Assembly: GCA_044228065.1 (NCBI GenBank) | Contig: JBGAVP010000006.1 | Coordinates: 24,077 to 88,076 of the forward strand | DNA length: 64,000 bases | Direction of reading: 5' to 3' | From: Chitinophagales bacterium | GTDB lineage: Bacteria; Bacteroidota; Bacteroidia; Chitinophagales; LD1 | Shown here: positions 1-64,000 of the stretch, piece by piece | Numbering within the stretch: the stretch's first letter is position 1 | Layout: every line of letters begins with the position of its first letter | Position numbers and translations under genes: made by a program | Notes under the pieces: generated by a model | The model's database searches: none | Seen by the model: only the letters and a program-made list of their open reading frames with translations | Told to the model about the DNA's origin: nothing

Positions 1-1
1 C

Positions 2-1258
2 TGGTTTTCTTCATGGCTTTGGCCTATTTCTGTTTTTGATGGTTTTAAAAATCCTGATGGAAAAGACATCAACTATTATTATCCGACCAATGATTTAGTA
101 ACAGCTCCTGAGATTTTATTTTTCTGGGTAGCCCGTATGATAATTGCGGGTTATGAATACCGTGGTGAAAAACCTTTTACCAATGTATACCTCACCGGAA
201 TTGTAAGGGATAAATTAGGAAGAAAAATGAGTAAGTCTTTAGGGAATTCCCCAGACCCATTAGATTTGATAGAAAAGTATGGAGCTGATGGTGTGCGCGC
301 TGGTGTATTATATGCTTCTCCTGCAGGCAACGATTTGATGTTTGATGAGGGGCTTTGTGAGCAAGGTAGAAATTTTACGAATAAGATTTGGAATGCATTT
401 AGGCTCGTGAAAAGTTGGGAGGTAAAGGAAGGTGGAAATGCACAGAATAAAGTAGCTGTTGATTGGTTTAATGCGCGCTTAAATGAACAACTTGCAATCA
501 TCGATGAGTATTATACAAAATACAAAATCAGTGATGCTTTAATGGCTATTTATAAACTGATTTGGGATGATTTCTGCTCTTGGTATTTAGAAATGATAAA
601 GCCAGAATACGTAGCAGATAAAGCATCTGTAATAGACGCAGATACCTATCAGGCCACAACTGTAATTTTTGAAAAATTGATGCGGTTGTTGCATCCGATT
701 ATGCCTTTCGTAACAGAGGAAATTTTCCAGCTTTTAGAAGAGAGAAAAGAGGGGGAAAGTATTTGTGTAGCATCTTATCCCAAGGCATTAGAATCTGATA
801 AATCAATTTTGGCAGAATCGGAATTAGCATTTGAAGTGATTACCAATATTCGAGAGATAAGAGCCAAAGCACAAAAGAAAAATCATGAAACGGTCGATGC
901 TTTTTTTACAGGTAAGGATGCCGTTTCCTTAGAACGGTTTTCAGGCTTAATTATTAAACTTTCTAAACTAGCTAAATGGGAGCGAGTAGAGCAGGAGCAG
1001 GTTGGGTTGAAAACATTTGTAGCGAAAGGATATAAATGTTTTGTTGAAACAGGGGTAGTAGAAGATGCTGCCGAAGAAAGAGCAAAATTAGTAAAGGAAT
1101 TAGAGTACACTAAAGGCTTCTTAACATCGGTAGAGAAGAAGCTTGGAAACGAACGATTTGTAGCAAGTGCTCCAGCATCAATTTTGGAAACTGAGCAACG
1201 GAAAAAAGAAGACGCACTTAGGAAGATAGCACAATTGGAGGAAACTTTGTCAAAATAA
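2..1258 (+). CDS. valS: valyl-tRNA synthetase, C-terminal part (5' end outside the window)
   Basis: The frame is open from position 2. It shows the class I aaRS KMSKS loop (GRKMSKSLGNSPDP), an anticodon-binding region and the C-terminal coiled coil (EQRKKEDALRKIAQLEETL) typical of ValRS. Confidence 0.9.
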   Translation, partial: WFSSWLWPISVFDGFKNPDGKDINYYYPTNDLVTAPEILFFWVARMIIAGYEYRGEKPFTNVYLTGIVRDKLGRKMSKSLGNSPDPLDLIEKYGADGVRAGVLYASPAGNDLMFDEGLCEQGRNFTNKIWNAFRLVKSWEVKEGGNAQNKVAVDWFNARLNEQLAIIDEYYTKYKISDALMAIYKLIWDDFCSWYLEMIKPEYVADKASVIDADTYQATTVIFEKLMRLLHPIMPFVTEEIFQLLEERKEGESICVASYPKALESDKSILAESELAFEVITNIREIRAKAQKKNHETVDAFFTGKDAVSLERFSGLIIKLSKLAKWERVEQEQVGLKTFVAKGYKCFVETGVVEDAAEERAKLVKELEYTKGFLTSVEKKLGNERFVASAPASILETEQRKKEDALRKIAQLEETLSK

Positions 1259-1321
1259 AAAGCTAAAAAGTTTTGATAAAGAAAGGACAAATTATAAATT
1301 CGTCTAATAATAAAATACCTT

Positions 1322-1696
1322 ATGTACGAAACCTCTACCTACAAAAGAAAATCGGCCGATCAAAAGCAAATGCATTATTCCCCTAATTTGCTGAGTACTA
1401 TTAATAATGCTATTGATAATTCTTTAGTTACTACTATAGAGTACGATTCGCGTGAAAAGGGAATTACTGTTCGTGAAATAGAGCCTATGGCTATAGTTTA
1501 CAAAGACCGCAAGCGAAATTTGGTAGGCTGGTGTAGACTTCGTAATGATTATCGCTCTTTCAGATTGGACCGATTGAATTTGGTGAAGCTACACAAGGAT
1601 GATTTTATGAGAAGGCAAGATTTCAATATAGAAGAGTACCAAGATGATCCTAATTCATCTCATGTCCAAGAAGATAACTACAACGAAGAAGATTAA
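1322..1696 (+). CDS. small WYL-domain-like protein
   Basis: 124-aa ORF. The segment ITVREIEPMAIVYKDRKRNLVGWCRLRNDYRSFRLDRL resembles the WYL-domain core (W..c.....R.FRldRi). No HTH is visible. Confidence 0.5.
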   Translation: MYETSTYKRKSADQKQMHYSPNLLSTINNAIDNSLVTTIEYDSREKGITVREIEPMAIVYKDRKRNLVGWCRLRNDYRSFRLDRLNLVKLHKDDFMRRQDFNIEEYQDDPNSSHVQEDNYNEED

Positions 1697-1715
1697 TACC
1701 ATTTTCAGATACAAC

Positions 1716-1747
1716 AAAAAAGGCTAACAACATTGTTAGCCTTTTTT
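1716..1747. terminator. bidirectional rho-independent terminator between convergent genes
   Basis: The GGCTAACA / TGTTAGCC stem (1722-1741) is flanked by an A-run on one side and a T-run on the other. Confidence 0.55.
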
Positions 1748-1765
1748 GTTTTGGGAAAAATTTAA

Positions 1766-3346
1766 TTAATTTCTCTTAATAACAATACTTTTCGAAATCG
1801 AACTTTCCCCACTAGTAAGTACCATTAAATAATTCGCTGAAGCAAGCTCTTGCATTTTTAACTCAAGTGTACTTTCTCCTTTTTGCAATTCTACAACTTT
1901 GCTCCAAACTACACTGCCCTTCAAATCATAGACATTCACTTTCGATTTAAAAGCAGTTTCAGAATTCGTTTTCAGGAAAACAATACCCTTGCTCGGATTA
2001 GGGTACAATTCTATCTGAGCAGGAAAAGTGTGATGATGCTCCTCAATAGAAGTAGGGGCTAAATCTCTTTCATCATAACCCGAACTGATGGGTATGGCTA
2101 GTTTTGCGGCAGTGGCTATGGTAGCTTTTACAACATTGGTCATAAAAGTAAAATTGAGAGTGCCTATACTATCGCCTGGAGTGTGGTAATTTTTATTTCG
2201 AGTATTCGCACCATCAGTGAGCATGAGTGCGCTTTTTCCATTGTCCCAAAAAGAAGCATGATCGCTTCTTCTTAAGTCTGGTGCTATACTTCCATTTTGT
2301 GGCACTTCCAAGGAAGTTATTTTTAATGCTGGTACATACTGCGAAGCTGCGGTTGTGAATTGAGAAATCAAAGAACTAGAAGTTGTGTTTCCACAAACAA
2401 TAAGACTGTTTCCTTTAAAGCTATCTGCTTGCAATTTTTGGTATGCTTGCGGAAAAAGTAAATCAAAGCCTGCTGGTGTGGTTTGTGAATGAAAGGAATC
2501 AGAGTAATAACCTATCATTTCGAAATTTAAAACTCCTTGAATGCTATCATAAGGTTTGATACCGTTTTGAACATAGCGTTGACTACCTACTAAACCAAGT
2601 TCTTCGAAATCAAATCCAATAAAACGAAGTGAGTGTTCAAAATTATATTTTGATAAAATACGAACTGCCTCCAGTATTCCTGCTACTCCAGAACCATTGT
2701 CATCAGCTGCGGGTGCAGTAGCCACTCCATCATAATGTGCATCTATCAGGTAGGTGGTGTTCTCTTCTTTTAATCCAGCTTTTCTACCTAAAATATTTTG
2801 TCCAGATTCAACACCATAAACAAAATTTTGTCTTTCGGTGGTTAGTCTAGCTCTGTTAAAACGCTGTTCAATAGAATCTCTTACCTCATTTAGATGAACA
2901 GTGCCTGCACTAAAATGACGGATGCCTTCAATGAATTTTAAATTACTTTTTAAACGATTGCTATCTACAGCATTTACCATGTCGGCAATATTTACAGGCT
3001 TATTGTCAGAGGCAAGCACTCTAATTTTGGTATCGTATATATTGCCTGTATGCGAAGAGTAATCCCACACAATTGATTTGCTATTTCCAGGATTAATTCC
3101 GGTGCCAAAATCATTGGATAATTCTCCGCTTGGTACTGCTTCAAAATAATCACCACCATCTTTTGAAATTTTTACCCAAACATCACAAGTATTATTTTCA
3201 ATATCTAAAAGAGTATAATTGATAGTTACCTGTTGCGATACCTCATCTACGATTGCAGATTGAATAGATACAGTAGGAGGGGTATTCTGAGCATCAGAAA
3301 AGAAAGTAGTTAGACAAAGACTAATTAGCGTAGCTATTTTTTTCAT
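1766..3346 (-). CDS. M28-family aminopeptidase with T9SS C-terminal sorting domain
   Basis: Has a signal peptide and the M28 zinc-ligand region (IDAHYDGV...DDNGSGVAGILEAVRIL...FEELGLVGS). The C-terminus (ELYPNPSKGIVFLK...) is a type A Por/T9SS sorting domain. Confidence 0.8.
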   Translation of the reverse strand: MKKIATLISLCLTTFFSDAQNTPPTVSIQSAIVDEVSQQVTINYTLLDIENNTCDVWVKISKDGGDYFEAVPSGELSNDFGTGINPGNSKSIVWDYSSHTGNIYDTKIRVLASDNKPVNIADMVNAVDSNRLKSNLKFIEGIRHFSAGTVHLNEVRDSIEQRFNRARLTTERQNFVYGVESGQNILGRKAGLKEENTTYLIDAHYDGVATAPAADDNGSGVAGILEAVRILSKYNFEHSLRFIGFDFEELGLVGSQRYVQNGIKPYDSIQGVLNFEMIGYYSDSFHSQTTPAGFDLLFPQAYQKLQADSFKGNSLIVCGNTTSSSLISQFTTAASQYVPALKITSLEVPQNGSIAPDLRRSDHASFWDNGKSALMLTDGANTRNKNYHTPGDSIGTLNFTFMTNVVKATIATAAKLAIPISSGYDERDLAPTSIEEHHHTFPAQIELYPNPSKGIVFLKTNSETAFKSKVNVYDLKGSVVWSKVVELQKGESTLELKMQELASANYLMVLTSGESSISKSIVIKRN

Positions 3347-3441
3347 GATAGATAATTTATTGTACTAATGTACTTTAAAAAATCGTATCATGAAATTTAG
3401 AAAAATGGAAATACACTTCTAAAATTAATAGCACAGAATTG

Positions 3442-5361
3442 TTACATCCCTGTTACTATAAATTCTGTTCTTCTATTCTTAGCTTTTCCTTCGTTGGTGT
3501 TGTTATCTGCAATAGGTTTAGCAGCAGCATATCCTTTGTAGCTAAGCCTTTCAGCCGATACTCCTTTTGAAATAAGATAATCAAACACCGCTTTAGCTCT
3601 GTTTTCAGAAAGCATTTGGTTGTCTTTTAGTAATCCTGAATTATCAGTATGTCCGCCTATTTCAATTTTTAGATTTGGATTTTTAGTGAGCATATCTTGA
3701 AGTGTTGTCAATTCAGTTTTTGACTCTTCTTTTAATTCAAATTTGTTGGATTCGAAAAACACATTATTTAAAATAACAGCTTCTCCAATCTTAACCTTTT
3801 TCAAACCTATCTCCATCACATACGGTTGCCCATCTTGTCTATCTTTTAAAGAAAAATTAGCCGAATAAAACAAATATCCTTCTTTGGAAATCTGACATGC
3901 ATAGTTTTTGCCAGAAGGTAATGTGAGCAAGCATTCTCCTGTGAGCTGGTCTGATGATGAAGTAGTATATAATTTAGAAATTTCTACATCAAAAATCTGA
4001 ACATTTGCTTTGAGTGGTGCTTTGGTATTTGCATCAAAAACTTTGCCTTTAAAGTAAGTAACGTATTCAGGCTTATTGACTGCATCCATTTCAAATTTGT
4101 ATAAATCTAAACCACCTGCACCACCTACTCTTTCTGATGCAAAGTATGCAGTCTTGCCATCCGCAGCTATGGCTATTCCTAACTCATCACCATTGCTATT
4201 AATGGGGTAGCCTAAGTTTTCAGGCTTACTCCAGTGACCATTTGCATCTTTTCTTGATACAAAAAAATCTAGCTTACCAAAACCAGGATGACCGTCTGAT
4301 GAGAAGTATAAAGTCTTACCATCAGGATGTATGAACGGCCGCTCTTCATTAAACTGGGTATTGATTTCGCTACCTAAATTTTGGGGTTCGCTCCATGAAT
4401 AATCATTTTGTAAGTAACTCACCCAAATATCTAAACTACCCTTACCACCAGGTCTGTTGCTCACAAAGAAAAGCGAACGACCATCAGCCGAAATGCAAGG
4501 CTGAGTGTCCTTTCCAGGCTTATTGATTCGTATGTTCATGTGGTTGGGTCTATCCCAAGTATCACCCAACCTTTTGGTAAAATAGATATCACAATCCCCT
4601 TCACTATCGGGTCTGCGGCTCGATGTAAAAAATAAATATTTACCGCTTTGAGAAATACAAGTAGCGCCTTCTATGTACTCATCAGTTGAGATAGGTCTAT
4701 CTACCAAAGCCGCGGGTCCCCATTTGCTGTTGAGTTGTTCACTCATCCAAATATTTTCATCGGCAGCTCGTCCCATGTGTTCCAATCGTGTGAAATAAAT
4801 GTAACGCTCATCGGCAGTTACAGTAGGCATGTATTCATCATCTGGAGTATTGACTCCATCACCCAAACTCATGGGCTGAAACTTGCGAGGGCTCTTCACA
4901 GCCTCCACTGCATAGTCACAACTCTTTATCAAATTATCAATACTATTTTGATCTACCTGCGAAGTGGTGCCCTTTGTTTTAGCTTCAGTTAGTGCGGCTT
5001 TAGCTTTAGCATAATCACCTGCGTAGAAGTACGCCATGCCAATGTTGTAATCTAATTTTGGAGAAAAATCTGATTTGAGTTGCTTCACCTTTTCAAAAGC
5101 CAGTGCAGCTTCCTTATACTTTTCTGTATACTCCAATTCTACCAAACCCAATACCCAATAGGCATCTACAAAGCGAGGCTCTTCTTTAATGGCTTCATTC
5201 AAAGCTGTCTCTGCTGTTGCTACTTTTGCAAAAGCGTATGCATTGTTTCCTTCATCAAAAAGGTCTTTGGCTTTGCGTTTAGCATGGTCGTAAGTAATTC
5301 CTTGTGCAAAAATTTGTGCAAGGGAAAAAGATAGCAGTAATAGAACCAAAGATTTTTTCAT
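3442..5361 (-). CDS. OmpA-family protein with TPR, PD40/TolB-like propeller repeats and a C-terminal OmpA peptidoglycan-binding domain
   Basis: Has a signal peptide and repeated PD40-like units (ADERYIYFT, SGKYLFFTSSR, ADGRSLFFVSNR, DGKTLYFSSD, DGKTAYFASER). The C-terminal OmpA_C motif is IGGHTDNSG...LSENRAKAV...NRRTEF. Confidence 0.8.
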   Translation of the reverse strand: MKKSLVLLLLSFSLAQIFAQGITYDHAKRKAKDLFDEGNNAYAFAKVATAETALNEAIKEEPRFVDAYWVLGLVELEYTEKYKEAALAFEKVKQLKSDFSPKLDYNIGMAYFYAGDYAKAKAALTEAKTKGTTSQVDQNSIDNLIKSCDYAVEAVKSPRKFQPMSLGDGVNTPDDEYMPTVTADERYIYFTRLEHMGRAADENIWMSEQLNSKWGPAALVDRPISTDEYIEGATCISQSGKYLFFTSSRRPDSEGDCDIYFTKRLGDTWDRPNHMNIRINKPGKDTQPCISADGRSLFFVSNRPGGKGSLDIWVSYLQNDYSWSEPQNLGSEINTQFNEERPFIHPDGKTLYFSSDGHPGFGKLDFFVSRKDANGHWSKPENLGYPINSNGDELGIAIAADGKTAYFASERVGGAGGLDLYKFEMDAVNKPEYVTYFKGKVFDANTKAPLKANVQIFDVEISKLYTTSSSDQLTGECLLTLPSGKNYACQISKEGYLFYSANFSLKDRQDGQPYVMEIGLKKVKIGEAVILNNVFFESNKFELKEESKTELTTLQDMLTKNPNLKIEIGGHTDNSGLLKDNQMLSENRAKAVFDYLISKGVSAERLSYKGYAAAKPIADNNTNEGKAKNRRTEFIVTGM

Positions 5362-5534
5362 GGATTATTTTTAATGACCATAACAATATTAACGTGTTTC
5401 TTAGAAAACAGATATAAAACCATTCCACATTTGGGCAATGGTTTTGTTATTGGATTAAAAACTGCACAACTTACTTTTAATTAAACTTTTTTAACTTAGT
5501 TGATATTTCATTTTTCATTCCTAAAATAACTTTT

Positions 5535-6803
5535 ATGAAAAGAAGTTTATGTACGATAATTAAATGTGTTTTACTCTTCGCACTCCTCCCCAATCTATTG
5601 ATTTCACAATGTTTGACGGGTGGTAGATATTACGATAAACTATTTCAGGTAAAAAGTAACTTGAATATTCAGTATGGTACAGGTTTAACCTTCAACGCTA
5701 CTTATCAGGATTTGTACATGAATGTTTATGAACCCTTAAACGATACCTTAACACCTCAAAGACCGCTTATAGTATTAGCTTTTGGTGGAAGTTTTACTTC
5801 TGGTTTTAAAACAAGCCCTGATATTGTACGCTTATGCAATGAGTTTACGCAAAGAGGTTATGTGACTTGTGCCATTGATTACCGTTTGGGTTTTGAAAAT
5901 GGAAATGACAGTGATACCAACCAGTTTAAGGCTCTGATACGTGGAGTGCAAGATATGAAAGCTTCTGTTCGTTACTTTTATAAAGATGCACAAACTGCAA
6001 AAACATATCGGGTAGATACGAACAAGATTTTTATAGGTGGTGTTTCTGCTGGAGCGTTTATAGCACTAAACTATGCATACGGAAGACTCGATACGCTCTC
6101 CTTTCCTGCACCTGGCTTTGCATTGCCAGCTTTGCTATCGCTTGGTGGTCCGGAGGGTGATAGCGGTAATCCTGGCTACTCTTCTAAAGTGAGTGGCGTA
6201 ATAAATTTATGTGGAGCAATAGCTGATACCGTTTGGATTATGCCATCAGCACCACCACTTTGCGGAGTGCATGGTACCAATGATAGTTTGGTAGCTTGTC
6301 AGTTTGATAGTGCTCATGCTGCTCAGACTGTGGAGTCACGACTATTTGGTGGGTGTGATATAGTACATCGTTTACAGCACATTAACACGAGCAGTTCTTT
6401 CCATATTTTTCAAGGGGCAGGGCATGTGCCTTTTGTTTTGCCGAGTGGACCTTCTACTCCTCCTAGCTCTTATTATATGGATACAACTATTTGGGTGATT
6501 CGTGATTTCTTGTACCGTCAGGTGTGTTATCAAGCTCTGGCGGTAGAAGCTGTAAAAGAAGGCTTGAGTATATCTGTGTATCCTAATCCTAGCAGTGATT
6601 TTGTAAATTTTTCATCACAACAAAACAGTCCACTACAATTGGAAATTTTTGGAGTAGATGGGCGGCTGATGGCACAAAATAGTATTGAAGCAAATGAAAC
6701 GATTACACTTAGCAAACAACAAATAGGAGCAGGTGTTTATATTTATAAATTGACTGATGTAGATTTGGGAACTAATAAAGTAGGAAGGTTAGTATTTTAT
6801 TAA
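5535..6803 (+). CDS. secreted alpha/beta-hydrolase (esterase/lipase-like) with T9SS C-terminal sorting domain
   Basis: Has a signal peptide, a nucleophile-elbow-like GGVSAGA and a T9SS CTD (SVYPNPSSDFVNF...VYIYKL). Confidence 0.7.
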   Translation: MKRSLCTIIKCVLLFALLPNLLISQCLTGGRYYDKLFQVKSNLNIQYGTGLTFNATYQDLYMNVYEPLNDTLTPQRPLIVLAFGGSFTSGFKTSPDIVRLCNEFTQRGYVTCAIDYRLGFENGNDSDTNQFKALIRGVQDMKASVRYFYKDAQTAKTYRVDTNKIFIGGVSAGAFIALNYAYGRLDTLSFPAPGFALPALLSLGGPEGDSGNPGYSSKVSGVINLCGAIADTVWIMPSAPPLCGVHGTNDSLVACQFDSAHAAQTVESRLFGGCDIVHRLQHINTSSSFHIFQGAGHVPFVLPSGPSTPPSSYYMDTTIWVIRDFLYRQVCYQALAVEAVKEGLSISVYPNPSSDFVNFSSQQNSPLQLEIFGVDGRLMAQNSIEANETITLSKQQIGAGVYIYKLTDVDLGTNKVGRLVFY

Positions 6804-6912
6804 AACAGTAGAGTTTGATTTGTCATTTTTTTGTAAGAAAAGAATAGGTTTGAATTTTTTAAGTTGGTATGCTTTATCTTTGATACGAAAACTTACTGTC
6901 AAATTGAATCAC

Positions 6913-7377
6913 ATGAAATCACTCATTACCATATCATTTTTCCTATTGCTTCTTGTAGCCTGTCGGAAAGATGAAAAGGCTGTACCTTTAACACCAATAA
7001 CTCCCATTAAGACTCTTTACTTTGGCAATTATCAATTTAGAGTAATAAAAGAAAACTGGGTAGGTTTTACTTATACCTACGATACTTTTAATACATCAGG
7101 TACTGTATCTAATTATGCTGTAGAAGATGGAGACAGCGATTTATGTGCTCTACAAGAACCTATAAATGAAATAGGACAACGTTACACCATAATTTTCATG
7201 GCTAATAACTCAATTACTCCTTGTGTAGACTCTTTAGATAATTTTGTTGTTAGATATGGCCCTCACTATAAACACGATGGGTATTTCCATGATAGTACAA
7301 AAGTTGATTTTTCTATCACTAGATTGGGCGGACAGGGTGGAGGATATAATTATTATGTGTCTGGTGTTAAACAATAG
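6913..7377 (+). CDS. hypothetical lipoprotein
   Basis: The internal ATG at 6913 gives MKSLITISFFLLLLVACRKDE, which has a lipobox. The longer ORF starting at 6820 adds a non-signal-like extension. Confidence 0.5.
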   Translation: MKSLITISFFLLLLVACRKDEKAVPLTPITPIKTLYFGNYQFRVIKENWVGFTYTYDTFNTSGTVSNYAVEDGDSDLCALQEPINEIGQRYTIIFMANNSITPCVDSLDNFVVRYGPHYKHDGYFHDSTKVDFSITRLGGQGGGYNYYVSGVKQ

Positions 7378-7404
7378 GATGTGTTATGTATCAAATACCA
7401 TCTA

Positions 7405-7439
7405 TAAAAAAAGGCTACTCAATTGAGCAGCCTTTTTTT
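7405..7439. terminator. bidirectional terminator hairpin between convergent genes
   Basis: AAAAAAA-GGCTACTC-AATT-GAGCAGCC-TTTTTTT, with one mismatch in the stem. Confidence 0.45.
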
Positions 7440-7457
7440 ACGAAACTGAATTTTTAT

Positions 7458-8246
7458 TTATTGCATATCAAAATTCAATACAGCATCTTCTAGTTTATCT
7501 ACAGTAGCTGATTTGAATGCATCGTTCCAAACAATTTTTGCTAAATCATTACTTAGAATTACAACATTAATATTCTCAGATTCGCCCCTTCCTAATAAGA
7601 AGGTTTTTTCAAGATTAGAGTTTACAATAATGGTTCCCGCTGGAACTATTCCTGTAATCTTTTTCGGCTCTACTACTGCCATTCCTTCACCTATATAAGT
7701 AATTTTAAATTTGCAACGTGTACCGTATATCAAATTCGGTGGCGCAAAAAAAGTATAGTTTAATAATTCAATTCTATAGTCGCCTATTTCTACAATTTTT
7801 TGAGAAGGAGGTAAAGTGAAATCTGGCAATTGCTCTGCATCTCCAGTTTTTACTTTATAAAATCCGTTTACTAAAAATTGAATGTTCATATCATACACAC
7901 TCTTCTCTGGTGTGCTGGTGGCATCTAAGATTTTGTAGTCGCTTTCAAAAGGTTTAATGACTAATTTCTTCTTGTCGTTCAATGCCACTTCTGTATTGCC
8001 AGATTTTAAAGTACACTCAGTAGGTTTGAAAATGATAAACGATTTAGAATTGTTCTTGATATCAAAGCGAAATTTAGTGATGTCTTTTTCTGAGAAAACA
8101 TCTTTGGTACCGATTGTGACATCTTTTAATTCTTTCGTGACAGGTTTGTACCAAATTTGCTTTGGTTTTTTGGTCTTCTCTTTTCCAGCAAAGGCTGTGA
8201 GTTGCGCTATACAAAGGATAGCAATCATTATTTTTTTTGTTGTCAT
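7458..8246 (-). CDS. hypothetical secreted protein
   Basis: 262-aa ORF with an N-terminal signal peptide (MIAILCIAQLTAFAG). No family recognised. Confidence 0.55.
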   Translation of the reverse strand: MTTKKIMIAILCIAQLTAFAGKEKTKKPKQIWYKPVTKELKDVTIGTKDVFSEKDITKFRFDIKNNSKSFIIFKPTECTLKSGNTEVALNDKKKLVIKPFESDYKILDATSTPEKSVYDMNIQFLVNGFYKVKTGDAEQLPDFTLPPSQKIVEIGDYRIELLNYTFFAPPNLIYGTRCKFKITYIGEGMAVVEPKKITGIVPAGTIIVNSNLEKTFLLGRGESENINVVILSNDLAKIVWNDAFKSATVDKLEDAVLNFDMQ

Positions 8247-8281
8247 GGTTGGTTTATTTTTAGGTTATATAAATGATTAAA

Positions 8282-9397
8282 TTATTTTTTTAGGTTGATA
8301 AATTTCATCAGTTCCTCTTTGTCTCCACTAAAGTTAAAGGCATCTACAAGCGTGTAATAATTGTTTTTATCAGTGCAATAATCCCAAGAGAATTTAGCAA
8401 TGTCCATTTTGTTTTCAGCAAATGGGAATACACCTATAATTTGAATAATTTGATTAGTAGTAAAGCATTTTTTTGCCACAATAATCTGATGAGCTAACGC
8501 TACCATGGTTTCGCTAAAATTCTGTTTCTTGATGGTATTGAGTAGTTCAGGCATTTCATCTTGTCTTACACCACATACGGGAACTGGCGGAGGTAGAGGA
8601 GTAGGCATTGGCACTGGAACTGGCATAGGACGTGGTGGTGCTAAAACAGAACGAGCATAGTTTATCCAATCGTTTTTGTACATCGCATTTGAAAAAACAG
8701 CAGTAGCATAATTGTAATTTTCCATATCATAAATCAGCGCAAAATGGTTTTTCATAAACTTCAAGCGGTTAGTCTCTAAAGAAAATGAAAGTACAATTCG
8801 CATTAGTTGCCCCATGCTAATACAACTTCTGCTTATCAAATCAGAAGCCGCTCTCATTTTTGCATCATCCGTATTTAGATAGAAAATATTTCTTGAGTAA
8901 TAATCAAAATCATTATCAGTAAGCGGAAGTGAACAATTTGATTTCCCATTGTAGCCATTGCAGTCTGGAAGTGGCACTGTAGGTCTGGTTGGTATAGGTT
9001 GAGTAGGTTGTGCATTTCCATAAACTTGGTCTGGTAGTGATTTCAGAAAATCATTTAATCTGAAAATGGCAGAGTAAGTAGTAAAAGCATCATACACATC
9101 GTAGAAATTTTGTTGATCGGCAGTTTGTGGATAGGCTGCTACAGCAAACTGGTAACGCCAATAGTCTCCTGAAAAAAGCAGCGCCAATTGTTTCACTTGT
9201 TGGCTACTAAAGTATTTACCATTGGAGTTCATTTTAAATCCTCTGTATTTTCCCTCATCACTTCCTCTAGATGCCATGCCTTGATACTGTTGCTGGAATT
9301 CTATTTCCGAAATGGGGTATAGAAAATTTTGAGCTTTTGAAAACATACTGCTAAAACACAAAGTTATCAGTAGTAGTAATTTGATTGAATTTTTCAT
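8282..9397 (-). CDS. secreted protein with three tandem DUF4476-like repeats
   Basis: Has a signal peptide. Three ~90-aa repeats each end in a y.vydaF pattern (NFYDVYDAFT, NYNYATAVFS, NYYTLVDAFNFSGDKEELMKFI) and are separated by Pro-rich linkers. Confidence 0.6.
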   Translation of the reverse strand: MKNSIKLLLLITLCFSSMFSKAQNFLYPISEIEFQQQYQGMASRGSDEGKYRGFKMNSNGKYFSSQQVKQLALLFSGDYWRYQFAVAAYPQTADQQNFYDVYDAFTTYSAIFRLNDFLKSLPDQVYGNAQPTQPIPTRPTVPLPDCNGYNGKSNCSLPLTDNDFDYYSRNIFYLNTDDAKMRAASDLISRSCISMGQLMRIVLSFSLETNRLKFMKNHFALIYDMENYNYATAVFSNAMYKNDWINYARSVLAPPRPMPVPVPMPTPLPPPVPVCGVRQDEMPELLNTIKKQNFSETMVALAHQIIVAKKCFTTNQIIQIIGVFPFAENKMDIAKFSWDYCTDKNNYYTLVDAFNFSGDKEELMKFINLKK

Positions 9398-9450
9398 GTT
9401 GGTTGGTTTTAAAATTTTTCTGAGAAAATTTTTCTTAAAATGATTATTGA

Positions 9451-10854
9451 TTACGGGTTAACTTGTAACTCCCACCAAGGTCTGGTTTGCCCTTTTATAA
9501 ACCATGTTTTATCTGGTCCACCTTCATCTATGGTTATCTTAAACATCTGCTCATATTTTGCAGGTTTTTGGATGATATAATTTATAGGTGTTTCACTATT
9601 GTAGGTGTCTAATCCATCATCCCAAGTAATCGTAACTTTGGCACCATCTAAAATATTTACTTTAATGTGTGGCTGCTCCGTATAGCTATAGGTAGCGAAC
9701 AAGGTAAATGACCTCCCATCATTCAGTTTTATCTTTCCATCTACTATGGTTGCTTTTAAAGGTACTACTGCAGGCGGTGGAGGCGGTGCATTGTATACGG
9801 GAGCCGAATTTGGATTGTAGGTAGTGGTATTGCTTGAGCTAGTGCTTGTTGGCTTTTGACCATTTGATAAATCGCCTACATTGCTTCTTAATCTTAGTAC
9901 AAAAAAACCTTTGCTATCTCTTTCTATAGCATAGCCGCAGTCTCTACCCATACGCATAAAAGATTTTTTGATAGTAGGAATAGCAGGGTCTTCAAATTCA
10001 ACTCGTACTTGCAAAAAACCTTCCGTTACATTTGGAACTACCACATTCGATTGAGGTGTGTTATTTATTTTTATTCCTTGCATATACAACGTGAAGTTGT
10101 AGCCATCATTAGAATAAAAAGTAAACGTGCCAGGGGGTAAACCTTGTGCTGGAGCTGTTTGCGCTGGTGGGGGAGTAGTAGCTTGTTGAAATTGTTGTAC
10201 CTCATCAGCAGTAGGTAGTGGACCTGGTAAACCTGGGACCACAGGTACTACACGCACATTGCTGCTTACCGAAAATTTTCCGTTGGCAGATTTGTAGCCT
10301 TGTGTATTTCCATCATCATGAAACTCTCCAGCCTTACTACTTTTTATATCAGTTATTTTTCCGTCACTATTGGCTTTTACATCTAGGCTATTGGTAGGTG
10401 CGGTGTTCTGAGATGTAGTGTTGTTTGTATTGTTGGGCACTCCATTAGTGGTAGTGGTGGTAGTAGTGGTAACTACAGTAGTAGTGCTAGTAGTAGGAAC
10501 CACAGCAGCAACTACCACTGGCGGTGTAAATGGTTTTGTTCTAGGCACTACCACTATTCTACCTTTTTCGTTTTTCAACACAGAATAGAGCCCATCATTG
10601 GTAGATCTTTCCAGTATTGTAGAAACAGTGGGTAAACCCGATTTCTGAAATGAGATGGTAATGGGAATATTGCTGCCACTAATATTTTTTGCGGTAGCCC
10701 AAAAATCTGGGGGATTGTTTTGACGAACACTATTTACAAACAATGTAAATTTAAGACTGTCTTCTGAAACCACAGTAATGTTTCCAGTTTGTGCCTTTAG
10801 GTAATTTGTAGCTGCTGTAATCAGAAGTAGCAAAAAAAGTGCTTTAGATTTCAT
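9451..10854 (-). CDS. hypothetical secreted protein with Thr-rich and Pro-rich linkers and an internally duplicated beta-rich domain
   Basis: Has a signal peptide. The segment LKFTLFVNSVRQNNPP... recurs as YNFTLYMQGIKINNTPQ.... A poly-Thr tract (TTTVVTTTTTTTT) is present. Confidence 0.6.
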   Translation of the reverse strand: MKSKALFLLLLITAATNYLKAQTGNITVVSEDSLKFTLFVNSVRQNNPPDFWATAKNISGSNIPITISFQKSGLPTVSTILERSTNDGLYSVLKNEKGRIVVVPRTKPFTPPVVVAAVVPTTSTTTVVTTTTTTTTNGVPNNTNNTTSQNTAPTNSLDVKANSDGKITDIKSSKAGEFHDDGNTQGYKSANGKFSVSSNVRVVPVVPGLPGPLPTADEVQQFQQATTPPPAQTAPAQGLPPGTFTFYSNDGYNFTLYMQGIKINNTPQSNVVVPNVTEGFLQVRVEFEDPAIPTIKKSFMRMGRDCGYAIERDSKGFFVLRLRSNVGDLSNGQKPTSTSSSNTTTYNPNSAPVYNAPPPPPAVVPLKATIVDGKIKLNDGRSFTLFATYSYTEQPHIKVNILDGAKVTITWDDGLDTYNSETPINYIIQKPAKYEQMFKITIDEGGPDKTWFIKGQTRPWWELQVNP

Positions 10855-11203
10855 GTTGGTTGGTTTGGTTATTAAATTTAAAATATATTATAGTTATTTT
10901 TAATAAATGGTTTGGGAAAACCCTGCCGAAGTTTCGAACCTTCGAGCAGAGTGTTTTCCAACCACTGAAAAAGATTGAATACGATTTTAAGAATGCAATT
11001 CGTGTTTTATTTTTTTAATGATTAATTAACGAAACAAAGCTAGGTGGAACCGAATAGGAGGAATAAGATACATGTATTGTTTAAGTAATGTTTGGTTCGT
11101 GTGTCTAAAGTTATTTTTCTGAAACTATTGCTATTAAACAGTTTTAGTAAAATGATTATGAGTTCAGTAAAAGTGAAGTAACCCAAAATTGAAACCCTAA
11201 AAG

Positions 11204-12736
11204 ATGGCAAGTAGTTCAATAGATATCAATTCCGCAATCGTAAGAAATGTAAAAGACCTCTCGGTAGAGGCAAAAGCAATTTTCAGAAAAACCTTTAGCA
11301 AAGCGCCATTGATGTTAGCTTTTCTAGATTTTTTAGAGCAACAGAAACAAGAAAAATTTAAAACCAATGAGGCTGTTCTGTATTTATATAAAATTAAAAA
11401 CAGCCACAAAGATTACGTTCAGTATGAAAATAGATTCTTCAAACTTCGTAAAAAACTATACGACTATTTTCATTCAGCTGTGGTAGAAACACACCCTGTT
11501 TTTACACCACAAGAAATTCAATTACATGAGATAAAAAATCTCACTATCGCTGGCAGATACAAAGAAGCATCTACATTGTTAATCAATTTCGAAAAGAAAT
11601 TATGGGATGAAAATATTTTTGAATTATTGCCAGAAGTATTAGATCTAGCTATTCACAATAATCAGATGCAGCGAAAGACAGATGAGAACAAACCGTTGTA
11701 TGCAAGATTAGATTTAGCAAACGAACTTTCTTTCGACATTATAGAAGCAAAGAAATTAGCCCGGTTGATTTACGACATCAACATGACTTTGGGTATAAAA
11801 GAGGCTACTCCTTTTTTTGTAAAGCTACAACGACTCGCTATCAAGCACAAAAAGTATCCTCGCTTCAAGCTCATTTACAATCTTATTTCAGCCAATTGCA
11901 AATTGGGAGGTGGAGGATTAGATTTTAAACCCGACTTTAAAATCACCAATCGCTTTATCAAAGTAATCACCAAAATTCATACGCTGCATCCCCTCATGCC
12001 TGACTATCGCTTCATTGCAGGGTACACAGCCAATCAAAATTACATTTTCGAAAATTTGAATGTAATGAATCACTTTAATGCATTTCATTTCAGAGATGCA
12101 GCCAATTTGATTAAATCAGTCTATGATTCTGTGATGGAAGAAAACTCTCCTCTGAAGCGAATGCGCACACCTGTTTTTTTTACATCATCAGCACTTGTCT
12201 TTACACTGGGAGAGCGACCACATGATGCATTAAAGGCGTCCAAAGATTTTTTAAGCTATGTGGTAGATACCAATCAAACAAATAATCTTTTAAATGCTTA
12301 CATAGAAATAGCCAATGCAGATGTTTGGGTATATCCATCCTCTTCGGGCTTTTCCAACAATTTTCTATCAGACAAAATTGAGCAATACATTCGCTCTGTA
12401 AAAGATGGAGAATATAGTCATTACTATCTAGGCATGGCCAACTGGCTCAAAATAAAATGGCTGCTAGTGACAGAAGAATATTCAAAAGCAAAAAGTGTGT
12501 TTGATCATGCCGATTTCACCAGCTATTTCATGGATAAAAAATTAGGAAAGAATGTAGAAGAGTTGATTTTATTGCTTCTCGATAAAACATCTTTAGAGAA
12601 AAAAAGAAAAAGAATGGAAGACCTCATAAAAACACTGCACTTACTCAAACTCAATACTAAACTACCTCCAGACTATGCCAACTATCTTTTTTTAGAAACT
12701 TTCTTGACCAGAAAACTAAAAGCTAGTTCCATCTAA
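11204..12736 (+). CDS. hypothetical cytoplasmic protein (helical-repeat-like)
   Basis: 510-aa uninterrupted ORF with no signal peptide. No family recognised. Confidence 0.5.
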   Translation: MASSSIDINSAIVRNVKDLSVEAKAIFRKTFSKAPLMLAFLDFLEQQKQEKFKTNEAVLYLYKIKNSHKDYVQYENRFFKLRKKLYDYFHSAVVETHPVFTPQEIQLHEIKNLTIAGRYKEASTLLINFEKKLWDENIFELLPEVLDLAIHNNQMQRKTDENKPLYARLDLANELSFDIIEAKKLARLIYDINMTLGIKEATPFFVKLQRLAIKHKKYPRFKLIYNLISANCKLGGGGLDFKPDFKITNRFIKVITKIHTLHPLMPDYRFIAGYTANQNYIFENLNVMNHFNAFHFRDAANLIKSVYDSVMEENSPLKRMRTPVFFTSSALVFTLGERPHDALKASKDFLSYVVDTNQTNNLLNAYIEIANADVWVYPSSSGFSNNFLSDKIEQYIRSVKDGEYSHYYLGMANWLKIKWLLVTEEYSKAKSVFDHADFTSYFMDKKLGKNVEELILLLLDKTSLEKKRKRMEDLIKTLHLLKLNTKLPPDYANYLFLETFLTRKLKASSI

Positions 12737-12850
12737 AATGAACTTTTATACAATTTTCGAAAAAGAATTGACCTGGGTAAATATCTGTAAGTCATTCTTA
12801 TCATCTAGCATTTTTAATACTAGATTTGCATTTCAATTCATCAAAATACA

Positions 12851-14191
12851 TTGAAGAAGATTTTAATAATAGATGACGAAGAAAAGCTGAGAAGCTTACT
12901 TACAAGAATTATCAGCTTGGAAGGTTTTGATGTATCGCAAGCTGGTGATTGTAAATCAGCTTTGAAAAAACTAGAACAATCAGATATAGATGTAGTGTTA
13001 TGTGATGTAAAGTTACCCGATGGAAATGGAGTTGATTTTTCGAAAAAAATAAAAGAATTATATCCTACACTAGAAATCATTTTATTGACTGCTTATGGAA
13101 ATATTCCTGACGGAGTGCAGGCCATAAAAAACGGTGCATTTGATTATATCACCAAAGGAGATGATAACAACAAGATTATACCTCTGCTCTATCGTGCCAT
13201 AGAAAAATCAGAATTATCGAAAAGAATTCAAAAGCTCGAAAAGCAGTTAGGTGACAAACATTCTTTTGATTCTATCATTGGAAAATCGAAGGCTATACAA
13301 CTTGCTGTAGATTTAGCCAAGAAAGTATCTGAGACAGATACCACAGTGCTTTTAACAGGAGAAACAGGAACAGGGAAAGAGGTTTTTGCACAAGCGATTC
13401 ATCAAGCAAGTAAACGCAATGGTAAAAATTTTGTAGCTATCAATTGTTCAGCATTCAGTAAAGATTTATTGGAAAATGAAATGTTTGGACATAAGGCGGG
13501 AGCCTTTACGGGTGCTGCAAAAGACCAAAGAGGGTTGTTTGAAGAAGCGAATAACGGAACAATATTTTTAGATGAAATTGGTGAGATGAGTTTGGAATTG
13601 CAAGCAAAACTTTTGCGTGTATTGGAAACAGGCGAATTCTTAAGAGTGGGTGAGACAAAGACTACCAAAGTGAGTGTAAGAATTATAGCTGCTACACATC
13701 GAAATTTGCATCAAGAAATACTATTGGGAAATTTCAGAGAGGATTTATTTTATCGTTTATCCGTATTTCAAATTAAACTGCCAGCACTTCGCGAAAGGGT
13801 CATGGATATTGAGCTTTTGGCAAAACATTTTATGCAATTATTTTGTACAAAGACCAACAAGAAAAACAAACAACTTTCCACAGATTTCCTCGAAGCATTG
13901 AAGCAGCATAACTTTCCGGGAAATATTAGAGAACTCAAAAACATCATAGAACGATCTGTAATTCTGAGCACATCAGATGACTTAACAATAGACACACTAC
14001 CTTTTGAAATAGCCCATAAACCTACATCTGCCAATGGTAAAATCCTCTCGGCATTTGATTTGACAAGTGTAGAGAAACTGCATATCCAAAAAGTACTCAA
14101 TTATACCAATGGAAACAAAACAGAAGCAGCCAAACTTTTAGGAATAGGTGCTGCCACCCTGTATAGAAAAATCGAAGAGTATAAATTGTAA
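12851..14191 (+). CDS. sigma-54-dependent response regulator (NtrC/Fis family)
   Basis: Receiver domain (ILIIDDEE...DVVLCDVKLPDGNG), AAA+ sigma-54 activator core (LLTGETGTGKEVFA, GAFTGA, ESELFGH-like NEMFGHKAGAF) and a C-terminal Fis-type HTH (GNKTEAAKLLGIGAATLYRKI). TTG start. Confidence 0.9.
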   Translation: MKKILIIDDEEKLRSLLTRIISLEGFDVSQAGDCKSALKKLEQSDIDVVLCDVKLPDGNGVDFSKKIKELYPTLEIILLTAYGNIPDGVQAIKNGAFDYITKGDDNNKIIPLLYRAIEKSELSKRIQKLEKQLGDKHSFDSIIGKSKAIQLAVDLAKKVSETDTTVLLTGETGTGKEVFAQAIHQASKRNGKNFVAINCSAFSKDLLENEMFGHKAGAFTGAAKDQRGLFEEANNGTIFLDEIGEMSLELQAKLLRVLETGEFLRVGETKTTKVSVRIIAATHRNLHQEILLGNFREDLFYRLSVFQIKLPALRERVMDIELLAKHFMQLFCTKTNKKNKQLSTDFLEALKQHNFPGNIRELKNIIERSVILSTSDDLTIDTLPFEIAHKPTSANGKILSAFDLTSVEKLHIQKVLNYTNGNKTEAAKLLGIGAATLYRKIEEYKL

Positions 14192-14214
14192 AAGCCTCTC
14201 ATTTTGATTCATTC

Positions 14215-14241
14215 ACTCTCTCATTTTGAGAGAGTTTTTTC
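14215..14241 (+). terminator. rho-independent terminator after the response-regulator gene
   Basis: ACTCTCTC-ATTTT-GAGAGAGT stem-loop followed by TTTTTT. Confidence 0.5.
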
Positions 14242-14332
14242 TTTATAACATTTCACCTTTCATTTTTATCAGATAGCTGAAACTATTACTGTAATTAGCT
14301 TTCAGTCACAATCTTTGAATTGTAAAATTCAG

Positions 14333-14347
14333 TGGCACTACTTTGGC
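14333..14347 (+). promoter_or_regulatory. sigma-54 (-24/-12) promoter candidate for the kdp operon
   Basis: TGGCAC-TACTT-TGGC keeps the GG-N10-GC spacing and has one mismatch to TGGCAC-N5-TTGC. It lies about 120 nt upstream of kdpF, downstream of a sigma-54 activator gene. Confidence 0.6.
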
Positions 14348-14466
14348 TTACCCCATGCCAAACAAATCTACTATGATTACCATCATTCTCACCACAGCAG
14401 GAGTTATCTGTTTTGCAGTGTTTTTTAAGGCTATTCATTTTTTCGAAACCATTTAAAAATCTAAAC

Positions 14467-14544
14467 ATGCTCGCACTATTTATTACCGCTTTAATAGTAT
14501 TCTCCTACATGGTGTATGTATTAATTAAACCAGAAAAATTTTAA
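14467..14544 (+). CDS. kdpF: K+-transporting ATPase subunit F
   Basis: 25-aa hydrophobic peptide MLALFITALIVFSYMVYVLIKPEKF, ending 1 nt before kdpA. The length and the ...KPEKF terminus are typical of KdpF. It is not in the supplied ORF track because it is too short. Confidence 0.75.
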   Translation: MLALFITALIVFSYMVYVLIKPEKF

Positions 14545-14545
14545 C

Positions 14546-16246
14546 ATGAACACAGAAATACTCGGCATCATTTTGATGTATTCAATCCTTCTACTTTTTG
14601 CCATACCACTTGGCAGATATATAGGTAAGATTTTCAGCAATGAAAAAACTTGGTTAGATGTAATCTTTAATCCTATCGACAAACTTTTTTTCAAAATAAG
14701 TGGGATAGATAGCACAAAAGAAATGACATGGAAGGCACACTTAATGGCACTCCTTACTATCAATGTACTATGGTTTCTCATCTCTATGTTTGTACTTACC
14801 AATATGAGTTGGCTTCCGCTCAACCCTGACTCAAACCCTTCTATGACGGGCGATTTGGCGTTTAACACTTCCGTGAGTTTCGTGACCAATACCAATCTGC
14901 AACATTACTCTGGCGAAACAGGATTATCCTATTTAGGGCAACTTGTTCTGATGTTGTGGCAATTTATAAGTGCGGGATGTGGTATCGCTATTTGTGCGGT
15001 TGTGTTCTTAGCTATGAAAGAAAAAACAACAAACACACTTGGTAATTTTTACTTCTTTTTTGTGAGAAGTTGTACAAGAGTTTTATTGCCTATTTCTTTT
15101 ATTGTAGCGATTGTATTGGCGTTCAATGGTACTCCTATGACCTTTGAAGGAAAGGACACCATCACTACCCTACAAGGGGATACGGTGCAAGTAAGCCGTG
15201 GACCAGTAGCGGCTTTTGTTGCTATTAAACAACTCGGAACCAATGGCGGTGGATTCTATGGCCCTAATTCTGCGCATCCATTAGAGAATCCCAACTACCT
15301 TACAAATATTGTAGAAACTGTTTCTATTCTTTTGATTCCGATGGCTCTGGTTTTTGCAATGGGTTATGTTTTGAAACGCAAAAAATTAGCATGGACAATT
15401 TTTGGTGTAATGACTATTGGTTTCTTCTGCTTCTTGATTCCATCTGTGATGAGTGAAATGAATGGCAATCCTGCCATCGGTCATCTGGGTATTGCACAGC
15501 CTATGGGCAGTATGGAGGGAAAAGAAGTTCGCTTTGGATCCGCTGCTTCTGCTTACTGGGCTATCAATACAACCGTGACCAGCAATGGTTCGGTGAATGC
15601 TATGCACGATAGCATGACTCCGCTCACTGGTATGTTTACCATGCTTGGTATGATGGTTAATGCATTTTTTGGCGGAGTAGGAGTAGGCTTTTTGAACTTC
15701 TATATTTTTATCATTCTAGCTGTATTTATCAGTGGCTTAATGGTGGGTCGTACCCCCGAGTTTTTAGGCAAAAAAGTAGAAGCTAAAGAAATGAAAGTAG
15801 CCATGATGATAGCGCTCTTGCATCCATTTCTAATTTTAGCAAGTACAGCTATATCTAGTCATTTGTATGCTCATAATCCAACTGAATACGCAGGTTGGTT
15901 AGCTAATCCCGGCTATCATGGTTTCAGCGAGATGTTGTATGAGTTTACATCTTCTTCTGCTAATAACGGTAGCGGATTCGAAGGACTTGGTGACAACACT
16001 CCTTTTTGGAACATAGTATGTGGAGTGGTGATGCTGCTCGCTCGATATCTACCAATCATTGGACCAGTTGCTATTGCTGGAATTTTGGCGAGTAAAAAAT
16101 ATATTCCAGAGAGCAATGGTACACTCAAAACAGATACTGCCACCTTTGGGCTGATGATTTTTGCTGTCATTTTTATCGTAGCAGCGCTTTCATTTTTTCC
16201 AGCTCTTACATTAGGACCGATTGCAGAATTTTTCAGCATTCGCTAA
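14546..16246 (+). CDS. kdpA: potassium-transporting ATPase subunit A
   Basis: 566-aa polytopic protein with KdpA selectivity-filter-like segments ([30 protein letters not shown]). Confidence 0.95.
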
Positions 16247-16277
16247 ACAACACATTTCACATCTAACAGAAAAACAA

Positions 16278-18296
16278 ATGAAATCAAATAACACATCCTT
16301 ATTTCAGAAAGAATTGGTGAACGAAGCTCTTCGTCAATCTTTCGTGAAACTCAATCCTAAAACGATGTTCCGAAACCCAGTAATGTTTACGGTGGAAATA
16401 GGAACGCTGGTAGTGTTCATCGTATGCTTATGGATTCTTATCGGTGAAAAATCACAAGGCAGTTTTACCTACAATTTTTTTGTATTCCTGATTCTGCTGC
16501 TTACCTTATTATTTGCAAATTTTGCAGAAGCCATTGCGGAAGCAAGAGGAAAAGCACAAGCAGATTCACTCAGAAAAACGAGAGAAGAAACTCCTGCAAG
16601 ATTAGAAAATGGTCAAACTATTTCTTCTGCACAGCTTAAGAAAGGAGATATATTTATTTGCGAAGCGGGCGATGTGATTGCAACCGATGGCGAAATAATA
16701 GAGGGAATAGCTACCATAGATGAATCAGCCATCACAGGTGAAAGTGCTCCCGTAATCAGAGAATCAGGTGGAGATAAATCTTCTGTCACAGGTGGCACCA
16801 AGGTTCTATCAGATAAAATAAAAGTGGTTGTGACCACACAACCTGGTGAAAGCTTTTTGGACAAGATGATTGCATTGGTAGAAGGTGCATCTCGACAAAA
16901 AACGCCAAACGAAATAGCATTGACAATTCTGCTTGCAGGCTTTACATTAGTATTCATAATCGTTTGTACTACTCTAAAACCATTTGCAGATTATGCTCAT
17001 ACGCCTATTACCATTGCAGCTTTTATCTCTCTCTTTGTTTGTCTAATTCCTACTACTATTGGTGGTTTGCTTTCTGCGATTGGTATAGCAGGAATGGACA
17101 GAGCGTTACGCTCTAATGTGATTACAAAAAGCGGCAAAGCTGTAGAGACTGCTGGTGATATTGATGTGTTACTTTTAGATAAGACAGGAACCATCACTAT
17201 TGGCAATAGAAAGGCTACCAATTTTTATCCAGCCAATGGTATTTCGGAACAAGTATTTTTGCAAGCTTGTGTCTATTCATCTTTAGCAGATGAAACTCCC
17301 GAAGGCAAATCTATCATTGAGTTGGCAGGAAAAGAAGTAACTAAAAATCTTTCGATAGAAGGAGCTACTCTTATAAAATTTACAGCAGAAACAAGATGCA
17401 GTGGTGTGAATCTAACGAGTGGTGCTCGCATTCGCAAAGGCGCCACCGATGCCATCAAAAAAATTTCAGAAAATGCAGGCAATACTTTTCCGAATGAAAC
17501 AGCTGAAAGAGTAAAAACAATTTCCAGTAATGGAGGTACACCTTTGGTAGTTTCTGAAAATGAAAAAATACTTGGGGTGATAGAACTGCAAGATATCATC
17601 AAGCCCGGTATTCAAGAGCGATTTGAGCGCTTACGCAAAATGGGAATAAAGACCGTAATGGTGACGGGCGACAATCCTTTGACTGCAAAATTTATAGCTG
17701 AAAAAGCAGGAGTAGATGATTTTATAGCCGAAGCAAAGCCAGAGGATAAAATGAACTACATCCGTAAGGAGCAAGCTGAAGGCAGATTAGTAGCCATGAT
17801 GGGTGATGGTACCAATGATGCACCAGCATTAGCTCAAGCAGATGTAGGTGTAGCAATGAATAGTGGCACACAAGCTGCTAAAGAAGCTGGCAACATGGTA
17901 GACTTAGACAACGACCCTACCAAGCTCATTGAAATTGTAGAAATCGGGAAACAACTGTTGATGACTCGTGGAACCCTCACTACGTTTTCCATTGCCAATG
18001 ATGTAGCAAAATATTTTGCGATAGTGCCTGCATTATTCATTGCATCCATTCCAGCATTGCAAGGACTCAATATTATGAGATTACACTCACCAGAAAGTGC
18101 CATTCTTTCTGCCGTAATTTTTAATGCCATTATCATTCCTATGCTCATTCCATTAGCGTTACGAGGCGTAGCATACAAGCCAATTGGTGCATCCGCCTTA
18201 CTTCGTAGAAATTTATTCATCTACGGATTAGGAGGTGTAATCGTACCTTTTATCGGCATCAAATTGATAGACTTACTCGTTTCATTCGTAATGTAA
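16278..18296 (+). CDS. kdpB: potassium-transporting P-type ATPase subunit B
   Basis: P-type ATPase motifs DKTGTIT, TGDN and [13 protein letters not shown]. The ATG at 16278 is preferred because the ORF-track start at 16221 overlaps the end of kdpA. Confidence 0.95.
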
Positions 18297-18345
18297 ATTT
18301 TAAGATTTCACAATTCATTCATCTCACATATATCAACCATAGAAA

Positions 18346-18909
18346 ATGAAAACCAATATTCTTCCAGCTATTAAACTAACGCTTTTCTGTGCCTTCTTTT
18401 TTTCTGGGATTTATACACTAGCAGTGTATGGCATTGCTCAGTTGGCTCCTAATCATGGAAAAGGCGAAGTCATTGTCTATAATGGAAAAACATTTTATAG
18501 CAACATTGCGCAGAACTTTTCGAACGATGCTTATTTTTCATCACGGCCTTCGGCAGTAGCATATAATGCTGCAGGTGCTGGTGGTAGTAACAAAGGACCT
18601 TCTAATCCTGATTATTTAGCAGAGGTAAAGGCTCGAATAGATACTTTTCTTGTGCACAATCCTGATATTAGCAAATCTGAAATACCAAGTGATCTAGTAA
18701 CAGCAAGTGGTGCGGGCTTAGACCCAAATATTTCAGTACCAGCTGCAAAAGTTCAAGTAAAACGAATCGCCAAATTAAGACATCTCTCAGAAGAAAATAT
18801 TCATCAACTCATTGCTTCTAACACCGAAAAACCGTTATTTGGATTGTTCGGAACAGAAAAAATAAACGTACTAAAGCTTAATATTCAACTAAACAACTTA
18901 AAACAATAA
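18346..18909 (+). CDS. kdpC: potassium-transporting ATPase subunit C
   Basis: N-terminal TM helix and the KdpC signature SGAGLDPNISVPAAKVQVKRIA. Confidence 0.9.
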   Translation: MKTNILPAIKLTLFCAFFFSGIYTLAVYGIAQLAPNHGKGEVIVYNGKTFYSNIAQNFSNDAYFSSRPSAVAYNAAGAGGSNKGPSNPDYLAEVKARIDTFLVHNPDISKSEIPSDLVTASGAGLDPNISVPAAKVQVKRIAKLRHLSEENIHQLIASNTEKPLFGLFGTEKINVLKLNIQLNNLKQ

Positions 18910-18910
18910 A

Positions 18911-20164
18911 ATGAAATCGCTCATTTACAAATTCATTACTTTTAAAAAAATAGCACTCACCATGTTTGTGATCATGATTGCTATCAATAGCTATAGCCAA
19001 AATTCACTTTCACCAGCAGAGAGAAAACTACTGATAGAGGAATTAAAAAGAGAGATTCTTGATTCTTTGAGAAGCAGTTCAACCCCAACATTATCGAGCG
19101 TTGATAGCACTAAAGAGGCAACCGAAAAACCTTGGAAAGGCAATTTGGAATTGAGTGCTTATTTAGAGGCTTATTATTTGTATGATTTTAATAATCCTGA
19201 AAATGGAAATCGTCCATCATTTGTATATAGCCACAATCGTCACAACGAATTCAATGTAAATTTAGCATTGATAAAATTAAACTATACTGCTGCAAGATTA
19301 AGAGCCAATGTGGCTTTCATGGCTGGAACGTATAGCAATACCAATCTTTCTTCAGAACCCGGAGTGCTCAAAAATATTTTTGAAGCTAATGCTGGAATCA
19401 ATATTTCTAAGAAGAAACAATTGTGGTTAGATGCTGGTATTTTCGCATCACACATCGGTTTCGAAAGTGCTATAGGTAAAGATTGCTGGAATATGACACG
19501 AAGTATTTTAGCAGACAATTCACCTTACTATGAAAGTGGAATTAAGTTGAGTTATACCTCTGACAATGGAAAACTTTTTGCAAGTGCTTTAATCTTGAAT
19601 GGTTGGCAACGTATTCAAAAAGTGAATGGCAATTCATTGCCAAGTTTTGGATGGCAAATAACGGGAAAACCAAGTGATAAAATCCTCATCAATTCATCTT
19701 CGTTTATAGGAACAGACAAGGCTGATGTAGCAAGGCAAATGCGCTATTTCCATAATCTTTATGCCATTTTCAGTGCTACTGATAATTTTGGAATTACATT
19801 AGGCTTTGATATAGGTGCAGAGCAACAAGTAAAAGGTAGCACCGAATATAATTTATGGTATTCGCCAGTGTTGATTGCCCGTTATCAGCCTATTTCGAAA
19901 CTGGCTTTAGCTGCGCGTTTCGAGTATTATAGTGACAGAAACGGTGTGATAATAGCTACAGGTTCTCCCAATGGTTTTGCCACCTTCGGCTATTCGCTGA
20001 ATGCTGATGTAATTCCATTTGCTAATGCTATGATTCGTGTAGAAGGTCGCTTATTTCAAAGCAGACAAGATGAAATTTTTGAAAAGAGAAATGGCGGTTT
20101 TACTAAACTCAGTCCTAGTCTTGGTCTCAGTTTCGCTTATTCATTTGCACATCAATTCAAATAA
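18911..20164 (+). CDS. outer-membrane porin embedded in the kdp operon
   Basis: Has a signal peptide and aromatic/Gly-rich alternating beta-strand patterns. It starts 1 nt after kdpC. The porin call rests on composition and position only. Confidence 0.55.
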   Translation: MKSLIYKFITFKKIALTMFVIMIAINSYSQNSLSPAERKLLIEELKREILDSLRSSSTPTLSSVDSTKEATEKPWKGNLELSAYLEAYYLYDFNNPENGNRPSFVYSHNRHNEFNVNLALIKLNYTAARLRANVAFMAGTYSNTNLSSEPGVLKNIFEANAGINISKKKQLWLDAGIFASHIGFESAIGKDCWNMTRSILADNSPYYESGIKLSYTSDNGKLFASALILNGWQRIQKVNGNSLPSFGWQITGKPSDKILINSSSFIGTDKADVARQMRYFHNLYAIFSATDNFGITLGFDIGAEQQVKGSTEYNLWYSPVLIARYQPISKLALAARFEYYSDRNGVIIATGSPNGFATFGYSLNADVIPFANAMIRVEGRLFQSRQDEIFEKRNGGFTKLSPSLGLSFAYSFAHQFK

Positions 20165-20167
20165 AAA

Positions 20168-21292
20168 GTGGAAGAAACCAGAAAATCGGCAGAGGAATTT
20201 CTCCAACTGATTAAACAATCAAGGCGAGGAAAATTCAAGATTTACATTGGCATGAGTGCTGGTGTGGGCAAGACTTACAGAATGTTGCAAGAAGCGCATT
20301 CACTGCTGAAAAATGGAATTGATATCAAAGTAGGTTACATAGAAACACATTTTAGAAAAGAAACCCATGAGCTTTTAGAAGGACTACCCATAATCCCTCG
20401 CAGAAAACTTTTCTATAAAGGAAAAGAATTGGAGGAACTGGATCTTCAAGCAGTTATCAATCTGAGACCTGAAGTGGTAATAGTAGATGAACTAGCTCAC
20501 ACAAACATAGAAGGAAGTAAGCATGAGAAACGCTGGCAAGATGTATTGGAAATTTTAGAGGCTGGCATCAATGTGATAAGTGCAGTAAACATTCAGCATA
20601 TTGAAAGTTTGAATGATGAAGTAAAGACTATCACTGGCATTGAGGTCACTGAACGAATTCCCGACAAAGTCTTAGCACTAGCCGATGAAGTGGTAAATAT
20701 TGACTTAACTGCCGATGAATTGATTGTGCGATTGAAAGAGGGGAAAATTTATCAGCAAGAAAAAATTCAAGCAGCACTCAATAATTTTTTCAAGCCAGAA
20801 CATATACTACAGTTGCGTGAATTGGCACTGAAAGAAGTGGCATCACAAGTAGAAAGAAAGGTAGATAAGGAAGTGCCCAAAAATATTGCTCTACGTCATG
20901 AAAAATTTATGGCATGCATCAGTAGCAACGAGAAGACAGCCAAAAATGTAATTCGTAAAACAGCCCGACTTGCCAGTTACTACAATGCAAAATGGATGGT
21001 ACTCTATGTTCAGACACCCACTGAAAGTCCCGATAATATTGCGTTAGATAAGCAGCGACACTTGATTAATAATTTCAAACTTGCCACAGAACTGGGAGGT
21101 GAAGTGATTCAAACACAAGGAAAAAATGTACCATTAGCGATGCTAGAACAGGCAGTAGAAAAAGAAATCACAACACTGTGCATTGGCAAGCCTCATCTAA
21201 CGTTGCTCAAAATAATTTTAGCTACCAATCTTTTTAATGAATTACTGAGTAGATTATCTAGTTCAGATATTGATTTAATTGTTTTATCCTAA
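20168..21292 (+). CDS. kdpD: KdpD N-terminal sensor domain plus USP domain protein (stand-alone, no kinase core)
   Basis: GTG start. KdpD_N Walker-like motif (KIYIGMSAGVGKTYRMLQEA), then VIVDELAHTN and NIQHIESLND, followed by a USP-like C-terminus. No HisKA or HATPase region. Confidence 0.85.
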   Translation: MEETRKSAEEFLQLIKQSRRGKFKIYIGMSAGVGKTYRMLQEAHSLLKNGIDIKVGYIETHFRKETHELLEGLPIIPRRKLFYKGKELEELDLQAVINLRPEVVIVDELAHTNIEGSKHEKRWQDVLEILEAGINVISAVNIQHIESLNDEVKTITGIEVTERIPDKVLALADEVVNIDLTADELIVRLKEGKIYQQEKIQAALNNFFKPEHILQLRELALKEVASQVERKVDKEVPKNIALRHEKFMACISSNEKTAKNVIRKTARLASYYNAKWMVLYVQTPTESPDNIALDKQRHLINNFKLATELGGEVIQTQGKNVPLAMLEQAVEKEITTLCIGKPHLTLLKIILATNLFNELLSRLSSSDIDLIVLS

Positions 21293-21302
21293 GTAAAAAG
21301 CA

Positions 21303-22988
21303 ATGAAAATAAAAACGAAAATACGCTTTGGATTACTCTTCCTTTTAGTCATCATTATGACGTTAGCTTTTACAGGAAGCTACTATATAAATAAGCTTGC
21401 AGACATATCTTCTTCTGCTGTCAAAAACAATTACGAAACATTGCAGTACACCAAAAACATGATACAAGCAATGGACGAAGGCAACAATGAAGAAGCACAC
21501 AAAAAGTTTGAAGAGAACCTGCTCAGGCAAGAGCATAACATTACAGAAGTGGGCGAAAAGGAAGCTACACAAGACATTCGTAATATTTTTGAATTATACA
21601 AAAGCGATAAAAGAGATAGTGCCACTGAATCTTCACTTATCAGAAATATTCTCAGAGTACAAACACTGAATATGGATGCCATTAAAAACAAGAGTATAGC
21701 TGCTACCGAAACTACCCGTCAGGTATTTGCTTACATTACTATACTAGGCACTATTTGCTTCTTGTTGAGCTTCACATTTGTTGTCAATTTCCCAGGTATG
21801 ATTGCCAATCCTATCACTACGCTCACAGATAGTATTCGTCAGATAGCTAACAAAAACTACAAGGAACGTTTGAATTTTTTTTCACAAGATGAGTTCGGAG
21901 ATGTGGCTACGGCATTTAATTCCATGGCTGCCAAATTGGAGGAGTTTCAAAACAGCAGTTTATCAAAATTGATGTTTGAAAAAAGTAGAATTGAAGCCAT
22001 CATCAACAATATGCAAGATGCCATAATAGGCCTAGATGAAAAGAGAAATATCCTATTTATAAATGAAGTGGCAGAAAATTTACTAATGCTCAAAAAGAAA
22101 GAAGTATTAGGAAAATATGCGCCAGATATAGCATTACGAAACGATTTGTTACGGAATCTGCTCAACAAAGAGGTGAGCAACGATTTGAAAATATTTGCCA
22201 ATAATCAAGAAAGTTTTTTTACTAAGAATTACCGAATAGTAACCAGTGATGATAAAATAATAGGAGAAGTGATAGCCATGCACAATGTAACTCCCTTTAA
22301 AGAATTAGATTCTGCCAAAACAAATTTCATTGCTACTGTTTCACATGAATTTAAAACGCCAATCTCCTCTATCAAAATGAGTGTACAATTATTAGAAAAC
22401 GAACAAATAGGCACACTCAATGAAGAACAAAAAAATCTATTGGACAGTATCAAAGATGATGCTGGCAGACTACTGAAAATAACCGCTGAATTGCTCAATA
22501 TGACACAAGCAGAAAGTGGGAATATTCAATTGTCTATATTACCATCCGACCCTAGAGAAATATTATCGTATGCCATCAATGCTACTAAAAACCAAGCAGA
22601 CCAAAAGCATATAAAATTTGAAATTAATTACTCTGAAAACTTAAATAAAGTACAAGCCGATACAGAAAAGACAGCTTGGGTTTTGACAAATCTTATATCG
22701 AATGCTATTCGGTATTCGAATGAAAATTCCATCATTTTATTAAGCATTTCGCAGATAGGTGACAAGGTAGTGATTGCTGTAAAAGATACAGGACAAGGCA
22801 TCGCAGAACAATACAAGAGCAAAATTTTTGAACGCTACTTTAGAGTGCCAGGGACTAACAAAGAAGGTACTGGTCTAGGCTTAGCAATTAGTAAAGAATT
22901 TATAGAAGCACAAGGGGGAAGCATAGCTGTAGAAAGCGAAGAAGGCATTGGAAGCACATTCACAGTTACACTAAACTGTATGGGTTGA
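21303..22988 (+). CDS. membrane sensor histidine kinase (HAMP-PAS-HisKA-HATPase)
   Basis: TM segments, an H-box (TVSHEFKTPISSI), an N-box (LTNLISNAIRY) and G-boxes (DTGQGI, GTGLGLAISK). Confidence 0.85.
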   Translation: MKIKTKIRFGLLFLLVIIMTLAFTGSYYINKLADISSSAVKNNYETLQYTKNMIQAMDEGNNEEAHKKFEENLLRQEHNITEVGEKEATQDIRNIFELYKSDKRDSATESSLIRNILRVQTLNMDAIKNKSIAATETTRQVFAYITILGTICFLLSFTFVVNFPGMIANPITTLTDSIRQIANKNYKERLNFFSQDEFGDVATAFNSMAAKLEEFQNSSLSKLMFEKSRIEAIINNMQDAIIGLDEKRNILFINEVAENLLMLKKKEVLGKYAPDIALRNDLLRNLLNKEVSNDLKIFANNQESFFTKNYRIVTSDDKIIGEVIAMHNVTPFKELDSAKTNFIATVSHEFKTPISSIKMSVQLLENEQIGTLNEEQKNLLDSIKDDAGRLLKITAELLNMTQAESGNIQLSILPSDPREILSYAINATKNQADQKHIKFEINYSENLNKVQADTEKTAWVLTNLISNAIRYSNENSIILLSISQIGDKVVIAVKDTGQGIAEQYKSKIFERYFRVPGTNKEGTGLGLAISKEFIEAQGGSIAVESEEGIGSTFTVTLNCMG

Positions 22989-23020
22989 TTGAAATATATC
23001 CGTTTAAAAAAAAGCAAACC

Positions 23021-23641
23021 TTACGGCACATTCAGATACTTATGAATCTGTAAGGATATTTCCCATTGTTGATTTTCCTTGACATACTCTATCAACATGG
23101 GTACGAGTTCTTCTTCTTGCTCCCATTCTGGTGCAAGATAGAGCTTGCATTGAGCATTCACTTTTGCTTCAAATTGTTCAGCCCATTTAAAATCATTTCT
23201 ATGATTGATGACAATTTTTAGTTCATGAGCCTTTGGTAAATTTTCTTCTAATGGAAGTTTGTATCGTTTAGGTGAAATCGTTATCCAGTCAAAGTTCCCG
23301 AGAATAGGATAGGCGCCAGATGTTTCTACATGAGTTCGAATATTGTTCCTCTGAAGAGCAGTTGTCAGCTCTGTCAAATCATACATGAGTGGCTCTCCGC
23401 CAGTGATGACACATATTTTCGCACCCGACTCCACTACATATTGTACCATTTCACTGATAGCTATTTTAGGATGAGCAGCAGCATCCCAACTTTCTTTTAC
23501 ATCGCACCATGGGCAACCTACATCACAGCCACCTAATCGAATGAAATAAGCAGCTTTCCCTTGATAGTAGCCTTCTCCTTGTATGGTGTAGAAGTGCTCC
23601 ATCAAAGGAAGTGAAGTGGCTATATTGGGTGTGCTTATCAT
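23021..23641 (-). CDS. queE: 7-carboxy-7-deazaguanine synthase (radical SAM)
   Basis: The QueE N-terminus FYTIQGEGYYQGKAAYFIRLGGCDVGCPWCDVKESW carries a CxxxCxxC-type cluster motif. Confidence 0.85.
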   Translation of the reverse strand: MISTPNIATSLPLMEHFYTIQGEGYYQGKAAYFIRLGGCDVGCPWCDVKESWDAAAHPKIAISEMVQYVVESGAKICVITGGEPLMYDLTELTTALQRNNIRTHVETSGAYPILGNFDWITISPKRYKLPLEENLPKAHELKIVINHRNDFKWAEQFEAKVNAQCKLYLAPEWEQEEELVPMLIEYVKENQQWEISLQIHKYLNVP

Positions 23642-24621
23642 TCAGATTTCAATTCAAAGATATCGCGATTGTAGATGGCATTTTTCCAATCTACAACATC
23701 ATTTTCTACAGGCAAAATAATAGATAATGGAGTAGTATCTCCTTCAGTATAGTAGTTAATTTGTAAGGCAAAACCAGTAATATCTTTAGTTGTATAATGC
23801 TCGTCCAACTTAGTCAGAATAACACTTTTGCCATCATTGGTAAGTGAATTACCTGATTCTTTCACCATCATCATTTGCATTTCAGGAGTGTATGCAGGTA
23901 TTTTTTTATTGCCTTTGAGATGAATGGAAATTTTGCTCAGATTCTCTTTGGTTGAAACATAATTTACTTCTGCAAAATCGGTAGGTTTTCCAGCTTCTTG
24001 CGTTCCCATTTGAGACAGATATCCAAAAAATCTTTTGTGAGATGTATTCGGAATTAGCACTCTCAGCTCGCCATAAGTGTACGACATTAATTTTTCACCC
24101 GAAAGAAGACTAAAGAGTGAATACGTATTCTCTGACGAATCACCTATAGCATCAGTTTGTGCTATTAAAACCTTGCTAGAGTAGTCAATATCATTAGCTG
24201 TGATCGATTTTTGCCAATCTACTTTCACTTTATTTTTAGAATCCAAACTATTAGCTGAAACCGTGTATGATGCTGTGTTGGCAGCACCTTGTTGCAATAC
24301 TTCACTCTTTACCACTTTGAGTAATAAATCAAACTTATTCTCATTGTCAATCACCGAAACAATATCGTAAGAAGCATTGCTCTTTACAAAAATTGGTTGA
24401 CCATCTTTACCTATATAGGATTGAATAGAAGAAACAGCACTATCTGCAAACTGTTGTTGTGCATCTATTTTTAGGGAAGATTTAGAGGAATTGTTGCAAG
24501 AAGAGGTGAAAAATAACAGACCTAAGACTAATGACGAAAGACCAAGTTTGGAGTTCGAAATCTGAAATCTGACTTCTGAAATCTGACTTTTAAAGTCCGT
24601 CAACTGATTACGCAACTTCAT
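23638..24621 (-). CDS. hypothetical lipoprotein
   Basis: 327-aa ORF with the lipobox LLFFTSSC after an unusually long n-region. It overlaps folD by 14 nt and queE by 4 nt, suggesting an operon. Confidence 0.55.
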
Positions 24622-25486
24622 GTTTGTATGCTTTTAGAGTATTTAATAAAAGCGAAACAACTGTCATAGGACCTACTCCACCTGGCACAGGAGTGATGGC
24701 TGAGGCTTTCAAAGATACTTCATCAAATTTCACATCCCCCTTTAATCTCCAGCCATTTTTAGCTGTGGCATCTGTAACACGCGTGGTGCCTACATCAATG
24801 ATTACTGCTCCCTCTTTTACCATATCAGCTGTGAGAAATTCTGGTTTGCCGAGTGCAGCAATAATGACATCTGCCTGCAAGCAGATTTCCTTTAGATTTT
24901 TTGTTTTGGAATGACAAAGAGTGACGGTTGCATTGCCTACTTTAGAATTATTGCTCATCAAAATACTCATAGGTCTTCCGACTATGTTACTTCTACCTAT
25001 CACCACACAATGTTTGCCAGAAGTTTCAATATGATATCGTTCCAAAATTTTTGTAATACCAAGTGGTGTAGCTGAAATATAGGATGGCAGACCAAGAGAG
25101 GTCTTCCCAACATTCACAGGATGAAAACCATCTACATCCTTTTTTGGGTCTATTGCCATAATTATTTTATCGGCATCTATATGTTTCGGCACTGGCAACT
25201 GAACGATAAATCCGTCAATTTCACTATTCTCATTCAGCTTTCTCACTTCATTTAAGAGTTCCTCTTCCGTCACAGAATCAGAAAAACGCAACAATGTAGA
25301 TTGAAAACCTACTTGCTCACAAGACTTCACCTTATGCCCTACATAGGTTTCACTACCACCATCATTTCCCACCAATATTGCAGCTAAGTGTGGTGCACGT
25401 TTTCCTGTTTCAGTAATTGTTTTCACCTCAGCAGCTATTTCTGCTTTTAGTTCATCTGCCAGTTTTTTTCCGTCTAATAAAATCAT
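24608..25486 (-). CDS. folD: bifunctional methylenetetrahydrofolate dehydrogenase / methenyl-THF cyclohydrolase
   Basis: FolD motifs throughout ([49 protein letters not shown]). Confidence 0.92.
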
Positions 25487-25555
25487 GTATCTCTTTTTGA
25501 TATGTGAACAGTAACTATTTTGAAAAGGGTGAAACTTTACCAGCTTCTAATTATC

Positions 25556-27241
25556 TTAATCATCTAATTTTAAAACGGCAATGAATGCTTCTTGTGGTAC
25601 TTCTACTTTACCAAATTGACGCATTCTCTTTTTTCCTTTTTTCTGTTTGTCTAGTAATTTTCTTTTACGTGACACGTCACCACCGTAACATTTAGCAGTC
25701 ACATCCTTACGCATAGCAGAGATACTTTCACGAGCTATGATTTTGGCTCCAATAGCAGCTTGTATTGGAATCATAAACATTTGTCTCGGTATAATTTCTT
25801 TCAACTTTTCGCACATTCTTCTTCCGAAATCCTCTGCCTTAGAACGGTGAATCATACAACTAAATGCATCTACTACCTCTGCATTCAAGAGAATATCCAT
25901 TTTTACCAAATCACCAGGTCGGTAATCAATAGGAGAATAATCAAACGATGCATATCCACGAGAAATGGATTTTAATTTATCATAAAAGTCAAAGACAATT
26001 TCCGCCATAGGCATCTCAAACGAAAGCTCTACACGATCTTCAGTAAGGTAATGTTGATTTTGTAAAATGCCACGTTTGTCCATACACAAGCTCATGATAG
26101 CACCAATATATTCGGGCTTAGTAATCACTTGCGCTTTAATATATGGCTCTTCTATTCTATCTACACGCGATACATCCGGCATATCGGCAGGGTTACGAAT
26201 AAGAATTTTTTCTTCATTGGTTAGATATGCCCAATAACTCACCTGAGGTACAGTAGTGATTATAGTCATATCAAACTCGCGCTCCAATCGCTCTTGTACA
26301 ATCTCAAGATGCAATAGACCTAAGAAACCACAACGAAAGCCAAAGCCTAATGCTACAGAGCTTTCTACTTCATACACCAGAGAGGCATCATTTAATTGCA
26401 ATTTTTCTAAGGAGTCTCTTAAGTCTTCATAGTCATCGTTATCTATGGGGTAAATACCTGCAAATACCATTGGTTTTACATCTTCAAAACCATGAATAGC
26501 TTCAGGGCATGGATTGTTAAATCCAGTAATGGTATCGCCTACTTTAATCTCTTTAGCGTTTTTTACACCAGTTATCACATAGCCTACATCACCTGTCTTT
26601 ACTTCATTTCGGGGCTCCATATCCATGCGCAAAATACCCACCTCATCAGCATTGTAAGCATTGGCGGTGTGAAAGAATTTTATCTTTTCTCCTTTCTTGA
26701 TAGAACCATCTAATACACGATAGTAAGCAATCACACCTCTAAAGGAATTGAAAACCGAGTCAAATATCAATGCACGTAAAGGCGCATCAGGATTTCCTTT
26801 AGGGGCTGGAATGCGATCAATAATAGCATCTAAAAGTAAATCTACTCCTTCACCTGTTCTACCGCTGGCACGAATTATCTCCTCACGTTTGCAACCTACT
26901 AAGTTTATCATTTGGTCTTCTACAAACTCTGGATTGGCTCCAGGCATATCTATTTTGTTAATCACTGGAATGATAGTCAAACCCTGATCTACCGCCAAAT
27001 ACAGATTCGAGATAGTTTGTGCTTGTATTCCTTGTGAAGCATCTACTAAAAGCAATACGCCTTCACAAGCCGCTAAAGAACGAGACACCTCATACGAAAA
27101 ATCTACGTGCCCAGGAGTATCTATCAAGTTCATTACATATTTCACACCACCTCTGGCAAAGTCCATTTGTATGGCGTGGCTCTTAATAGTGATACCACGT
27201 TCGCGTTCTAAATCCATATTATCCAAGACAGTATCCATCAT
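25556..27241 (-). CDS. lepA: elongation factor 4 (LepA), longest intact ORF; it lacks the G1/P-loop (see the 5' fragment below)
   Basis: [31 protein letters not shown] and the LepA-specific C-terminal domain are present. The ORF starts at an internal Met, downstream of where the P-loop should be. Confidence 0.85.
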
Positions 27242-27271
27242 CTCTCGCTCCGAAACAGTCTTGGTTGTTTA

Positions 27272-27346
27272 AATCAGTCGGTCAGCCAACGTTCTCTTGC
27301 CGTGGTCAATGTGGGCGATTATGCAGAAGTTCCTTATATTTTCCAT
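27272..27346 (-). pseudogene. lepA: detached 5' fragment of lepA (25 codons), separated from the main ORF by an in-frame TAA
   Basis: It translates to [25 protein letters not shown], followed by TAA at 27269-27271, then [14 protein letters not shown] in the same frame as the main ORF. Confidence 0.65.
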
Positions 27347-27461
27347 AGTCCGCGAAAATAGGCAATAATGGAAGAAAAGAAAGGGAGAATTTAAGAAGTT
27401 TGATTTTTGATTTTAGATTTGCTTTGGTCACTACATTTAACTATTCAACAATTAACGAAAA

Positions 27462-27785
27462 ATGCCTCGCCCCATCCGACAAAACGAACTTGAACTATTA
27501 GCCTTTCTCTTGCAGCAAATACAAATGAAACTAGAAGATTTCACAATCAGTGAGTTGGTAGATGAATATGAAGGCGGGAAAATGGGGAGTATCAGTTTGG
27601 GTGGTGATGTGAATGCCTATGCAGGGGATTTGGTCAAGGTAGAATATACTGATATAGATGGAACGGATGTAGTAATTACCTTGACTAAAGACGATAAAAA
27701 CCAATTACTGGATTTAGATTTTTGGAAAGTTGATTTTTCTAAATTGTTAGAATATCCTACCCCAGATAAGGTGAGAGTAGTTTGA
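27462..27785 (+). CDS. hypothetical small cytoplasmic protein
   Basis: 107-aa ORF with no recognisable motif. Confidence 0.45.
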   Translation: MPRPIRQNELELLAFLLQQIQMKLEDFTISELVDEYEGGKMGSISLGGDVNAYAGDLVKVEYTDIDGTDVVITLTKDDKNQLLDLDFWKVDFSKLLEYPTPDKVRVV

Positions 27786-27793
27786 AAAAGAAT

Positions 27794-28522
27794 TTAACTA
27801 TTCCAAATCCTCCAATTCTCTTCTGCTTGTAACACTAGCATTTCGTAGCCGTTTTTTACAGAGGCCCCTTGAGCTTTTCCATTTTTCAGAAACAAAGTTT
27901 CAGCAGGGTTGTACACTAAATCGAAAAGAAAATGTGCAGGTGAAATAAACGGATAGGGGATAGGCGCACAGTCACTCTCATTAGGAAACATTCCTAGTGG
28001 AGTGGTATTAACAATGAGTAGGTGTTCTGAAATAATTTCTTGATTCAAATCAGAGAAAGTAAATACTTCTGAAGTCTTTCTGCGCGATACAAAATTGAAC
28101 TCAATTCCCAATTCTTTTAGTGCATAACTTACTGCCTTAGAGGATCCACCCGTGCCAATTATAAGCGCTTTTGGTTTGTGCTTTCCAATCAAATTTTTGA
28201 GTGATTCTCTAAACCCATGCACATCAGTATTGTAGCCTTTGCGTTTTCCATTTTCAAACTTTATAAGGTTCACAGCACCTATTTCTTCTGCAATAGAATC
28301 TAGTTCATCTAAATATTCAATTACTTGCTGTTTGTAGGGTATTGTTACATTAAGTCCAGATAAATTTTGCCCATCAACAAGGGCAGGAAAATCCTCAATA
28401 CTTTCTATTGGAAAGTTTAAATATTGTGCATCTCGAATATTTTCTTTCGAAAATTTTTCCTCAAAATAACGCACTGAAAAGGAGTGTGAGAGCGGAAATC
28501 CTATTAAACCAAAAGTGCGCAT
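27794..28522 (-). CDS. aroE: shikimate dehydrogenase
   Basis: FGLIGFPLSHSFSVRYF, the NVTIPYK motif and the NAD(P)-binding IIGTGGSSKAV. The ATG at 28522 is preferred because the longer ORF overlaps dedA. Confidence 0.8.
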   Translation of the reverse strand: MRTFGLIGFPLSHSFSVRYFEEKFSKENIRDAQYLNFPIESIEDFPALVDGQNLSGLNVTIPYKQQVIEYLDELDSIAEEIGAVNLIKFENGKRKGYNTDVHGFRESLKNLIGKHKPKALIIGTGGSSKAVSYALKELGIEFNFVSRRKTSEVFTFSDLNQEIISEHLLIVNTTPLGMFPNESDCAPIPYPFISPAHFLFDLVYNPAETLFLKNGKAQGASVKNGYEMLVLQAEENWRIWNS

Positions 28523-28526
28523 GTAT

Positions 28527-29174
28527 TTATTTAGAAGATGGGAATCTTGCTTTAAAGGCTCCAATTATAATTGGCAATACCGATAAGCCTATAATTCCAA
28601 AAACTACTATTTCAAAATTATTTTTTACCAAAGGAATATTCCCAAAAATATAACCCAATAAAGTAATACCCACTACCCATACAATAGCACCAATTATACA
28701 ATTAAGGATATACTTAGAATAGGTCATACTGCCCGCTCCCGCTACAAAAGGAGCAATAGTGCGAACAATAGGTACGAAGCGAGCCATGATAACAGTTTTG
28801 CCTCCATATTTTTCATAAAACTCATGTGTTTGTTCAATGTATTCTCTTTTAAAGAAAAGGATGCGCTCTTTCGATTTAATATAATCGCCAAAGAATTTTC
28901 CTACAAAATAATTGACATTGTCACCCAGTAGAGCGGCACAAATTAAAAGCGGAATAACTATCCAAACATTAAGCGCACCAGTAGCTGCAGCTAATGCTCC
29001 AGCAGCAAAGAGCAGTGAATCGCCAGGTAATAGAGGCATCACTATTAAGCCTGTTTCTACAAAAATAATTAGGAACAAAATGGCATAGCTGAGTGTGCCG
29101 TAATTATTGACAATATCAGTTAAGTGTTTGTCTAAATGTAAAATGAAGTCTATTAAAAAGTGTATAATTTCCAT
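28527..29174 (-). CDS. DedA-family inner-membrane protein
   Basis: DedA/SNARE-associated signature (ETGLIVMPLLPGDSLLFAAGALA ... GGKTVIMARFVPIVRTIAPFVAGAG). Confidence 0.85.
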   Translation of the reverse strand: MEIIHFLIDFILHLDKHLTDIVNNYGTLSYAILFLIIFVETGLIVMPLLPGDSLLFAAGALAAATGALNVWIVIPLLICAALLGDNVNYFVGKFFGDYIKSKERILFFKREYIEQTHEFYEKYGGKTVIMARFVPIVRTIAPFVAGAGSMTYSKYILNCIIGAIVWVVGITLLGYIFGNIPLVKNNFEIVVFGIIGLSVLPIIIGAFKARFPSSK

Positions 29175-29217
29175 AAGTGCGAATGTAAGAAAATTGTGAA
29201 ATGTGCTGGTAGTAACA

Positions 29218-30912
29218 CTAATTTTTAACCACCCACTTAATTCTGGGACTATTTAAATAAGGTGGATAGAAATTGTAAGAAACACAAATTAGCAAATAGT
29301 AAGTTCCTGCTTTGCTGGGTGATTGTATGTTTACTGCCATCTTTTTTTGATTCAAAGCATCTATCAATTTTATGTTGGTAGCACTATCGCTTAGTAAATG
29401 CTTGTTATCATCATAAAAAAGATACCGAATAATGGCACGCTCTTTTAAGTGATTTACGGTATCCGTTAAGTGAAATTCGCAATTTACTTTTTTAAGCTCA
29501 TTTACGCTGCTTGTGTACTCTGTTTGCTCTGGTGTAATTACCACTTTGGAGTAGGAATAAAAACTGTCGCAAACAATTCCCTGATAATTTTCGATTGGGG
29601 TTTTAAACGATTCAAAGCTAATGGCATTGCCAGGAACCATGCCCCACAGCGAATAGAAATAGATTTGTTTGCCTTGAATAGAATCTTCTAAATCTAACAG
29701 ACTGAATTGATTTTTTCGGCCCAAAGCATTGTTTAGCGAAATAGCTACTTTCCCTGTGTAGAACATATATTTAGAAGCCAATTGGTATGAGTTGGCAAAA
29801 ACAACAGGGCGGTCTCCAGCGCGAGATGCTATGGTGTCGGCCCATGCATTATAGTGGTGACAATCGGTGTGAAGATGCAAAGCATCTACAGCTTTGTCGG
29901 AAATTAGTAACACGCGGGCAATAATAAAAATCAATAGAGAAATGGGAGCCAAGTAATAGAGCCATTTTCTTAGAAGACTGTTTTCTGCAAAAGTTTGATA
30001 ACTCAATATTATAAGTGGAAGAGAATTAATGGCTGTCCAATTAGCTTCGGTACGTCCCCTAAAACTACTCACAAAAAAGAACAAATAAACTCCCCACAAA
30101 AGATACTGAAGAGACTTGTGAAATTGTGATTTACTCTTGTTCTTGTAACTGGCGTAAATTAATAGGAATCCAGATGGAATGCCTGCCATAGCTAATTGTG
30201 AGTACAAGTAGTGAAGTGTAAAATCTATGGTATACAATTCGCGCGAACGCTCTTCAAACAAATGAAAACGGTAAGCAATAAAATCGTGTGAATATTGCCA
30301 ATACAGATGCGGCAGAAAAAATACTACACCGATAGCAATAGCTATATAAAATTTTGGGGAGCGCAGCAGTTTTAAATTTGACAGCAAAACAAAACCGAAA
30401 AGCAAAACAGCATGCTCTTTGCTATACAGTAAAAATGCTATTAAAACCCCTAGCAGAAAAGAGTTGAGATAGGTTTCTTCTTCCAAAAAGAATTTATAAA
30501 CCCAGAGAAAACAAGCACTAAAAAAGATAAGAGGAATATCAGGCACTGCGTAAAAAGAGGCTGCTACTAAGGGCGTGCAGCTTAATAGAAGTACTACAAA
30601 TAGTAAATTGTTTTTAGGATTTATTATTTTGTAAAGCACCCAAAAAGTAAGCCCACCCACTATTATAGAAACCAAGCGAACACCTAGTTCATTCTTAAAT
30701 AAACTGTATCCGATGCCTGTAAAAAGCCCAATCATGGGTGGATGATCAAAATAACCCCATGCTGGAAATTGACAATACAGCCAGTAGAGCGCTTCGTCAT
30801 TTATCAATTCTGTATTATATGCGCAAAGGCAGTTGAAAAGCAAGAATAAGCCTAACAATATTTTTAACGAGTCGATATTATTAAGTAATGATTTAATTTT
30901 TGGAAGTAACAT
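29218..30912 (-). CDS. polytopic GT-C glycosyltransferase (family 39 / ArnT / PMT_2-like)
   Basis: The N-terminal signature NDEALYWLYCQFPAWGYFDHPPMIGL, typical of ArnT/PMT_2 enzymes, followed by many TM helices. Confidence 0.7.
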   Translation of the reverse strand: MLLPKIKSLLNNIDSLKILLGLFLLFNCLCAYNTELINDEALYWLYCQFPAWGYFDHPPMIGLFTGIGYSLFKNELGVRLVSIIVGGLTFWVLYKIINPKNNLLFVVLLLSCTPLVAASFYAVPDIPLIFFSACFLWVYKFFLEEETYLNSFLLGVLIAFLLYSKEHAVLLFGFVLLSNLKLLRSPKFYIAIAIGVVFFLPHLYWQYSHDFIAYRFHLFEERSRELYTIDFTLHYLYSQLAMAGIPSGFLLIYASYKNKSKSQFHKSLQYLLWGVYLFFFVSSFRGRTEANWTAINSLPLIILSYQTFAENSLLRKWLYYLAPISLLIFIIARVLLISDKAVDALHLHTDCHHYNAWADTIASRAGDRPVVFANSYQLASKYMFYTGKVAISLNNALGRKNQFSLLDLEDSIQGKQIYFYSLWGMVPGNAISFESFKTPIENYQGIVCDSFYSYSKVVITPEQTEYTSSVNELKKVNCEFHLTDTVNHLKERAIIRYLFYDDNKHLLSDSATNIKLIDALNQKKMAVNIQSPSKAGTYYLLICVSYNFYPPYLNSPRIKWVVKN

Positions 30913-30948
30913 TAATCGTATTTGTAATTTTGTACGTGATAAATCATC

Positions 30949-32421
30949 TTAATTTGTTTTTTGTACCAGATAAAAATATTTTGAATTCGTATTTAAGATA
31001 TTAAAGCCTTTTGCTTGCAAAGCATTTTTTTTGTTTACAGGCACAATATTATAGTTTGAATTGCAATTGTTTTCGATTTGGAAGTGGGTTCCAAAATAAC
31101 GTTGTAAATAGGCTTGTAAATATCCATCTTGAATAAAAGTTGAATCCAAACAAACATTTGAAAAAGGAGGTAGCTTTCCCTCAATTTCATGCATATCACT
31201 TACTAAAGTAGTTGCCCTGCCTACTTTCCCAAACAAATAAAAACAAACAAAAATTACGATTGTAATGCAAACTAACAAAAGTCTATTTACTGCTATTAAA
31301 ATATACTTTTTTATAAATGGTAAAATGCTATTCAATATTGGAGCAAAAAGCAAAGCTAACGCAATAGCATAATAGTGTAAAGAAGGAAGCAAATAATATA
31401 CCCTTTGTTTTTGCGAAATTAGAATAGGAATTGATGCACATAATGCAACTAAACTAAAAAACAAGAACTGTTTTGAGTAAGTGAATTTGTTTAGAATTCC
31501 AATAGTATTTTTTGAAACATAATAAAGTATAGAGATAATAGATACTGGTATCCAAATTTGATGAAAGAGATATGTGAATACCTGAAACCTTCCATTGGTT
31601 GACTCCGCATTAGTAATAGATCCGTATAATTGTTCTCTCCAATACATTTCCATATAATGATGGTAGGTGGAATATTTATACAAAAGTGTAATACACAATA
31701 TTAAAATTAGAAGTAGTGAAATGCTGTAGGATAGACCTAAAATTAATTTCTTAGAAAATGAAAAAACATAACAAATAGGAACTGCTAAAATAAAACAAGC
31801 AATAGGTCCTTTTGTGAAAATGGCACCAAGAAAAGTAATCACAGAGAATAGAAATATTGGAAAAGAAAAGTGTTCTTTTTTTAAAATATAAACAACGCTC
31901 CAAGTGCTAGCCATGCAAAAAGTGGATACGAGTGTATCTATCATATTGTTCGGATACACCCAATGTACCACAGGCATTAGCATGTAAAAAAATATAGGCA
32001 GAAAGCGAAATTTATTATCTGAAATAAATATTCTCCAAAGTTGATAAATAAGGAAAGTATTTAAAAAAAGTAATACTAGACAAAAGATACGCTCAGTATA
32101 TAGGTGGTCTCCCAGAATACTAAAGAATAACGATTGTATAATAAAAAATAAAGGAGGGTGACCATAAAATTCTGTACTAAACAATACATGACTACTACTA
32201 CCAATTCCTAAAGCTAGATTCCGAGAAATAGCTGCGTAGGTTAGCCCATCTACAAACATATCTTCCTGTACAAGAGGTGTAAAAATGAAAATAGCTGCTA
32301 TTAAAATAGTCAATTTTAATATTGCTCTGTTTGCAAATCTTTCAGATATATTTTCTTCAGTGAATGATTTCATCGTTCGGTGTCTAATTTCTGTAATTAA
32401 TGTAGTAAGTTTGGCAAACAT
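30949..32421 (-). CDS. second polytopic GT-C-like glycosyltransferase (ArnT-like)
   Basis: EDMFVDGLTYAAISRNLA...FYGHPPLFFII plus more than 10 predicted TM helices. It sits adjacent to the GT39-like gene. Confidence 0.55.
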   Translation of the reverse strand: MFAKLTTLITEIRHRTMKSFTEENISERFANRAILKLTILIAAIFIFTPLVQEDMFVDGLTYAAISRNLALGIGSSSHVLFSTEFYGHPPLFFIIQSLFFSILGDHLYTERIFCLVLLFLNTFLIYQLWRIFISDNKFRFLPIFFYMLMPVVHWVYPNNMIDTLVSTFCMASTWSVVYILKKEHFSFPIFLFSVITFLGAIFTKGPIACFILAVPICYVFSFSKKLILGLSYSISLLLILILCITLLYKYSTYHHYMEMYWREQLYGSITNAESTNGRFQVFTYLFHQIWIPVSIISILYYVSKNTIGILNKFTYSKQFLFFSLVALCASIPILISQKQRVYYLLPSLHYYAIALALLFAPILNSILPFIKKYILIAVNRLLLVCITIVIFVCFYLFGKVGRATTLVSDMHEIEGKLPPFSNVCLDSTFIQDGYLQAYLQRYFGTHFQIENNCNSNYNIVPVNKKNALQAKGFNILNTNSKYFYLVQKTN

Positions 32422-32436
32422 AATTGTTTAGTTTTT

Positions 32437-34551
32437 ATGAAATATATTGTTTGTCTTTTAATGGTATTTGCATTACTTTCTAGTTGCAAGAAGCAAGAGG
32501 ATAAAACAAGTTGGAGTATAGATGCATTGGCTCCTTTAGCTACCACTAGTCTTTCTCTTACTAATTTGGTAAAGGATTCAACTATTAAAACCAATGCTGA
32601 TAATTCTCTTACTCTGGATTATAGAACCACAGTTTATGAACTCAGTTTAGCTGACCAATTTGTAAAAATCCCCGATACTTCAATTACACAAAAGTATACG
32701 GTTGATTCTATAACACTTCCGCAGAATGGTTTGGAGTATAAGGTTTCACTGGGTTCACTTGCGCAAACATTATCGGTTAGTTCTGACCCTTTACAAATGG
32801 CTTATGGTAATTTTATTCTCAGTAAAAACGGACAAAGTGTAACTATTACAGCTTTTAATGGTTTCAGTACTTCCCCCTATGTTTTTGATGGTTCCGCTTT
32901 TTTCAGAACCATGACTTTAAATAGTGGCTATCTCGATTTTTGGGTAGTTAATCATCTGCCTGTTGATTTAACGAATGTTCAGTATGAAATTAGAAATAGT
33001 ATTTCAGGTACATTGATTCTTTCGGATGTAGTTCCTTTTATACCTAAGTATGATTCTGTTTATCAATTAAAAGATTTGTCAGGTCAAACCATTGAAAGCG
33101 GAATTAATTTTAAGATATCAAATTTTAATTCACCGGGAAGTTCGAGTCCTGTGCTTCTAGATACGAATGATTATATCAGAATTCATGGAAGGTTATTTGG
33201 GCTTAGGGCTAAAAATGCAATCGCAAGATTTCCTTCTCAAGATTTAATAAATTCAAATCAGGAGGTAGCTCAAGATATAGGGGATAGGAAACTTTCTTAT
33301 GTTGATTGCAGAGAAGGAGATTTGACGGTTACCATTATTAGTTCTGTTCAAGAACAGATGCGTCTTAAATATAAACTAGTTGGTGCCTTTGATAAATATG
33401 GTAATCCCTTAGTAAAAGAAACTCTCGTAACACCAGCAGTTTCAGGTCAGCCAACTATTATACAACAAACATTTCCGTTAGCTGGTTATGCTATTAACTT
33501 AACTGGAGTGGATGGTTCTAAGTTTAACACCTATACTCAATTAATTATTGCCCACATTGACTCATCAGGAATCGAGCGGCAGATAACTAGCTCTGATAGC
33601 TTGCAAATGACTTATCGTATTCGCAACATTCGCCCTAACTACATTAAGGGTTATGTAGGTCGCGATACAGTAAATATAAAAGGAGATTCGCCTTTCGATT
33701 TTACAAACATGTTTAAGAACAGTGCACCCAATGCATTGAAATTTGAAAATGTAAAAATGAGTTTGAGTATTGAAAATGGTTTGGGAGTAGATGGAAATGT
33801 AAAAATAAGCAACCTTTCAGGAATCAATGCCAATGGCAACTCTGTATCGCTTTCTGATTTTTCTGGTAGCCCTATCATTGGCACTACACAACATATCAAT
33901 AGAGCTACTGATTTTCCGCTTACACCTGCAGTGAGTAATTTTGTTTTGCAAAGTGCTAGTTCTAATATCAATGATTTTATAAGTAATCTTCCTAATAAAA
34001 TTAGCTACGATGTACAGATAAAAACCAACCCAAGTGGCAATAGAAATACCTACGATGATTTTGCTTATTTGGAGAGTAGATTAAAAGTGAATTTGGATAT
34101 TAATATGCCGCTTTCCTTGCTTGCCAATAATTTGATTCTAAAGGATTCATTTGGGTTTAGTTTAGGCAGTAGCACCAAGGAAATTGATAATATTAAAGAC
34201 GGAACCTTGCATTTAATCACGCAAAATAAATTTCCTATTCAATCCGATATTGAGTTGTTAGTTTTTGATGAAAATTGGAATTTGTTGGATAGCTTGGTTA
34301 GCAATGCGCGCGTAGATGCTGCTGATTTGAATGGCGCATGTAGAGCAGAAGTAGCTAAAAGAAATGTATTGAATATTCCATTGAGTGGTGCTCGTTTAGA
34401 AAAGATAAAAAGTGCTAAACATGCCGTGGTTACTGCTGTTTTCAATACCAAAGCTACGGGAACTTGTAATGGACAATATTTAAAAATATACAGCGATTAT
34501 AAATTAGATGCCAAAATTACGGCAGACTTTAATTACAAAATTAAATTTTGA
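32437..34551 (+). CDS. hypothetical large lipoprotein
   Basis: 704-aa ORF with the lipobox ALLSSCKK, a beta-rich composition and a C-terminal Phe. Confidence 0.6.
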   Translation: MKYIVCLLMVFALLSSCKKQEDKTSWSIDALAPLATTSLSLTNLVKDSTIKTNADNSLTLDYRTTVYELSLADQFVKIPDTSITQKYTVDSITLPQNGLEYKVSLGSLAQTLSVSSDPLQMAYGNFILSKNGQSVTITAFNGFSTSPYVFDGSAFFRTMTLNSGYLDFWVVNHLPVDLTNVQYEIRNSISGTLILSDVVPFIPKYDSVYQLKDLSGQTIESGINFKISNFNSPGSSSPVLLDTNDYIRIHGRLFGLRAKNAIARFPSQDLINSNQEVAQDIGDRKLSYVDCREGDLTVTIISSVQEQMRLKYKLVGAFDKYGNPLVKETLVTPAVSGQPTIIQQTFPLAGYAINLTGVDGSKFNTYTQLIIAHIDSSGIERQITSSDSLQMTYRIRNIRPNYIKGYVGRDTVNIKGDSPFDFTNMFKNSAPNALKFENVKMSLSIENGLGVDGNVKISNLSGINANGNSVSLSDFSGSPIIGTTQHINRATDFPLTPAVSNFVLQSASSNINDFISNLPNKISYDVQIKTNPSGNRNTYDDFAYLESRLKVNLDINMPLSLLANNLILKDSFGFSLGSSTKEIDNIKDGTLHLITQNKFPIQSDIELLVFDENWNLLDSLVSNARVDAADLNGACRAEVAKRNVLNIPLSGARLEKIKSAKHAVVTAVFNTKATGTCNGQYLKIYSDYKLDAKITADFNYKIKF

Positions 34552-34590
34552 AACAGTAAGGTTATTCAGTTCGTAGTTAGGAGCATTTCT

Positions 34591-34618
34591 CTACGAACTA
34601 CGAACTACGAACTATGAA
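34591..34618. repeat. heptamer tandem repeat (TACGAAC x3 plus TATGAAC) with an upstream inverted copy
   Basis: The sequence reads TACGAACTACGAACTACGAACTATGAAC. GTTCGTAGTT at 34568-34577 is its inverted complement and can form a hairpin after the stop at 34551. Confidence 0.6.
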
Positions 34619-34627
34619 CTACTTACA

Positions 34628-35962
34628 ATGAAATATTTGAACTCTATACTTTTTGTTTTTTCTGTTTTTTGTAGTGTTTCTCTTTTTGGGCAAGATACCT
34701 TATCTAAGGATAAAGTAAGGGATACTATTATCCCCATCATATGCACTTTTGGAAATAATATAAATACGAATCTTAACGCATATCCTTCTATTCCACCCAT
34801 GTTAGCAGATGCTTCTAATGAAGCGAATACTTTAAATTTAGATGCGGATTTTCACAATAACTCTAACTCCATTACTAATCATTTGATAGGTTCTTTTTTG
34901 TTTAAAAAAGAGATAACCGATGAAGTGAAAAACAGAACCGCCAACTATGCTTCTAAATGTTTAAAATATGAAGATGAATTGAAAGCCGGACTTACTTATA
35001 AGCACCATTTTAAAAAGACAGATTTCAATTTGTTTGTTTCCTATTATCACAGAAATATTAGAAATTTAGTAGCTCCAAAAGATGCGTATTTAGTTGCCTT
35101 TTACGGCAATAAGCAATTTGAAGATAAGACTGCCGATTTGAGTTTGCTTCGCTTTGAAGACTTAATGTATAATCAGTACTCAGTTGGTTTTAGCAAACGA
35201 TTTAATCGTTTTTATGGGGGAGTAAATTTTTCTTTTTTGCAAGGGTTTTTAGACCAACAACTTGTCAATAAAAGTGGCAGTTTGTATACTGCTCCATTGG
35301 GTGAATATTTAGATTTAAAATATCAGTTAGAGTTCAATCAATCTAGAGAAGGGGCGAGTAAATTTTTTGGTTTAAATGGAGTAGGCTTTTCTACTGATTT
35401 GCATGTAGCATATACGGCTAAAAAGTTTACAGTTACTTTTGACGCACAGGATTTAGGATTTATAAAATGGAACAGCAAACCCGTTAATTATGTGGGGGAT
35501 ACAGCCTTTCGTTTTAATGGTTTAGAAATTAACTTAGGAAATTTAATTTCTGGAAATGGTGCTACAGGCTTGAATATTGATACCCTGATTAAAACACTAG
35601 GACCTAAACGCACAGAAAAAAGTTACCAAACTATATTACCTTCTACATTTCAGATAATTTTTTCAGTGCCAATAAAAGCAGGAAGAGTACCAGTAATTTT
35701 AAATGTAGGAGCTAATACACGCATCCTTTCTAAATATTATGTTTATGGTTTTGTGAAGGCAAATTTCTTTGTGAAATATGGAATTGTGGCATCTGTAAGT
35801 GCTGGAGCAGGTGGCTATTCTTTGTTTAATTTGGGAGGAGAAGTAGCTAAGAATTGGAAGCATTTTAATCTCGCATTAGGTACAGCAAATATAATTGGTT
35901 TGGTAGCTCCTAAATACTATCCTGGTTCATCTCTTTATTTGCGACTAGGCGCTAAATTTTAA
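34628..35962 (+). CDS. hypothetical outer-membrane beta-barrel-like protein
   Basis: 444-aa ORF with a signal peptide, alternating aromatic/Gly strands and a terminal ...LRLGAKF. Confidence 0.55.
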   Translation: MKYLNSILFVFSVFCSVSLFGQDTLSKDKVRDTIIPIICTFGNNINTNLNAYPSIPPMLADASNEANTLNLDADFHNNSNSITNHLIGSFLFKKEITDEVKNRTANYASKCLKYEDELKAGLTYKHHFKKTDFNLFVSYYHRNIRNLVAPKDAYLVAFYGNKQFEDKTADLSLLRFEDLMYNQYSVGFSKRFNRFYGGVNFSFLQGFLDQQLVNKSGSLYTAPLGEYLDLKYQLEFNQSREGASKFFGLNGVGFSTDLHVAYTAKKFTVTFDAQDLGFIKWNSKPVNYVGDTAFRFNGLEINLGNLISGNGATGLNIDTLIKTLGPKRTEKSYQTILPSTFQIIFSVPIKAGRVPVILNVGANTRILSKYYVYGFVKANFFVKYGIVASVSAGAGGYSLFNLGGEVAKNWKHFNLALGTANIIGLVAPKYYPGSSLYLRLGAKF

Positions 35963-36107
35963 CTTATTAAATAGCTAGCAAGTTGCAATTTGCAAGTATG
36001 ATTCAATAAATGCAATAATTTCCCCATTTACAAATTACCTCATTATCAAATCTACTCATTCAAATATTCTCATTATCGGTGCTGGGCCAGCGGGAGCAGC
36101 TACTGCT

Positions 36108-37280
36108 TTGTTTTTGGCAAAGCAAGGTATAGCAAGCACATTGGTAGATAAAGAAAAATTTCCTCGCGATAAAATTTGTGGTGATGCACTGAGCGGTAAA
36201 GTAGTGGAAGTTCTTAAAAAGCTAGATGCTAATCTGCTAAAGGAGCTTTATTCCGATGGCAATTTTCTGGGTTCTTATGGTGTAACCTTTGTAGCTCCTA
36301 ATGAACAACGATTACGGGTGCCATTTAAAAAAGAAATCTCTGCTAATTCAACACCTCCTGGTTTTATTGTAAAGCGAATTGATTTTGATGATTGGTTGGT
36401 AGAAAAGGTGCGACAGAATCCGTTGATTACACTTTTAGAGAATACGGAAATTAGAAAGTATGAGAAAGTAGAGGATGTGATTTTAGCACATACAAAGTCT
36501 GATGAAGTAATTCATGCAAAGATTGTGATAGCAGCCGATGGGGCGTACTCTACTTTTGCAAAAACTATTGCAGGTATTGAAACTGAGCCTGCACATAACT
36601 GTTTTGGACTACGTTCTTATTATAAAAATGTGAGTGGGCTCGATCATCAAAATTTCATTGAACTTCATTTCGTAAAAGATTTTTTGCCAGGTTATTTTTG
36701 GATTTTTCCATTACCAAACGGCATGGCAAATGTAGGAGTAGGTATGCGTGCTGACAAAGTACACGAAAAAAAGATTAATTTAAAAAAGGCTTTTGAAAAA
36801 TTGATACAAGAGAATCCTTCTATCAGTAAACGCTTTGCAGGAGCGGAGCAGATAGGAGAGGTGAAGCTGTATGGTTTGCCCCTTGGTTCTAAAAAAAGGA
36901 AACTTTCTGGCGCACATTATTTGCTTACAGGTGATGCTGGTATGCTTATAGACCCGTTTACAGGGGAGGGAATTGGCAATGCTATGATGAGCGGAATGTT
37001 AGCCGCAGAGCAAGCAGGTAAGGCATTAGCTGCAAACGATTTTACTGAACGTTTTATGAAGCAGTATGATGAGGCAGTCTACCATCGTTTGTGGAGCGAA
37101 TTATCGCTCAGTTATAAAATGCAGCAGTTGGTCAATTTCCCTTGGCTCTTTAATTATGTAGTAAAGAAAGCCAATACTAATAAGACATTGAGCGAAACTA
37201 TTTCAGTGATGTTTGAAGATATAGATTTGCGTGCTCGATTAAAAAATCCAATTTTCTATTTCAAACTTTTATTTTCGTAA
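36108..37280 (+). CDS. geranylgeranyl reductase-family FAD-dependent oxidoreductase (annotated start probably too short)
   Basis: GDAGMLIDPFTGEGIGNAM and other GGR-family blocks are present. The Rossmann motif ILIIGAGPAGAATA lies in the same frame upstream of the first canonical start (TTG at 36108). Confidence 0.7.
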   Translation: MFLAKQGIASTLVDKEKFPRDKICGDALSGKVVEVLKKLDANLLKELYSDGNFLGSYGVTFVAPNEQRLRVPFKKEISANSTPPGFIVKRIDFDDWLVEKVRQNPLITLLENTEIRKYEKVEDVILAHTKSDEVIHAKIVIAADGAYSTFAKTIAGIETEPAHNCFGLRSYYKNVSGLDHQNFIELHFVKDFLPGYFWIFPLPNGMANVGVGMRADKVHEKKINLKKAFEKLIQENPSISKRFAGAEQIGEVKLYGLPLGSKKRKLSGAHYLLTGDAGMLIDPFTGEGIGNAMMSGMLAAEQAGKALAANDFTERFMKQYDEAVYHRLWSELSLSYKMQQLVNFPWLFNYVVKKANTNKTLSETISVMFEDIDLRARLKNPIFYFKLLFS

Positions 37281-37293
37281 AAAAAATCTACAA

Positions 37294-37812
37294 ATGAGAA
37301 AACTATTGATATTGACTATTGGTTCATTTTTATTATTGAACACAGCTATTGCCCAAAAGGAACATTGCGACCCAGCAAAGGAATCTAAATTTAAATCGCT
37401 TTCTAAACCTAATAAGGAAGGAGGCTATGGAAAAATAATAAAGAAGACTGGCGCTATTACGGTGGCTGCTTTAGATAAGAAAATGGCTGTTAAGAAAGAG
37501 GCAATGAAAGTTACTATTACAGGAACTGTTCTTAGTGTGTGTAAAGCCAAGGGGTGTTGGATGGGAGTAGACAAAGGGAATGGAGAAAGTATGCGTATTC
37601 GTTTCAAAGATTATGCCTTTTTTGTTCCTAGAGACATAGAAGGGCAAACCTTTACTGCTCAAGGAACAGCTTATTATGATACTACTTCAGTAGAAATGCT
37701 AAAACACTATGCCTCAGATGCTAAAAAACCTCAATCTGAAATAGATGCCATTACAAAACCAGAGATAGAATTATGCTTTACTGCAGAGGGAGTTTTGTTT
37801 GAGAAAAAATAA
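37294..37812 (+). CDS. DUF4920-like secreted protein
   Basis: Has a signal peptide. I recall the core VCKAKGCWMGV...MRIRFKDYAFFVPRD as DUF4920. Confidence 0.55.
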   Translation: MRKLLILTIGSFLLLNTAIAQKEHCDPAKESKFKSLSKPNKEGGYGKIIKKTGAITVAALDKKMAVKKEAMKVTITGTVLSVCKAKGCWMGVDKGNGESMRIRFKDYAFFVPRDIEGQTFTAQGTAYYDTTSVEMLKHYASDAKKPQSEIDAITKPEIELCFTAEGVLFEKK

Positions 37813-37848
37813 ATTTGGCATATTGTTTTTAAACTTCCGTTAAGATTC

Positions 37849-37856
37849 TATATTTG
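37849..37856 (+). promoter_or_regulatory. Bacteroidota -7 box (TAnnTTTG) upstream of tRNA-Lys
   Basis: TATATTTG lies 26 nt upstream of the 5' end of the tRNA. Confidence 0.35.
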
Positions 37857-37881
37857 CACACGCTTTGAAAAAAGCAGGTCA

Positions 37882-37954
37882 GATTTCGTAGCTCAGCTGG
37901 TAGAGCAATACACTTTTAATGTATGGGTCCTGGGTTCGAATCCCAGCGAGATCA
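37882..37954 (+). tRNA. tRNA-Lys (anticodon TTT)
   Basis: 73-nt cloverleaf folded by hand: acceptor GATTTCG/CGAGATC, D-arm GCTCAGCTGGTAGAGC, anticodon loop CTTTTAA, T-arm CTGGGTTCGAATCCCAG. Confidence 0.9.
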
Positions 37955-37956
37955 CA

Positions 37957-37985
37957 AGCGGTTCAGCAATGAACCGCTTTTTTTG
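37957..37985 (+). terminator. rho-independent terminator after tRNA-Lys
   Basis: AGCGGTTCA-GCAA-TGAACCGCT followed by TTTTTTT. Confidence 0.65.
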
Positions 37986-38095
37986 TGCCTATTATTTTAA
38001 GATGTTTTTTGAGATTACTTATAGTATAGACTTAACACAGTTGTTCAGTTTTTAGAGGTATAAAGATTAGCTTTTGTCGAAAGATTTAGAGAACC

Positions 38096-39664
38096 TTAAA
38101 AAGGTGGAGCTTCATCAAAATCTTCTCTGCCGTGTTTTTTCTCTGCATCAAAATCGTCATTCATTTTAGAAGATATTCTTTTAAAGATGCGTTTTTCATT
38201 TCCAGATTGAACTTCTAGCGTAGAATTTTCTTCATTTTGGAATTCATCGAAGTCAGCAAATTTTGCGAACCTGCCTATGAATTTAGCTTTTACTGTTTTA
38301 AGAGGTCCATTTCTATGTTTCGCAATAATTATTTCTGCTACATCTTTGGTGCTTTGCCCATCCTCATCTTGCGGAATGCCATAGTATTCTCCTCTATAAA
38401 GGAAGATAACAATATCAGCATCTTGTTCTATTGCGCCAGATTCACGCAAATCGGAGAGGATTGGTTTCTTATTGCCACCGCGAGTTTCGGGTGCTCTACT
38501 TAATTGTGAAAGTGCAATTACAGGCACTTGTAGTTCTTTTGCTAAACCTTTTAAGGAACGCGATATCTGAGAAATTTCTTGCTCTCTATTTCCACCTCCT
38601 TTGCCTTCATTAGTGCCACTCATAAGCTGCAAATAATCAATAATAATCATACTGATATCATGCTTCTGTTTTAGCTTTCTACATTTGGAGCGGAGCTCAA
38701 AAATATTCATACCTGGAGTATCATCTATAAATATTTTAGCTTCCCTTAAGAGGTCTATCTTAGAGGTGAGTTGCTGGTACTCGTGTTTCTCCAAATTTCC
38801 TTTCCGAATTTTTTCAGCAGGAATCTCAGATTCCATAGAAATCATTCTTTGAACCAATTGGTTAGATGACATTTCCAATGAGAAAAACGCCACCGCTTTT
38901 TTATGGTCTACTGCTCCATTTCTAGCCAAAGCCAATGTGAAAGCCGTTTTACCCATACCTGGGCGAGCGGCCATTACAATTAAATCTGATTTTTGCCAGC
39001 CGCCAGTAGCTCTATCTAATTCCATAAAACCAGAGGGGACACCATTCAAATGCTCATCACTATTAATTCTCGTATCAATCTCTATCAATTCTTTTTTGAT
39101 GAGAGAGGCTATATCTTCCGATGCTTTTTTAGCGTTATTCTCAGAAATGAGCATCAGATTAGTTTCTGCTTTATCTAGTAACTCAAATACATCAGTAGTG
39201 TCTTCGTATGCATTTTTAATAGTTTCAGTAGAAGATGTGATGAGCATTCGCTGAATGTATTTCTGCGCCACAATCCGAGCATGGTATTCAGCATTAGCAG
39301 CAGAGCCTACTTTATTGGTAAGTTGGGTGACATAAAAGGGACCACCAACTGCTTCTAAATCTCCATTCTTTTTTAGTTGCTCGGTTACAGTTAATAAATC
39401 TATAGGGTGACTGCCACTGTATAAATCTTTAATGGCTTGAAATATTCTTTGATGAGCATCTACATAAAAACTTTCTACTTTAAGTATATCAATTACTTCA
39501 TCAATCACTTTTTCCTCAATCATGATAGCACCTAAGATGGCTTCCTCGAACTCTTTTGCCTGTGGAGGTAACTTACCAAATTCTAAAGCAGAGGTATCTA
39601 CATTTCCCCCTTTTCGGGTAACTATGTCAAATTTCTTCTTGAAGTTTTCTATTTGCTCTGCCAT
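38096..39664 (-). CDS. dnaB: replicative DNA helicase
   Basis: DnaB N-terminal domain (PPQAKEFEEAILGAIM), Walker A (ARPGMGKTAF), IIIDYLQLM and the SQLSR motif. Confidence 0.93.
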   Translation of the reverse strand: MAEQIENFKKKFDIVTRKGGNVDTSALEFGKLPPQAKEFEEAILGAIMIEEKVIDEVIDILKVESFYVDAHQRIFQAIKDLYSGSHPIDLLTVTEQLKKNGDLEAVGGPFYVTQLTNKVGSAANAEYHARIVAQKYIQRMLITSSTETIKNAYEDTTDVFELLDKAETNLMLISENNAKKASEDIASLIKKELIEIDTRINSDEHLNGVPSGFMELDRATGGWQKSDLIVMAARPGMGKTAFTLALARNGAVDHKKAVAFFSLEMSSNQLVQRMISMESEIPAEKIRKGNLEKHEYQQLTSKIDLLREAKIFIDDTPGMNIFELRSKCRKLKQKHDISMIIIDYLQLMSGTNEGKGGGNREQEISQISRSLKGLAKELQVPVIALSQLSRAPETRGGNKKPILSDLRESGAIEQDADIVIFLYRGEYYGIPQDEDGQSTKDVAEIIIAKHRNGPLKTVKAKFIGRFAKFADFDEFQNEENSTLEVQSGNEKRIFKRISSKMNDDFDAEKKHGREDFDEAPPF

Positions 39665-39878
39665 GGTGTAATTCTTTTAAGGGGGGACAAAAATTACCTT
39701 TCAAAGTCGAATTCCGAAGGAAAAGGTAGTAATTATTTTCGAACATCTATTAACAGTCTATTCACAAAATAGAGCTGATGTAATTTCTTCGAAACGTAGG
39801 CAGGGCTTAATAGCCAGAATAGCTATGTGTATAAATATAAATATCTAATTATGGGAAAAAGGGCGAGAAAATCTTATT

Positions 39879-40370
39879 TTAAAGCAATAATAATTCGCCT
39901 AGTCTAAAGAAAACCTCTTCTACCCCTAAATCTTCTTTGGCACTACAAAAGAAATCAGGTTTTGTTGGCATCATTTTCTTTACATTTTCGGTTTCTACTG
40001 CATTTAGTAAATCACATTTATTAGCAGCAATTACTAGAGGTACACCAGGTAATTTACTTTTAAGAAACGCAAGATCTTCATTCATATTTAAGAATGAAGG
40101 TGGAGCTGATATGTCTACTACATAAATGATTCCACTAGAGCCCAGAAAATAAGATTGGGGTGTATTTTGCTGACTGCTTTCACCTGCCAAATCCCAAATA
40201 ATTAAGTTTAGAATATTATCCTTAATGGTGATTTGTTTTTTATCAATTCTAACTCCAATGGTAGAAATGTATTGCTCAGAAAACCTATGATGTACATAAC
40301 GATTTACCATAGACGTTTTTCCCACATTCACATTTCCTACTAGGATTATTTTCTTACTTTGTTCAGTCAT
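39879..40370 (-). CDS. Ras-superfamily (Rab-like) small GTPase
   Basis: G1 GNVNVGKTS, a switch I YISTIGV identical to the Rab consensus, G3 WDLAGE, G4 NKCD, G5 CSAK. 163 aa. Confidence 0.8.
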   Translation of the reverse strand: MTEQSKKIILVGNVNVGKTSMVNRYVHHRFSEQYISTIGVRIDKKQITIKDNILNLIIWDLAGESSQQNTPQSYFLGSSGIIYVVDISAPPSFLNMNEDLAFLKSKLPGVPLVIAANKCDLLNAVETENVKKMMPTKPDFFCSAKEDLGVEEVFFRLGELLLL

Positions 40371-41196
40371 GATTTATGAAATGATTTTCTAGATTTAATG
40401 AGATTTGCTTTTGCACCTCGCTCGTTACATTTTTTATACCCTCTTTTAAATAATTAGTTACAAAGGCATCTGCTTTTTCTTGTAATTTAGATTTAAAGTC
40501 TGCTCCAGCTATACCAGAAACTACAAATGCCATTTTAAAAGTGTAGTAATCTAACAATAAAATTTTATTGTTTTCATATTCTATGGTGCTCAATGTCTGG
40601 TTTTGCTTATGAAAAGCATCTTCTACAAACGATTTGATGGCAGTAAGCATTCCCGCTATCATATCTTGATCTGATAAATCATTTTTAGAATAGCTGCCTA
40701 AAAGCAAACCAGAATCGTTTTGGATTACAAAAATTTCTTCGATACTGGCTTTGTTTAACTCGCTTAAAATAATGGAGGAACTATCTGCTCCAGAGAAAAA
40801 GGCTTTTACTCTGTGAATCCAAATATCTAAATCAAAAGTGGTGGAAATTTGATTATCTATAGATTCCGTTAACTTCTCGAGTTCAGCTTGTAGATATTTC
40901 TTGATAAGTTTGCCGATTATAGGATAGAGCGAATTGATAACTTCATCTTGAGAGTCTTTTAACTCGCGTTGAATAGCATCTTTCAGTTCTCCTTTAAACT
41001 CTAAACTAAAATTTTTCTTGAGGTAGTCAATTTTAGCTTGTGCAAAGGGTTCTACTTTGTTTCCGAAATTTTCTGGCACTAATAATTCATCCTTCAATCG
41101 CTCCAATTCCGTTTCGATAGAAAGACTTAATTTACGGTCATCTTCTAGTAAGATAGCTCGTAAAGTTTCTAATGCTTGTTCTTTTTCGGCAAACAT
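40363..41196 (-). CDS. coiled-coil protein with a C-terminal Roadblock/LC7 (MglB-like) domain
   Basis: The C-terminal half (IEEIFVIQNDSGLLLGSYS...MIAGMLTAIKSFVEDAF...ILLLDYYTFKMAFVVSG) follows the Roadblock strand/helix pattern. Its stop overlaps the GTPase start by 8 nt. Confidence 0.5.
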   Translation of the reverse strand: MFAEKEQALETLRAILLEDDRKLSLSIETELERLKDELLVPENFGNKVEPFAQAKIDYLKKNFSLEFKGELKDAIQRELKDSQDEVINSLYPIIGKLIKKYLQAELEKLTESIDNQISTTFDLDIWIHRVKAFFSGADSSSIILSELNKASIEEIFVIQNDSGLLLGSYSKNDLSDQDMIAGMLTAIKSFVEDAFHKQNQTLSTIEYENNKILLLDYYTFKMAFVVSGIAGADFKSKLQEKADAFVTNYLKEGIKNVTSEVQKQISLNLENHFINHD

Positions 41197-41204
41197 GAAA
41201 TTGT

Positions 41205-41537
41205 TTAAGAAGAGATTTTTTCTCCTATGTCCATGAGCATTTTACCCAATTTCTTGCGGTCTAATTTTTTCTCATCAATCTTAGCTAACTCTTCCAAGAG
41301 TTTTTGCTGATTGCTTTCCATTTTAGCATTTAGTTTTTTATCTAAATCATCTATGGCTTTGCGAACTGCCGTAAATTCTTTGTCTATAGCATTTAGATTG
41401 GTGTTTATATAATCGCGTAAATCATTAAATTCTTTATCATACTGGCGCATGTTTTGCCCGAAGATGATTTCTTTGATGGCATCAATTTTTGCAATTTCAT
41501 TTGCTGCAGGATCTGCGGATTTGTTTTCTTTTCCCAT
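41205..41537 (-). CDS. small coiled-coil protein
   Basis: 110-aa charged, heptad-like ORF immediately upstream of the Roadblock-like gene, 8 nt away. Confidence 0.5.
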   Translation of the reverse strand: MGKENKSADPAANEIAKIDAIKEIIFGQNMRQYDKEFNDLRDYINTNLNAIDKEFTAVRKAIDDLDKKLNAKMESNQQKLLEELAKIDEKKLDRKKLGKMLMDIGEKISS

Positions 41538-41610
41538 GTTAAAATTTTAATGCAATAAATCTATGTCATTTTTTAAATTAATTCAACTTTATATTTGTAT
41601 AAAAAAGTAA

Positions 41611-42165
41611 ATGGCATTGACTCCTTCTAATATGATGGCACTGGGAACTTTAGCGCCAGATTTTTTATTACCCGATACCGTGAGTGGAAAATTAATGGGG
41701 TTAAAGGACTCAAAGGCAGAACTAGCAACCGTTTTGTTTTTTATTTGTAATCATTGTCCTTATGTAAAACACATACAAAAAGAGTTGGTAAACTTGGCAA
41801 ATGACTATTCTAGCAAGGGAGTTGGTTTTATAGCTATCAATTCAAACGATGCTGAAAAATATCCCGAGGACAGTCCAGAAAAAATGCAGCAAGTAGCCAA
41901 AGAATTCAGCTATTCTTTTCCGTATTTATTTGACGAAAACCAAGCTGTGGCTAAGTCTTACGAAGCTGCTTGTACTCCCGATTTTTATATTTTTGATAAA
42001 GAATTGAAATTGACATATCGTGGACAACTAGATGATTCGCGTCCAGGAAATACTGTTCCTTTGAGTGGTAAAGATATTCGTGCAGCACTGGATGCTATGC
42101 TAAGAGGAGAGAAGCCATCGCCTTTTCAGCGACCAAGTATTGGGTGTAATATTAAATGGAAATAG
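41611..42165 (+). CDS. thioredoxin-fold thiol-disulfide oxidoreductase (AhpC/TSA-redoxin-like)
   Basis: CNHCPYV CxxC motif in a thioredoxin-like context. 184 aa. Confidence 0.75.
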   Translation: MALTPSNMMALGTLAPDFLLPDTVSGKLMGLKDSKAELATVLFFICNHCPYVKHIQKELVNLANDYSSKGVGFIAINSNDAEKYPEDSPEKMQQVAKEFSYSFPYLFDENQAVAKSYEAACTPDFYIFDKELKLTYRGQLDDSRPGNTVPLSGKDIRAALDAMLRGEKPSPFQRPSIGCNIKWK

Positions 42166-42182
42166 AAAATTAAAATCGCCAA

Positions 42183-42953
42183 ATGTTTAAAGAAAATTTA
42201 TTTAAAGATAAAGTAGCATTGGTTACTGGAGGTGGCAGTGGTATTGGGTTTGCTATTGCTAAGCAATTGTTGGAACTAGGAGCCAAGGTCATAATTTCAT
42301 CTAGAAAAGAAGAGCGTTTAAAAGCGGCTATAGAGAAACTTTCTGAATTTGGAGCAGTACGATATGCTGTTTGTGATATACGAGATGTAGAGCAGGTGGA
42401 AGCCATGGCACAAGGTATTTTAAGAGAAGAGGGTAGGTTAGATATACTGGTAAACAATGCTGGTGGACAGTTTCCGTCACCTGCAGAAGATATTTCTTTT
42501 AAAGGATGGAATGCCGTAATCAACAATAATTTGAATGGTACTTTTTATGTAACACAAACTATGGCAAAGCATTTTTTTATTCCGAACAAGAATGGAAATA
42601 TTGTGAATATTATTGCTAATATTTATAGAGGGTTCCCGGCTATGGCACACACTGGTGCTGCACGTGCTGGAGTAGAAAATTTGACTAAATCGCTCGCAGT
42701 AGAGTGGAGTCGTTTTAATATTCAAGTAAATGCAGTAGCGCCTGGAATTATTAAAAGTACAGGCTTAGATCAATACCCTCCAGAGTTTCTGGGTGGAATA
42801 GAAGAAAGTATTCCCGCCAAGCGATTGGGAACTATTGAGGAAGTAGCTTACCTTACACTTTTTCTTTGTAGTCCTATGGCGAACTATATTACAGGGGAAA
42901 CTGTTTATGTAGATGGAGGGCAAAGATTATGGGGCGACTTATTTAAGATGTGA
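42183..42953 (+). CDS. short-chain dehydrogenase/reductase (enoyl/dienoyl-CoA reductase-like)
   Basis: TGGGSGIG cofactor motif, the NNAG motif and an SDR length of 256 aa. Confidence 0.85.
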   Translation: MFKENLFKDKVALVTGGGSGIGFAIAKQLLELGAKVIISSRKEERLKAAIEKLSEFGAVRYAVCDIRDVEQVEAMAQGILREEGRLDILVNNAGGQFPSPAEDISFKGWNAVINNNLNGTFYVTQTMAKHFFIPNKNGNIVNIIANIYRGFPAMAHTGAARAGVENLTKSLAVEWSRFNIQVNAVAPGIIKSTGLDQYPPEFLGGIEESIPAKRLGTIEEVAYLTLFLCSPMANYITGETVYVDGGQRLWGDLFKM

Positions 42954-43018
42954 TGTCTTGAAAGTAGCAATGAATTTTCTACAGAAATTAAATCTATTAC
43001 TATTAAAAAAATAAAACT

Positions 43019-44191
43019 ATGAATCCATTTACCGAACAACATGATTTATTACGTCAGTCTTTCAGGCAGTTTGTAGAGAAAGAAATCGCTCCTAATGTAG
43101 CTTACTGGGAGGAGAAGAAAATTTGTGAGCGCGAAGTGTTTAATAAAATGGGACAAGAGGGTTTTTTTGGAGTAAGTTTTCCTGAGGCGTATGGTGGCAG
43201 TGGAATGGACATGTGGGCGGCTGTTGCTATTAGTGAAGAGCTTTCAAAAGCAAATATTGGTGGATTGGCTATGAGCTTGTATGCACATACTTACCTTCCA
43301 TTGCCTGTGATTAATGCTATTGGAACAGAAGAGCAAAAACAAAAATATTTAGTACCTGCTTTAAAGGGGGAAAAAGTTGCAGCACTGGGAATTACAGAGC
43401 CAGGAGCAGGTTCCGATGTAGGAGGAATAAAAACTACTGCTGAGGATAAGGGCGACCATTATTTAGTGAATGGATCTAAGATGTTTATTACAAATGGTAC
43501 TATGGCAGATTTTATAGTATTGGCAGTACGTACAGGTGAAGGACATAAACTTTCGCTCTTACTGTTTGATACTAACATAAAAGGATTTAGTGCCAATCCT
43601 ATTCACAATAAATTAGGAATGCATTCTTCTGACACAGGGCAATTATTTTTTGAAAATTGTATTGTACCTAAAAGTGCCTTGTTAGGGGAGAAAGATTTTG
43701 GATTTTACTATATCATGAGTAATTTTCAAGAAGAACGTTTGATAGCGGCTATTACAGGTACCGCATCTGCCCAACATGCGCTTGATAAAGCCAAAAAATA
43801 CATGCATGAGCGGGAAGCTTTTGGACGTACGCTAGGTAAATTTCAAGTATTACGTCACAAGATTGCAAAGATGGCTATCACCACAGAAGCTTGTCATTCG
43901 CTAGCATACAGAGCTGTCGAAGAGTTTATAGAGCATGGTCCTGGGGCATATCGAATTGTATCTATAGCTAAATGCTACGTGTGTGAAGAGTCGTTTAATG
44001 TAATTAATGAAGCACTACAAATTCATGGAGGATGGGGATATATGGAAGATTTTGGTATTGCACGGTCTTTGCGTGATATCCGCTTAATGAGTGTAGGGGC
44101 TGGTACCACTGAGGTAATGCACGAGATTATAAGTAAGATAGAATTAGATGATGTAAAACATGAAAAGCAGTTTGTAAAAGCTAGGGCTTAG
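43019..44191 (+). CDS. acyl-CoA dehydrogenase
   Basis: ACAD signatures (GITEPGAGSDVGG, KMFITNG, QIHGGWGYMEDF). Confidence 0.9.
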   Translation: MNPFTEQHDLLRQSFRQFVEKEIAPNVAYWEEKKICEREVFNKMGQEGFFGVSFPEAYGGSGMDMWAAVAISEELSKANIGGLAMSLYAHTYLPLPVINAIGTEEQKQKYLVPALKGEKVAALGITEPGAGSDVGGIKTTAEDKGDHYLVNGSKMFITNGTMADFIVLAVRTGEGHKLSLLLFDTNIKGFSANPIHNKLGMHSSDTGQLFFENCIVPKSALLGEKDFGFYYIMSNFQEERLIAAITGTASAQHALDKAKKYMHEREAFGRTLGKFQVLRHKIAKMAITTEACHSLAYRAVEEFIEHGPGAYRIVSIAKCYVCEESFNVINEALQIHGGWGYMEDFGIARSLRDIRLMSVGAGTTEVMHEIISKIELDDVKHEKQFVKARA

Positions 44192-44224
44192 GATTTATCT
44201 AAAGGATTTTATCTTTTTTTCAAA

Positions 44225-44232
44225 TACATTTG
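44225..44232 (+). promoter_or_regulatory. Bacteroidota -7 box (TAnnTTTG) upstream of the cold-shock gene
   Basis: TACATTTG is a perfect match, about 58 nt upstream of the ATG. This fits the long 5' UTRs of csp genes. Confidence 0.4.
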
Positions 44233-44289
44233 ATTATTAAATAAATTAATGTTACTATTGCACCAATATTTAATTAAAACAATAAAACA

Positions 44290-44484
44290 ATGTACAAAGG
44301 AAAAGTAAAGTTTTTTAACTCAACAAAAGGGTTTGGATTTATTTGCGACAGCAACACAGGAAAAGACATTTTCGTTCACTCTTCAGGTCTTAGAGAAGAC
44401 ATCCGTGAAGGAGATGAAGTGACTTTCGAAGTAGAAGATGGTAAAAAAGGACCAAACGCTGTAGAAGTTAAAATCGCTAGATAA
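44290..44484 (+). CDS. cold-shock protein (CspA family)
   Basis: GKVKFFNSTKGFGFI (RNP1) and DIFVHSS (RNP2). 64 aa. Confidence 0.9.
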   Translation: MYKGKVKFFNSTKGFGFICDSNTGKDIFVHSSGLREDIREGDEVTFEVEDGKKGPNAVEVKIAR

Positions 44485-44506
44485 TTTATTCATAAATTAT
44501 TTCACT

Positions 44507-44537
44507 AAAATGCCACTCCAAAAGGGTGGCATTTTTA
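44507..44537 (+). terminator. rho-independent terminator after the csp gene
   Basis: AAAATGCCAC-TCCAAAAG-GGTGGCATTTTT. Confidence 0.65.
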
Positions 44538-44673
44538 GTTTTGGGAACTCCACTAACAGTATGTTAGTTGCTTTGTCAGTGAATGCTTATACTCTTTGTA
44601 TGTAAGTTAAAAGTTGCTTAGCTCATTTTAGCAAGTAATAAATATACCAAATCTTGAATAGGAACATTTTTCT

Positions 44674-44691
44674 ATATGGCAATTGCCATAT
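44674..44691. promoter_or_regulatory. perfect 18-bp palindrome (candidate operator) upstream of the four-gene operon
   Basis: ATATGGCAATTGCCATAT equals its own reverse complement. It lies 122 nt upstream of the ATG at 44813. Confidence 0.4.
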
Positions 44692-44812
44692 TTGTTGATT
44701 TTTTACTTTACCACTTACAAGGTTTTTATATTAGAATACTCATAAGTATAAGTATTTTTTTATACTTGTAGCAAAATACATTTTCCATTCAGTTATATAA
44801 CATTTCAATTTT

Positions 44813-47800
44813 ATGGCAACAACAAAAGGACCAGAGACACCTGTAACAAAGACAGAGGATTTAAATTTAATAATGAATCGTTTTTCAGGAAAAGTTGAAG
44901 TGTTGAATCCAAGCGGTTCGGGAGTGATTTCTGCTGCAGGTTATTTTTTAGATGTATATGCCAGCACAATTAGTATCACTTTTGATAAAGCCTATTCTCC
45001 AATAGGTAACAGTATCATGCTTTCAGATGATGGTAGTTTCACATTCGATGCTACAGCTACTAATTTATCATCAGCCTCTGTAACTTTTGTAGTGCGATCA
45101 GCTAATGGTTTACCTGCTACTATTGTCTCTGGCAATGCTACCGTGAATAACATTTTCAAAAAAGGCGGTGCGTTTGTATTGCAAGTAAAGCCATACAGTC
45201 CTATGAATTTGGGTAGTGGAACATCTACACCTTCTAATAAAGTTTTAGTAAAAGGCAAAGCTATATATGATGATGGAGAGGTAGTAAAAGAAAAAAGGAT
45301 TGTTCTTTATGCTAAAAATGGGGATACTACTGATACCACGGTGCTTACACTTGAAACAGTAAAAACTCAACCCAATGGAGAGTTTAAAGTATTGGTAGCA
45401 AACACAAAGTTTAGAGATGCGTTTGCTGTTTTGGGTGATAGAGATAATAGTAATACTTGTGTAATCCCATTGGATAATGCTGGGAAGTTTAACAATAAAT
45501 TGATTTTAGTATTTCAAAATAAAATGGAAAGTGATGAGGATTGCGCTTGTACTGATAAAACGCCTCGACTACCCGATGCAGATGATTTGATAAGTCCTGA
45601 AAATAAGTATTCACAAGATATAGGAGGGAATTGTGTGAATTTTACAACACCTAACAGAAGTCTAGAAGAGTTTACTTTTTCATCTATTGTACGTACTACA
45701 GACCCGCGTGGCGAATACACTGCTATGACCAAAGAAGCCATAGCAGAAGAATGGGATGGAAATACTGCTAATACTGCAAATTTTAAAAAGTATTTAGATA
45801 AAACCTTGCGTCAGTCGCTCACCAAAAAAAATCAGTTAGAGTGGGATCATCCTGACAAAAAATTTTCCATTTATCAAGCACTCACAATTGCACATGGACA
45901 TGTACTCACTTTTAAACAAGTTTTTAAATCTGATGGTTATAGTATGGGCGATTTGGTTTATTCGCTTCCGCTTGCTCCTGGGCAAAAAAAATTGATTGTG
46001 ACCTACGATTGGAATAGAGTAGATGAAGCAACTAAAATAGATGATTTAACAGCTGAAGATAGACTAACTGCGAGCATTAGTCGTGACAGAGATATTGATG
46101 AAATTATTTCTGGTTCACTTAGTGAAGATGTAAAAGGAGGGAGTAAAAGCAAAACAAGTGGATGGAGTGTAGGTGGTGGAGTTTCTGCGCCTGCTGTTGG
46201 GCCTGTTTCGGTTTCGGTGAGTGGCGGGTATAATTCTGGTAAAGCGTCTTCTGAGTCTTGGCAGCAGTCTTCCAAAGACATGACCTCTAGTCTGCATAAT
46301 AAATTGAAAGATTCGACACAGCAAAGTTCTTCGATGTTGCGCAGTCAAAGGAATACGGTAATAGCTACTGCCAAACAAGGTGAGTCATATTCAGTTACCT
46401 CAGAAGTAGTTGCCAATCACAATCATTGCCATGCCGTTACTATGCAATATTTTCAAGTTTTGCGACATATTGTTGTAGAACAAGAATTGAGCGATGTACA
46501 AGAGTGTTTGTTTGTTCCACTAACCATAGCACCTTTTGATGCAAAAAAGGTTTTGCGTTGGAGACAATCACTTCAGAATAATTTGCGGTTAAATCGTTTT
46601 TCAAAACTAGGGAAAGAATTGCAAAAGGGCTTTGATTCCATGGAACGAATAGATAAAAATTACGTAAACTTTGATGTGCCTCCAGTAGTATCAGACAGTA
46701 AGATTCGAGAAGTTTATGGAAGTTTTAAGTTGCGTTTAAATTTAAATCGTCCACAAGATAAATCCATAGCTGATTCTCAGTTTGGGCCAGCATTTCAACA
46801 AGCCCTTCAAAGTGATAATTTCATGTCTGAAATGGTGCAGCGTTCACTGATGAATTACCAAGATGTGAATGAAGCAAATTGGACTAGTTACAGTCGTTAT
46901 TTTTCTTCGTTCAGTGTGGAGTCTATCAAGTCACTTTTTACTGGAAAATCGCAAATAGAGCGCGACACTATTTTTTATGAACAAATAGCACCTGAAATTG
47001 CTGAGAATTATGTCCAAAAATTGATGCTAACAGGTATGGCACAAAACATAAATTTTGTAGGGTTTTCAATAGATGGGAAATGGAAGAAAGGGGAAGATTT
47101 AAACATAAGGATTAATACCATTGTCCCTAAAAATGGAACTTCAATAGTTTTGAAACGTAGTGATATCCCTAATCTTCAGATTATTACTAAACTAAATGAG
47201 CCACATATAGATTCACAAGTTACTTCTGGGTATATCAATTATAGAACATCACATTATAATGGGGTTTTTACTAATTATATTTCAGGAAGTACACGTTCTA
47301 TAGATCCTCAAATAGGAGCTTTTGTTTACACTCCTTTGAAACCTGAAGAATCGTTTGATTTTAAGAAAGAAGATATTAGGCTCTCAACCCAATTGCTAGA
47401 TCACATGAATAATGAGAATTTAGAATATTACCATCATGTGATTTGGTATCATGGGATTACTCCAGATAGGCGCTATATGATGTTAGATAGAATTCAATTA
47501 GATAGCCCCGATTTTACACAAGTATATGCTGAACGCGGGGTATTGGGCAGAAGTGTGGCATCTTTGGTAGAAAATAGAATTATTGCGTTGGTTGGAAACT
47601 GTTTGGTGTTTCCTGTAGCTGCTGGCTATAACCTAGACCCAACTTATAAACTAAAAGATAGTGACACAGCCGATGAAAGTGGCATGTCTTTTAATTCGTT
47701 GTTAGAGCATTACCAACCTATTTCTGAAACTGATGGGAATTACAAACCTAGTTATAGAATTAGTATTCCTACTCCAGGTGTGTTTGCTGAAGCAGTGATG

Positions 47801-48598
47801 GGAGCTTGTAATTCTTGTGAAAAAGTAGATGACAGCCGTTTTTGGCAATGGGAAGACCACCCGATAGATGAGCCAACTGCTATCAATCCAATAGATACTA
47901 GCAGTCGTTATCAAAATCCTTTAAATACTCAAGGAAGAGATTTTTCTACACCTGTTATTAACATTCAAAATTCACCAGCAGCACCTGACCCTACAAATAT
48001 GGCTGGGGTATTTGATTTACTCGGAAAGTCAGGGACATTTAAAGATATTACTGGCACTGATGCTACCAATGCTAATGCCATGGGAGCATTGAATGCTGCA
48101 AATAGTCTTGCTAAAGCTAATGGAGATAATGCTACCAAATTAGCATCGGAAGCATTGAAAGAGGGGCTTTTTAGTCAAAACAAGATGGCTACCATGAAAA
48201 ATGCTACCAAAAATATGGCTAAAGGAGAAGATTATATTGATAGAAATTGGCCAGCAAAAGATTTTCCTGAAAAGAATAAGGAACTAAAAGAAAAATTATT
48301 CAATTCCGTATTAGGCGGAGACCCTCTGGGAGGTAAGAAAGACCCAAGTAAAAACGGTGGTAGCACCGATGACAACAATAGTGGTGGTAGTACTGATGAT
48401 GAGAATGGCGGAAGTAGTGGAGATACTGGTACCAGTAATGCAGCACCAGGGCAAAAATCATTAGCAGAAATTTTATCTGGAATGCAAGGTGAATTGGATG
48501 ATTTCAGAAATCGGTATGTACATGATATGGGAGATTACATTGCAGGTATTGATACTAGTGGTTTTCCAAACGATTCTAATCCCACTAATGTAGTATAA
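44813..48598 (+). CDS. 1261-aa protein of unknown family (no export signal), first gene of the candidate protease operon
   Basis: Long uninterrupted ORF with an N-terminal Ig/CarboxypepD_reg-like beta-sandwich region, a Gly/Ser-rich central segment, a His/Cys cluster (NHNHCH) and an acidic low-complexity C-terminal tail. No signal peptide, TM helix or T9SS CTD. Confidence 0.8.
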   Translation: MATTKGPETPVTKTEDLNLIMNRFSGKVEVLNPSGSGVISAAGYFLDVYASTISITFDKAYSPIGNSIMLSDDGSFTFDATATNLSSASVTFVVRSANGLPATIVSGNATVNNIFKKGGAFVLQVKPYSPMNLGSGTSTPSNKVLVKGKAIYDDGEVVKEKRIVLYAKNGDTTDTTVLTLETVKTQPNGEFKVLVANTKFRDAFAVLGDRDNSNTCVIPLDNAGKFNNKLILVFQNKMESDEDCACTDKTPRLPDADDLISPENKYSQDIGGNCVNFTTPNRSLEEFTFSSIVRTTDPRGEYTAMTKEAIAEEWDGNTANTANFKKYLDKTLRQSLTKKNQLEWDHPDKKFSIYQALTIAHGHVLTFKQVFKSDGYSMGDLVYSLPLAPGQKKLIVTYDWNRVDEATKIDDLTAEDRLTASISRDRDIDEIISGSLSEDVKGGSKSKTSGWSVGGGVSAPAVGPVSVSVSGGYNSGKASSESWQQSSKDMTSSLHNKLKDSTQQSSSMLRSQRNTVIATAKQGESYSVTSEVVANHNHCHAVTMQYFQVLRHIVVEQELSDVQECLFVPLTIAPFDAKKVLRWRQSLQNNLRLNRFSKLGKELQKGFDSMERIDKNYVNFDVPPVVSDSKIREVYGSFKLRLNLNRPQDKSIADSQFGPAFQQALQSDNFMSEMVQRSLMNYQDVNEANWTSYSRYFSSFSVESIKSLFTGKSQIERDTIFYEQIAPEIAENYVQKLMLTGMAQNINFVGFSIDGKWKKGEDLNIRINTIVPKNGTSIVLKRSDIPNLQIITKLNEPHIDSQVTSGYINYRTSHYNGVFTNYISGSTRSIDPQIGAFVYTPLKPEESFDFKKEDIRLSTQLLDHMNNENLEYYHHVIWYHGITPDRRYMMLDRIQLDSPDFTQVYAERGVLGRSVASLVENRIIALVGNCLVFPVAAGYNLDPTYKLKDSDTADESGMSFNSLLEHYQPISETDGNYKPSYRISIPTPGVFAEAVMGACNSCEKVDDSRFWQWEDHPIDEPTAINPIDTSSRYQNPLNTQGRDFSTPVINIQNSPAAPDPTNMAGVFDLLGKSGTFKDITGTDATNANAMGALNAANSLAKANGDNATKLASEALKEGLFSQNKMATMKNATKNMAKGEDYIDRNWPAKDFPEKNKELKEKLFNSVLGGDPLGGKKDPSKNGGSTDDNNSGGSTDDENGGSSGDTGTSNAAPGQKSLAEILSGMQGELDDFRNRYVHDMGDYIAGIDTSGFPNDSNPTNVV

Positions 48599-48601
48599 TC
48601 T

Positions 48602-49561
48602 ATGGCAGCAAACGATAATTTTTTCAATTGGGGGTATGCTATGTGTTTGGCAAAAAACGAAAAATTGCCCAATGCGATTCCCTCTGCACAGCGCATGGCG
48701 TATTATCTTAGTAATATATCAACTTCTGGAGTTGTTCTAAGAGATTACCATGAAGTAACTACTCTTACCGAATCTGAGGTTAACATTAAAACATTAATTG
48801 AGGGAATTATTAATTTGGCGATCACAGCTAAAGCAGGCGATGTAGTTACATTGTATTTCGCTATGCATGGCTACGTAGGAGAGGGAAGCACTCACTACAA
48901 AACACCCGATACAAATTTCTTACTTTTTGATGGTTTGCGATTTAGCGAACGTGAATTGTTTTTTCTTTTGAAACTGTTTGAAACTGATGTGCGAGTAAAT
49001 GTAATAATGGATGTATGCAACAGTGGTACATGGCTTACAGGCTTTCAGCGCGATTCATGTAAAGAAGAACGAGAATTTGATTTTTTTGTAAAATCATTGA
49101 AAGAAAAAGAGTCTGCATTAGCCTTTCAATTAAACCTGTTGAAACCTTATTATTTGGATAAACCATTGGCAGCTACTGTGAATGTTTTTGGTGCTATTGG
49201 TGATTTTTTAAATATAAATGATACTGTTTGTTTGGAGTATTACATTACAAAACTAAAGCTAAAGAAAGGACATTTAAATTTTACGAATCAAGAATTAATA
49301 AAGGAATTAAGAGCGGTAGCATTTGATGTAGTGCTTAGTTTGCCCACAGATAAACCTGGAAGAAATCTTTGGCATACTTACTATAAAGATTATTCTGGGT
49401 CAGTACTAAAATGTATCATTCCCGATATAATGTCTGTTCCAAATTTTGATAATACCAATCCTTATCACTTGCAAGCAATGCAGGCAATTATGCCCAAACT
49501 AACACAACTAGGAGAAAATCATTATAAGTATAAACACAATAATGTTTTTGCTTTAAACTAA
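48602..49561 (+). CDS. caspase/metacaspase-like (clan CD) cysteine protease, paralog 1
   Basis: VTLYFAMHG (His89, nt 48866-48868) and VIMDVCNSG (Cys139, nt 49016-49018) match the metacaspase pattern hfSGHG ... iiDsCHSG with about 50-aa spacing. The preceding block NWGYAMCLAKN...AIPSAQRMAYYL resembles the caspase beta1/helix1. Confidence 0.65.
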   Translation: MAANDNFFNWGYAMCLAKNEKLPNAIPSAQRMAYYLSNISTSGVVLRDYHEVTTLTESEVNIKTLIEGIINLAITAKAGDVVTLYFAMHGYVGEGSTHYKTPDTNFLLFDGLRFSERELFFLLKLFETDVRVNVIMDVCNSGTWLTGFQRDSCKEEREFDFFVKSLKEKESALAFQLNLLKPYYLDKPLAATVNVFGAIGDFLNINDTVCLEYYITKLKLKKGHLNFTNQELIKELRAVAFDVVLSLPTDKPGRNLWHTYYKDYSGSVLKCIIPDIMSVPNFDNTNPYHLQAMQAIMPKLTQLGENHYKYKHNNVFALN

Positions 49562-49570
49562 ATAACAAAG

Positions 49571-50539
49571 ATGGCTGAAGGAGGACAATTTTACAACTGG
49601 GGTTATGGGCTGTGTATAGCTATTAATGATGGTTTACCCAATGCTATACCTTCGGCAAATAATATGGCCAATATGCTATGGAAGCGAAAATCTGGTAGTT
49701 TGGGATTGCAAAGTGATTACTATTCGGTTACTACACTTTATGATGCTGCAGCTACTTATGAAAATGTAATTACTGCCATTTTAGATTTAGCTGCAAAAAG
49801 TATTGCTGGTGATATTGTAACCATTTATTTTGGGTTGCATGGAGAAGCGAGAAGAGGCGAAAATAGAGTTGAAAATTTCAACCGACTTCTTTTGCATGAT
49901 TATAAATTCTTTACTGAAGATGAGTTGTATGCTTTGCTTCGTTTGTTCTCTGAAGATGTACGAGTAGTGGTAGTGATGGATATTTGCCAAAGTGGAACCT
50001 GGTTGAATGAGCTTACTATCAAAGATGATTGTGTTTTGGAAAAAGTATGTAACAGTATGATTAATAAATCGGTGAGTTATAATTGTAGCAAGAGTTTTCA
50101 AAATACGATGGTAAAATTAAAGCCCATGATACTTGCTAGCCCATTGGTATCCACGGTGACTATAATAGGTGCCATTTCTGACTCGATTAATATTTCTGAT
50201 TCCGATTGTTTTGCTAGCTTCTTAACTCAAACTTGGAGTAAAGACGGAAACTTGTGGAAAGATATGGAAAGCCTAATTAGGCGAGTGAGAGAGGTAGCAT
50301 TTGAAAGAATAGTAGATAAGCCTGTGGAAGTAAGTGGTGGTTGTACTCGGTGGAAAATGTATTATGTTGACTATTGTGAACTTGTGTTGAAATGTCCAAT
50401 ATCAGAGGATTACGCCCCTAGTTATGATTACAATAACCAACACCATCAGGATGCTATGCGTCATTTTTTACCAACTATAAATTTTCTTGGACCACACCAC
50501 GATAAATATAGTAGCTACAAGGCCTTTTGTGTAAACTAA
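49571..50539 (+). CDS. caspase/metacaspase-like (clan CD) cysteine protease, paralog 2
   Basis: It aligns with paralogs 1 and 3 over its full length. VTIYFGLHG and VVVMDICQSGTW are conserved. Confidence 0.65.
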   Translation: MAEGGQFYNWGYGLCIAINDGLPNAIPSANNMANMLWKRKSGSLGLQSDYYSVTTLYDAAATYENVITAILDLAAKSIAGDIVTIYFGLHGEARRGENRVENFNRLLLHDYKFFTEDELYALLRLFSEDVRVVVVMDICQSGTWLNELTIKDDCVLEKVCNSMINKSVSYNCSKSFQNTMVKLKPMILASPLVSTVTIIGAISDSINISDSDCFASFLTQTWSKDGNLWKDMESLIRRVREVAFERIVDKPVEVSGGCTRWKMYYVDYCELVLKCPISEDYAPSYDYNNQHHQDAMRHFLPTINFLGPHHDKYSSYKAFCVN

Positions 50540-50551
50540 AGAAGTAGAAAA

Positions 50552-51523
50552 ATGGAAAACGAGTTTAACTTTTACAATTGGGGCTACGGAATGTGTGTGG
50601 CTATTAATGATGGTTTAGATAATGCTATCCCTTCTGCTAACTATTTCAACTATATGCTTTCCCAAAGAGCATCTGGCACATTTGGAGCCATGAGTGATTA
50701 TGCAGAAATTACTAATTTATTCGATGATAATGCTACTTTTGAAAAAGTGTTGTTAGGATTTATTGACCTTGCAATAAAAGCCAAAGCTGGTGATATTGTA
50801 ACTGTTTATTTTGCATTGCATGGTTCTTCTTCTCAAACTTCTAATTCCAGCAGACGAAGCAACAAATTATCTTTAAAAAACACTTACTTGACTGAGGAGG
50901 AGCTTTATCTATTACTCAAGCTCTTTAGGCCAGATGTGCGCGTAGTATTGGTTATGGATATTTGCCAGAGCGGTTCTTGGATTGACACTCCCAATTTAGA
51001 AAGTTGTAAGGAATACGAGGCTTATCAATCATTAAAGAAAAAAGTAGATAGGTTTTGCAGTAAAGCTACTTATCAAACTATCTTAAATTTATACACCGCT
51101 TTTTTACAAACAAAATTAGATGCTACCATAACTGTAATTGGGGCTATAAATGATAGATTAGGTGTAAATGATGATATTTGCTTTGCTACATTTCTAAGAG
51201 CAGTTAGCAGTAAACGTGGTAATTTGAATCTGAATATGGATAATTTGATAAAGGAATTGAGGAGGAGAGCTGTACTAATTATTCAAAATATTGATGGGGA
51301 TTATTGCTATAGAGTGACTGATGATATTAATTTATGGAAGGCTTACTATGCATCTTATTCTGAAATAATATTAAACTGTCCAATGGAATTTAAAGATAGC
51401 CCTTCTTTCCACTCTCAAAATCAACATCACCAAGAGGCGATGCTTCACTTTTTACCAACTGTAAATTTTATAGGTCCTAACCACGAAAAGTATTTTGATA
51501 AAAATGCTTTCTGTGTGAATTGA
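50552..51523 (+). CDS. caspase/metacaspase-like (clan CD) cysteine protease, paralog 3
   Basis: It aligns with paralogs 1 and 2 over its full length. VTVYFALHG and VLVMDICQSGSW are conserved. It shares the C-terminal motif QHHQ.AM.HFLPT.NF.GP.H.KY....AFCVN with paralog 2. Confidence 0.65.
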   Translation: MENEFNFYNWGYGMCVAINDGLDNAIPSANYFNYMLSQRASGTFGAMSDYAEITNLFDDNATFEKVLLGFIDLAIKAKAGDIVTVYFALHGSSSQTSNSSRRSNKLSLKNTYLTEEELYLLLKLFRPDVRVVLVMDICQSGSWIDTPNLESCKEYEAYQSLKKKVDRFCSKATYQTILNLYTAFLQTKLDATITVIGAINDRLGVNDDICFATFLRAVSSKRGNLNLNMDNLIKELRRRAVLIIQNIDGDYCYRVTDDINLWKAYYASYSEIILNCPMEFKDSPSFHSQNQHHQEAMLHFLPTVNFIGPNHEKYFDKNAFCVN

Positions 51524-51560
51524 GGGTAGGTGTTCTGTTTCTACTTTTTAATTGAAACCC

Positions 51561-52229
51561 TTACATTCTCAAAGAAAACTTCAATCCAATAGAAGTTTGA
51601 GGGGCGAGGAAAGTAGTATTGAACTGAATCTCTGGTTCAATATGCAAAGAAAGTTTATCAGTCATATCGTAATGGAATAGATGTCCATCTACAGCAGCAT
51701 CTACTAAATTTAATCCATACCACAATGCCAAACATATTGCTGAAATATCTAGGTATCGTTTATAATAATTACGATAGGTTATGAGCGTTTCAGATTGAGT
51801 GATTCCATTGTAAGAACCTACTGTTGCAGGGTTGCCATCTACTTGTAGACGGTAAGCATTTCTTGCTCCGTAAAAGTTTCTCCCCGTATAATATACTGCA
51901 CAACCTATCCCTGCAAAACCAGCATAAACTATAGGGATTTTCCAATATTTTTTATTGTAAGCTTGCCCTAAACCTGGTAATATAGCAGACATCCAAACTG
52001 CTTTAGAAGCACTATGCTTTTTTTCTTTCTTATTTTTTGAAAGAGTAGTGTCTATACTGCCTGCCGTGAAAGAGTTGGGAATAGAATCGGTCTTATTAAT
52101 CGTAAAAGATAAAGTATCCTTTTTGGGAATTTCTAGAATAGAATCAGTTGTAATAGACTGCGCTTGCACAAATATTGCAACTATTAAAAATGCCAACAGC
52201 ATCCCAATTCTTTTGCTGATTTCAGCCAT
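51561..52229 (-). CDS. DUF5683-domain membrane protein
   Basis: The core AVWMSAILPGLGQAYNKKYWKIPIVYAGFAG is typical of DUF5683, downstream of parB as in many Bacteroidota. The ATG at 52229 gives a signal-like N-terminus. The ORF track extends to a TTG at 52292. Confidence 0.7.
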   Translation of the reverse strand: MAEISKRIGMLLAFLIVAIFVQAQSITTDSILEIPKKDTLSFTINKTDSIPNSFTAGSIDTTLSKNKKEKKHSASKAVWMSAILPGLGQAYNKKYWKIPIVYAGFAGIGCAVYYTGRNFYGARNAYRLQVDGNPATVGSYNGITQSETLITYRNYYKRYLDISAICLALWYGLNLVDAAVDGHLFHYDMTDKLSLHIEPEIQFNTTFLAPQTSIGLKFSLRM

Positions 52230-52292
52230 TCTCTTATAATTTCTTGTAAGAATACTCTTGTAGTTTAAGGAAAATGTGATGTTGTATTTCAA

Positions 52293-53195
52293 TTACAATC
52301 CAGCTAACAATTCAGTTAAGCGTTCTAAATCGGCATCGCTAAAGAACTTAATCGCTATTTCACCTTTCCCTTCTTTGGTTCTTACAATATTTACCTTAGT
52401 ACCTAAAGCAGAGCCTATTTGGTCTTGCATTTTCCGGAGAAATACATCCGATTCAGATTTCTTGGCTGCTAGTTGTATTTTTTTAGGTTTTTCAGACACT
52501 GTGCGGACTAATTCTTCTGTTTGTCTTACGGAAAGCCCTTTGTCTAGCGTTTCTTTAAACAAGGCTAAAAGAGTAGGTAAATGGTCTATAGAGAGCAAAG
52601 CCTTAGCATGCCCCATAGTCAATTTATTATCACGAACAGCAGCTTGAATAGAAGGAGGCAATTTAAGCATTCGTAAAAAATTGGTAACAGTGCTTCTGTT
52701 TTTTCCTAAACGCTCTGCCAGCTTATCTTGCGTAATATCGCATTCATCCATTAATCTTTTGTAGTTGATAGCAATTTCTAAGGGATTTAAATCTTCCCGT
52801 TGAATATTTTCAATCAACGCTATCTCTATAGACTCTTGATCAGAAGCAGTACGTACATAAGCGGGCACTTCTGTTTTGCCTGCCAATTTTGAAGCACGTA
52901 AACGTCTTTCTCCTGCTATTAACTGGTATTTGTTATTCTCTATTTTGCGAACTGTTATCGGCTGAATAACACCATGTATTTTTACAGAATCTGCAAGCTC
53001 TTTTAAGCTCTCCTCTTCAAAGGTAGTTCGTGGTTGAAAAGGATTAACTTCAATTTGGTTTAAGGGTAAATACAACACTACCCCAGCCTGATTTGTAATG
53101 GGATTAACAGTAGTTTTTTTTACTTCTACATTTTTATCATCTGTGAGCAAGGCACTTAGTCCTCTGCCCAATACTTTTTTCTTGTTATCAGTCAT
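52293..53195 (-). CDS. parB: chromosome partitioning protein ParB
   Basis: ParB box GVIQPITVR, the GERRLRA motif and an HTH (TQDKLAERLGKNRSTVTNFLR). Confidence 0.92.
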   Translation of the reverse strand: MTDNKKKVLGRGLSALLTDDKNVEVKKTTVNPITNQAGVVLYLPLNQIEVNPFQPRTTFEEESLKELADSVKIHGVIQPITVRKIENNKYQLIAGERRLRASKLAGKTEVPAYVRTASDQESIEIALIENIQREDLNPLEIAINYKRLMDECDITQDKLAERLGKNRSTVTNFLRMLKLPPSIQAAVRDNKLTMGHAKALLSIDHLPTLLALFKETLDKGLSVRQTEELVRTVSEKPKKIQLAAKKSESDVFLRKMQDQIGSALGTKVNIVRTKEGKGEIAIKFFSDADLERLTELLAGL

Positions 53196-54003
53196 TATCT
53201 ATTAAGTTAAATTCTTTGTTTTCTTCTGGAATATTGGTGGCATTATTTTTTTGTAATAATTCACGAACCATGTTCATGTAGTTAATAGCTCCCTTGCTTT
53301 CTGCATCATACAATATGGCAGGCTTACCAAAACTAGGTGCTTCTCCTAAACGGGTATTTCTATGAATAATTGTCTCGTACACAATATTTTCGAAATGTTT
53401 TTTTATTTCGTCTACTACTTGATTAGAAAGGCGTAAACGGGGGTCATACATAGTCAACAAAATTCCTTCTATTTCTAAATCGGGGTTTAATCTGCTTTGT
53501 ACTATTTTAATGGTGTTTAATAATTTACCTAAACCTTCTAAAGCGAAATATTCACATTGAACGGGTATGATAACAGAGTCAGAAGCAGTCAATGCATTTA
53601 CTGTAATTAAACCCAATGAAGGAGAGCAATCAATGATAATATAATCGTATTCTCCTCTGATTTTCTCCAACATTTTTTTGAAAATCATCTCGCGATTGGG
53701 TTGGTTAATTAGTTCTATTTCTGCTCCTACCAAATCTAAGTGAGATGGCAATAAAAATAGATTGGGAGTTTCTGTTTCCAGAATTATATCTTGAGGCTTT
53801 ACTTCATTAATTAAGCATTCATACAAGCTCGTTTTTACTGTTCGAACATCAAAGCCTACTCCAGAGGTAGCGTTGGCTTGTGGGTCAGCATCTATCAACA
53901 AAGTTTTATATTCTAATACGGCTAAACTAGCGGCTATATTTATAGCACTAGTAGTCTTGCCCACCCCACCTTTTTGGTTTGCTAAAGTGATAACTTTTGC
54001 CAT
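53188..54003 (-). CDS. parA: chromosome partitioning ATPase ParA/Soj
   Basis: Deviant Walker A NQKGGVGKTT, LLIDADPQ and IIIDCSPSLG. It overlaps parB by 8 nt. The ATG at 54003 is preferred over the one at 54030. Confidence 0.92.
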   Translation of the reverse strand: MAKVITLANQKGGVGKTTSAINIAASLAVLEYKTLLIDADPQANATSGVGFDVRTVKTSLYECLINEVKPQDIILETETPNLFLLPSHLDLVGAEIELINQPNREMIFKKMLEKIRGEYDYIIIDCSPSLGLITVNALTASDSVIIPVQCEYFALEGLGKLLNTIKIVQSRLNPDLEIEGILLTMYDPRLRLSNQVVDEIKKHFENIVYETIIHRNTRLGEAPSFGKPAILYDAESKGAINYMNMVRELLQKNNATNIPEENKEFNLIDND

Positions 54004-54067
54004 TTTCTTCTCCGTTTTATTATTTTTCAATCTGTTTAATTTAAGTTGAAATGAATCGGCTTTAAAA

Positions 54068-54751
54068 TCAGAATGTTTTGCTTTCGCCTATAGCCAATAG
54101 GGTTAAAAGTTTATTCATGGCGTCAAATTTACCTTTGGCGTGTTCATGATCTATTTTTATCCAACCAAAAGTATCGTAATGAACCCCTAAAACATGGTCG
54201 CATTCCACAAAATTACTTGCCCATATAGCATCATCTACACCCATTGTAAAGTTATCACCTATAGGAAAAATAGCTAAGTCTAATTTTTTACAAGTGAGTG
54301 GAATTAACTTCATATCCATGGTAAGTGCCGTATCTCCAGAATAGTAGAAAGCCCCTTGCTCATGTTCTATTACAAAACCCATTGGGTTAGCTCCATAGCT
54401 GCCATCTGGAAGGGAACTTGAATGTACTGCATTCACACACTTCACACTTCCAAAATCAAATAAGAATCGGCCACCTGGATTCATGTGGTGTACATTTGTT
54501 ACACCTTGTTTTATTGCCCATTCCACAATTTCATAGCTCGATATTAATTTTGCACCTGATTGTTGGGCAATAGCTACAGCATCTGCTATGTGGTCAAAAT
54601 GACCGTGCGAAATTAGAATGAAGTCAGGCTTCAAGATAGTTATATCAATTGCTTTAGCTAATGGATTTTTAGTAATGAAAGGATCAAACAATAGAGTTTT
54701 ACCATTTACAATTACTGAAAAACACGCATGACCATAATAAGTAAGCTGCAC
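54068..54751 (-). CDS. metal-dependent hydrolase (MBL fold, UPF0173-like)
   Basis: The ISHGHFDH metal-binding motif. The length and overall pattern match the UPF0173 family. Confidence 0.8.
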   Translation of the reverse strand: MQLTYYGHACFSVIVNGKTLLFDPFITKNPLAKAIDITILKPDFILISHGHFDHIADAVAIAQQSGAKLISSYEIVEWAIKQGVTNVHHMNPGGRFLFDFGSVKCVNAVHSSSLPDGSYGANPMGFVIEHEQGAFYYSGDTALTMDMKLIPLTCKKLDLAIFPIGDNFTMGVDDAIWASNFVECDHVLGVHYDTFGWIKIDHEHAKGKFDAMNKLLTLLAIGESKTF

Positions 54752-54839
54752 AGAATTTATTTTTTACAAATATACTTTAGCGACTGGAGTATTGACTTTG
54801 TTATTCTCCACTTTTATACAGTGAAAATGTTTAACTGTA

Positions 54840-54890
54840 TGTGGACAACCGCTCAATTTGTGTGGACATACCTTTGTTATTTGTGGAAAT
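54840..54890. promoter_or_regulatory. three TGTGGA-core (DnaA-box-like) repeats phased at 21 bp, upstream of the hydrolase-parA-parB operon
   Basis: TGTGGACAA (54840), TGTGGACAT (54861) and TGTGGAAAT (54882) are all in the same orientation with 21-nt spacing. They have 1, 2 and 2 mismatches to TGTGGATAA. Confidence 0.35.
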
Positions 54891-54900
54891 GGAATTATAT

Positions 54901-54935
54901 ATAAAAACAAAGCCCCCCAAAATTGGAGGGCTTTG
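54901..54935 (-). terminator. rho-independent terminator after the T9SS cargo gene
   Basis: On the minus strand: CAAAGCCCTCC-AATTTT-GGGGGGCTTTG (one mismatch) followed by TTTTT. Confidence 0.55.
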
Positions 54936-54956
54936 TGAATAACTTAGAAACAAAAA

Positions 54957-57014
54957 TTATTTAGTAATAACCAATTGTTTAGTGGCAGTTTTTTCGCCAT
55001 TTACAATTTTCACAAAATAGCTTCCATTAGCTAAATCGCTCATATTGTATGTTTTGTTGAAATTGCCATTAGCTGTTTCATTGTAGCTTTTTACTTCAGA
55101 ACCTAAAATGTTGTAAACTCTTACAGTAAAATCACCTTTTAATCCATCAGCTTTGATATTTAAAATACCAGAAGTTGGGTTTGGAACAAAAGAAACATTT
55201 GTAATATCAGCAACATCATTGATTCCAACACCTTGTACACCTTTAATGCTTACGATTTTACAAGTTTGTGTAGATTGTCCACCAGAAACGACCGTTAAAC
55301 AAACATTGTATGAAGTATCTTTTCCTGTACTAGGGAATGCGTAATTTACAGTTTGACCAATAGCAGTGTCACCATTTCCAAAATTCCAATAGAAACTTGC
55401 AGGGCTGTTGTTAGCGCTACCAGTGAACTTAACACTTTGCTCTGCTTTTACTGTTCCGAAACCTGGAGTTCTAGAGAAATCACAAGTTAATAGATTAGCA
55501 CCGTGTCCGAAGTTAACACGCATAAATGGAACTAAGCTATTATCCAAAACGAAACCATTGGTATTGCTAGCAGGAGTTGTAGTGGATGTAATATCAATTG
55601 CTCCTACACCACCGTTAGCTACAGCTGAAGTTACATACAAGATATTGCTGTCAGTACTTACATACTCTAAAGAAACTAAATAAATACCTATTGGTAATAC
55701 GCTATTTCCAGATTTAGGGTCAATGCGCATATTTACAGTTTTGAAAGCATTAGTCACTAATTCAGATGCTAATACTTTTCTTACAGATGTAGAACATACA
55801 TATTGTACCGTCAATACACCAGCACCAATTGAGTTTTCATCTACTTTATAAACTACTGCTTTTACTTGGCTATTAGGTACTGTACTGATAGTAAAACCAG
55901 CACCAGCTCCCCAGAATGCAGTTGCAACAGAAGTTACAGTATCAGGATTTACTACTTCAATTAAAGAACCCGCTCTGATAGTTAAACCTTGAGAAGCTCT
56001 GTAAAGAGATACTCCTCCTAAATTTGCACCTGTTGTAACAGAATAAATAGAGTCAGTAACATTAAAAGTTAAGGTATCTGAATTGTTGTAAGGGGTAAAG
56101 TCTACTGAATCTGAAGATGAATTTACTATAGCAGTATATGCTGCTATGCCAGTAGGAAGATACGCTCCATTGATAGAAACAAATGTATCTGCTCCAGCAG
56201 CTAATGCCAAAGGAGTAGAATTAGCAGTAAATACAGTGGCTGCTGCTTTTTTTACATTTACAGTAGCTTTTGTGTTTGGTTGTGTTGTTTTACCGTCATT
56301 TAAAATGCCAGCACCAAAACTAATAGAATCTTGTTGTGATAACGGATACGCAGCATAAGCATTTCCTAATGTTCCACTTAATGCTAATGCATTTGTTTGA
56401 ACTAAATCATTGTTTGGAGATTCAATTAAGTTGATATCATCTATCATCCAATAGTAGTAATCACCTTTAAATGTAAAACGAATCCATACTTTTGGTTGAT
56501 TAGCAGCTACAGAAGAGATATCTAAGCTAATAGCAGTAGGGTTAGCAGAAGCATCATTTACATCTACATCTGTATGAATAGTATCGCTTTTCCAAGTTAA
56601 ACTATCTTTACTGTATGATACAATATGAGTTGCTTGAAACTGACGCATAGAGCTACTAAAAGTCAGTTTTACTTTTGAATACCCAGTACAGCTAATAGCG
56701 GAAGAGGTTAAACTAGCATTGTGAGGTGCAGCTGCAGTACCAGTACCACCTGCGGTAGCACCCTCATCATAGAAATCAGAGTCAAAAAGCATAAATCCAT
56801 TTGCTTTTGTAGCAGAATTGATAACATTACCACTAGAGTAACCACCTTGGGTTCCCGTAGTAGAATAGGTCCAAATTGCAGCAGTAGGGATACCGCTATT
56901 TGTCCAACCAGCAGGAATACCGCCAGCAAAATCTTGGCTGTAAATAACAGCCTGTGCTTGTAATTGAATCCATCCGGACGCCAAAACAAGGGCAAGTGTA
57001 AAGAGTTTTTTCAT
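54957..57014 (-). CDS. T9SS-secreted surface protein (choice-of-anchor-J-like N-domain, PKD domain, T9SS CTD)
   Basis: Has a signal peptide, IYSQDFAGGIPAGWTN, a PKD-like FYWNFGNGDTAIGQTVNYAF and the CTD FVPNPTSGILNIKA...GSYFVKIVNGEK. Confidence 0.75.
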   Translation of the reverse strand: MKKLFTLALVLASGWIQLQAQAVIYSQDFAGGIPAGWTNSGIPTAAIWTYSTTGTQGGYSSGNVINSATKANGFMLFDSDFYDEGATAGGTGTAAAPHNASLTSSAISCTGYSKVKLTFSSSMRQFQATHIVSYSKDSLTWKSDTIHTDVDVNDASANPTAISLDISSVAANQPKVWIRFTFKGDYYYWMIDDINLIESPNNDLVQTNALALSGTLGNAYAAYPLSQQDSISFGAGILNDGKTTQPNTKATVNVKKAAATVFTANSTPLALAAGADTFVSINGAYLPTGIAAYTAIVNSSSDSVDFTPYNNSDTLTFNVTDSIYSVTTGANLGGVSLYRASQGLTIRAGSLIEVVNPDTVTSVATAFWGAGAGFTISTVPNSQVKAVVYKVDENSIGAGVLTVQYVCSTSVRKVLASELVTNAFKTVNMRIDPKSGNSVLPIGIYLVSLEYVSTDSNILYVTSAVANGGVGAIDITSTTTPASNTNGFVLDNSLVPFMRVNFGHGANLLTCDFSRTPGFGTVKAEQSVKFTGSANNSPASFYWNFGNGDTAIGQTVNYAFPSTGKDTSYNVCLTVVSGGQSTQTCKIVSIKGVQGVGINDVADITNVSFVPNPTSGILNIKADGLKGDFTVRVYNILGSEVKSYNETANGNFNKTYNMSDLANGSYFVKIVNGEKTATKQLVITK

Positions 57015-57187
57015 TGTTTAATTTTGTTTTAGAATGCTAATTTATAAATAAGTGTACAAAACAAGTCAAAAAGATGCACGTTTCAAATAAAAATGACAAT
57101 AATTTTACAAATAGGACATCTACTTTGTTAAAAGATATGAACTGCATTTTGACAGGAAAACGGTTCTTTGATTCAAATTAGAAATTA

Positions 57188-57754
57188 TTACTTCTTGTAA
57201 TAACAATTCCTACAGCGTGGTTCGTAGGAATCTTTCTCCCCTAAAAGTATTTTAGAGGTTTCTGCTGTTTTTCGAAAAGAGAAATGTGCAATATCTCCAC
57301 ATTGCATACAAATGGCGTGTACTTTAGTAATATAATCTGCAATGCTTAGAAGTTGAGGCATGGGACCAAAGGGTTTTCCTTCAAAATCCATATCTAACCC
57401 AGCTACAATTACTCGGATTCCTTTTACAGCAAGCTTTTCACAAACTTGTGGGAGTTCCATATCCATGAATTGAGCTTCATCTATTCCAACCACATCCATC
57501 CCTTCACTCATTAATAATATATTTTCAGAATGCGTAATAGGAGTAGAGCGAATTGCATTGGAATCATGCGATACTACCATTACTTCATCATAGCGGATGT
57601 CAATAGCAGGTTTAAAGATTTCCACTTTTTTATTGGCTATTTGTGCACGTTTCATTCTTCTTATAAGTTCCTCTGTTTTGCCAGAAAACATAGAGCCACA
57701 GACCACTTCTATCCATCCTTTTGCTTCTTTATGTCTACTGGGTTCTACAAACAT
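57188..57754 (-). CDS. tdk: thymidine kinase
   Basis: P-loop [14 protein letters not shown], the VVGIDEAQF motif and a C-terminal zinc ribbon (CMQCG...CRNCY). Confidence 0.9.
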
Positions 57755-57866
57755 TTTTTATTTTTTACTTCTTACAATGAATACCTTTCTTTATTCACAA
57801 TAGGACGTGAAAATATTCATTTTAAATTAATGAACAATCGAGTAGGTTTGTAAAAAAAATATTCTC

Positions 57867-58532
57867 ATGATAGATTTAAATGTTTTATTAAACAGAATTC
57901 ATATTTCATTAAAGAAGCTTCAAGAAACAAATTTGCCTGAGATAGAACGTGATATTTTATTAGAAGATTTACGAGTACTCTATGGATTGCTAAAAGAGAC
58001 CAATCCTGTAGTTGAAAAAGCAACCACATCTACTTTTATTCAAGAACAAGTGGAGGTTATACCAGTAGCTGTTGAGGAGAAGCCAATAGTAACAAATCAA
58101 GAGCACGAGTTGCCCAAGGTAGCTATAGTAGAAATTAAAGAGAATGAAAAAACTGTTACTGAACTTGAAAAAGTTCAAGCAGAGACAAATCTAAATGTTC
58201 CATTAAACGAAATTTTTAGTACCAAAGAACAATCGCTGAATGAGAGATTAAGTCCACAAGAAGTGAAAAAAGCGTTAAATGATCAGGTGGCATCTAGAGA
58301 TTTAAAAACACTAATAGATTTTAATAAGCAAATAGCACTCACCAAAGAGTTATTCAATAATGATGCTAATGCTTTTGCCACTGCTATTGCAAAACTAAAT
58401 GCATCGACCGATATTCAGCAGGCATTTGATTTTGTTACCAAAGAATTAGTCCTACAATATAAATGGGACAAAGAATCACAAGCTGTAAGACTATTTGATA
58501 AGTTGCTTCGTCAAAAATTTGGTTTGTCATAA
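57867..58532 (+). CDS. hypothetical protein
   Basis: 221-aa ORF with a Glu/Lys-rich middle. No family recognised. Confidence 0.45.
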   Translation: MIDLNVLLNRIHISLKKLQETNLPEIERDILLEDLRVLYGLLKETNPVVEKATTSTFIQEQVEVIPVAVEEKPIVTNQEHELPKVAIVEIKENEKTVTELEKVQAETNLNVPLNEIFSTKEQSLNERLSPQEVKKALNDQVASRDLKTLIDFNKQIALTKELFNNDANAFATAIAKLNASTDIQQAFDFVTKELVLQYKWDKESQAVRLFDKLLRQKFGLS

Positions 58533-58539
58533 AAAGGAA

Positions 58540-58568
58540 ATAGGCAGAGAAAACTCTACCTATTTTTT
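58540..58568. terminator. terminator hairpin between convergent genes
   Basis: ATAGGCAGAG-AAAA-CTCTACCTAT (one mismatch) followed by TTTTT. Confidence 0.5.
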
Positions 58569-58591
58569 AAACCCTATTACCCCTTAAAATT

Positions 58592-59434
58592 TTATTGTAT
58601 AGATGCGCTTGTTGAAAGTGGCATTCTTACAGTAGCTTGCGGAAGATATTCGCCACCATTAACTTTAATCTTATAGTGAACTAAATCGTTCTCAATATTT
58701 TTATCTTGGAAAATCATGGCTACATTATCAGTAGACCCTTTTACTTCTGATATAGTTTCAAAGTTTTTACCATCAAAACTTCTTTCAATCGAAAAGTTAT
58801 TAGCTGTTTCTTTATTTGGATTAGAAACAGTAAGCATGATATTGTTTTTAACTACTTCTGTTTCTAATTTCATAGAAGAAGATGTAGTGGTAGAGGCAAT
58901 TTCGTTTCCATAAAACACATTAATATCTTTACTAAAAGTGGCACTAGGAGAGGAAACTACCGAACTATTTGCGAAATAAGTACCGTTTCTACCTTTTACA
59001 TTTCCTCCAAAATTTAAAAGATTACTTCCAGCCACCATGTTTACATTATTATCTAAAATTCCCTTGTTTTCAATATCTAACATAGACTCGAGCATGGCAT
59101 TATTATTAATAATACCTTCATTGAAAAGTCTTTTTACACTTACATTCCCGTCATTTATAAATTTACCCGATTTAGCTATAAAGATGGATTTGTTGCTCAT
59201 CATCGAGAATCCCTTATCTACTATCAACGTACCTTTTACTATTAGGTCTACATTTATCATTATGTGACTCTTTACAAGAACCACGTCCCCTTCTTCAATT
59301 TGATTTGATACACTGCCATCTTGCCAAATAGAAGCATCTGACCATTTGCCAGAATTAACTATTGTAAATGTTTTAGCGGAAACCACAGAAGCTGTTAGAA
59401 GGCAAACTAAAAAGGTAAGTGTAAACTTTTTCAT
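58592..59434 (-). CDS. hypothetical secreted protein (beta-helix-like repeats)
   Basis: Has a signal peptide (LLTASVVSA) and repetitive short beta-strand motifs rich in N, G, I and V. Confidence 0.5.
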   Translation of the reverse strand: MKKFTLTFLVCLLTASVVSAKTFTIVNSGKWSDASIWQDGSVSNQIEEGDVVLVKSHIMINVDLIVKGTLIVDKGFSMMSNKSIFIAKSGKFINDGNVSVKRLFNEGIINNNAMLESMLDIENKGILDNNVNMVAGSNLLNFGGNVKGRNGTYFANSSVVSSPSATFSKDINVFYGNEIASTTTSSSMKLETEVVKNNIMLTVSNPNKETANNFSIERSFDGKNFETISEVKGSTDNVAMIFQDKNIENDLVHYKIKVNGGEYLPQATVRMPLSTSASIQ

Positions 59435-59608
59435 GTTTCAGGTTTGTGCGTACTTTTACGACATCCTTATTACAAGAGTTTCATGATTATATGTTTTTTT
59501 TATAATCTATTGTTTATTTTATTGAATTACAGCTATTTAAATTAAATTTAATATTCAAATAAAACTAATTTGTTTGAATAAAAGCATAATAGAATGGGAG
59601 ATTAAAAG

Positions 59609-59683
59609 TGGAACATGTCAGGCTCGAACTGACGACCTCTACCTTGTCGAGGTAGCGCTCTAAACCAACTGAGCTAATATTCC
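59609..59683 (-). tRNA. tRNA-Val (anticodon GAC) candidate
   Basis: 75-nt cloverleaf folded by hand: acceptor GGAATAT/ATGTTCC, D-arm GCTCAGTTGGTTTAGAGC, anticodon stem CTACC/GGTAG with loop TCGACAA, T-arm GTCAGTTCGAGCCTGAC. Confidence 0.7.
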
Positions 59684-59698
59684 TTTTTATAAAAAAAA

Positions 59699-60961
59699 CT
59701 AGAGGTAATTTTTAGACTGTAAATATTCGTAAATTTTTTGAGTGCCCCCTAAGTTACTTTCAACATAAGTAGCGGCAAGCTTTCCAGCTTTTTCTCTCTC
59801 TTCATCTTTTAAATAAAAATTGAAAGCCTCCTTCAATGTCTCAGAATTTTGAACACAAATTGCAGCATTTCTAGAAATTAATTCTTTTGCCTCTGTTGCT
59901 TTTTTATGATTCGGCCCCATAATTACAGGCACTCCAAATACAGCTGCCTCTAAAACATTATGTATACTTTTCCCAAAACCACCACCAATATAAGCTACAT
60001 CGGCATACTGATAGAGAGAAGATAAGAACCCCATGCCATCCACTATTATCAGTTTATAATCGACTGCGTTGGTTTCATTTAATTTCGAAAAATAAATTTT
60101 ACTTGTTTTTGTTGAATCAAAAAGTTTTTGAAGACGCTCAGTATCGATTTGATGTGGAGCTATTATAAATTTATAACCTTTAAAGGAATCATCGTTGATG
60201 AGTGCTAATAAATGATTTTCATCTTCTATCCAAGTGCTACCTGCTACCACTATTTTTTCAGTATTAGATTTTTTGAATTTATTTAAGCTTTCCCATTGTT
60301 GAGGATTTTTAGAAACTTCAAATACTCTATCAAACCTTGTGTCTGTAGCTATTTCAGAATTTATATTGATGGAAGAAAGTAATTCTTTGGATGCTGAATT
60401 TTGAACAAAAATCTGAGTGAAGAACGAAAGCATTTCTCTGAAAAATGGCCCTAAATAAGAAAAGAAGATTTGTTCTTTTCTAAAGTTAGCAGAGATTAAA
60501 ATTAACGGGATGTTATTGGTTTTAATTTCTCGTAAATGATAAAACCAAAATTCATATTTCACCCAAACAACTAAATCAGGTTTTATCTCCGAAATAAAAT
60601 TCATTGCGTTTTCAGGGGTATCAGCGGGTAAGTAACATACTAGATCTGCGAAGGAATATTCTTTTCTAATTTCATAACCAGATGGAGAGAAGAATGTAAG
60701 TATAATAAGGCTTTTAGGCTTTTCTTTTTTAATACGTTCTAAAAGTGGACGAGCTTGTTCAAATTCCCCTAATGAGGCACAGTGAAACCAAATTCTTTTA
60801 CTAGTTGTGTGTTTAAGATTAAATTCTTTGGCTAATGCTGCTGTTTTTTTTCTCCCTTCTAAAAGCAATTTTGCCTTGTGATTAAATAATGCAACAATAG
60901 TAATAGCTGCATTGTAGAGTTGGATAAAAATGAAGTAACCCACCTTGGAGAATAGATACAT
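59699..60961 (-). CDS. waaA: 3-deoxy-D-manno-octulosonic acid (Kdo) transferase
   Basis: WFHCASLGEFEQARPLLE is the WaaA/KdtA hallmark. A GT30-type C-terminal half follows. Confidence 0.88.
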   Translation of the reverse strand: MYLFSKVGYFIFIQLYNAAITIVALFNHKAKLLLEGRKKTAALAKEFNLKHTTSKRIWFHCASLGEFEQARPLLERIKKEKPKSLIILTFFSPSGYEIRKEYSFADLVCYLPADTPENAMNFISEIKPDLVVWVKYEFWFYHLREIKTNNIPLILISANFRKEQIFFSYLGPFFREMLSFFTQIFVQNSASKELLSSININSEIATDTRFDRVFEVSKNPQQWESLNKFKKSNTEKIVVAGSTWIEDENHLLALINDDSFKGYKFIIAPHQIDTERLQKLFDSTKTSKIYFSKLNETNAVDYKLIIVDGMGFLSSLYQYADVAYIGGGFGKSIHNVLEAAVFGVPVIMGPNHKKATEAKELISRNAAICVQNSETLKEAFNFYLKDEEREKAGKLAATYVESNLGGTQKIYEYLQSKNYL

Positions 60962-60971
60962 AAAGATTGGT

Positions 60972-61757
60972 TTAGTAGAAGAAATCTACATTGTCTTTAT
61001 TTGTATAAATTGGAATCAACCAGCCCACTCGTATGCCTAAAAATAAATCAATACGCTTGGTATCATCGTGTCTGTTTTTATCAAAATTCCAAGCTCTTCT
61101 ATTTTGTGTAAAAGCAGCATCAAACTGAAGCCCACCATAAAAATTTAGTTTCTTTTTTCTTTCCAATCGAATGAAGCCAAGCATCATAGATACTACTGGG
61201 CCATTACTCATTCTGTCATATCCTTTCCGGTATGTTTTATCGAATTGAGGAAGTAGTCTTTCTTTGGCATTTATCCATATATTGTGTTGAAGAAATCCCC
61301 CACTGACCATGGCTAGTATTCCAGTACTAGGATGCTTTGCATTGAAAGCGAAAATTTTCCCAATGTTTAATTTTATCACAAAACCACTTTCTTGTAAGCG
61401 CACATTGTCAAGTTCTCCGTTGGTATTAATATGCTGAGCATTTGGGTAGGTAGAAACATTAATTAAAATGCTATCTTCCTTCACTTTTGTGCCAAACAAG
61501 TAATTGCCTTCTATGCCGATCATAAAGTTTTTAGGCAATGTGTAACCAATTTGCAAACCTATGGTTGAATTGAATCCGAACCGTTTTTTCATATCCCCAA
61601 AGGGAAACTGCGCTATATAACTTGGGTTGATTAGCACGGCATTGTTGGAATTGAGTGCTCTCCTTTTTGCCCGCGCTAAAGAGTCTTGTGACTGGGCGAA
61701 ACAAAATTGAATATTGATTAAAAGTAGAAAAAGAAAAAGTGGTTGTTTTTTTATCAC
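60972..61757 (-). CDS. hypothetical outer-membrane protein
   Basis: Has a signal peptide (FLLLINIQFCFAQ) and a beta-strand-rich composition. Confidence 0.5.
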   Translation of the reverse strand: MIKKQPLFLFLLLINIQFCFAQSQDSLARAKRRALNSNNAVLINPSYIAQFPFGDMKKRFGFNSTIGLQIGYTLPKNFMIGIEGNYLFGTKVKEDSILINVSTYPNAQHINTNGELDNVRLQESGFVIKLNIGKIFAFNAKHPSTGILAMVSGGFLQHNIWINAKERLLPQFDKTYRKGYDRMSNGPVVSMMLGFIRLERKKKLNFYGGLQFDAAFTQNRRAWNFDKNRHDDTKRIDLFLGIRVGWLIPIYTNKDNVDFFY

Positions 61758-61817
61758 GATGAATAGTTGAACGCATAAATTTAAAAATATTATTTTTGCG
61801 CGCCCTAAATCTTAAGC

Positions 61818-62945
61818 ATGAAAGAAATTAAAATGGTAGATCTTGCATCTCAGTATCAGCGCATAAAGCCTGAGATAGATGCTGCTATTCATGCTGTATT
61901 GGATTCTACACAATTCATTAAAGGACCACAGGTTAAATCTTTTGAAGATAACCTAGCGGCCTATTTAGGTGTAAAGCATGTAATAGGGGTAGCGAATGGA
62001 ACAGATGCCTTACAAATAGCCATGATGGCATTGGGGCTAAAGCAAGGAGATGAAGTGATTACTGCTAATTTTACGTATGCAGCTACCTGCGAGGTAATTG
62101 CATTGTTGAAATTGACTCCTGTATTGGTAGAAGTTAACCCCGATACTTTTAATATTGATGTGACTGCAATTGAGAAAGCAATAACATCTAAAACCAAGGC
62201 TATAGTTCCCGTTCACCTCTTTGGACAATGTGCCGATATGGAAGCAATTATGATATTGGCAGCTAAGCATAATCTTTATGTAATAGAAGATACTGCTCAG
62301 GCAATCGGCTCCGATTTTATTTTTTCTGATGGTACTAAAAAGAAGGCTGGAACTATTGGTCAGATTGGAACCACCTCTTTTTTTCCTTCTAAAAATCTAG
62401 GTTGTTTTGGAGATGGAGGAGCATTGTTTACTAATGATGATGACTTGGCTGTGCGTGTAAAGATGATGGCAAATCATGGACAATCTTCTCAATATGTTTT
62501 TGATGAGATAGGTTGTAATTCTAGGCTAGATACGTTACAAGCGGCAGTTTTGAATGTAAAATTGAAACATTTAGATGAATATTGTGCAGCTCGTCAAAAT
62601 GTAGCTTCTTATTATGATGGAGCATTTAGTGCGCTCAAAAATATAGAGATTCCAATAAGAGCAAATAATTCTACTCATGTTTTTCACCAGTATACATTGA
62701 AGCTAAAAAGTAAAGATAGAGAAGAAGTGAGGAAAAAGTTAGCCGAGAAAGGAGTCCCAAGTATGGTATATTACCCTAAGCCCATGCATCAACAAAAGGC
62801 ATATAGAGATAGTAGGTACAATGACAGTATTTTTCCTGTATCAATTTTGCTTAGTGAACAAGTTCTCTCTTTGCCTATCCATACAGAGTTTGATGAAGAG
62901 CAACTAGAATTTATTACAAACACTTTTAAAGAAATAATAGCTTAA
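61818..62945 (+). CDS. DegT/DnrJ/EryC1/StrS-family sugar aminotransferase
   Basis: GPQVKSFEDNLAAYLG, NGTDALQIA and the PLP-lysine region SFFPSKNLGCFGDGG. Confidence 0.88.
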   Translation: MKEIKMVDLASQYQRIKPEIDAAIHAVLDSTQFIKGPQVKSFEDNLAAYLGVKHVIGVANGTDALQIAMMALGLKQGDEVITANFTYAATCEVIALLKLTPVLVEVNPDTFNIDVTAIEKAITSKTKAIVPVHLFGQCADMEAIMILAAKHNLYVIEDTAQAIGSDFIFSDGTKKKAGTIGQIGTTSFFPSKNLGCFGDGGALFTNDDDLAVRVKMMANHGQSSQYVFDEIGCNSRLDTLQAAVLNVKLKHLDEYCAARQNVASYYDGAFSALKNIEIPIRANNSTHVFHQYTLKLKSKDREEVRKKLAEKGVPSMVYYPKPMHQQKAYRDSRYNDSIFPVSILLSEQVLSLPIHTEFDEEQLEFITNTFKEIIA

Positions 62946-62989
62946 TATAATTAAGCATATTTGTTACGTTAAAACAAAAAATAACAAGA

Positions 62990-64000
62990 ATGAAAATAGC
63001 AGTAGTAGGAACAGGATATGTAGGACTAGTTACAGGAACATGCTTTGCAGAAACAGGAAATGATGTTACTTGTATTGATATCAATCCAAAAAAAATAGAA
63101 ATGCTGAAACAAGGTCAGCTACCTATTTACGAACCCGATTTGGATACTTATTTTGAACGAAATAAAAAAGAGGGGCGTTTGAAATTTACGACCTCTTTAG
63201 AGGAAGGAATTGAAGGTGCAAAAGTTATTTTTCTAGCACTACCTACACCTCCAGGTGAAGATGGTAGCGCAGATTTGAAATATATTTTACAAGTAGCAGA
63301 TCAGTTAGGGCCTATTTTAAAGCAATATACTGTTGTGGTCAATAAAAGTACTGTGCCTGTAGGAACTGCCGATAAAGTAAATGCTGCTATTGCTAAGAAT
63401 GCAAAGGTGGAATATAGTGTGGTTTCTAACCCTGAATTTTTGAAGGAGGGCGTGGCTGTAGAGGATTTTATGAAACCAGAAAGAGTGGTGATAGGGACAT
63501 CTTCCGAGAAAGCAAAAGAAGTAATGGATAAATTGTATGAACCATTTGTTCGTCAAGGAAACCCTGTAATATTTATGGATGAACGCTCTGCAGAGGTAAC
63601 TAAATATGCAGCCAATGCATTTTTAGCAACAAAGATTTCTTTTATGAATGAAATAGCCAACCTATGTGAGTTGGTAGGTGCAGATGTAGATAATGTTCGC
63701 AAAGGAATAGGAACAGATAGTCGAATTGGAAAGCGCTTTTTGTTTCCTGGATTAGGTTATGGAGGAAGTTGTTTTCCTAAAGATGTACAAGCATTGTATT
63801 TTACAGCTGGTCAAAATAATTATGATTTTAGAATTTTAGATGCTGTAATGAAAGTGAATTATGATCAACGTAAAGGCTTCTTTCAAAAGATTTTACAGAA
63901 ATATGCTGGAGAACTAAAAGGTAAGAAAGTGGCTCTATGGGGCTTGGCTTTTAAACCCAATACAGATGATATTCGGGAAGCACCAGCGTTGTATTTAATA
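62990..64000 (+). CDS. UDP-glucose 6-dehydrogenase (3' end outside the window)
   Basis: It is not in the ORF track because it has no stop in the window. Translation gives MKIAVVGTGYVGLVTGTCFAETGNDVTCIDI... and GLGYGGSCFPKD (catalytic Cys). The frame is open to position 64000. Confidence 0.88.
   Translation, partial: MKIAVVGTGYVGLVTGTCFAETGNDVTCIDINPKKIEMLKQGQLPIYEPDLDTYFERNKKEGRLKFTTSLEEGIEGAKVIFLALPTPPGEDGSADLKYILQVADQLGPILKQYTVVVNKSTVPVGTADKVNAAIAKNAKVEYSVVSNPEFLKEGVAVEDFMKPERVVIGTSSEKAKEVMDKLYEPFVRQGNPVIFMDERSAEVTKYAANAFLATKISFMNEIANLCELVGADVDNVRKGIGTDSRIGKRFLFPGLGYGGSCFPKDVQALYFTAGQNNYDFRILDAVMKVNYDQRKGFFQKILQKYAGELKGKKVALWGLAFKPNTDDIREAPALYLI

Follow-up and report, generated by a model that had tools for sequence, protein, structure and literature searches.

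A three-gene locus of the Group 1 Rup type in a Chitinophagales bacterium places a Rab-like small GTPase beside a protein with a predicted Roadblock/longin domain

Prokaryotic small GTPases, in the portions of PMC4316618 (Wuichet & Søgaard-Andersen 2014, Genome Biol Evol 7:57) on which we draw, comprise the MglA family, which works with the Roadblock protein MglB, and the Rup family, whose partners are of unassigned fold. Group 1 Rup proteins are placed there nearest to eukaryotic Rab/Ras/Rho/Ran among the prokaryotic GTPases. They lack the G3 Gln and are encoded together with a coiled-coil protein (DUFY) and with DUFX, which often carries a TM helix and OmpA and to which the paper assigns no fold. 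A fourth, highly conserved gene encodes a signalling protein having an N-domain with an invariant Gln, suggested by the authors to be the likely trans-acting residue. Table S2 of that paper, which lists 27 Group 1 Rup sequences, gives the order DUFY>DUFX>Rup in six Bacteroidetes, with GTPases of 161-165 aa and without OmpA fusion. MglA itself, in the available parts of the literature, has a G3 motif without Asp (TVPGQ/GTPGQ), and its Group 1 members have an Arg finger adjacent to the G2 Thr; the Gln and Arg finger used in hydrolysis belong to MglA, and MglB acts by bringing them into position. The GTPases of the actinobacterial conservons (CvnA-D / Mfp) are classed in the same portions of PMC4316618 as MglA Group 2, accompanied by a DUF742 protein, and the authors drew a conservon analogy for Group 1 Rup. 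Asgard archaea also possess Rab-like GTPases alongside Roadblock domains according to the sections of PMC10933270 at hand, which do not discuss bacterial Rup systems. According to PMC4316618 no Rup system had been studied biochemically, and our literature search found no later paper.

The locus lies in a 64,000-nucleotide stretch of the Chitinophagales genome (the window), in which all features given here are on the minus strand. A gene for a Lys/Asp/Glu-rich helical protein of 110 aa (41205..41537), corresponding to DUFY, is followed after a gap of 8 nt (41197-41204) by a gene for a 277-aa protein (40363..41196), corresponding to DUFX and referred to here as the partner, and then by the gene for a Rup-type (Rab-like) small GTPase of 163 aa (39879..40370). 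The partner stop and the GTPase start overlap by 8 nt (ATGACTGA, 40363..40370), and translation reads this junction as AAT CAT GAC TGA in the partner frame versus ATG ACT GAA in the GTPase frame. The ORF list agrees with the earlier note, which had described three genes with exactly this overlap and gap. These are true genes rather than chance ORFs because the GTPase matches Pfam Ras, homologues are numerous and the gene order recurs in relatives. The GC content of the locus, 0.33 compared with 0.32-0.40 over the window, gives no indication of foreign origin. Between 39400 and 41900 there are 6 promoter-like sites versus 10.0 expected, using a sigma-70 consensus that may not suit this phylum, and 2 terminator-like sites versus 1.4 expected, numbers that are uninformative. 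Four metatranscriptome libraries, belonging to three studies, contain six short contigs that between them fall on all three genes and may be DNA carry-over. None of the six bridges a gene junction by at least 31 nt on each side, and the flanking dnaB and AhpC-like stretches are uncovered, which is uninformative either way.

Sequence searches place the 163-aa protein among the Ras-type GTPases. It scores 104.7 bits with Pfam Ras (PF00071; cut-off 21.6 bits, E 4.9e-30) and also matches Pfam Roc with 1.2e-23 and NCBIfam small_GTP with 1.5e-18, and 546 of 602 candidates are homologues at E<=0.001. Rab7 is its best match among PDB sequences (3.8e-21), and the best 60 are all Rab/Ypt/Sec4. The genome contains six PF00071 matches, among which this protein is the sole stand-alone small Ras-type frame. 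Membership of the Ras superfamily is given by the above-threshold family match together with the G1-G5 motifs (GNVNVGKT, T37, DLAG, NKCD and SAK), all of which had been read correctly from the sequence beforehand: GNVNVGKT(S) at residues 12-20, YISTIGV at 34-40, WDLAGE at 59-64, NKCD at 117-120 and SAK at 143-145. In the translated P-loop (G1, 40314..40337), a Val stands at what we take to be the position of Ras Gly12; relatives mostly have Phe there, with GHFGVGK[TS] in 33 of 74. Switch I (40251..40271), which includes the G2 Thr37, is presumably identical to that of the Rab1 type and has its T-I-G in common with Rab7 in the alignment. T37, G39 and V40 are invariant or nearly so across 44 family members, and the commonest forms of switch I in the bacterial family are LTTIGV (16/74) and ITTIGV (13/74), with ISTIGV present in 2 of the 74.

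Translation of the G3 motif, DLAGE (40179..40193), confirms the earlier observation that Glu (Glu64) rather than the catalytic Gln follows DxxG. This is the usual state in the family, in which 43 of 74 sequences have Glu at this position and only 4 have Gln. Glu is also the commonest residue at loci with a fourth gene (35/66) and is therefore not specific to the clade described below. The description of the GTPase as Rab/Rup-like rather than MglA-like holds as well, given that the Asp residues of G3 and NKxD are retained, the G3 Gln is absent and the best 60 PDB matches are Rab/Ypt/Sec4 proteins. Unlike MglA, as characterized in the parts of the literature available, it has Asp but no Gln in G3, and Thr37 is flanked by Ser36 and Ile38 with no Arg, which sets the protein outside the MglA family. 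Although eukaryotic Rabs provide its closest PDB sequences, it differs from them too, having no catalytic Gln and ending in GELLLL with Cys only at 119 and 142, so that the C-terminal prenylation Cys motif used to define eukaryotic Rab in the consulted sections of PMC10933270 is missing.

Taken by its motifs, gene order and GTPase length, the locus is of the Group 1 Rup type and so is not new in kind. The proposal that the GTPase and its neighbour form a new, uncharacterised pair has to be withdrawn in favour of this published system. The window has the DUFY>DUFX>Rup order and spacing, a GTPase whose 163 aa fall within the 161-165 aa of Table S2, Ras-like G1-G5 motifs with the G3 Asp and without the G3 Gln that the available portions of PMC4316618 likewise report as absent, and a partner homologous to the cyanobacterial TM-plus-OmpA forms. 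It departs from Group 1 in having no fourth gene, as judged from both the locus and a genome search, and in a partner with neither TM helix nor OmpA. The lack of an OmpA fusion is compatible with membership, since the portions of PMC4316618 at hand describe the fusion as present "often" and its six Bacteroidetes entries are likewise without it. What we add is a predicted fold for DUFX, based on structural modelling.

The Roadblock/longin fold is used by MglB, Ragulator, TRAPP and Mon1-Ccz1 to hold and regulate small GTPases. Full-length 277-aa partner gave an AF2 model with a pLDDT of 62, and residues 136-277 (142 residues; 40366..40791) modelled from 126 sequences gave pLDDT 85.2 and pTM 0.81, with an alpha-beta-beta-alpha-beta-beta-beta-alpha-alpha arrangement. 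When this domain is compared with 48,161 chains using VIA-align, the best 50 entries are all Roadblock/longin (Z 11.4 to 7.9), including MON1A-CCZ1 (Z 11.4, rmsd 3.2, 131 aligned), Asgard Roadblock3 (9jue; Z 11.0, rmsd 2.5, 101 aligned), a further Asgard Roadblock (7yh1; Z 10.3) and MglB (6hjm; Z 10.1, rmsd 3.1, 105 aligned). Foldseek returns LAMTOR2/p14, TRAPP Bet5, Mon1-Ccz1 and MglB as best matches (E 1.3e-5 to 4.5e-4, probability 1.00), with an E of 2.9e-4 for MglB. Sequence identity across the structural matches is 6-18%. Moreover, hhalign aligns the partner in register with canonical Robl_LC7 proteins of the same phylum over 91 columns (probability 39.8%, E 3e-4), and JGI names 4 of 120 listed partner homologues as Roadblock/LC7/MglB family. 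Pfam Robl_LC7 (PF03259) has no match at E<=1 in the partner or anywhere in the genome, and the partner-family profile finds nothing significant among PDB sequences (best E 0.18; the longin chain AP-4 sigma appears at 0.32 over residues 190-247). Because both of these searches miss the partner, the assignment rests on predicted structure and one moderate profile-profile match. On this evidence, the C-terminal domain of the partner is predicted to have a Roadblock/longin fold, bearing out the earlier suggestion of a Roadblock/LC7-like domain at the C-terminus of the 277-aa protein.

The predicted fold relates the locus to several described systems. As in the MglA-MglB pairs of Myxococcus xanthus and Thermus thermophilus, the gene for a small Ras-superfamily GTPase adjoins one for a protein of predicted Roadblock fold, and the modelled domain superposes on MglB. 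Unlike MglB, the partner adds a helical N-terminal half of 135 aa and two further C-terminal helices, and it escapes the Pfam Robl_LC7 model. On the eukaryotic side, Mon1/Ccz1, the longin subunits of the TRAPP core and LAMTOR2/MP1 of Ragulator-Rag are the best structural matches of the domain, and here the difference is that the window encodes the partner in a single gene, the product of which is presumably a homodimer. Asgard Roadblocks are likewise among the best structural matches, whereas the window locus is bacterial and its conserved operon includes accessory proteins specific to it.

The N-terminal region of the partner (residues 1-135, 40792..41196) is predicted by AF2 to form helices at 2-39, 41-66, 68-80 and 86-117, with pLDDT values of 40-74. 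Its best-conserved motif, SQDEVINSLYPIIGKLIKKYL... (residues 82-114, 40855..40953), contains P92 and G95, which are invariant in an alignment of 46 sequences, and S82, D84, E85, L90, Y91, I93, I98 and K100, which are at least 90% conserved in these sequences. The motif is also retained across 126 sequences that include long forms. In the C-terminal domain, the DQD at the start of helix alpha2 (40663..40671) supplies Asp176 and Asp178, the only invariant polar residues of the family in the 46 sequences and at least 90% conserved in the 126; no Arg, Gln or Asn is invariant. Pfam and NCBIfam give only sub-threshold matches for the partner, which has 1357 homologues among 4130 candidates, and ESM Atlas returned only its own clusters, unnamed or mis-named. 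No hydrophobic segment (maximum KD 1.47) and no Pfam match to OmpA (PF00691) is found in it. Public databases name many short homologues as OmpA family even though precomputed Pfam domains are present in 0 of 120 listed short homologues, and the name appears to have been carried over from the long forms. Of these long homologues, all 14 checked for hydrophobic segments have a single such helix and all 6 scanned for OmpA contain it, and 91 further examples include BON/OmpA proteins of Nostoc, Microcoleus and Oscillatoria. The 110-aa protein has no hydrophobic segment, and its Pfam/NCBIfam searches give coiled-coil-type Pfam matches that are all sub-threshold.

Comparison of 80 related loci shows that the three genes form a packed and conserved unit, in keeping with the tight coupling proposed earlier. 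The GTPase gene adjoins the partner gene in 76 of these loci, and a homologue of the 110-aa protein lies directly upstream of the partner gene in 70. The GTPase and partner frames overlap in 56 of the 76, in 11 cases by exactly 8 nt, although the longest-ORF start rule used to call these overlaps can inflate them. A fourth gene encoding the N-domain follows the GTPase in 66 of the 80 loci, with L092 added by a better model. Cultured species with the four-gene form include Flavobacterium croceum DSM 17960 (locus L076), Flavobacterium ponti (L097) and Roseivirga spongicola (L073). The N-domain, in which a Gln and an Asn are invariant in all seven aligned sequences, is mostly fused to a histidine kinase, and the neighbours of the module are histidine kinases and sigma-54 activators. 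Moreover, in most relatives the partner is either an inner-membrane protein bearing a BON/OmpA domain on the periplasmic side or is accompanied by a separate upstream gene for a peptidoglycan-binding protein. These four-gene relatives resemble the actinobacterial conservons in combining a GTPase, a protein of predicted Roadblock fold and a histidine kinase in one operon; in the window, by contrast, kinase and DUF742 genes are both missing.

At the window locus dnaB comes after the GTPase, and there is no fourth gene and no upstream gene for a peptidoglycan-binding protein. The N-domain is not found in the 100%-complete genome either: a model built on 66 sequences gave a best E of 0.13, and one built on 7 sequences gave 0.0078 for an 88-aa frame. 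The locus groups (SH-aLRT 100) with three MAG loci that also have no fourth gene and whose partner proteins are 53-59% identical to that of the window. Two of the three were scanned; dnaB is a neighbour in both, and an AhpC-like neighbour is confirmed in one. The window copy is thus a reduced form, with neither a membrane/OmpA anchor nor a fourth gene, and this state is common to the four-member clade.

A complex prediction for the GTPase and the Roadblock domain scored 0.55 compared to 0.00 for the best control. This is a weak pass: 116 of 157 solved complexes attained the mark, as did 2 of 215 mismatched pairs, but at 0.60 or below just 18 of the 157 did so, along with both mismatches that passed. 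Unlike the calibration, the run used our own alignments and GTP/Mg. Contact agreement among the runs was at least 87% and partner pLDDT at least 88. The pass may reflect likeness to solved MglA-MglB complexes, and the true interface may lie in the poorly modelled N-terminal half of the partner (pLDDT 40-74). The genes, their motifs, the predicted fold, the synteny and the lack of a fourth gene are results of the analysis, whereas we infer the binding of GTPase and partner, the direction of regulation and the output. Our reading, which we consider more probable than not, is that of a reduced three-gene Group 1 Rup system in which the Roadblock/longin partner binds the GTPase, with a role as exchange factor or anchor favoured over that of a GAP. 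The partner would dimerize through its Roadblock domain and bind the switch face of the GTPase, thereby setting its nucleotide state and location. In most relatives this core would sit within a larger relay made up of the anchored partner, or the upstream peptidoglycan-binding protein, and the fourth gene, whose Gln/Asn N-domain would be the likelier GAP and effector. The clade of the window has lost anchor and fourth gene alike, and its GTPase would therefore have to hydrolyze GTP with its own Glu64 and signal to a partner encoded away from the locus. As to the direction of regulation, we counted Asp176 and Asp178 being the sole invariant polar residues of the partner, and the Gln and Asn being invariant in the N-domain. 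The argument that such acidic residues act as a finger in nucleotide exchange is one we assume by analogy with eukaryotic GEFs.

MglB, the nearest bacterial analogue, is a GAP, and this favours the earlier view that the partner is one too: it would bind Rup-GTP and trigger the hydrolysis that a GTPase without the catalytic Gln could not carry out alone. MglB is among the structural matches listed above, none of the other bacterial Roadblock proteins there has a solved complex with a GTPase, a stop/start overlap suits a stoichiometric pair, and the weak pass of the complex prediction is equally compatible with a GAP. We nevertheless hold an MglB-type GAP to be unlikely, if still credible. If MglB works as the available parts of the literature describe, the window GTPase has no Gln or Arg finger for the partner to position (Glu64 takes the place of the former, and Ser36 and Ile38 flank the G2 Thr), and the partner family offers no invariant Arg, Gln or Asn of its own. 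The consulted portions of PMC4316618 point instead to the N-domain Gln of the fourth gene, which, together with the Asn, is invariant in our alignment. The most specific form of the exchange-factor proposal, in which DUFX is a Roadblock/longin exchange factor working through Asp176/Asp178, the Gln/Asn N-domain is a GAP and effector in trans, and the clade of the window is a minimal system timing itself by Glu64, is speculative and we regard it as unlikely.

The partner and the helical protein could also serve purely as a scaffold or as a platform for localisation, much as Ragulator does for the Rags and coiled-coil tethers do for Rabs. They would then leave the nucleotide state unchanged, and the GTPase would have its regulators and effector encoded at other loci. 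LAMTOR/Ragulator subunits as best Foldseek matches, the abundance of long helices in both accessory proteins, the tethering of the partner to membrane and peptidoglycan in relatives, as expected of a location device, and a peptidoglycan-binding homologue beside a PAS histidine kinase elsewhere in the genome are all consistent with this. The DxD-AGML helix, which is near-invariant, and the LYPIIGK motif of the N-terminal half, however, show more conservation than a passive tether should require, and the peptidoglycan-binding gene and the module co-occur inconsistently over five related genomes, making a pure scaffold improbable in our estimation. Even harder to credit is a decaying, non-working remnant of a four- or five-gene system. 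Anchor, fourth gene and upstream peptidoglycan-binding gene are indeed all missing from the locus, but the three frames are intact, every GTPase motif is retained, and the three-gene state has been kept in three further loci with partners just 53-59% identical and dnaB as neighbour in both of those scanned. The six metatranscriptome contigs on all three genes, which may be DNA carry-over, also speak against decay.

If DUFX does have a Roadblock/longin fold, the MglA and Rup families would both work with one ancient fold for handling GTPases, and the Rab-longin partnership would have an equivalent in bacteria, with cultured strains as a source for its purification. If the exchange-factor reading is also true, the combination of a Rab-type GTPase and a longin/Roadblock GEF, as in Mon1-Ccz1, TRAPP and DENN, would already exist as a bacterial operon, and in the prokaryotic group that PMC4316618, in the portions at hand, sets closest to Rab/Ras/Rho/Ran. 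The reduced three-gene form would be the simplest version to reconstitute, and its comparison with the four- and five-gene forms offers a direct route to which component gives hydrolysis and which gives exchange.

The setting of the locus had been described as a gliding, T9SS-bearing lineage. GldM and 122 T9SS sorting domains are indeed encoded in the genome, but no link of these to the locus was found: the module was detected in only 17 of the 401 genomes sampled from the phylum and in none of three other genera of the host family, and its neighbours in relatives are the histidine kinases and sigma-54 activators noted above. Elsewhere in the genome, a homologue of the peptidoglycan-binding protein adjoins a PAS histidine kinase, which does not carry the fourth-gene N-domain. 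This unlinked protein was considered as a partner in trans and dropped on account of inconsistent co-occurrence over five related genomes, one of which has both gene and module, one the gene alone, one the module alone and two neither. A search of ESM Atlas with the fourth-gene N-domain returned clusters of the PAS fold at 0.90-0.91; they share fewer than 170 features with it, and we treat them as a lead only.

The three co-oriented open reading frames described in the earlier note are confirmed by the ORF listing, which places a 110-aa helical protein (DUFY; 41205-41537), a 277-aa partner protein (DUFX; 40363-41196) and a 163-aa Rab-like GTPase (39879-40370) on the minus strand. An 8-nt gap separates the first two frames and the last two share 8 nt (ATGACTGA), so that the partner stop codon lies inside the first codons of the GTPase gene. 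This locus is a Group 1 Rup system, in a reduced, lineage-specific form of the kind catalogued in 2014 (Wuichet & Søgaard-Andersen, PMC4316618). Its GC content is 0.33, within a window range of 0.32-0.40, and it is flanked by dnaB (38096-39664, minus; DnaB_C 3.9e-108), 214 nt downstream of the GTPase gene, and by an AhpC/TSA-type redoxin gene (41611-42165, plus). Beyond dnaB lie genes for a DUF4920 protein (37294-37812, plus; 1.1e-30) and a geranylgeranyl-reductase-like FAD protein (36108-37280, plus), neither of which has an apparent link to the module, and a 1261-aa frame at 44813-48598 (plus) matches no Pfam model at E ≤ 1e-5.

All of the GTPase motifs previously quoted are present in the translation, and the protein matches the Pfam models Ras (4.9e-30), Roc (1.2e-23) and Arf (3.9e-18), together with the NCBIfam model small_GTP (1.5e-18). 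Moreover, its sequence matches 908 distinct PDB chains at E ≤ 0.001, and all 60 of the matches listed are Rab, Ypt or Sec4 proteins, with Rab7 first (3.8e-21). Homologues number 546 of 602 candidates at the same threshold, several of them carrying the NCBI name "Rab family GTPase". Six frames in the genome match PF00071, among which this GTPase is the sole short stand-alone protein, the other five matches (E 1.9e-6 to 3.1e-4) falling in frames of 324-909 aa. Because the C-terminus reads GELLLL and has no C-terminal Cys, the protein is Rab-like in sequence rather than a prenylated Rab. The residue after DxxG is Glu64, which replaces the catalytic Gln of Ras and Rab. In a set of 74 family members (the window and 73 complete neighbours of partner genes, with three open-ended copies left out), this residue is Glu in 43, Lys in seven, Asn and Gln in four each, Asp and Phe in three each, Gly and Leu in two each, and Val and Thr in one each, with four unparsed. 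The position equivalent to Ras Gly12 is Val in the window GTPase and mostly Phe in its relatives. Assignment to MglA is ruled out, in agreement with the earlier note, since the window protein has DLAGE and Ser-Thr-Ile instead of the TVPGQ or GTPGQ sequence and the Arg beside the G2 Thr that mark MglA in the 2014 study (PMC4316618).

As described there, Group 1 Rup GTPases have Ras-like G1-G5 motifs from which the G3 Gln is missing, and they are accompanied by three conserved neighbour genes (PMC4316618). The first of these encodes a coiled-coil protein, the second a protein of unknown domain, often with a TM helix and OmpA, and the third an output protein of GGDEF/EAL or histidine kinase type, with an invariant Gln in its N-terminal region that was suggested to act in trans. 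Table S2 of the same paper holds 27 Group 1 members, and its six Bacteroidetes rows all show DUFY>DUFX>Rup, with GTPases of 161-165 aa and without a fused OmpA domain, which is exactly the arrangement in the window. Run against 401 sampled genomes of the phylum, a profile of the partner hits 18 places in 17 of them, comprising four short forms (281-311 aa) and 14 long forms (578-738 aa). A single hydrophobic helix directly follows the Roadblock domain in 14/14 long forms and 0/4 short forms, and the long forms that were scanned carry OmpA (6/6) and BON (2/6) domains. In addition, 91 longer homologues at E ≤ 1e-5 are mostly BON+OmpA proteins, many from Nostoc, Microcoleus and Oscillatoria, which is the cyanobacterial range given in PMC4316618. 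The profile matches, the long-form helix, the OmpA and BON domains and the cyanobacterial homologues together link the window partner to DUFX. Rup proteins were uncharacterised as of 2014 (PMC4316618), and our search for Rup GTPases found nothing on the system beyond that study, nor did titles and abstracts retrieved with Rab-like, Roadblock, OmpA and bacterial small GTPase as terms. The literature searched, which excluded subscription journals, likewise gave no fold assignment for DUFX. The present analysis adds to this a Roadblock/longin fold assigned to DUFX, at which some automatic annotations hint, and a broader view of the inputs and outputs of the Rup relay.

Scans of Pfam and NCBIfam give no family match for the 277-aa partner, which has 1357 homologues among 4130 candidates at E ≤ 0.001. 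The 120 homologues listed are 176-294 aa long, and none has OmpA or another precomputed Pfam domain. Where a source gives them names, these conflict: four are "Roadblock/LC7/MglB family" (JGI), three are "hemerythrin", and others are "cell envelope biogenesis protein OmpA", a name that seems to have been carried over from the long forms with a membrane helix, BON and OmpA (P0012, P0039, P0064, P0076, P0080, P0073, P0097 and P0120 are the conflicting entries). An AF2 model of the full-length partner has an overall pLDDT of 62.4 and a poor N-terminal half, and contains an alpha-beta-beta-alpha-beta-beta-beta-alpha unit at residues 139-249 for which Foldseek returns Ragulator, MglB, dynein LC7 and Mon1-Ccz1. 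Residues 136-277 refolded alone from 126 sequences (pLDDT 85.2, pTM 0.81) match, in Foldseek, LAMTOR2/p14, TRAPP Bet5, Mon1-Ccz1, MP1, MglB and Asgard Roadblock proteins (E 1.3e-5 to 4.5e-4, probability 1.00). VIA-align, run independently against 48,161 chains, places Roadblock/longin entries in all 50 of the top 50 positions (Z 11.4 to 7.9), including MglB (6hjm, Z 10.1, rmsd 3.1 over 105 aligned residues; 3t1r, Z 10.0) and a Streptomyces Roadblock/LC7 domain (3kye, Z 9.8). Of 201 sampled genomes of the phylum, 20 encode canonical Robl_LC7 proteins. They yielded 25 full ORFs, and hhalign of the partner against an alignment of 18 of these matches 91 columns, with beta1 through beta5 in register (E 3e-4, probability 39.8%). 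The Pfam Robl_LC7 model itself has no match anywhere in the window's genome at E ≤ 1. On the predicted structures we conclude that the partner domain probably adopts a Roadblock/longin fold, which supports the likeness proposed from sequence, with a distant kinship to the Roadblock sequence family. In other Bacteroidota (L113-L142), canonical Robl_LC7 genes often number 2-6 per genome and stand in adjacent pairs.

A single complex prediction, in which the GTPase was combined with GTP, Mg and partner residues 120-277 in two copies, gives weak support for binding, with scores of 0.55, 0.54 and 0.58 against 0.00 for the best control. At least 87% of contacts are shared between runs, and the partner pLDDT is at least 88. 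In a calibration run without custom alignments and ligands, unlike the present job, the mark was reached by 116/157 solved complexes and 2/215 mismatched pairs, scores of 0.60 or below accounting for 18/157 solved complexes and both passing mismatches. Since MglA-MglB complexes have been solved, the score may reflect likeness to them. Binding of the partner to the GTPase is nevertheless likely, chiefly because of the predicted Roadblock fold and the conserved gene coupling.

This coupling is evident in the best 80 of 553 loci confirmed in a scan of species-representative genomes, all of them in Bacteroidota (Chitinophagales, Saprospiraceae, Cyclobacteriaceae/Roseivirga and Flavobacteriaceae). 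A GTPase homologue lies 3' of the partner in 76/80, at least two of the other four loci being cut by contig ends, and a homologue of the 110-aa protein lies 5' in 70/80 (single-sequence phmmer, E ≤ 1e-3). Downstream of the GTPase, 66/80 loci have a fourth gene whose N-domain, first defined from the initial 150 residues of seven fourth genes in sampled genomes, has invariant Gln113 and Asn116 across the seven aligned sequences; a better model added L092. This N-domain has no Pfam match, and its nearest named look-alikes are PAS-fold clusters (0.90-0.91), which are a lead only. By Pfam, 48 of the 66 fourth genes encode histidine kinases with HATPase_c, many with receiver and Hpt domains; single cases have HisKA only, a SpoIIE phosphatase or, at a contig end, PAS only. 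The remaining 15 have no Pfam domain, and 11 of these are just 131-200 aa long (one cut at a contig end), a length that makes the complete ones stand-alone N-domains. Long-form loci have either a sigma-54 activator (three adjacent, one more nearby) or a kinase as their fourth gene. The stand-alone N-domains, sigma-54 activators and SpoIIE phosphatase widen the repertoire of GGDEF/EAL proteins or histidine kinases given in PMC4316618; examples of varied fourth genes are L045:5854-6282, L068, L075, L081, L111 (Saprospiraceae), L028:4902-6656, L029:11255-12649 and L078:5811-7070.

A PG_binding_1 protein of 208-238 aa that begins with a membrane helix is encoded upstream in 34/80 short-form loci, adjacent in 33, and forms a five-gene unit with the other four genes; it lies 5' of the helical-protein gene at L025:7721-8350 and in 33 loci among L038-L094. 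The envelope link is thus kept as a separate gene where long forms have an OmpA fusion. The window's own genome has an unlinked homologue (G000:C34:88328-89011; L143:6326-7012, minus; E 1.4e-26), directly upstream of which is a PAS-HisKA-HATPase kinase (L143:7064-8614) that does not contain the Gln/Asn N-domain. Across five related genomes this gene occurs once with the module and once alone, the module occurs once alone, and two genomes have neither, so that a partnership in trans is unproven.

The window module itself lacks the anchor, the fourth gene and any upstream gene for a peptidoglycan-binding protein. A search of the 100%-complete genome with a 66-sequence N-domain model finds no match (best E 0.13); an 88-aa frame matching the earlier seven-sequence model at E 0.0078 was taken as chance. 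In a tree of 85 partners (the window, 78 complete short forms and six long forms as outgroup, with the fragment L036 and the open-ended L104 left out), the window clusters with loci L033, L034 and L035 (SH-aLRT 100), all of which also lack the fourth gene, as does L037, placed nearby. Presence of the fourth gene switches at least two times on this tree, the root of which is unsure because the outgroup branches are long. dnaB lies 3' of the GTPase in L033 and L035, and an AhpC-like gene lies on the other side in L033, implying that the window arrangement is inherited and not a recent break. Glu follows DxxG in 7/7 loci without a match to the first N-domain model versus 35/66 with a fourth gene, an enrichment that is only a hint given that the seven are close kin and include L092, later found to have the N-domain. 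The module is patchy: 17 of the 401 genomes sampled across the phylum have it, and it was not found in three other genera of the family to which the window belongs.

The analysis shows the parts of the system, a predicted fold, a conserved gene coupling and a reduced form; from these we infer that the partner would dimerise through its Roadblock domain, like its structural relatives, and would bind the switch face of the GTPase and set its nucleotide state. An acidic finger is typical of GEFs, for example Sec7 and Vps9, and a Gln or Asn finger is typical of TBC and Rap GAPs. The only invariant polar residues of the partner family are Asp176 and Asp178, with no invariant Arg, Gln or Asn, as against the invariant Gln and Asn of the N-domain, and we therefore lean towards exchange or anchoring for the partner and a GAP or effector role for the N-domain. 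The long forms look like trans-envelope receptors, with the Roadblock domain in the cytoplasm, a single helix and BON/OmpA in the periplasm, a layout that would suit the partner as an upstream activator and gives this leaning a second basis. MglB, however, is the closest bacterial analogue and is a GAP, which counts against exchange or anchoring. In the window clade, which has no N-domain protein, GTP hydrolysis would rely on Glu64; Ras Q61E reportedly hydrolyses GTP faster than the wild type.

Six metatranscriptome contigs of 165-255 nt (depth 2-4, 0-12 differences), from four libraries in three studies, map to all three genes and bridge none of the gene junctions. The evidence for transcription is weak, both because DNA carry-over is possible and because the junctions are unbridged. 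Fourteen DNA runs each contain at least half of the sampled words of the stretch; most carry the label wastewater, activated sludge or bioreactor metagenome, and one may be the source of the DNA. The earlier note also placed the module in a gliding, T9SS-bearing lineage, and the genome indeed encodes GldM at two loci (best E 3.9e-96) and matches the T9SS sorting domain 122 times. No GldM or sorting-domain gene adjoins the module, its conserved neighbours in relatives being kinases and transcription activators; T9SS is also far more widespread across the phylum than the module, and we see no evidence for a role in motility. Three of the sorting-domain matches fall in the window, at about 1775-2008 (minus), 6576-6761 (plus) and 54966-55184 (minus), as converted from C54:25851-26084, 30652-30837 and 79042-79260, in frames of 532, 440 and 686 aa.

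Follow-up and report, generated by a model that had tools for sequence, protein, structure and literature searches.

The window, i.e. the 64,000-nt stretch of Chitinophagales DNA analyzed here, contains a four-gene operon in which a 1261-aa protein (hereafter BIG) is followed by three paralogous caspase-fold proteases (C1, C2 and C3), a pairing conserved at each of the nine loci whose upstream sequence was long enough to tell. BIG belongs to a widespread family whose C-terminal enzyme is exchangeable and either fused or encoded just downstream. We tentatively read the operon as a split carrier-plus-payload effector—a weapon in two parts that would attack membranes or cause lysis, the caspases being its payload—and favor this reading at a little short of an even chance. 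Both the family and the caspase locus are new and unannotated; the function put forward for them is a proposal only.

The four ORFs lie in tandem on the plus strand (44813–51523; Table 1), with gaps of 3, 9 and 12 nt, and their coordinates bear out the same-strand arrangement of 1261, 319, 322 and 323 codons given in a preliminary description of this DNA. The same is true of the boundaries drawn there: an upstream terminator-like hairpin, which closes a small cold-shock-type gene and forms the 5′ limit of the four-gene unit, a spacer, and a convergent downstream gene (51561–52292; DUF5683). The spacer holds a perfect 18-bp palindrome, ATATGGCAATTGCCATAT (44674–44691), which was not seen upstream of the homologs at loci L001 and L004, and a conserved upstream operator was rejected on that ground. 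As the preliminary description had stated, none of the four proteins carries a signal peptide, and all four are cytoplasmic by prediction. BIG does contain an amphipathic hairpin (residues 450–473), which is not a TM helix. It had also listed known caspase partners as missing, and indeed the operon contains no gasdermin-fold ORF of ~250 aa, its proteins gave no Pfam or NCBIfam matches to CHAT, TPR or NACHT/STAND domains, and there are no CRISPR neighbors. The possibility of a defence-island location, in contrast, was rejected, as the surrounding genes are housekeeping (DnaB, ParAB, thymidine kinase, KdtA) and ten neighboring proteins had no match in PADLOC-DB v2.

Table 1 Features of the BIG–caspase operon (positions within the window).
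Feature	Coordinates	Strand	Basis or remarks
Intrinsic-terminator-like hairpin, 12-bp stem with T-run	44507..44535	+	sequence inspection
Spacer, ~277 bp, presumed promoter/regulatory region	44536..44812	+	sequence inspection
BIG, 1261 aa, large unannotated family	44813..48598	+	no signal peptide; conserved core ~146-1170
BIG N-terminal β-sandwich, transthyretin/CarboxypepD_reg type, residues ~143-234	45239..45514	+	AF2, Foldseek
BIG long-hairpin module, residues 360-569	45890..46519	+	AF2, family alignment
BIG Gly/Ser/Val-rich alternating segment GWSVGGGVSAPAVGPVSVSVSGGY, residues 450-473	46160..46231	+	family alignment
BIG acidic Gly/Ser/Asp-rich disordered linker, residues ~1168-1214	48314..48454	+	alignment; low pLDDT
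BIG C-terminal tail, residues 1215-1261, helix KSLAEILSGMQGELDDFRNRY...	48455..48595	+	tail comparison
C1 caspase-fold protease, 319 aa	48602..49561	+	His89 48866-48868; Cys139 49016-49018
C2 caspase-fold protease, 322 aa	49571..50539	+	His90 49838-49840; Cys139 49985-49987
C3 caspase-fold protease, 323 aa, modelled copy	50552..51523	+	His90 50819-50821; Cys138 50963-50965

C1, C2 and C3 can be aligned end to end at 38–47% identity, with invariant His-Gly and Asp-x-Cys-x-Ser-Gly motifs. A Foldseek search of the PDB with the AF2 model of C3 (pLDDT 81.3, pTM 0.84) supported a caspase-hemoglobinase α/β fold, returning GSU0716 (E 1.6e-12) as well as AtMC9, AtMC4, Yca1, TbMCA2, caspase-9, legumain and MALT1, all at probability 1.0; a PDB profile search with the caspase likewise gave GSU0716 (3e-16). 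Judged by model and sequence, C1–C3 are thus caspase-fold, clan CD, metacaspase-like proteases, and the caspase assignment of the preliminary description withstood alignment, structure prediction and comparison of homologs. The whole ~320-aa chain aligns to the metacaspase p20–p10 fold, with no sensor or repeat domain. The catalytic His (after β3) and Cys (after β4) were invariant in a 12-sequence alignment and in 36/36 subfamily members, whose dyad predicts catalytically intact enzymes, and the aligned counterparts of the dyad motifs in GSU0716 and metacaspase-4 are SGHG and DSCHSG. A downstream Asp-rich segment also corresponds to that of known ortho- and metacaspases (GSU0716, AtMC9, Yca1, TbMCA2), reading GAIxDx5D versus SGCQDxQxSxD. 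Two invariant Asp residues fall where metacaspases have their S1 pocket, suggesting a preference for Arg or Lys at P1. Unlike these relatives, C1–C3 belong to a divergent, narrow subfamily: membership of Pfam C14 (PF00656) was reached by the homologs L012 (26.2 bits) and L016b (39.0 bits; gathering cut-off, 21.4 bits) but not by the window copies, which had no match. The latter showed weak curated matches to C13 (E 1e-3) and the NCBIfam model caspase_w_EACC1 (E 8.5e-5), and in PADLOC-DB v2 the sole match was that of C3 to the ‘caspase’ model, which was weak (E 2e-3).

An exhaustive HMM search of 1.84 billion representatives yielded only 26 clusters of the full-length subfamily at E<1e-30, while orthocaspases are common in bacteria (4523 matches at E<1e-3). 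Word-indexed searches had retrieved just 5–6 proteins, the exhaustive search being needed for the rest. Subfamily members are single-domain proteins of 320–375 aa in tandem arrays of 1–4, always behind a BIG gene. This co-conservation, which the preliminary description had singled out for comparison in other genomes, held for 9/9 loci with enough upstream sequence: besides the three copies in the window, four caspases follow BIG at L001, three each at L092 and L099, two each at L004, L016, L094 and L095, and one at L012. BIG-to-caspase spacing was 0–20 nt in all nine, with BIG identity falling to 33% and with differing flanking genes and chromosomal sites. A metagenome scan with one caspase alignment added a single true locus (L099), and a scan with another found nothing. 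Where 2–4 paralogs occur, they are stably retained and position-specific, C1 being the positional ortholog of L001a and C2 that of L001b (58% identity); such retention would be unusual for a simple cargo. Between the window and L001, caspase orthologs share 46–58% identity and the BIG proteins 77%; the faster divergence of the caspases fits a payload under arms-race selection.

BIG had been described as an orphan that could not be assigned to any family. This stands with respect to curated resources, since nothing meaningful was matched in Pfam, NCBIfam, PADLOC and PHROGs, nor by sequence profile among PDB entries, and literature searches by locus tag and domain combination returned no description of the family. 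It does not stand overall: the protein database holds 120 strong homologs, and at least 314 loci were found among GTDB species-level genomes from many phyla. The hosts, among them Myxococcus, Streptomyces, Legionella and many Bacteroidota, as well as Acidobacteriota and Chloroflexota, comprise both monoderm and diderm bacteria, plus one archaeal MAG. A phage origin was rejected as the general origin, there being no PHROG match and, among BFVD folds, only Ig-like domains; relatives in viral data amount to one IMG/VR contig and one unannotated phage record at 25% identity.

The AF2 model of BIG is of moderate confidence (pLDDT 71, pTM 0.50) and is low exactly at its Gly-rich hairpin. Its N-terminal β-sandwich matched transthyretin-like folds with Foldseek probability 1.0, and TIGR04134 weakly. 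Within the core, AF2 predicts three very long β-hairpins, of which the middle one is amphipathic and rich in Gly; the hairpin module comprises six predicted strands of 23–37 residues each and contains the family motifs HGH, YSLPLAPGQKK and NHNHCH. From these long hairpins and the character of the middle one we infer membrane insertion, with the segment GWSVGGGVSAPAVGPVSVSVSGGY as the candidate inserting β-hairpin. Its maximal 19-residue KD hydropathy had a median of 1.16 and reached ≥1.6 in 10/61 homologs, while its β-periodic hydrophobic moment lay in the 96–98th percentile in 4/5 proteins. The best PDB matches by Foldseek were aerolysin, lysenin, CytK and α/γ-hemolysin in their pore forms (probability ~0.2, low TM-scores), so that the modelled core weakly resembles β-pore-forming toxins; no gasdermin was matched. 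The likeness lies in a hairpin of alternating, Gly/Ser-rich sequence that has very long hairpins on either side and is comparable to the glycine-rich stem of α-hemolysin. BIG matches none of the sequence families of those toxins, however, and the His/Cys/Lys motifs at its conserved hairpin tips (NHNHCH, LAPGQKK) are not seen in them.

Comparison of the 120 homologs mapped the conserved core of ~1000 aa to BIG residues ~146–1170, and additional Pfam domains were always C-terminal to it (e.g., C11 at 1379–1737, C70 plus Amidase_2, or Pesticin), in most homologs starting after the acidic linker. Among 78 BIG tails, Peptidase_C70 occurred 20 times, Amidase_2 six times, PETase four times, and GH25 and tyrosinase twice each; M15, M23, Muramidase, Amidase_6, DUF2272, OmpA and PG_binding_1 were each seen once. 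Most fused enzymes are endolysin-type peptidoglycan hydrolases, and there are also tyrosinase, esterase and peptidases of papain-like or clostripain-like type; C70 plus Amidase_2 is present in Legionella tails and a tyrosinase in one tail from Tenacibaculum, and a genuine Pesticin muramidase domain (E 5e-38) in one homolog. Lectin (ricin, tectonin), Ig-like and PETase-like modules occur as well. By analogy with CHAP+Amidase_2 endolysins, the C70 domains are probably CHAP-like and would act on peptidoglycan. In some BIG proteins (1364–1421 aa) the C70 domain comes last with nothing after it, and a protease can therefore be the terminal module. The clan-CD peptidase fused in two homologs (P0015, P0055) is a C11 enzyme rather than the C14-like subfamily described here, which BLAST and the subfamily HMM did not find fused to BIG in any of the 120 homologs. 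Other BIG proteins are tail-less and have a separate enzyme gene directly downstream, encoding tyrosinase (L021, L036), Amidase_2 (L038) or PG_binding plus M15 (L078). Most homologs stand alone, with neither a protease gene nor a protease domain.

Where the tail is short, it co-varies with the class of partner (caspase-type versus tyrosinase-type). The helix KSLAEILSGMQGELDDFRNRY is kept only in BIG proteins with caspases downstream and has a conserved DF-x3-5-R/K pattern; a basic residue follows the DF motif in 8/8 complete caspase-associated tails (motifs: DDFRNR, DDFRSK, DFVAAR, DFIRVR, DFLQQR and NYIANR). The tail is thus a candidate docking helix or cleavage site.

A C-terminal enzyme that is swappable, and either fused or encoded just downstream, would make the caspases payload. 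In the carrier-plus-payload reading, BIG—with its N-terminal β-sandwich domain(s), ~1000-aa core and acidic flexible linker—would be the carrier, and the core would insert into or perforate a membrane as an oligomer via the amphipathic middle hairpin. The warhead, not fused in the window BIG, would be supplied in trans by three non-redundant orthocaspase paralogs, which may dock on the tail, possibly as a hetero-oligomer. BIG would then carry or release them, and proteins of the attacked cell or compartment would be degraded; the attack could be aimed at another cell or at the producer’s own envelope.

In their large conserved N-terminal and central region, hypervariable C-terminal enzyme and non-syntenic positions, BIG loci recall polymorphic toxins and colicin- or pesticin-type bacteriocins, an impression reinforced by the Pesticin-bearing homolog; colicins and pesticin, too, lack a signal peptide, and none was found on the N-termini of 23 BIG homologs. 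Unlike polymorphic toxins, BIG enzymes are mostly directed at the cell wall instead of being nucleases or deaminases, and the carrier matches no described trafficking domain, the core having given no Pfam or NCBIfam match to PAAR, VgrG, LXG, MIX, T9SS CTD and the like. As the family spans monoderms, diderms and an archaeal MAG, no single secretion system can be invoked. An adjacent immunity gene is also missing: no small same-strand gene recurred 3′ of BIG loci, many of which have a convergent gene downstream, and neighbor clustering gave no immunity-like family. Besides the lack of a secretion signal and a cognate immunity gene, the weak β-pore-forming likeness and the absence of a fused caspase of the same subfamily sit uneasily with a payload role, and cysteine proteases are a less obvious extracellular payload in aerobic Flavobacteriales.

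The preliminary description had suggested, as one option, that the proteases may cleave a novel substrate. Family-wide evidence favors a carrier with a swappable enzyme over this proposal, which persists as the main rival, unlikely though a serious contender: BIG would be a dormant cytoplasmic pro-form until, upon a trigger such as phage infection or stress, one or more of the caspases cut off its tail or cut within the linker, and the freed hairpin module would oligomerize in the producer’s own membrane and kill or lyse the cell. The paralogs would in that case act as a cascade or a heteromer, or would sense different triggers. Proteolytic activation has precedents, in that toxins of the aerolysin type have to lose a C-terminal peptide. 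In bacterial gasdermins, activation comes about when neighboring caspase-like proteases clip off a short peptide at the C-terminus (bioRxiv 10.1101/2021.06.07.447441), and the Bacteroidales toxins BcpT and Bft are activated by clan-CD C11 proteases cutting after Arg (PMC9308784). The conserved basic residue in the tails and the invariant S1-position Asp pair point the same way; all components lack signal peptides, and no immunity gene would be required. Like gasdermin operons, the locus places caspase genes beside a predicted cytoplasmic protein with a candidate membrane-inserting β-hairpin and a short C-terminal tail. However, BIG is five times larger and unrelated to gasdermins in sequence and fold, its hairpin module included, its caspases have none of the sensor or repeat domains often present in those operons, and the locus lies outside a defence island. 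The parallel with BcpT/doripains and Bft/fragipain, i.e. Bacteroidota toxins, antibacterial or aimed at the host, that require cutting after Arg by clan-CD cysteine proteases, is similarly partial: there the toxins are small and secreted, and the C11 enzymes that cut them, secreted or lipoproteins themselves, are encoded at other sites in the genome, whereas C1–C3 are C14-like, devoid of signal peptides and operon-linked. Moreover, most BIG homologs have no protease, and proteolytic gating is therefore not a family requirement; the tyrosinase, amidase or M15 genes next to tail-less BIG proteins cannot encode activating proteases.

We consider it improbable that BIG is an intracellular self-lysis device, i.e. 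holin and endolysin in one polypeptide serving programmed or altruistic lysis or the release of contents, with the caspases as accessories that degrade cell proteins. Its enzymes do make up essentially an endolysin repertoire (C70 plus Amidase_2, GH25, M15, M23, muramidase), in the module order of phage endolysins—papain-like, then Amidase_2, GH25, M15 or M23—and with PG_binding, LysM-like and OmpA wall-binding modules among the tails. Signal peptides and immunity genes are lacking, as the former are in phage endolysins, and the Myxococcaceae gene lies amid housekeeping genes, with near-full-length homologs in several genera of that group. A bacterial caspase-like protease can also kill through broad proteolysis (bioRxiv 10.1101/2024.10.24.620036). 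Unlike in endolysins, however, the modules sit on a non-phage core of 1200–1500 aa; the lectin, Ig-like, tyrosinase and PETase-like modules are atypical of endolysins and suggest a target outside the cell, and many hosts are predatory or antagonistic (Myxococcota, Persicimonas, Saprospiraceae, Streptomyces). Mere co-transcription of a structural, adhesin-like or envelope protein with ordinary orthocaspases acting on unrelated substrates, which the middling BIG model and the commonness of orthocaspases would allow, is very improbable given the tiny caspase subfamily, its place directly behind BIG at different chromosomal sites and the co-variation of BIG tails with partner type.

More broadly, BIG might represent a new class of giant signal-peptide-less proteins that act as membrane-inserting β-hairpin oligomers carrying or releasing enzymes across the membrane, with a Flavobacteriales branch coupled to a fixed set of 2–4 non-redundant orthocaspases that dock on, and possibly cleave, the tail; we think this full picture rather unlikely, yet if true it would constitute a system for lysis or delivery, gated or armed by caspases, without a described counterpart. 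A conserved core of ~1000 residues is present in hundreds of species while remaining outside the curated databases. Endolysin-type enzymes joined to pore-toxin-like hairpins suggest a new route by which wall-degrading enzymes or proteases cross a membrane without dedicated secretion, or else self-lysis. With its four genes, the caspase branch is a compact setting in which to study how prokaryotic caspases are paired with membrane-active proteins outside the gasdermin paradigm, and the C-terminal modules may supply new lytic enzymes. Finally, clustering of the neighbors of 81 BIG loci recovered, besides tandem BIG pairs and the caspase family, only an ORF of ~93 aa that lies between the paired BIG genes of actinobacteria and, in three loci, a His-kinase/LytTR pair.

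The four same-strand ORFs of the preliminary description were found at exactly the coordinates claimed, encoding a giant protein (hereafter BIG) followed by three small caspase-like proteins (C1, C2 and C3), with intergenic gaps of only 3, 9 and 12 nt. The proposed boundaries were likewise recovered, namely a terminator hairpin and spacer upstream and, downstream, a convergent gene (DUF5683) that is followed by parB and parA. The small gene 5′ of BIG encodes a product beginning with MYKGKVKFFNSTKGFGFI, which by its sequence is a cold-shock-domain signature, and the palindrome within the spacer is a candidate that could act as an operator; no counterpart was seen 5′ of the homologues at loci L001 and L004. 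The window is an ordinary Bacteroidota-type chromosome, with genes for DnaB, ParAB, thymidine kinase, KdtA and T9SS substrates, and no defence genes were found near the BIG operon. Elsewhere in the window, a 162-aa Ras/Roc-family small GTPase (Pfam Ras, E = 5e-30) is encoded in an apparent operon with 276-aa and 109-aa proteins, both lacking a Pfam match; Ras-like GTPase modules are uncommon in prokaryotes.

Features of the BIG operon and its surroundings in the window
Feature	Position	Strand	Description
Ras/Roc GTPase operon	39879-41537	-	three genes
Hairpin	44507-44535		12-bp stem, end of small cold-shock-type gene upstream of BIG
Spacer			~277 bp, between hairpin and BIG
Palindrome ATATGGCAATTGCCATAT	44674-44691		perfect, 18 bp, inside spacer 5′ of BIG
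BIG	44813-48598	+	1261 aa, ORF read
C1	48602-49561	+	319 aa, ORF read
C2	49571-50539	+	322 aa, ORF read
C3	50552-51523	+	323 aa, ORF read

C1-C3 are caspase-fold proteases. As originally noted, they align end to end (38-47% identity), with His-Gly and Asp-x-Cys-x-Ser-Gly invariant. Single-sequence library scans returned sub-threshold matches only (Peptidase_C13, E = 1e-3; NCBIfam caspase_w_EACC1, E = 8.5e-5; PADLOC ‘caspase’, E = 2e-3). The caspase fold suspected for the three proteins was borne out by an AF2 model of C3 (pLDDT 81.3, pTM 0.84), which matched Geobacter GSU0716 (E = 1.6e-12), Arabidopsis metacaspases 9 and 4, yeast Yca1, T. brucei MCA2, caspase-9, legumain and MALT1, all at probability 1.0, and by a PDB profile search with 12 family members, which retrieved GSU0716 at 3e-16 plus metacaspases, with the His-Gly, D-x-C-H-S-G and downstream Asp-rich motifs in register. 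More divergent members of the subfamily exceed the Pfam C14 gathering score. The His and Cys positions proved conserved among homologues as well: His-Gly and D-x-C are kept in 36/36 collected subfamily members, indicating that none is a pseudo-enzyme. Given that two invariant Asp residues (D201 and D207 of C1) occupy the position of the acidic S1 pocket of metacaspases, we infer a preference for cleavage after Arg or Lys at P1. Among 1.84 billion representatives, the full-length subfamily comprised 26 clusters (E < 1e-30), as compared to 4523 generic caspase matches. N-terminal caspase domains near this subfamily (E = 1e-21 to 2.5e-31) also occur in giants of 2000-3000 aa (P0177, P0181, P0184 and P0186).

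BIG had been described as an orphan that could not be assigned to any family. This view was not upheld: although Pfam, NCBIfam, PADLOC, PHROGs and the PDB contain no match to BIG, 120 strong homologues turned up in the protein database and at least 314 homologous loci in GTDB species genomes. Hosts include Myxococcota (~43% identity over 90% of the length), many Bacteroidota, Streptomyces, Micromonospora, four Legionella species, Chloroflexota, Acidobacteriota, Verrucomicrobiota, Obscuribacterales, Entotheonella and one Nitrosopumilus MAG, and relatives are borne on Streptomyces megaplasmids and one Psychrobacter plasmid. Phages essentially lack BIG relatives (PHROGs, viral fold and viral sequence searches). 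A distant relative of the core (25% identity) lies at 1930-3294 of MT835996.1, an unannotated INPHARED entry from human faeces labelled ‘Bacteriophage sp.’, and a single IMG/VR contig (L096) carries one that is closer (41% across its best segment); both may be mis-binned bacterial DNA. The Nitrosopumilus sp. homologue (L075; 1575 aa, 1.8-Mb contig) carries a tail without Pfam match. Archaeal cells of this kind contain no peptidoglycan; unless the contig has been mis-assigned, the family also extends beyond wall-bearing hosts. The conserved core spans BIG residues ~146-1170 and contains the near-invariant motifs HGH, ADGYSxGDLxYSLPLAPGQKK, VVANHNHCHAxTxQYFEVLRH, QECLF and GACNSCEK. A signal peptide was absent from every homologue examined, and neighbour clustering of 81 BIG loci, in which most BIGs stand alone, brought up neither a conserved accessory gene nor a conserved immunity gene.

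Most homologues are 1500-2100 aa long, the surplus over the window BIG being C-terminal and including, for example, Peptidase_C11 (at 1379-1737), C70 followed by Amidase_2, or Pesticin. In a Pfam census of 78 tails, Peptidase_C70 was found in 20, Amidase_2 in six, PETase-like domains in four, GH25 and Tyrosinase in two each, and M15_4, M23, Muramidase, Amidase_6, DUF2272, OmpA and PG_binding_1 in one each; the Legionella copies carry C70+Amidase_2. Precomputed annotations added ricin and tectonin lectins and HhH modules. Lectins, tyrosinase and esterases aside, these putative C-terminal ‘warheads’ essentially make up an endolysin repertoire, with C70 probably representing a CHAP-like wall peptidase. 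The Myxococcus xanthus BIG (WP_174257238.1), encoded between genes for pyruvate kinase and a BFN-domain protein and with near-full-length homologues in other Myxococcaceae genera, ends in a ~370-aa extension without Pfam match (L005, 13880-14986), whose HExxH motif (VSHEWALH) suggests an unannotated metallopeptidase warhead.

Of 193 BIG proteins, 24 end ~50-120 residues past the core. Where the 3′ gene could be read, a free-standing enzyme gene usually starts 0-40 nt after these short-tailed forms, and its class is one that is fused in other BIGs: tyrosinase (L021 and L036; fused in L020), Amidase_2 (L038), PG_binding_1+M15 (L078) or, at the caspase-linked loci, the C1-C3 subfamily, with a clan-CD peptidase (C11) fused to the core in P0015 and P0055. 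The short tail covaries with the partner class. The C terminus is an acidic linker plus a helix (...ILSGM..(E/D)LDDFR.(R/K)Y... or ...NDPDF...R..ID..L.D....) in caspase-linked BIGs, and ...Y(D/E).LREDYD....ES.NNF in tyrosinase-linked ones.

The proposed check for co-occurrence of BIG homologues and caspase genes in other genomes came out positive for the C1-C3 subfamily, with BIG located 5′ of the subfamily gene(s) in 9/9 loci with enough upstream sequence. The window has three paralogues, L001 four (BIG 77% identical to that of the window), L004 two (57%), L012 one (34%), L016 two (33%), L092 three (BIG of 1236 aa), L094 two (1230 aa), L095 two (1226 aa) and L099 three (1707 aa). Flanking genes differ at every locus, implying that the module moves as a unit. 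In a neighbour-joining tree, C1 grouped with the first caspase of L001, C2 with the second and C3 with the third and fourth, and a second clade held all first-position caspases together, apart from later-position copies. The duplication is thus old, with gene order kept, which argues for non-redundant roles of the paralogues. Between the window and L001, the caspases diverge much faster (46-58% identity between orthologues) than BIG. The short contigs L089, L090, L091, L093 and L098 carry paralogues in tandem or, at the cut end, what may be a BIG-like tail (most clearly L091). On L090, the caspase paralogue 5′ of P0127 is split over two reading frames (3-946), so that it is a frameshifted pseudogene unless the assembly is in error. 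L093 (65% GC, 1.3 kb) encodes a subfamily member behind an ORF whose Ala-rich end could be a BIG tail; with a caspase in a high-GC organism, the pairing may reach beyond low-GC Flavobacteriales.

An AF2 model of BIG residues 60-1200 (pLDDT 71, pTM 0.50) contains a β-sandwich that Foldseek pairs with transthyretin-like folds at probability 1.0, three long hairpins (360-569) built from six strands of 23-37 residues and, further along the chain, mixed α/β domains and long C-terminal helices. Its best PDB matches were the pore forms of aerolysin (E = 3e-5), lysenin, CytK and γ/α-hemolysin, and Cry51, at probabilities of just 0.06-0.28 and with poor TM-scores. Family-wide, Gly and Ser abound in the middle hairpin and hydrophobic residues alternate (GWSVGGGVSAPAVGPVSVSVSGGY in the window and, e.g., AGGIGAGIGALLGPVMIGV in another member); it is moderate in hydropathy, and in 4/5 proteins at the 96-98th percentile for β-periodic hydrophobic moment. 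The pattern is reminiscent of the glycine-rich α-hemolysin stem and suggests, though does not prove, membrane insertion.

We tentatively favor a model in which BIG would be a membrane-active carrier whose swappable enzyme warhead can be part of the same chain or come from a separate gene in trans; in the window operon, the trans warheads would be the three orthocaspases, recruited via the BIG tail. The chief rival, which we regard as less probable, retains the original proposal that BIG is cleaved by the caspases and thereby activated, much as gasdermins or protoxins are. Such activation has precedents (bioRxiv 10.1101/2021.06.07.447441; PMC9308784) and would fit a BIG tail with a conserved Arg/Lys, caspases predicted to prefer a basic P1 residue, and a family with neither signal peptides nor immunity genes, yet most BIGs occur without any protease and the other split partners are non-proteases. 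As to the target of the putative carrier family, a bacteriocin- or predation-like attack on other cells is favored somewhat by the lectin, Ig-like, tyrosinase and esterase modules and by the predatory hosts, and holin-endolysin-like lysis of the producer itself by the missing secretion signals and immunity genes. Conserved carriers with polymorphic enzymes, and caspases beside membrane-active proteins, are already known in general. No description of the BIG family was found in the searchable literature; neither the carrier family, nor the split-warhead pattern, nor the obligate BIG-orthocaspase array is known to have been described.

Tandem BIG paralogue pairs were present in 13 loci (including L030, L052, L071, L080, L028, L047, L061, L073 and L084); between the tandem BIGs of four actinobacterial loci lies a conserved ~93-aa ORF. 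In three Bacteroidota loci (L004, 15164-18773; L040; L072), BIG adjoins a histidine kinase (~960-1100 aa, Reg_prop/His_kinase) and LytTR response regulator pair that may be a dedicated regulator.

Follow-up and report, generated by a model that had tools for sequence, protein, structure and literature searches.

A member of a large, unnamed family of signal-less bacterial proteins, encoded beside three caspase-like genes in a Chitinophagales bacterium

Aerolysin and epsilon toxin are activated by proteases, and the toxins TcdA/B and MARTX use a cysteine protease domain for processing. In bacterial gasdermin operons, a cytosolic pore former adjoins a caspase-like protease. In polymorphic toxins, caspase-like or papain-like peptidases lie before or at the C-terminal domain and have been described as releasing peptidases and/or toxins (Zhang et al. 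2012, PMC3482391). We compare here with these systems a locus from a Chitinophagales bacterium, within a window of 64,000 nucleotides (the whole stretch of DNA that was analysed). Its main gene encodes 1261 amino acids and, judged by sequence comparison, belongs as a short form to a very large family that is unnamed, uncharacterised and without an export signal. With three caspase-like genes downstream it forms one tightly packed operon, with intergenic gaps of 3, 9 and 12 nt:

44507..44535, + strand: terminator-like hairpin behind the preceding cold-shock gene, which marks where the four-gene unit is bounded on its 5′ side
44813..48598, + strand: 1261-aa ORF, short-form member of the unnamed family (its translation is exactly the sequence quoted in the initial annotation; relatives)
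48602..49561, + strand: caspase-like gene 1 (clan CD, C14-like), 319 aa, H89/C139 dyad
49571..50539, + strand: caspase-like gene 2, 322 aa
50552..51523, + strand: caspase-like gene 3, 323 aa

Full-length coverage of the 1261-aa protein by relatives at 77% and 57% identity shows that 44813..48598 is a real gene. An in-frame stop lies four codons upstream of the ATG and excludes a longer form that would bear an N-terminal signal peptide. The N-terminus itself is hydrophilic (maximum 10-residue Kyte-Doolittle mean of 0.92 in the first 40 amino acids), and a signal-like hydrophobic stretch was found in the first 45 amino acids of none of about 115 full-length relatives. A Por_Secre_tail/T9SS domain and a sortase motif were also absent from the protein. 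The initial annotation, which had seen neither an export signal nor a recognisable catalytic family, was right on both points: the protein had no match in Pfam (E<=0.1), in PADLOC or among PDB sequences, and profiles built from the family, including those in two PDB profile searches, gave none either. Its sole NCBIfam match was a weak one to TIGR04134, below the cut-off, at residues 138-206 in an N-terminal beta-sandwich.

A link between this protein and the downstream proteases had been suggested earlier and was confirmed. The profile of the downstream genes matched PDB 3bij (E=2.3e-16) and metacaspases-1, -4 and MCA2 (E=8e-9 to 2e-5). H89 and G90, as well as D137, C139, S141 and G142, did not vary in a 12-sequence alignment or in any of the 16 copies from seven lineages, and the catalytic His and Cys were also present in the copies at loci L009 and L013. 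The copies in the window did not reach the cut-offs of Pfam C14 and NCBIfam and gave only sub-threshold matches to C13 and caspase_w_EACC1; among related copies, 3 of 12 reached Peptidase_C14 (9.5e-10), and precomputed matches were present in L093 and L094. The big gene followed by one to four tandem caspase-like genes recurred in eight diverged Bacteroidota lineages (33-77% identity). This caspase-like subfamily has a family-specific C-terminal half of about 170 aa and was met only beside the big gene (16 aligned copies and three more in L009/L013); protein and metagenome searches returned no further relative.

The family of the big gene is far wider. A first search gave 120 relatives. In all, the family has 3014 clusters at 50% identity (E<=1e-3), 1316 of them at E<=1e-30. 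Members occur in at least 573 species of Myxococcota, Bacteroidota, Actinomycetota, Legionella, Acidobacteriota, Verrucomicrobiota, Chloroflexota, Firmicutes and others, and some relatives are plasmid-borne.

The members share a plan of variable N-terminal binding modules, a conserved trunk of about 930 aa and an exchangeable enzyme module, which is fused to the C-terminal end or lies in one or more genes directly downstream. In the N-terminal heads of relatives, helix-hairpin-helix or lectin domains take the place of the beta-sandwiches. Among 81 C-terminal tails, we found 28 with Peptidase_C70, 10 with a PETase-like hydrolase, six with Amidase_2, five with C39_2 and two with tyrosinase; further domains were GH25, M23, OmpA and others, making 16 Pfam families in all on one trunk. 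The fused enzymes include lipase-like, amidase and lysozyme kinds; nuclease, deaminase and ADP-ribosyltransferase toxin domains were absent from the 81 tails. In other short forms, the enzyme is a separate downstream gene, as with tyrosinase (L029, L015) and Amidase_2 (L032). Most relatives pair the trunk with non-protease enzymes or with none. Of the roles first listed for the 1261-aa protein, a scaffold or effector trunk is favoured because other enzymes (C70, amidase, lipase-like, tyrosinase) hold the position of the caspase-like genes in relatives; for a sensor we saw no evidence.

The protein was divided into the following parts:

44870..45211, + strand: N-terminal beta-sandwich 1, residues 20-133 (AlphaFold2 strands, pLDDT about 80-88; Foldseek matches to pilin and Ig-like domains)
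45239..45517, + strand: N-terminal beta-sandwich 2, residues 143-235, putatively prealbumin/CarboxypepD_reg-like (AlphaFold2, Foldseek, weak TIGR04134, conservation)
45518..45712, + strand: conserved Cys-bearing segment, residues 236-300, DCxC...PRLPD...YSQDIGxxCVNFTTPNR (conservation; pLDDT low to moderate)
45872..46522, + strand: elongated beta-hairpin module, residues 354-570 (AlphaFold2 pLDDT 82-97 in both models; Foldseek neighbours beta-pore-forming toxins only)
46121..46279, + strand: uncharged Gly/Ser-rich insert between the hairpins, residues 437-489 (composition, periodicity tests; pLDDT low)
46535..47992, + strand: conserved alpha/beta trunk domain(s), residues 575-1060, motifs NLExYHxxIW and GACNSCEK (pLDDT mostly 80-97)
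48056..48313, + strand: long helices, residues 1082-1167, stalk-like or coiled-coil-like (AlphaFold2)
48314..48595, + strand: disordered acidic/Gly-rich linker and short C-terminal helix motif, ILSGM..LDDFR..YVHDM (AlphaFold2; relatives)

The AlphaFold2 domains and the part-wise variation among relatives both agree with the modular architecture proposed at the outset. Two beta-sandwich modules had been read into residues ~1-235, and AlphaFold2 placed strands at 20-133 and 143-234, with a pLDDT of about 80-90 for both. Sandwich 1 differs from relative to relative; conserved positions in sandwich 2 are G148, T185, G189 and F191. Their Foldseek matches were Gram-positive pilin and transthyretin-like domains (TMt up to 0.45). 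That the second module is CarboxypepD_reg-like was supported only indirectly, by the weak TIGR04134 match and by PF13620 in the N-terminal regions of 5 of 82 relatives, but not by any Pfam match in the protein itself.

The motifs first quoted coincide with the most conserved positions of the family. Invariant or at least 90% conserved are C274, P298, G375, G379, S384-P389, N535-H540, H864, W878, G997, C999 and W1013. The invariant turn motifs LPLAPGQ and NHNHCH sit in two long hairpins, 360-387/392-418 and 508-534/540-569, on which the two AlphaFold2 models agree and which have the low-confidence insert between them. The insert has 25% Gly, 26% Ser+Thr and 6% charged residues, compared with 7%, 14% and 22% in the remaining parts of the proteins, and the median length of its longest uncharged run is 32 residues (background, 13). 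Its beta-type amphipathic moment was not above that of shuffles (z=-0.27), alternation was weak (z=0.54) and Gly spacing was of the GxxxG type (z=1.34). It is a candidate for a membrane-insertion element or a cleavable loop.

With the N-terminus removed from the model, nearly all of the best 50 PDB neighbours in Foldseek were beta-pore-forming toxins. Aerolysin pores appeared at E=8e-5 to 5e-4 with a probability of up to 0.72, and further neighbours were epsilon toxin, lysenin, parasporin-2, anthrax PA/CDTb and hemolysins. Superposition of the trunk on these toxins was weak (TM-scores of 0.05-0.19, rmsd ~20 A), and the resemblance may lie in long beta-hairpins and nothing more. Residues 575-1060 matched no solved fold, with no PDB match at E below ~3e-3 in Foldseek. 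A confident match of the core to a known enzyme or structural family was sought by sequence, profile and Foldseek, and none was found. At the C-terminus, the helix motif is common to the 77% and 57% relatives, and it lies with the linker where other relatives have the fused enzyme domain.

As a possible, if far from secure, explanation we favour a trunk that breaches membranes and has exchangeable partners, either proteases or enzymes that attack the envelope, directed at other cells or at the producer itself. The hairpin module with its uncharged Gly/Ser insert would be an aerolysin-type device for membrane insertion and pore formation. The protein would leave its producer by non-classical release, attach to a foreign cell with its N-terminal modules and oligomerise, and through the breach the enzyme partners would reach the envelope or interior of the foreign cell. 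The partners that are cysteine proteases (caspase-like here, C70 in relatives) could process or release the assembly, or could themselves be the payload. The lectin, PG-binding, LysM and OmpA modules and the envelope-acting enzymes of relatives would fit an extracytoplasmic target.

The gene neighbourhoods were examined at 86 loci. Neither these nor the Pfam searches of heads and tails yielded a secretion route, an export domain or an immunity gene, and no trafficking domain (Sec, T5-T7SS, PVC, MuF, PrsW and others) was present in the heads and tails. Conserved neighbours were enzyme genes, a second paralogue and, between tandem paralogues only, a protein of about 95 aa. Clustering gave no conserved small downstream family except this ~95-aa protein (nine loci), immunity proteins being too diverse for exclusion. 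At two Myxococcaceae-type loci, the gene stood alone amid shared housekeeping-gene neighbours, a stable setting that is unusual for a polymorphic toxin.

It is also conceivable, though we are inclined to doubt it, that the locus works from the inside out, as a lysis or suicide module on the pattern of gasdermins or of holin and endolysin. The protein would stay in the cytoplasm until cleaved by the caspase-like or a fused C70 protease; the trunk would then perforate the producer's inner membrane, and peptidoglycan or lipid hydrolase modules, where present, would pass through and lyse the cell. Such a module could serve abortive infection or developmental lysis. It would suit the family-wide lack of an export signal, the mostly cell-wall directed partners (Amidase_2, GH25, M23, OmpA, PG_binding, LysM) without visible immunity genes, the cysteine protease as the commonest partner and the gasdermin-like layout; one plasmid copy, moreover, lies amid TIR, PIN, DUF262 and type I restriction genes. 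However, a defence-island context was missing at most loci, the Myxococcaceae copy has its stable housekeeping neighbourhood, and the protein has neither a gasdermin fold nor a PADLOC match. Lectin and Ig-like heads suggest an external target, and tyrosinase partners are ill-suited to lysis.

The protein might instead be inactive on membranes and serve as a rigid scaffold, a fibre, surface or matrix protein on which binding modules and enzymes are presented, at the cell wall or within the extracellular matrix. The hairpins would then be purely architectural and the caspase-like genes co-inherited matrix or maturation proteases. The best Foldseek matches of the whole model, to pilin and adhesin domains, are consistent with this, as are the weak statistics for an amphipathic hairpin and the OmpA, PG_binding_1 and LysM anchoring modules and helix-hairpin-helix DNA-binding heads of 18 of 82 relatives. 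The pilin matches, however, are confined to the variable N-terminal sandwiches, and the neighbours remaining without them are pore-forming toxins only. A scaffold would also leave the invariant uncharged Gly-rich insert without explanation and would lack an export signal, sortase motif or T9SS tail here, and a signal peptide in relatives; we regard it as unlikely.

Quite improbable is a dedicated protease substrate, an alpha-2-macroglobulin-like bait or a pro-protein store from which cleavage frees bioactive fragments. The tight operon coupling with one to four proteases would agree with it, and so would Lys/Arg residues often found in exposed low-confidence loops immediately N-terminal to the Gly-rich insert (GGSKSKTSG in this protein, GGSxxKTxG in relatives), but similarity to A2M, MG or thioester domains is lacking and the trunks of most relatives go with non-protease enzymes or none. 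A phage- or contractile-injection-derived spike or virion protein that pierces envelopes, with the NHNHCH hairpin tip as a metal-bound apex, would account for the conserved HxHxH-type motif at the turn and for peptidoglycan-hydrolase partners that recall virion-associated lysins, but it is highly improbable and largely refuted by distribution: among 2.9 million viral contigs there was one relative only; the one GenBank record labelled 'phage' is unverified, has a sodium:solute symporter gene of bacterial type and lacks any recognised phage gene; genes for tail, baseplate or sheath are not conserved near the 86 loci; and viral structure matches are confined to the Ig-like N-terminus.

Returning to the membrane-breaching trunk, one may speculate, against the probabilities, that the family is a superfamily, not recognised before, of giant pore formers that are made in the cytoplasm and gated by proteases, and in which a perforating trunk (holin- or gasdermin-like) acts with enzymes that degrade the envelope or are proteolytic (endolysin- or executioner-like). 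If this were true, it would be a widespread bacterial device for programmed lysis or killing, present in more than 10 phyla, and its trunk would include a fold unseen among solved structures.

Among known systems, the downstream genes resemble GSU0716-type caspase-like proteins and metacaspases in their invariant His-Gly and Asp-x-Cys-x-Ser-Gly motifs, and differ from them in their sub-cut-off scores and their own C-terminal half. With binary and AB toxins (anthrax PA, CDTb, iota Ib, large clostridial toxins), the family would share a translocating component with separate or fused enzymes, but it has no homology to them and no signal peptide, and Foldseek matches to the PA, CDTb and Ib pores were very weak (E=0.03-0.2). 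Like bacterial gasdermin operons, the locus places a signal-less protein, here a suspected pore former, beside caspase-like proteases. However, it had no gasdermin match in PADLOC or Pfam and none among its Foldseek neighbours, the protein is about five times larger, the proteases are small, stand-alone and without sensor repeats, and unrelated enzymes can replace the protease in relatives.

The conserved trunk with variable C-terminal enzyme domains and the sporadic cross-phylum distribution recall polymorphic toxin systems. In contrast to these, the family has no known trafficking domain, secretion signal or recognisable immunity gene, and instead of nucleases or deaminases it has, sometimes as separate genes, hydrolases directed at the envelope, lipase-like enzymes and tyrosinase as its payloads. 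Aerolysin-type toxins (aerolysin, epsilon toxin/ETX-MTX2, lysenin, parasporin-2) are the best structural neighbours of the trunk and would share with the modelled protein elongated antiparallel strands, a low-charge Ser/Gly-rich insert and N-terminal binding modules. By sequence, no match to Pfam Aerolysin, ETX_MTX2 or related models was present in the protein, in 120 relatives (precomputed) or in 23 hairpin modules (E<=10), and two PDB profile searches found no toxin. The family differs from these toxins in lacking a signal peptide, in an insert of GxxxG rather than alternating pattern and in TM-scores of at most 0.19; its protein is three to five times larger, with an extra domain of about 480 aa without a known fold and with enzyme modules attached.

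The open reading frame at 44813..48598 (+) encodes a 1261-residue protein, here called the big protein, exactly as quoted in the initial annotation. Its first 40 residues are hydrophilic, in agreement with the earlier claim that an export signal is absent, and an in-frame stop four codons upstream of its ATG excludes a hidden N-terminal extension. The gene is arranged with its neighbors as follows.

44290-44484, + strand: cold-shock-domain gene, 64 aa (PF00313), directly upstream of the big gene
44507-44535: strong terminator-like hairpin with a 12-bp stem, after the cold-shock gene and before the big gene
44813-48598, + strand: big gene
48602-49561, + strand: caspase-like gene 1, 3 nt after the big gene
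49571-50539, + strand: caspase-like gene 2, 9 nt after gene 1
50552-51523, + strand: caspase-like gene 3, 12 nt after gene 2

This close spacing indicates that the big gene and the three paralogues, which are 38-47% identical to one another, form one unit. In a relative with 77% identity (L001), the neighbors of the unit are entirely different from those in the window, which implies that the unit has moved between genomes. A horizontal-island signature in the window was rejected, as GC content is flat at about 0.35. On the minus strand at 51561-54030 lie a gene for a DUF5683 membrane protein and then ParB-like and ParA-like genes, the latter two called solely from their translations; the four-gene unit may adjoin a chromosome partition locus. 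Within 39879-41537 (- strand), a gene for a Ras/Roc-family small GTPase (163 aa; PF00071, E=5e-30) is co-oriented and tightly spaced with genes for a 277-aa and a 110-aa protein, both without a Pfam match. These genes make up a Ras-like GTPase cluster of bacteria, unconnected with the finding on the big protein.

Compared with the PDB, a profile built from the three caspase-like genes and relatives of theirs matched a bacterial caspase-like protein (3bij, E=2.3e-16) and metacaspases (8e-9 to 2e-5). His89-Gly90 and Asp137-x-Cys139-x-Ser-Gly were invariant in the alignment (A4). By dyad and profile, the three products qualify as clan CD caspase-like peptidases; the window copies do not reach the curated cut-offs of Pfam and NCBIfam. 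Short-form relatives of the big protein (1226-1380 aa, with no fused enzyme domain) are followed by one to four tandem genes of the same subfamily. These arrays were found in eight separate lineages with 33-77% identity to the query (the window, L001, L006, L009, L013, L093, L094 and L095). The dyad is kept in all 16 copies from seven lineages, and also in the L009 and L013 copies in A4. In two loci, the first array gene (L093:4837-5874 and L094:9699-10766) has D-C-C-Y-T-G for D-x-C-x-S-G at the active site, which suggests two distinct subtypes inside the arrays. A metagenome scan yielded no further caspase-like relatives, and a word-index protein search with gene 1 gave only two matches; A4 was too divergent to be used in this hunt.

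No relative with a fused caspase domain was found. Other short forms have a separate downstream tyrosinase (L029, L015) or Amidase_2 (L032), which are kinds of enzyme also fused in other relatives. This comparison shows the caspase-like genes to occupy the "enzyme slot" of the family. Their products may act on the big protein, act with it or be delivered by it.

The family itself proved large. An initial search found 120 relatives of 1000-2200 aa, annotated as hypothetical in almost every case, and an exhaustive phmmer search with the conserved trunk gave 3014 clusters (50% identity) at E<=1e-3 and 1316 at E<=1e-30. In a scan of one genome per species, at least 573 species carried it. The hosts include Myxococcaceae (Myxococcus), many marine and soil Bacteroidota, Streptomyces, Micromonospora, five Legionella species, Acidobacteriota, Verrucomicrobiota, Chloroflexota, Gemmatimonadota and one Heliobacteriaceae MAG. 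Plasmid copies were seen in Psychrobacter, Polaromonas, Streptomyces, Bacillus, Nostoc and the archaeon Haladaptatus. Genuine inter-domain transfer may account for the archaeal records, from Haladaptatus plasmids and a Nitrosopumilus MAG (L061); mis-binning is the alternative for the MAG. The region common to relatives is query residues ~146-1170, and the most distant members retain the hairpin module and the 830-1190 region. A signal-peptide-like N-terminus was found in none of about 115 full-length relatives.

Neighbors of the family genes are unconserved, apart from enzyme genes, a second paralogue and a ~95-aa protein. In Myxococcus xanthus and at a closely related locus, the gene is present singly amid housekeeping genes common to both. 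The copy on Polaromonas plasmid pH8NP2 (L088, 6924-10535) lies amid TIR-domain, PIN, DUF262, HigA and type I restriction genes; most other loci show no such defence-island-like surroundings.

Both ends of the protein vary. Helix-hairpin-helix (ComEA-type) domains were present in 18 of 82 N-terminal heads and CarboxypepD_reg matches in five; individual relatives carry ricin-type or tectonin lectins, at the head or elsewhere in the protein. The 81 C-terminal tails examined carried the following domains.

Peptidase_C70 (papain-like): 28 tails
PETase-like alpha/beta hydrolase: 10 tails
Amidase_2: 6 tails
Peptidase_C39_2: 5 tails
Tyrosinase: 2 tails
GH25, M23, OmpA, Amidase_6, PG_binding_1, M12-type metallopeptidase (Reprolysin_4/_5): single cases

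C11, pesticin and LysM domains also occur in relatives, and the Legionella forms carry C70 and then Amidase_2. In an Anaerolineales relative (L024:403-4242), a LysM-like peptidoglycan-binding motif seems, by eye, to be present in the C-terminal ~45 residues and would extend the cell-wall theme of the variable ends.

Two tandem paralogues were found in 13 loci from Actinomycetota, Proteobacteria, Firmicutes and others (L022, L035, L062, L065, L070, L071, L074, L078, L081, L083, L086, L050 and L060; for example, L022:9971-19740). Where examined, the long paralogue (~1750-1880 aa) has a PETase-like alpha/beta-hydrolase (lipase-like) tail (L022, L078, L065, L074) and the short one (~1400 aa) a Peptidase_C70 tail (L022, L078). 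A conserved ~95-aa protein lies between them in eight of the 13 loci, and a ninth copy (L080) is just upstream of a single paralogue; the two copies scanned, from L022 and L078, had no Pfam match. These loci look like a two-component version of the system.

Two AlphaFold2 models of the big protein, of residues 1-1200 and 236-1060, were built from 77-sequence alignments (mean pLDDT 73-74). The modular architecture and module boundaries proposed in the initial annotation were essentially right.

20-133 and 143-234: two beta-sandwiches (pLDDT ~80-90)
236-300: Cys-bearing motif, conserved but modelled poorly
354-570: a pair of very long beta-hairpins, 360-387/392-418 and 508-534/540-569 (pLDDT 82-97), with a Gly/Ser-rich segment of low model confidence between them
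575-1060: alpha/beta region, modelled well (mostly at pLDDT 80-97)
1082-1167: long helices
1168-1261: acidic/Gly-rich tail, disordered, with a short conserved helix motif at its end

The turns of the two confident hairpins hold the invariant family motifs LPLAPGQ and NHNHCH. In the 1-1200 model, the Gly/Ser-rich segment forms a third hairpin (437-457/469-489) that prolongs the sheet. The best PDB neighbors of the whole model were Gram-positive pilins, aligning to the N-terminal sandwiches, followed more weakly by aerolysin and hemolysins in pore form. With the N-terminus removed, beta-pore-forming toxins filled nearly all of the top-50 list: aerolysin pores (E=8e-5 to 5e-4, probability 0.2-0.72), epsilon toxin, lysenin, parasporin-2, Cry23/Cry51, LSL, anthrax PA, CDTb, iota Ib and hemolysins. 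The TM-scores of these matches were only 0.05-0.19, so the likeness of trunk and toxins is one of architecture, with homology unproven. Structure comparison of residues 575-1060 with the PDB gave no match; this ~480-aa trunk domain is apparently a new fold, which the family would provide if its reading were confirmed.

The composition of the insert between the hairpins is conserved (25% Gly, 26% Ser+Thr, 6% charged), and the uncharged stretch within it is a median 32 residues long, versus 13 elsewhere in the same proteins. An amphipathic beta-moment test was negative (z=-0.27) and an alternation test weak (z=0.54). Over residues 446-486 (window 46148-46270) and the same segment of 77 relatives, Gly-x-x-x-Gly was the only enriched glycine spacing (mean z=1.34; 56% of sequences >1.64). 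As read from sequence, this is a glycine-zipper-like periodicity, which a beta-hairpin model does not predict. Pfam scans of 23 individual hairpin modules at E<=10 gave weak glycine-zipper-type families only (C19orf12, DUF1269), and these membrane families were the sole faint echoes. The insert is plausible as a membrane-active element, through a beta-hairpin or a glycine zipper.

Searches with the big protein itself in Pfam (E<=0.1), PADLOC and PDB sequences gave no match, and NCBIfam gave only a weak sub-threshold match to TIGR04134 in the second N-terminal module (residues 138-206). The absence of a recognisable catalytic family, noted earlier, thus held. The family profile (A2) and a hairpin-only profile (A7) found low-complexity noise alone in the PDB (huntingtin, spidroin). 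The big protein was rejected as a T9SS substrate, as it lacks a Por_Secre_tail domain. A limited full-text literature search found no description of the family, which leaves such absence unproven.

Our reading is that the trunk would be a membrane-breaching device of the aerolysin kind, working with an exchangeable enzyme partner. In the version ranked first, which is tentative, a released, toxin-like big protein would bind foreign cells through its N-terminal modules and perforate them, and the cysteine proteases would process or release it or be the payload, the roles served by caspase-like and papain-like peptidases of polymorphic toxins (PMC3482391). Foreign cells are favored as the target by the heads, of lectin and Ig-like type, and by the range of enzymes directed at the envelope. 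Doubtful, and the main rival, is the inverse direction: a cytoplasmic protein, cleaved by the proteases, would perforate the producer's own membrane and let out cell-wall hydrolases, as an analogue of gasdermin or holin-endolysin. In its favor are that an export signal is universally missing, that no immunity genes were recognised and that proteases predominate among the partners. Pores, cleavage and direction of action, like all functional statements on the big protein, are what we infer.

A non-membrane structural scaffold is unlikely. A protease bait is highly improbable, and similarity to alpha-2-macroglobulin, as in a bait of that kind, was not found. Scarcely credible is a phage or CIS spike; phage origin was rejected, as the family is all but missing from viruses, with only one relative in 2.9 million viral contigs. 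The single GenBank "phage" match (L089, MT835996.1, "Bacteriophage sp.", unverified, 20 kb) carries a trunk homologue with a DUF2272 tail, a bacterial-type sodium:solute symporter and a DUF3311 protein; none of its nine scanned ORFs matched a phage family in Pfam, and it is probably a bacterial contig.

More than 3000 clusters (50% identity) in hundreds of species are yet without representation in Pfam, NCBIfam, PADLOC or PDB. The protein has no signal, its hairpin trunk is pore-toxin-like, and its enzyme module, fused or split, can be swapped between protease, cell-wall hydrolase and lipase; this build suggests a new route for enzymes across a membrane, or cell killing from within. Were this borne out, bacterial toxins or cell-death effectors would gain a major class, and a recurrent orphan caspase-like gene array of Bacteroidota would be explained. 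There is a minor but real chance that the family represents a new class of device for programmed lysis or killing. The fused and split variants are a natural experiment on function.

Among known systems, the big protein differs from aerolysin-type toxins in failing sequence, profile and secretion tests, from polymorphic toxin systems in lacking their trafficking domains and recognisable immunity genes, and from gasdermins in lacking their fold. In its working it comes closest to beta-pore-forming toxins associated with proteases or to polymorphic toxins, and it belongs to neither of these two classes.
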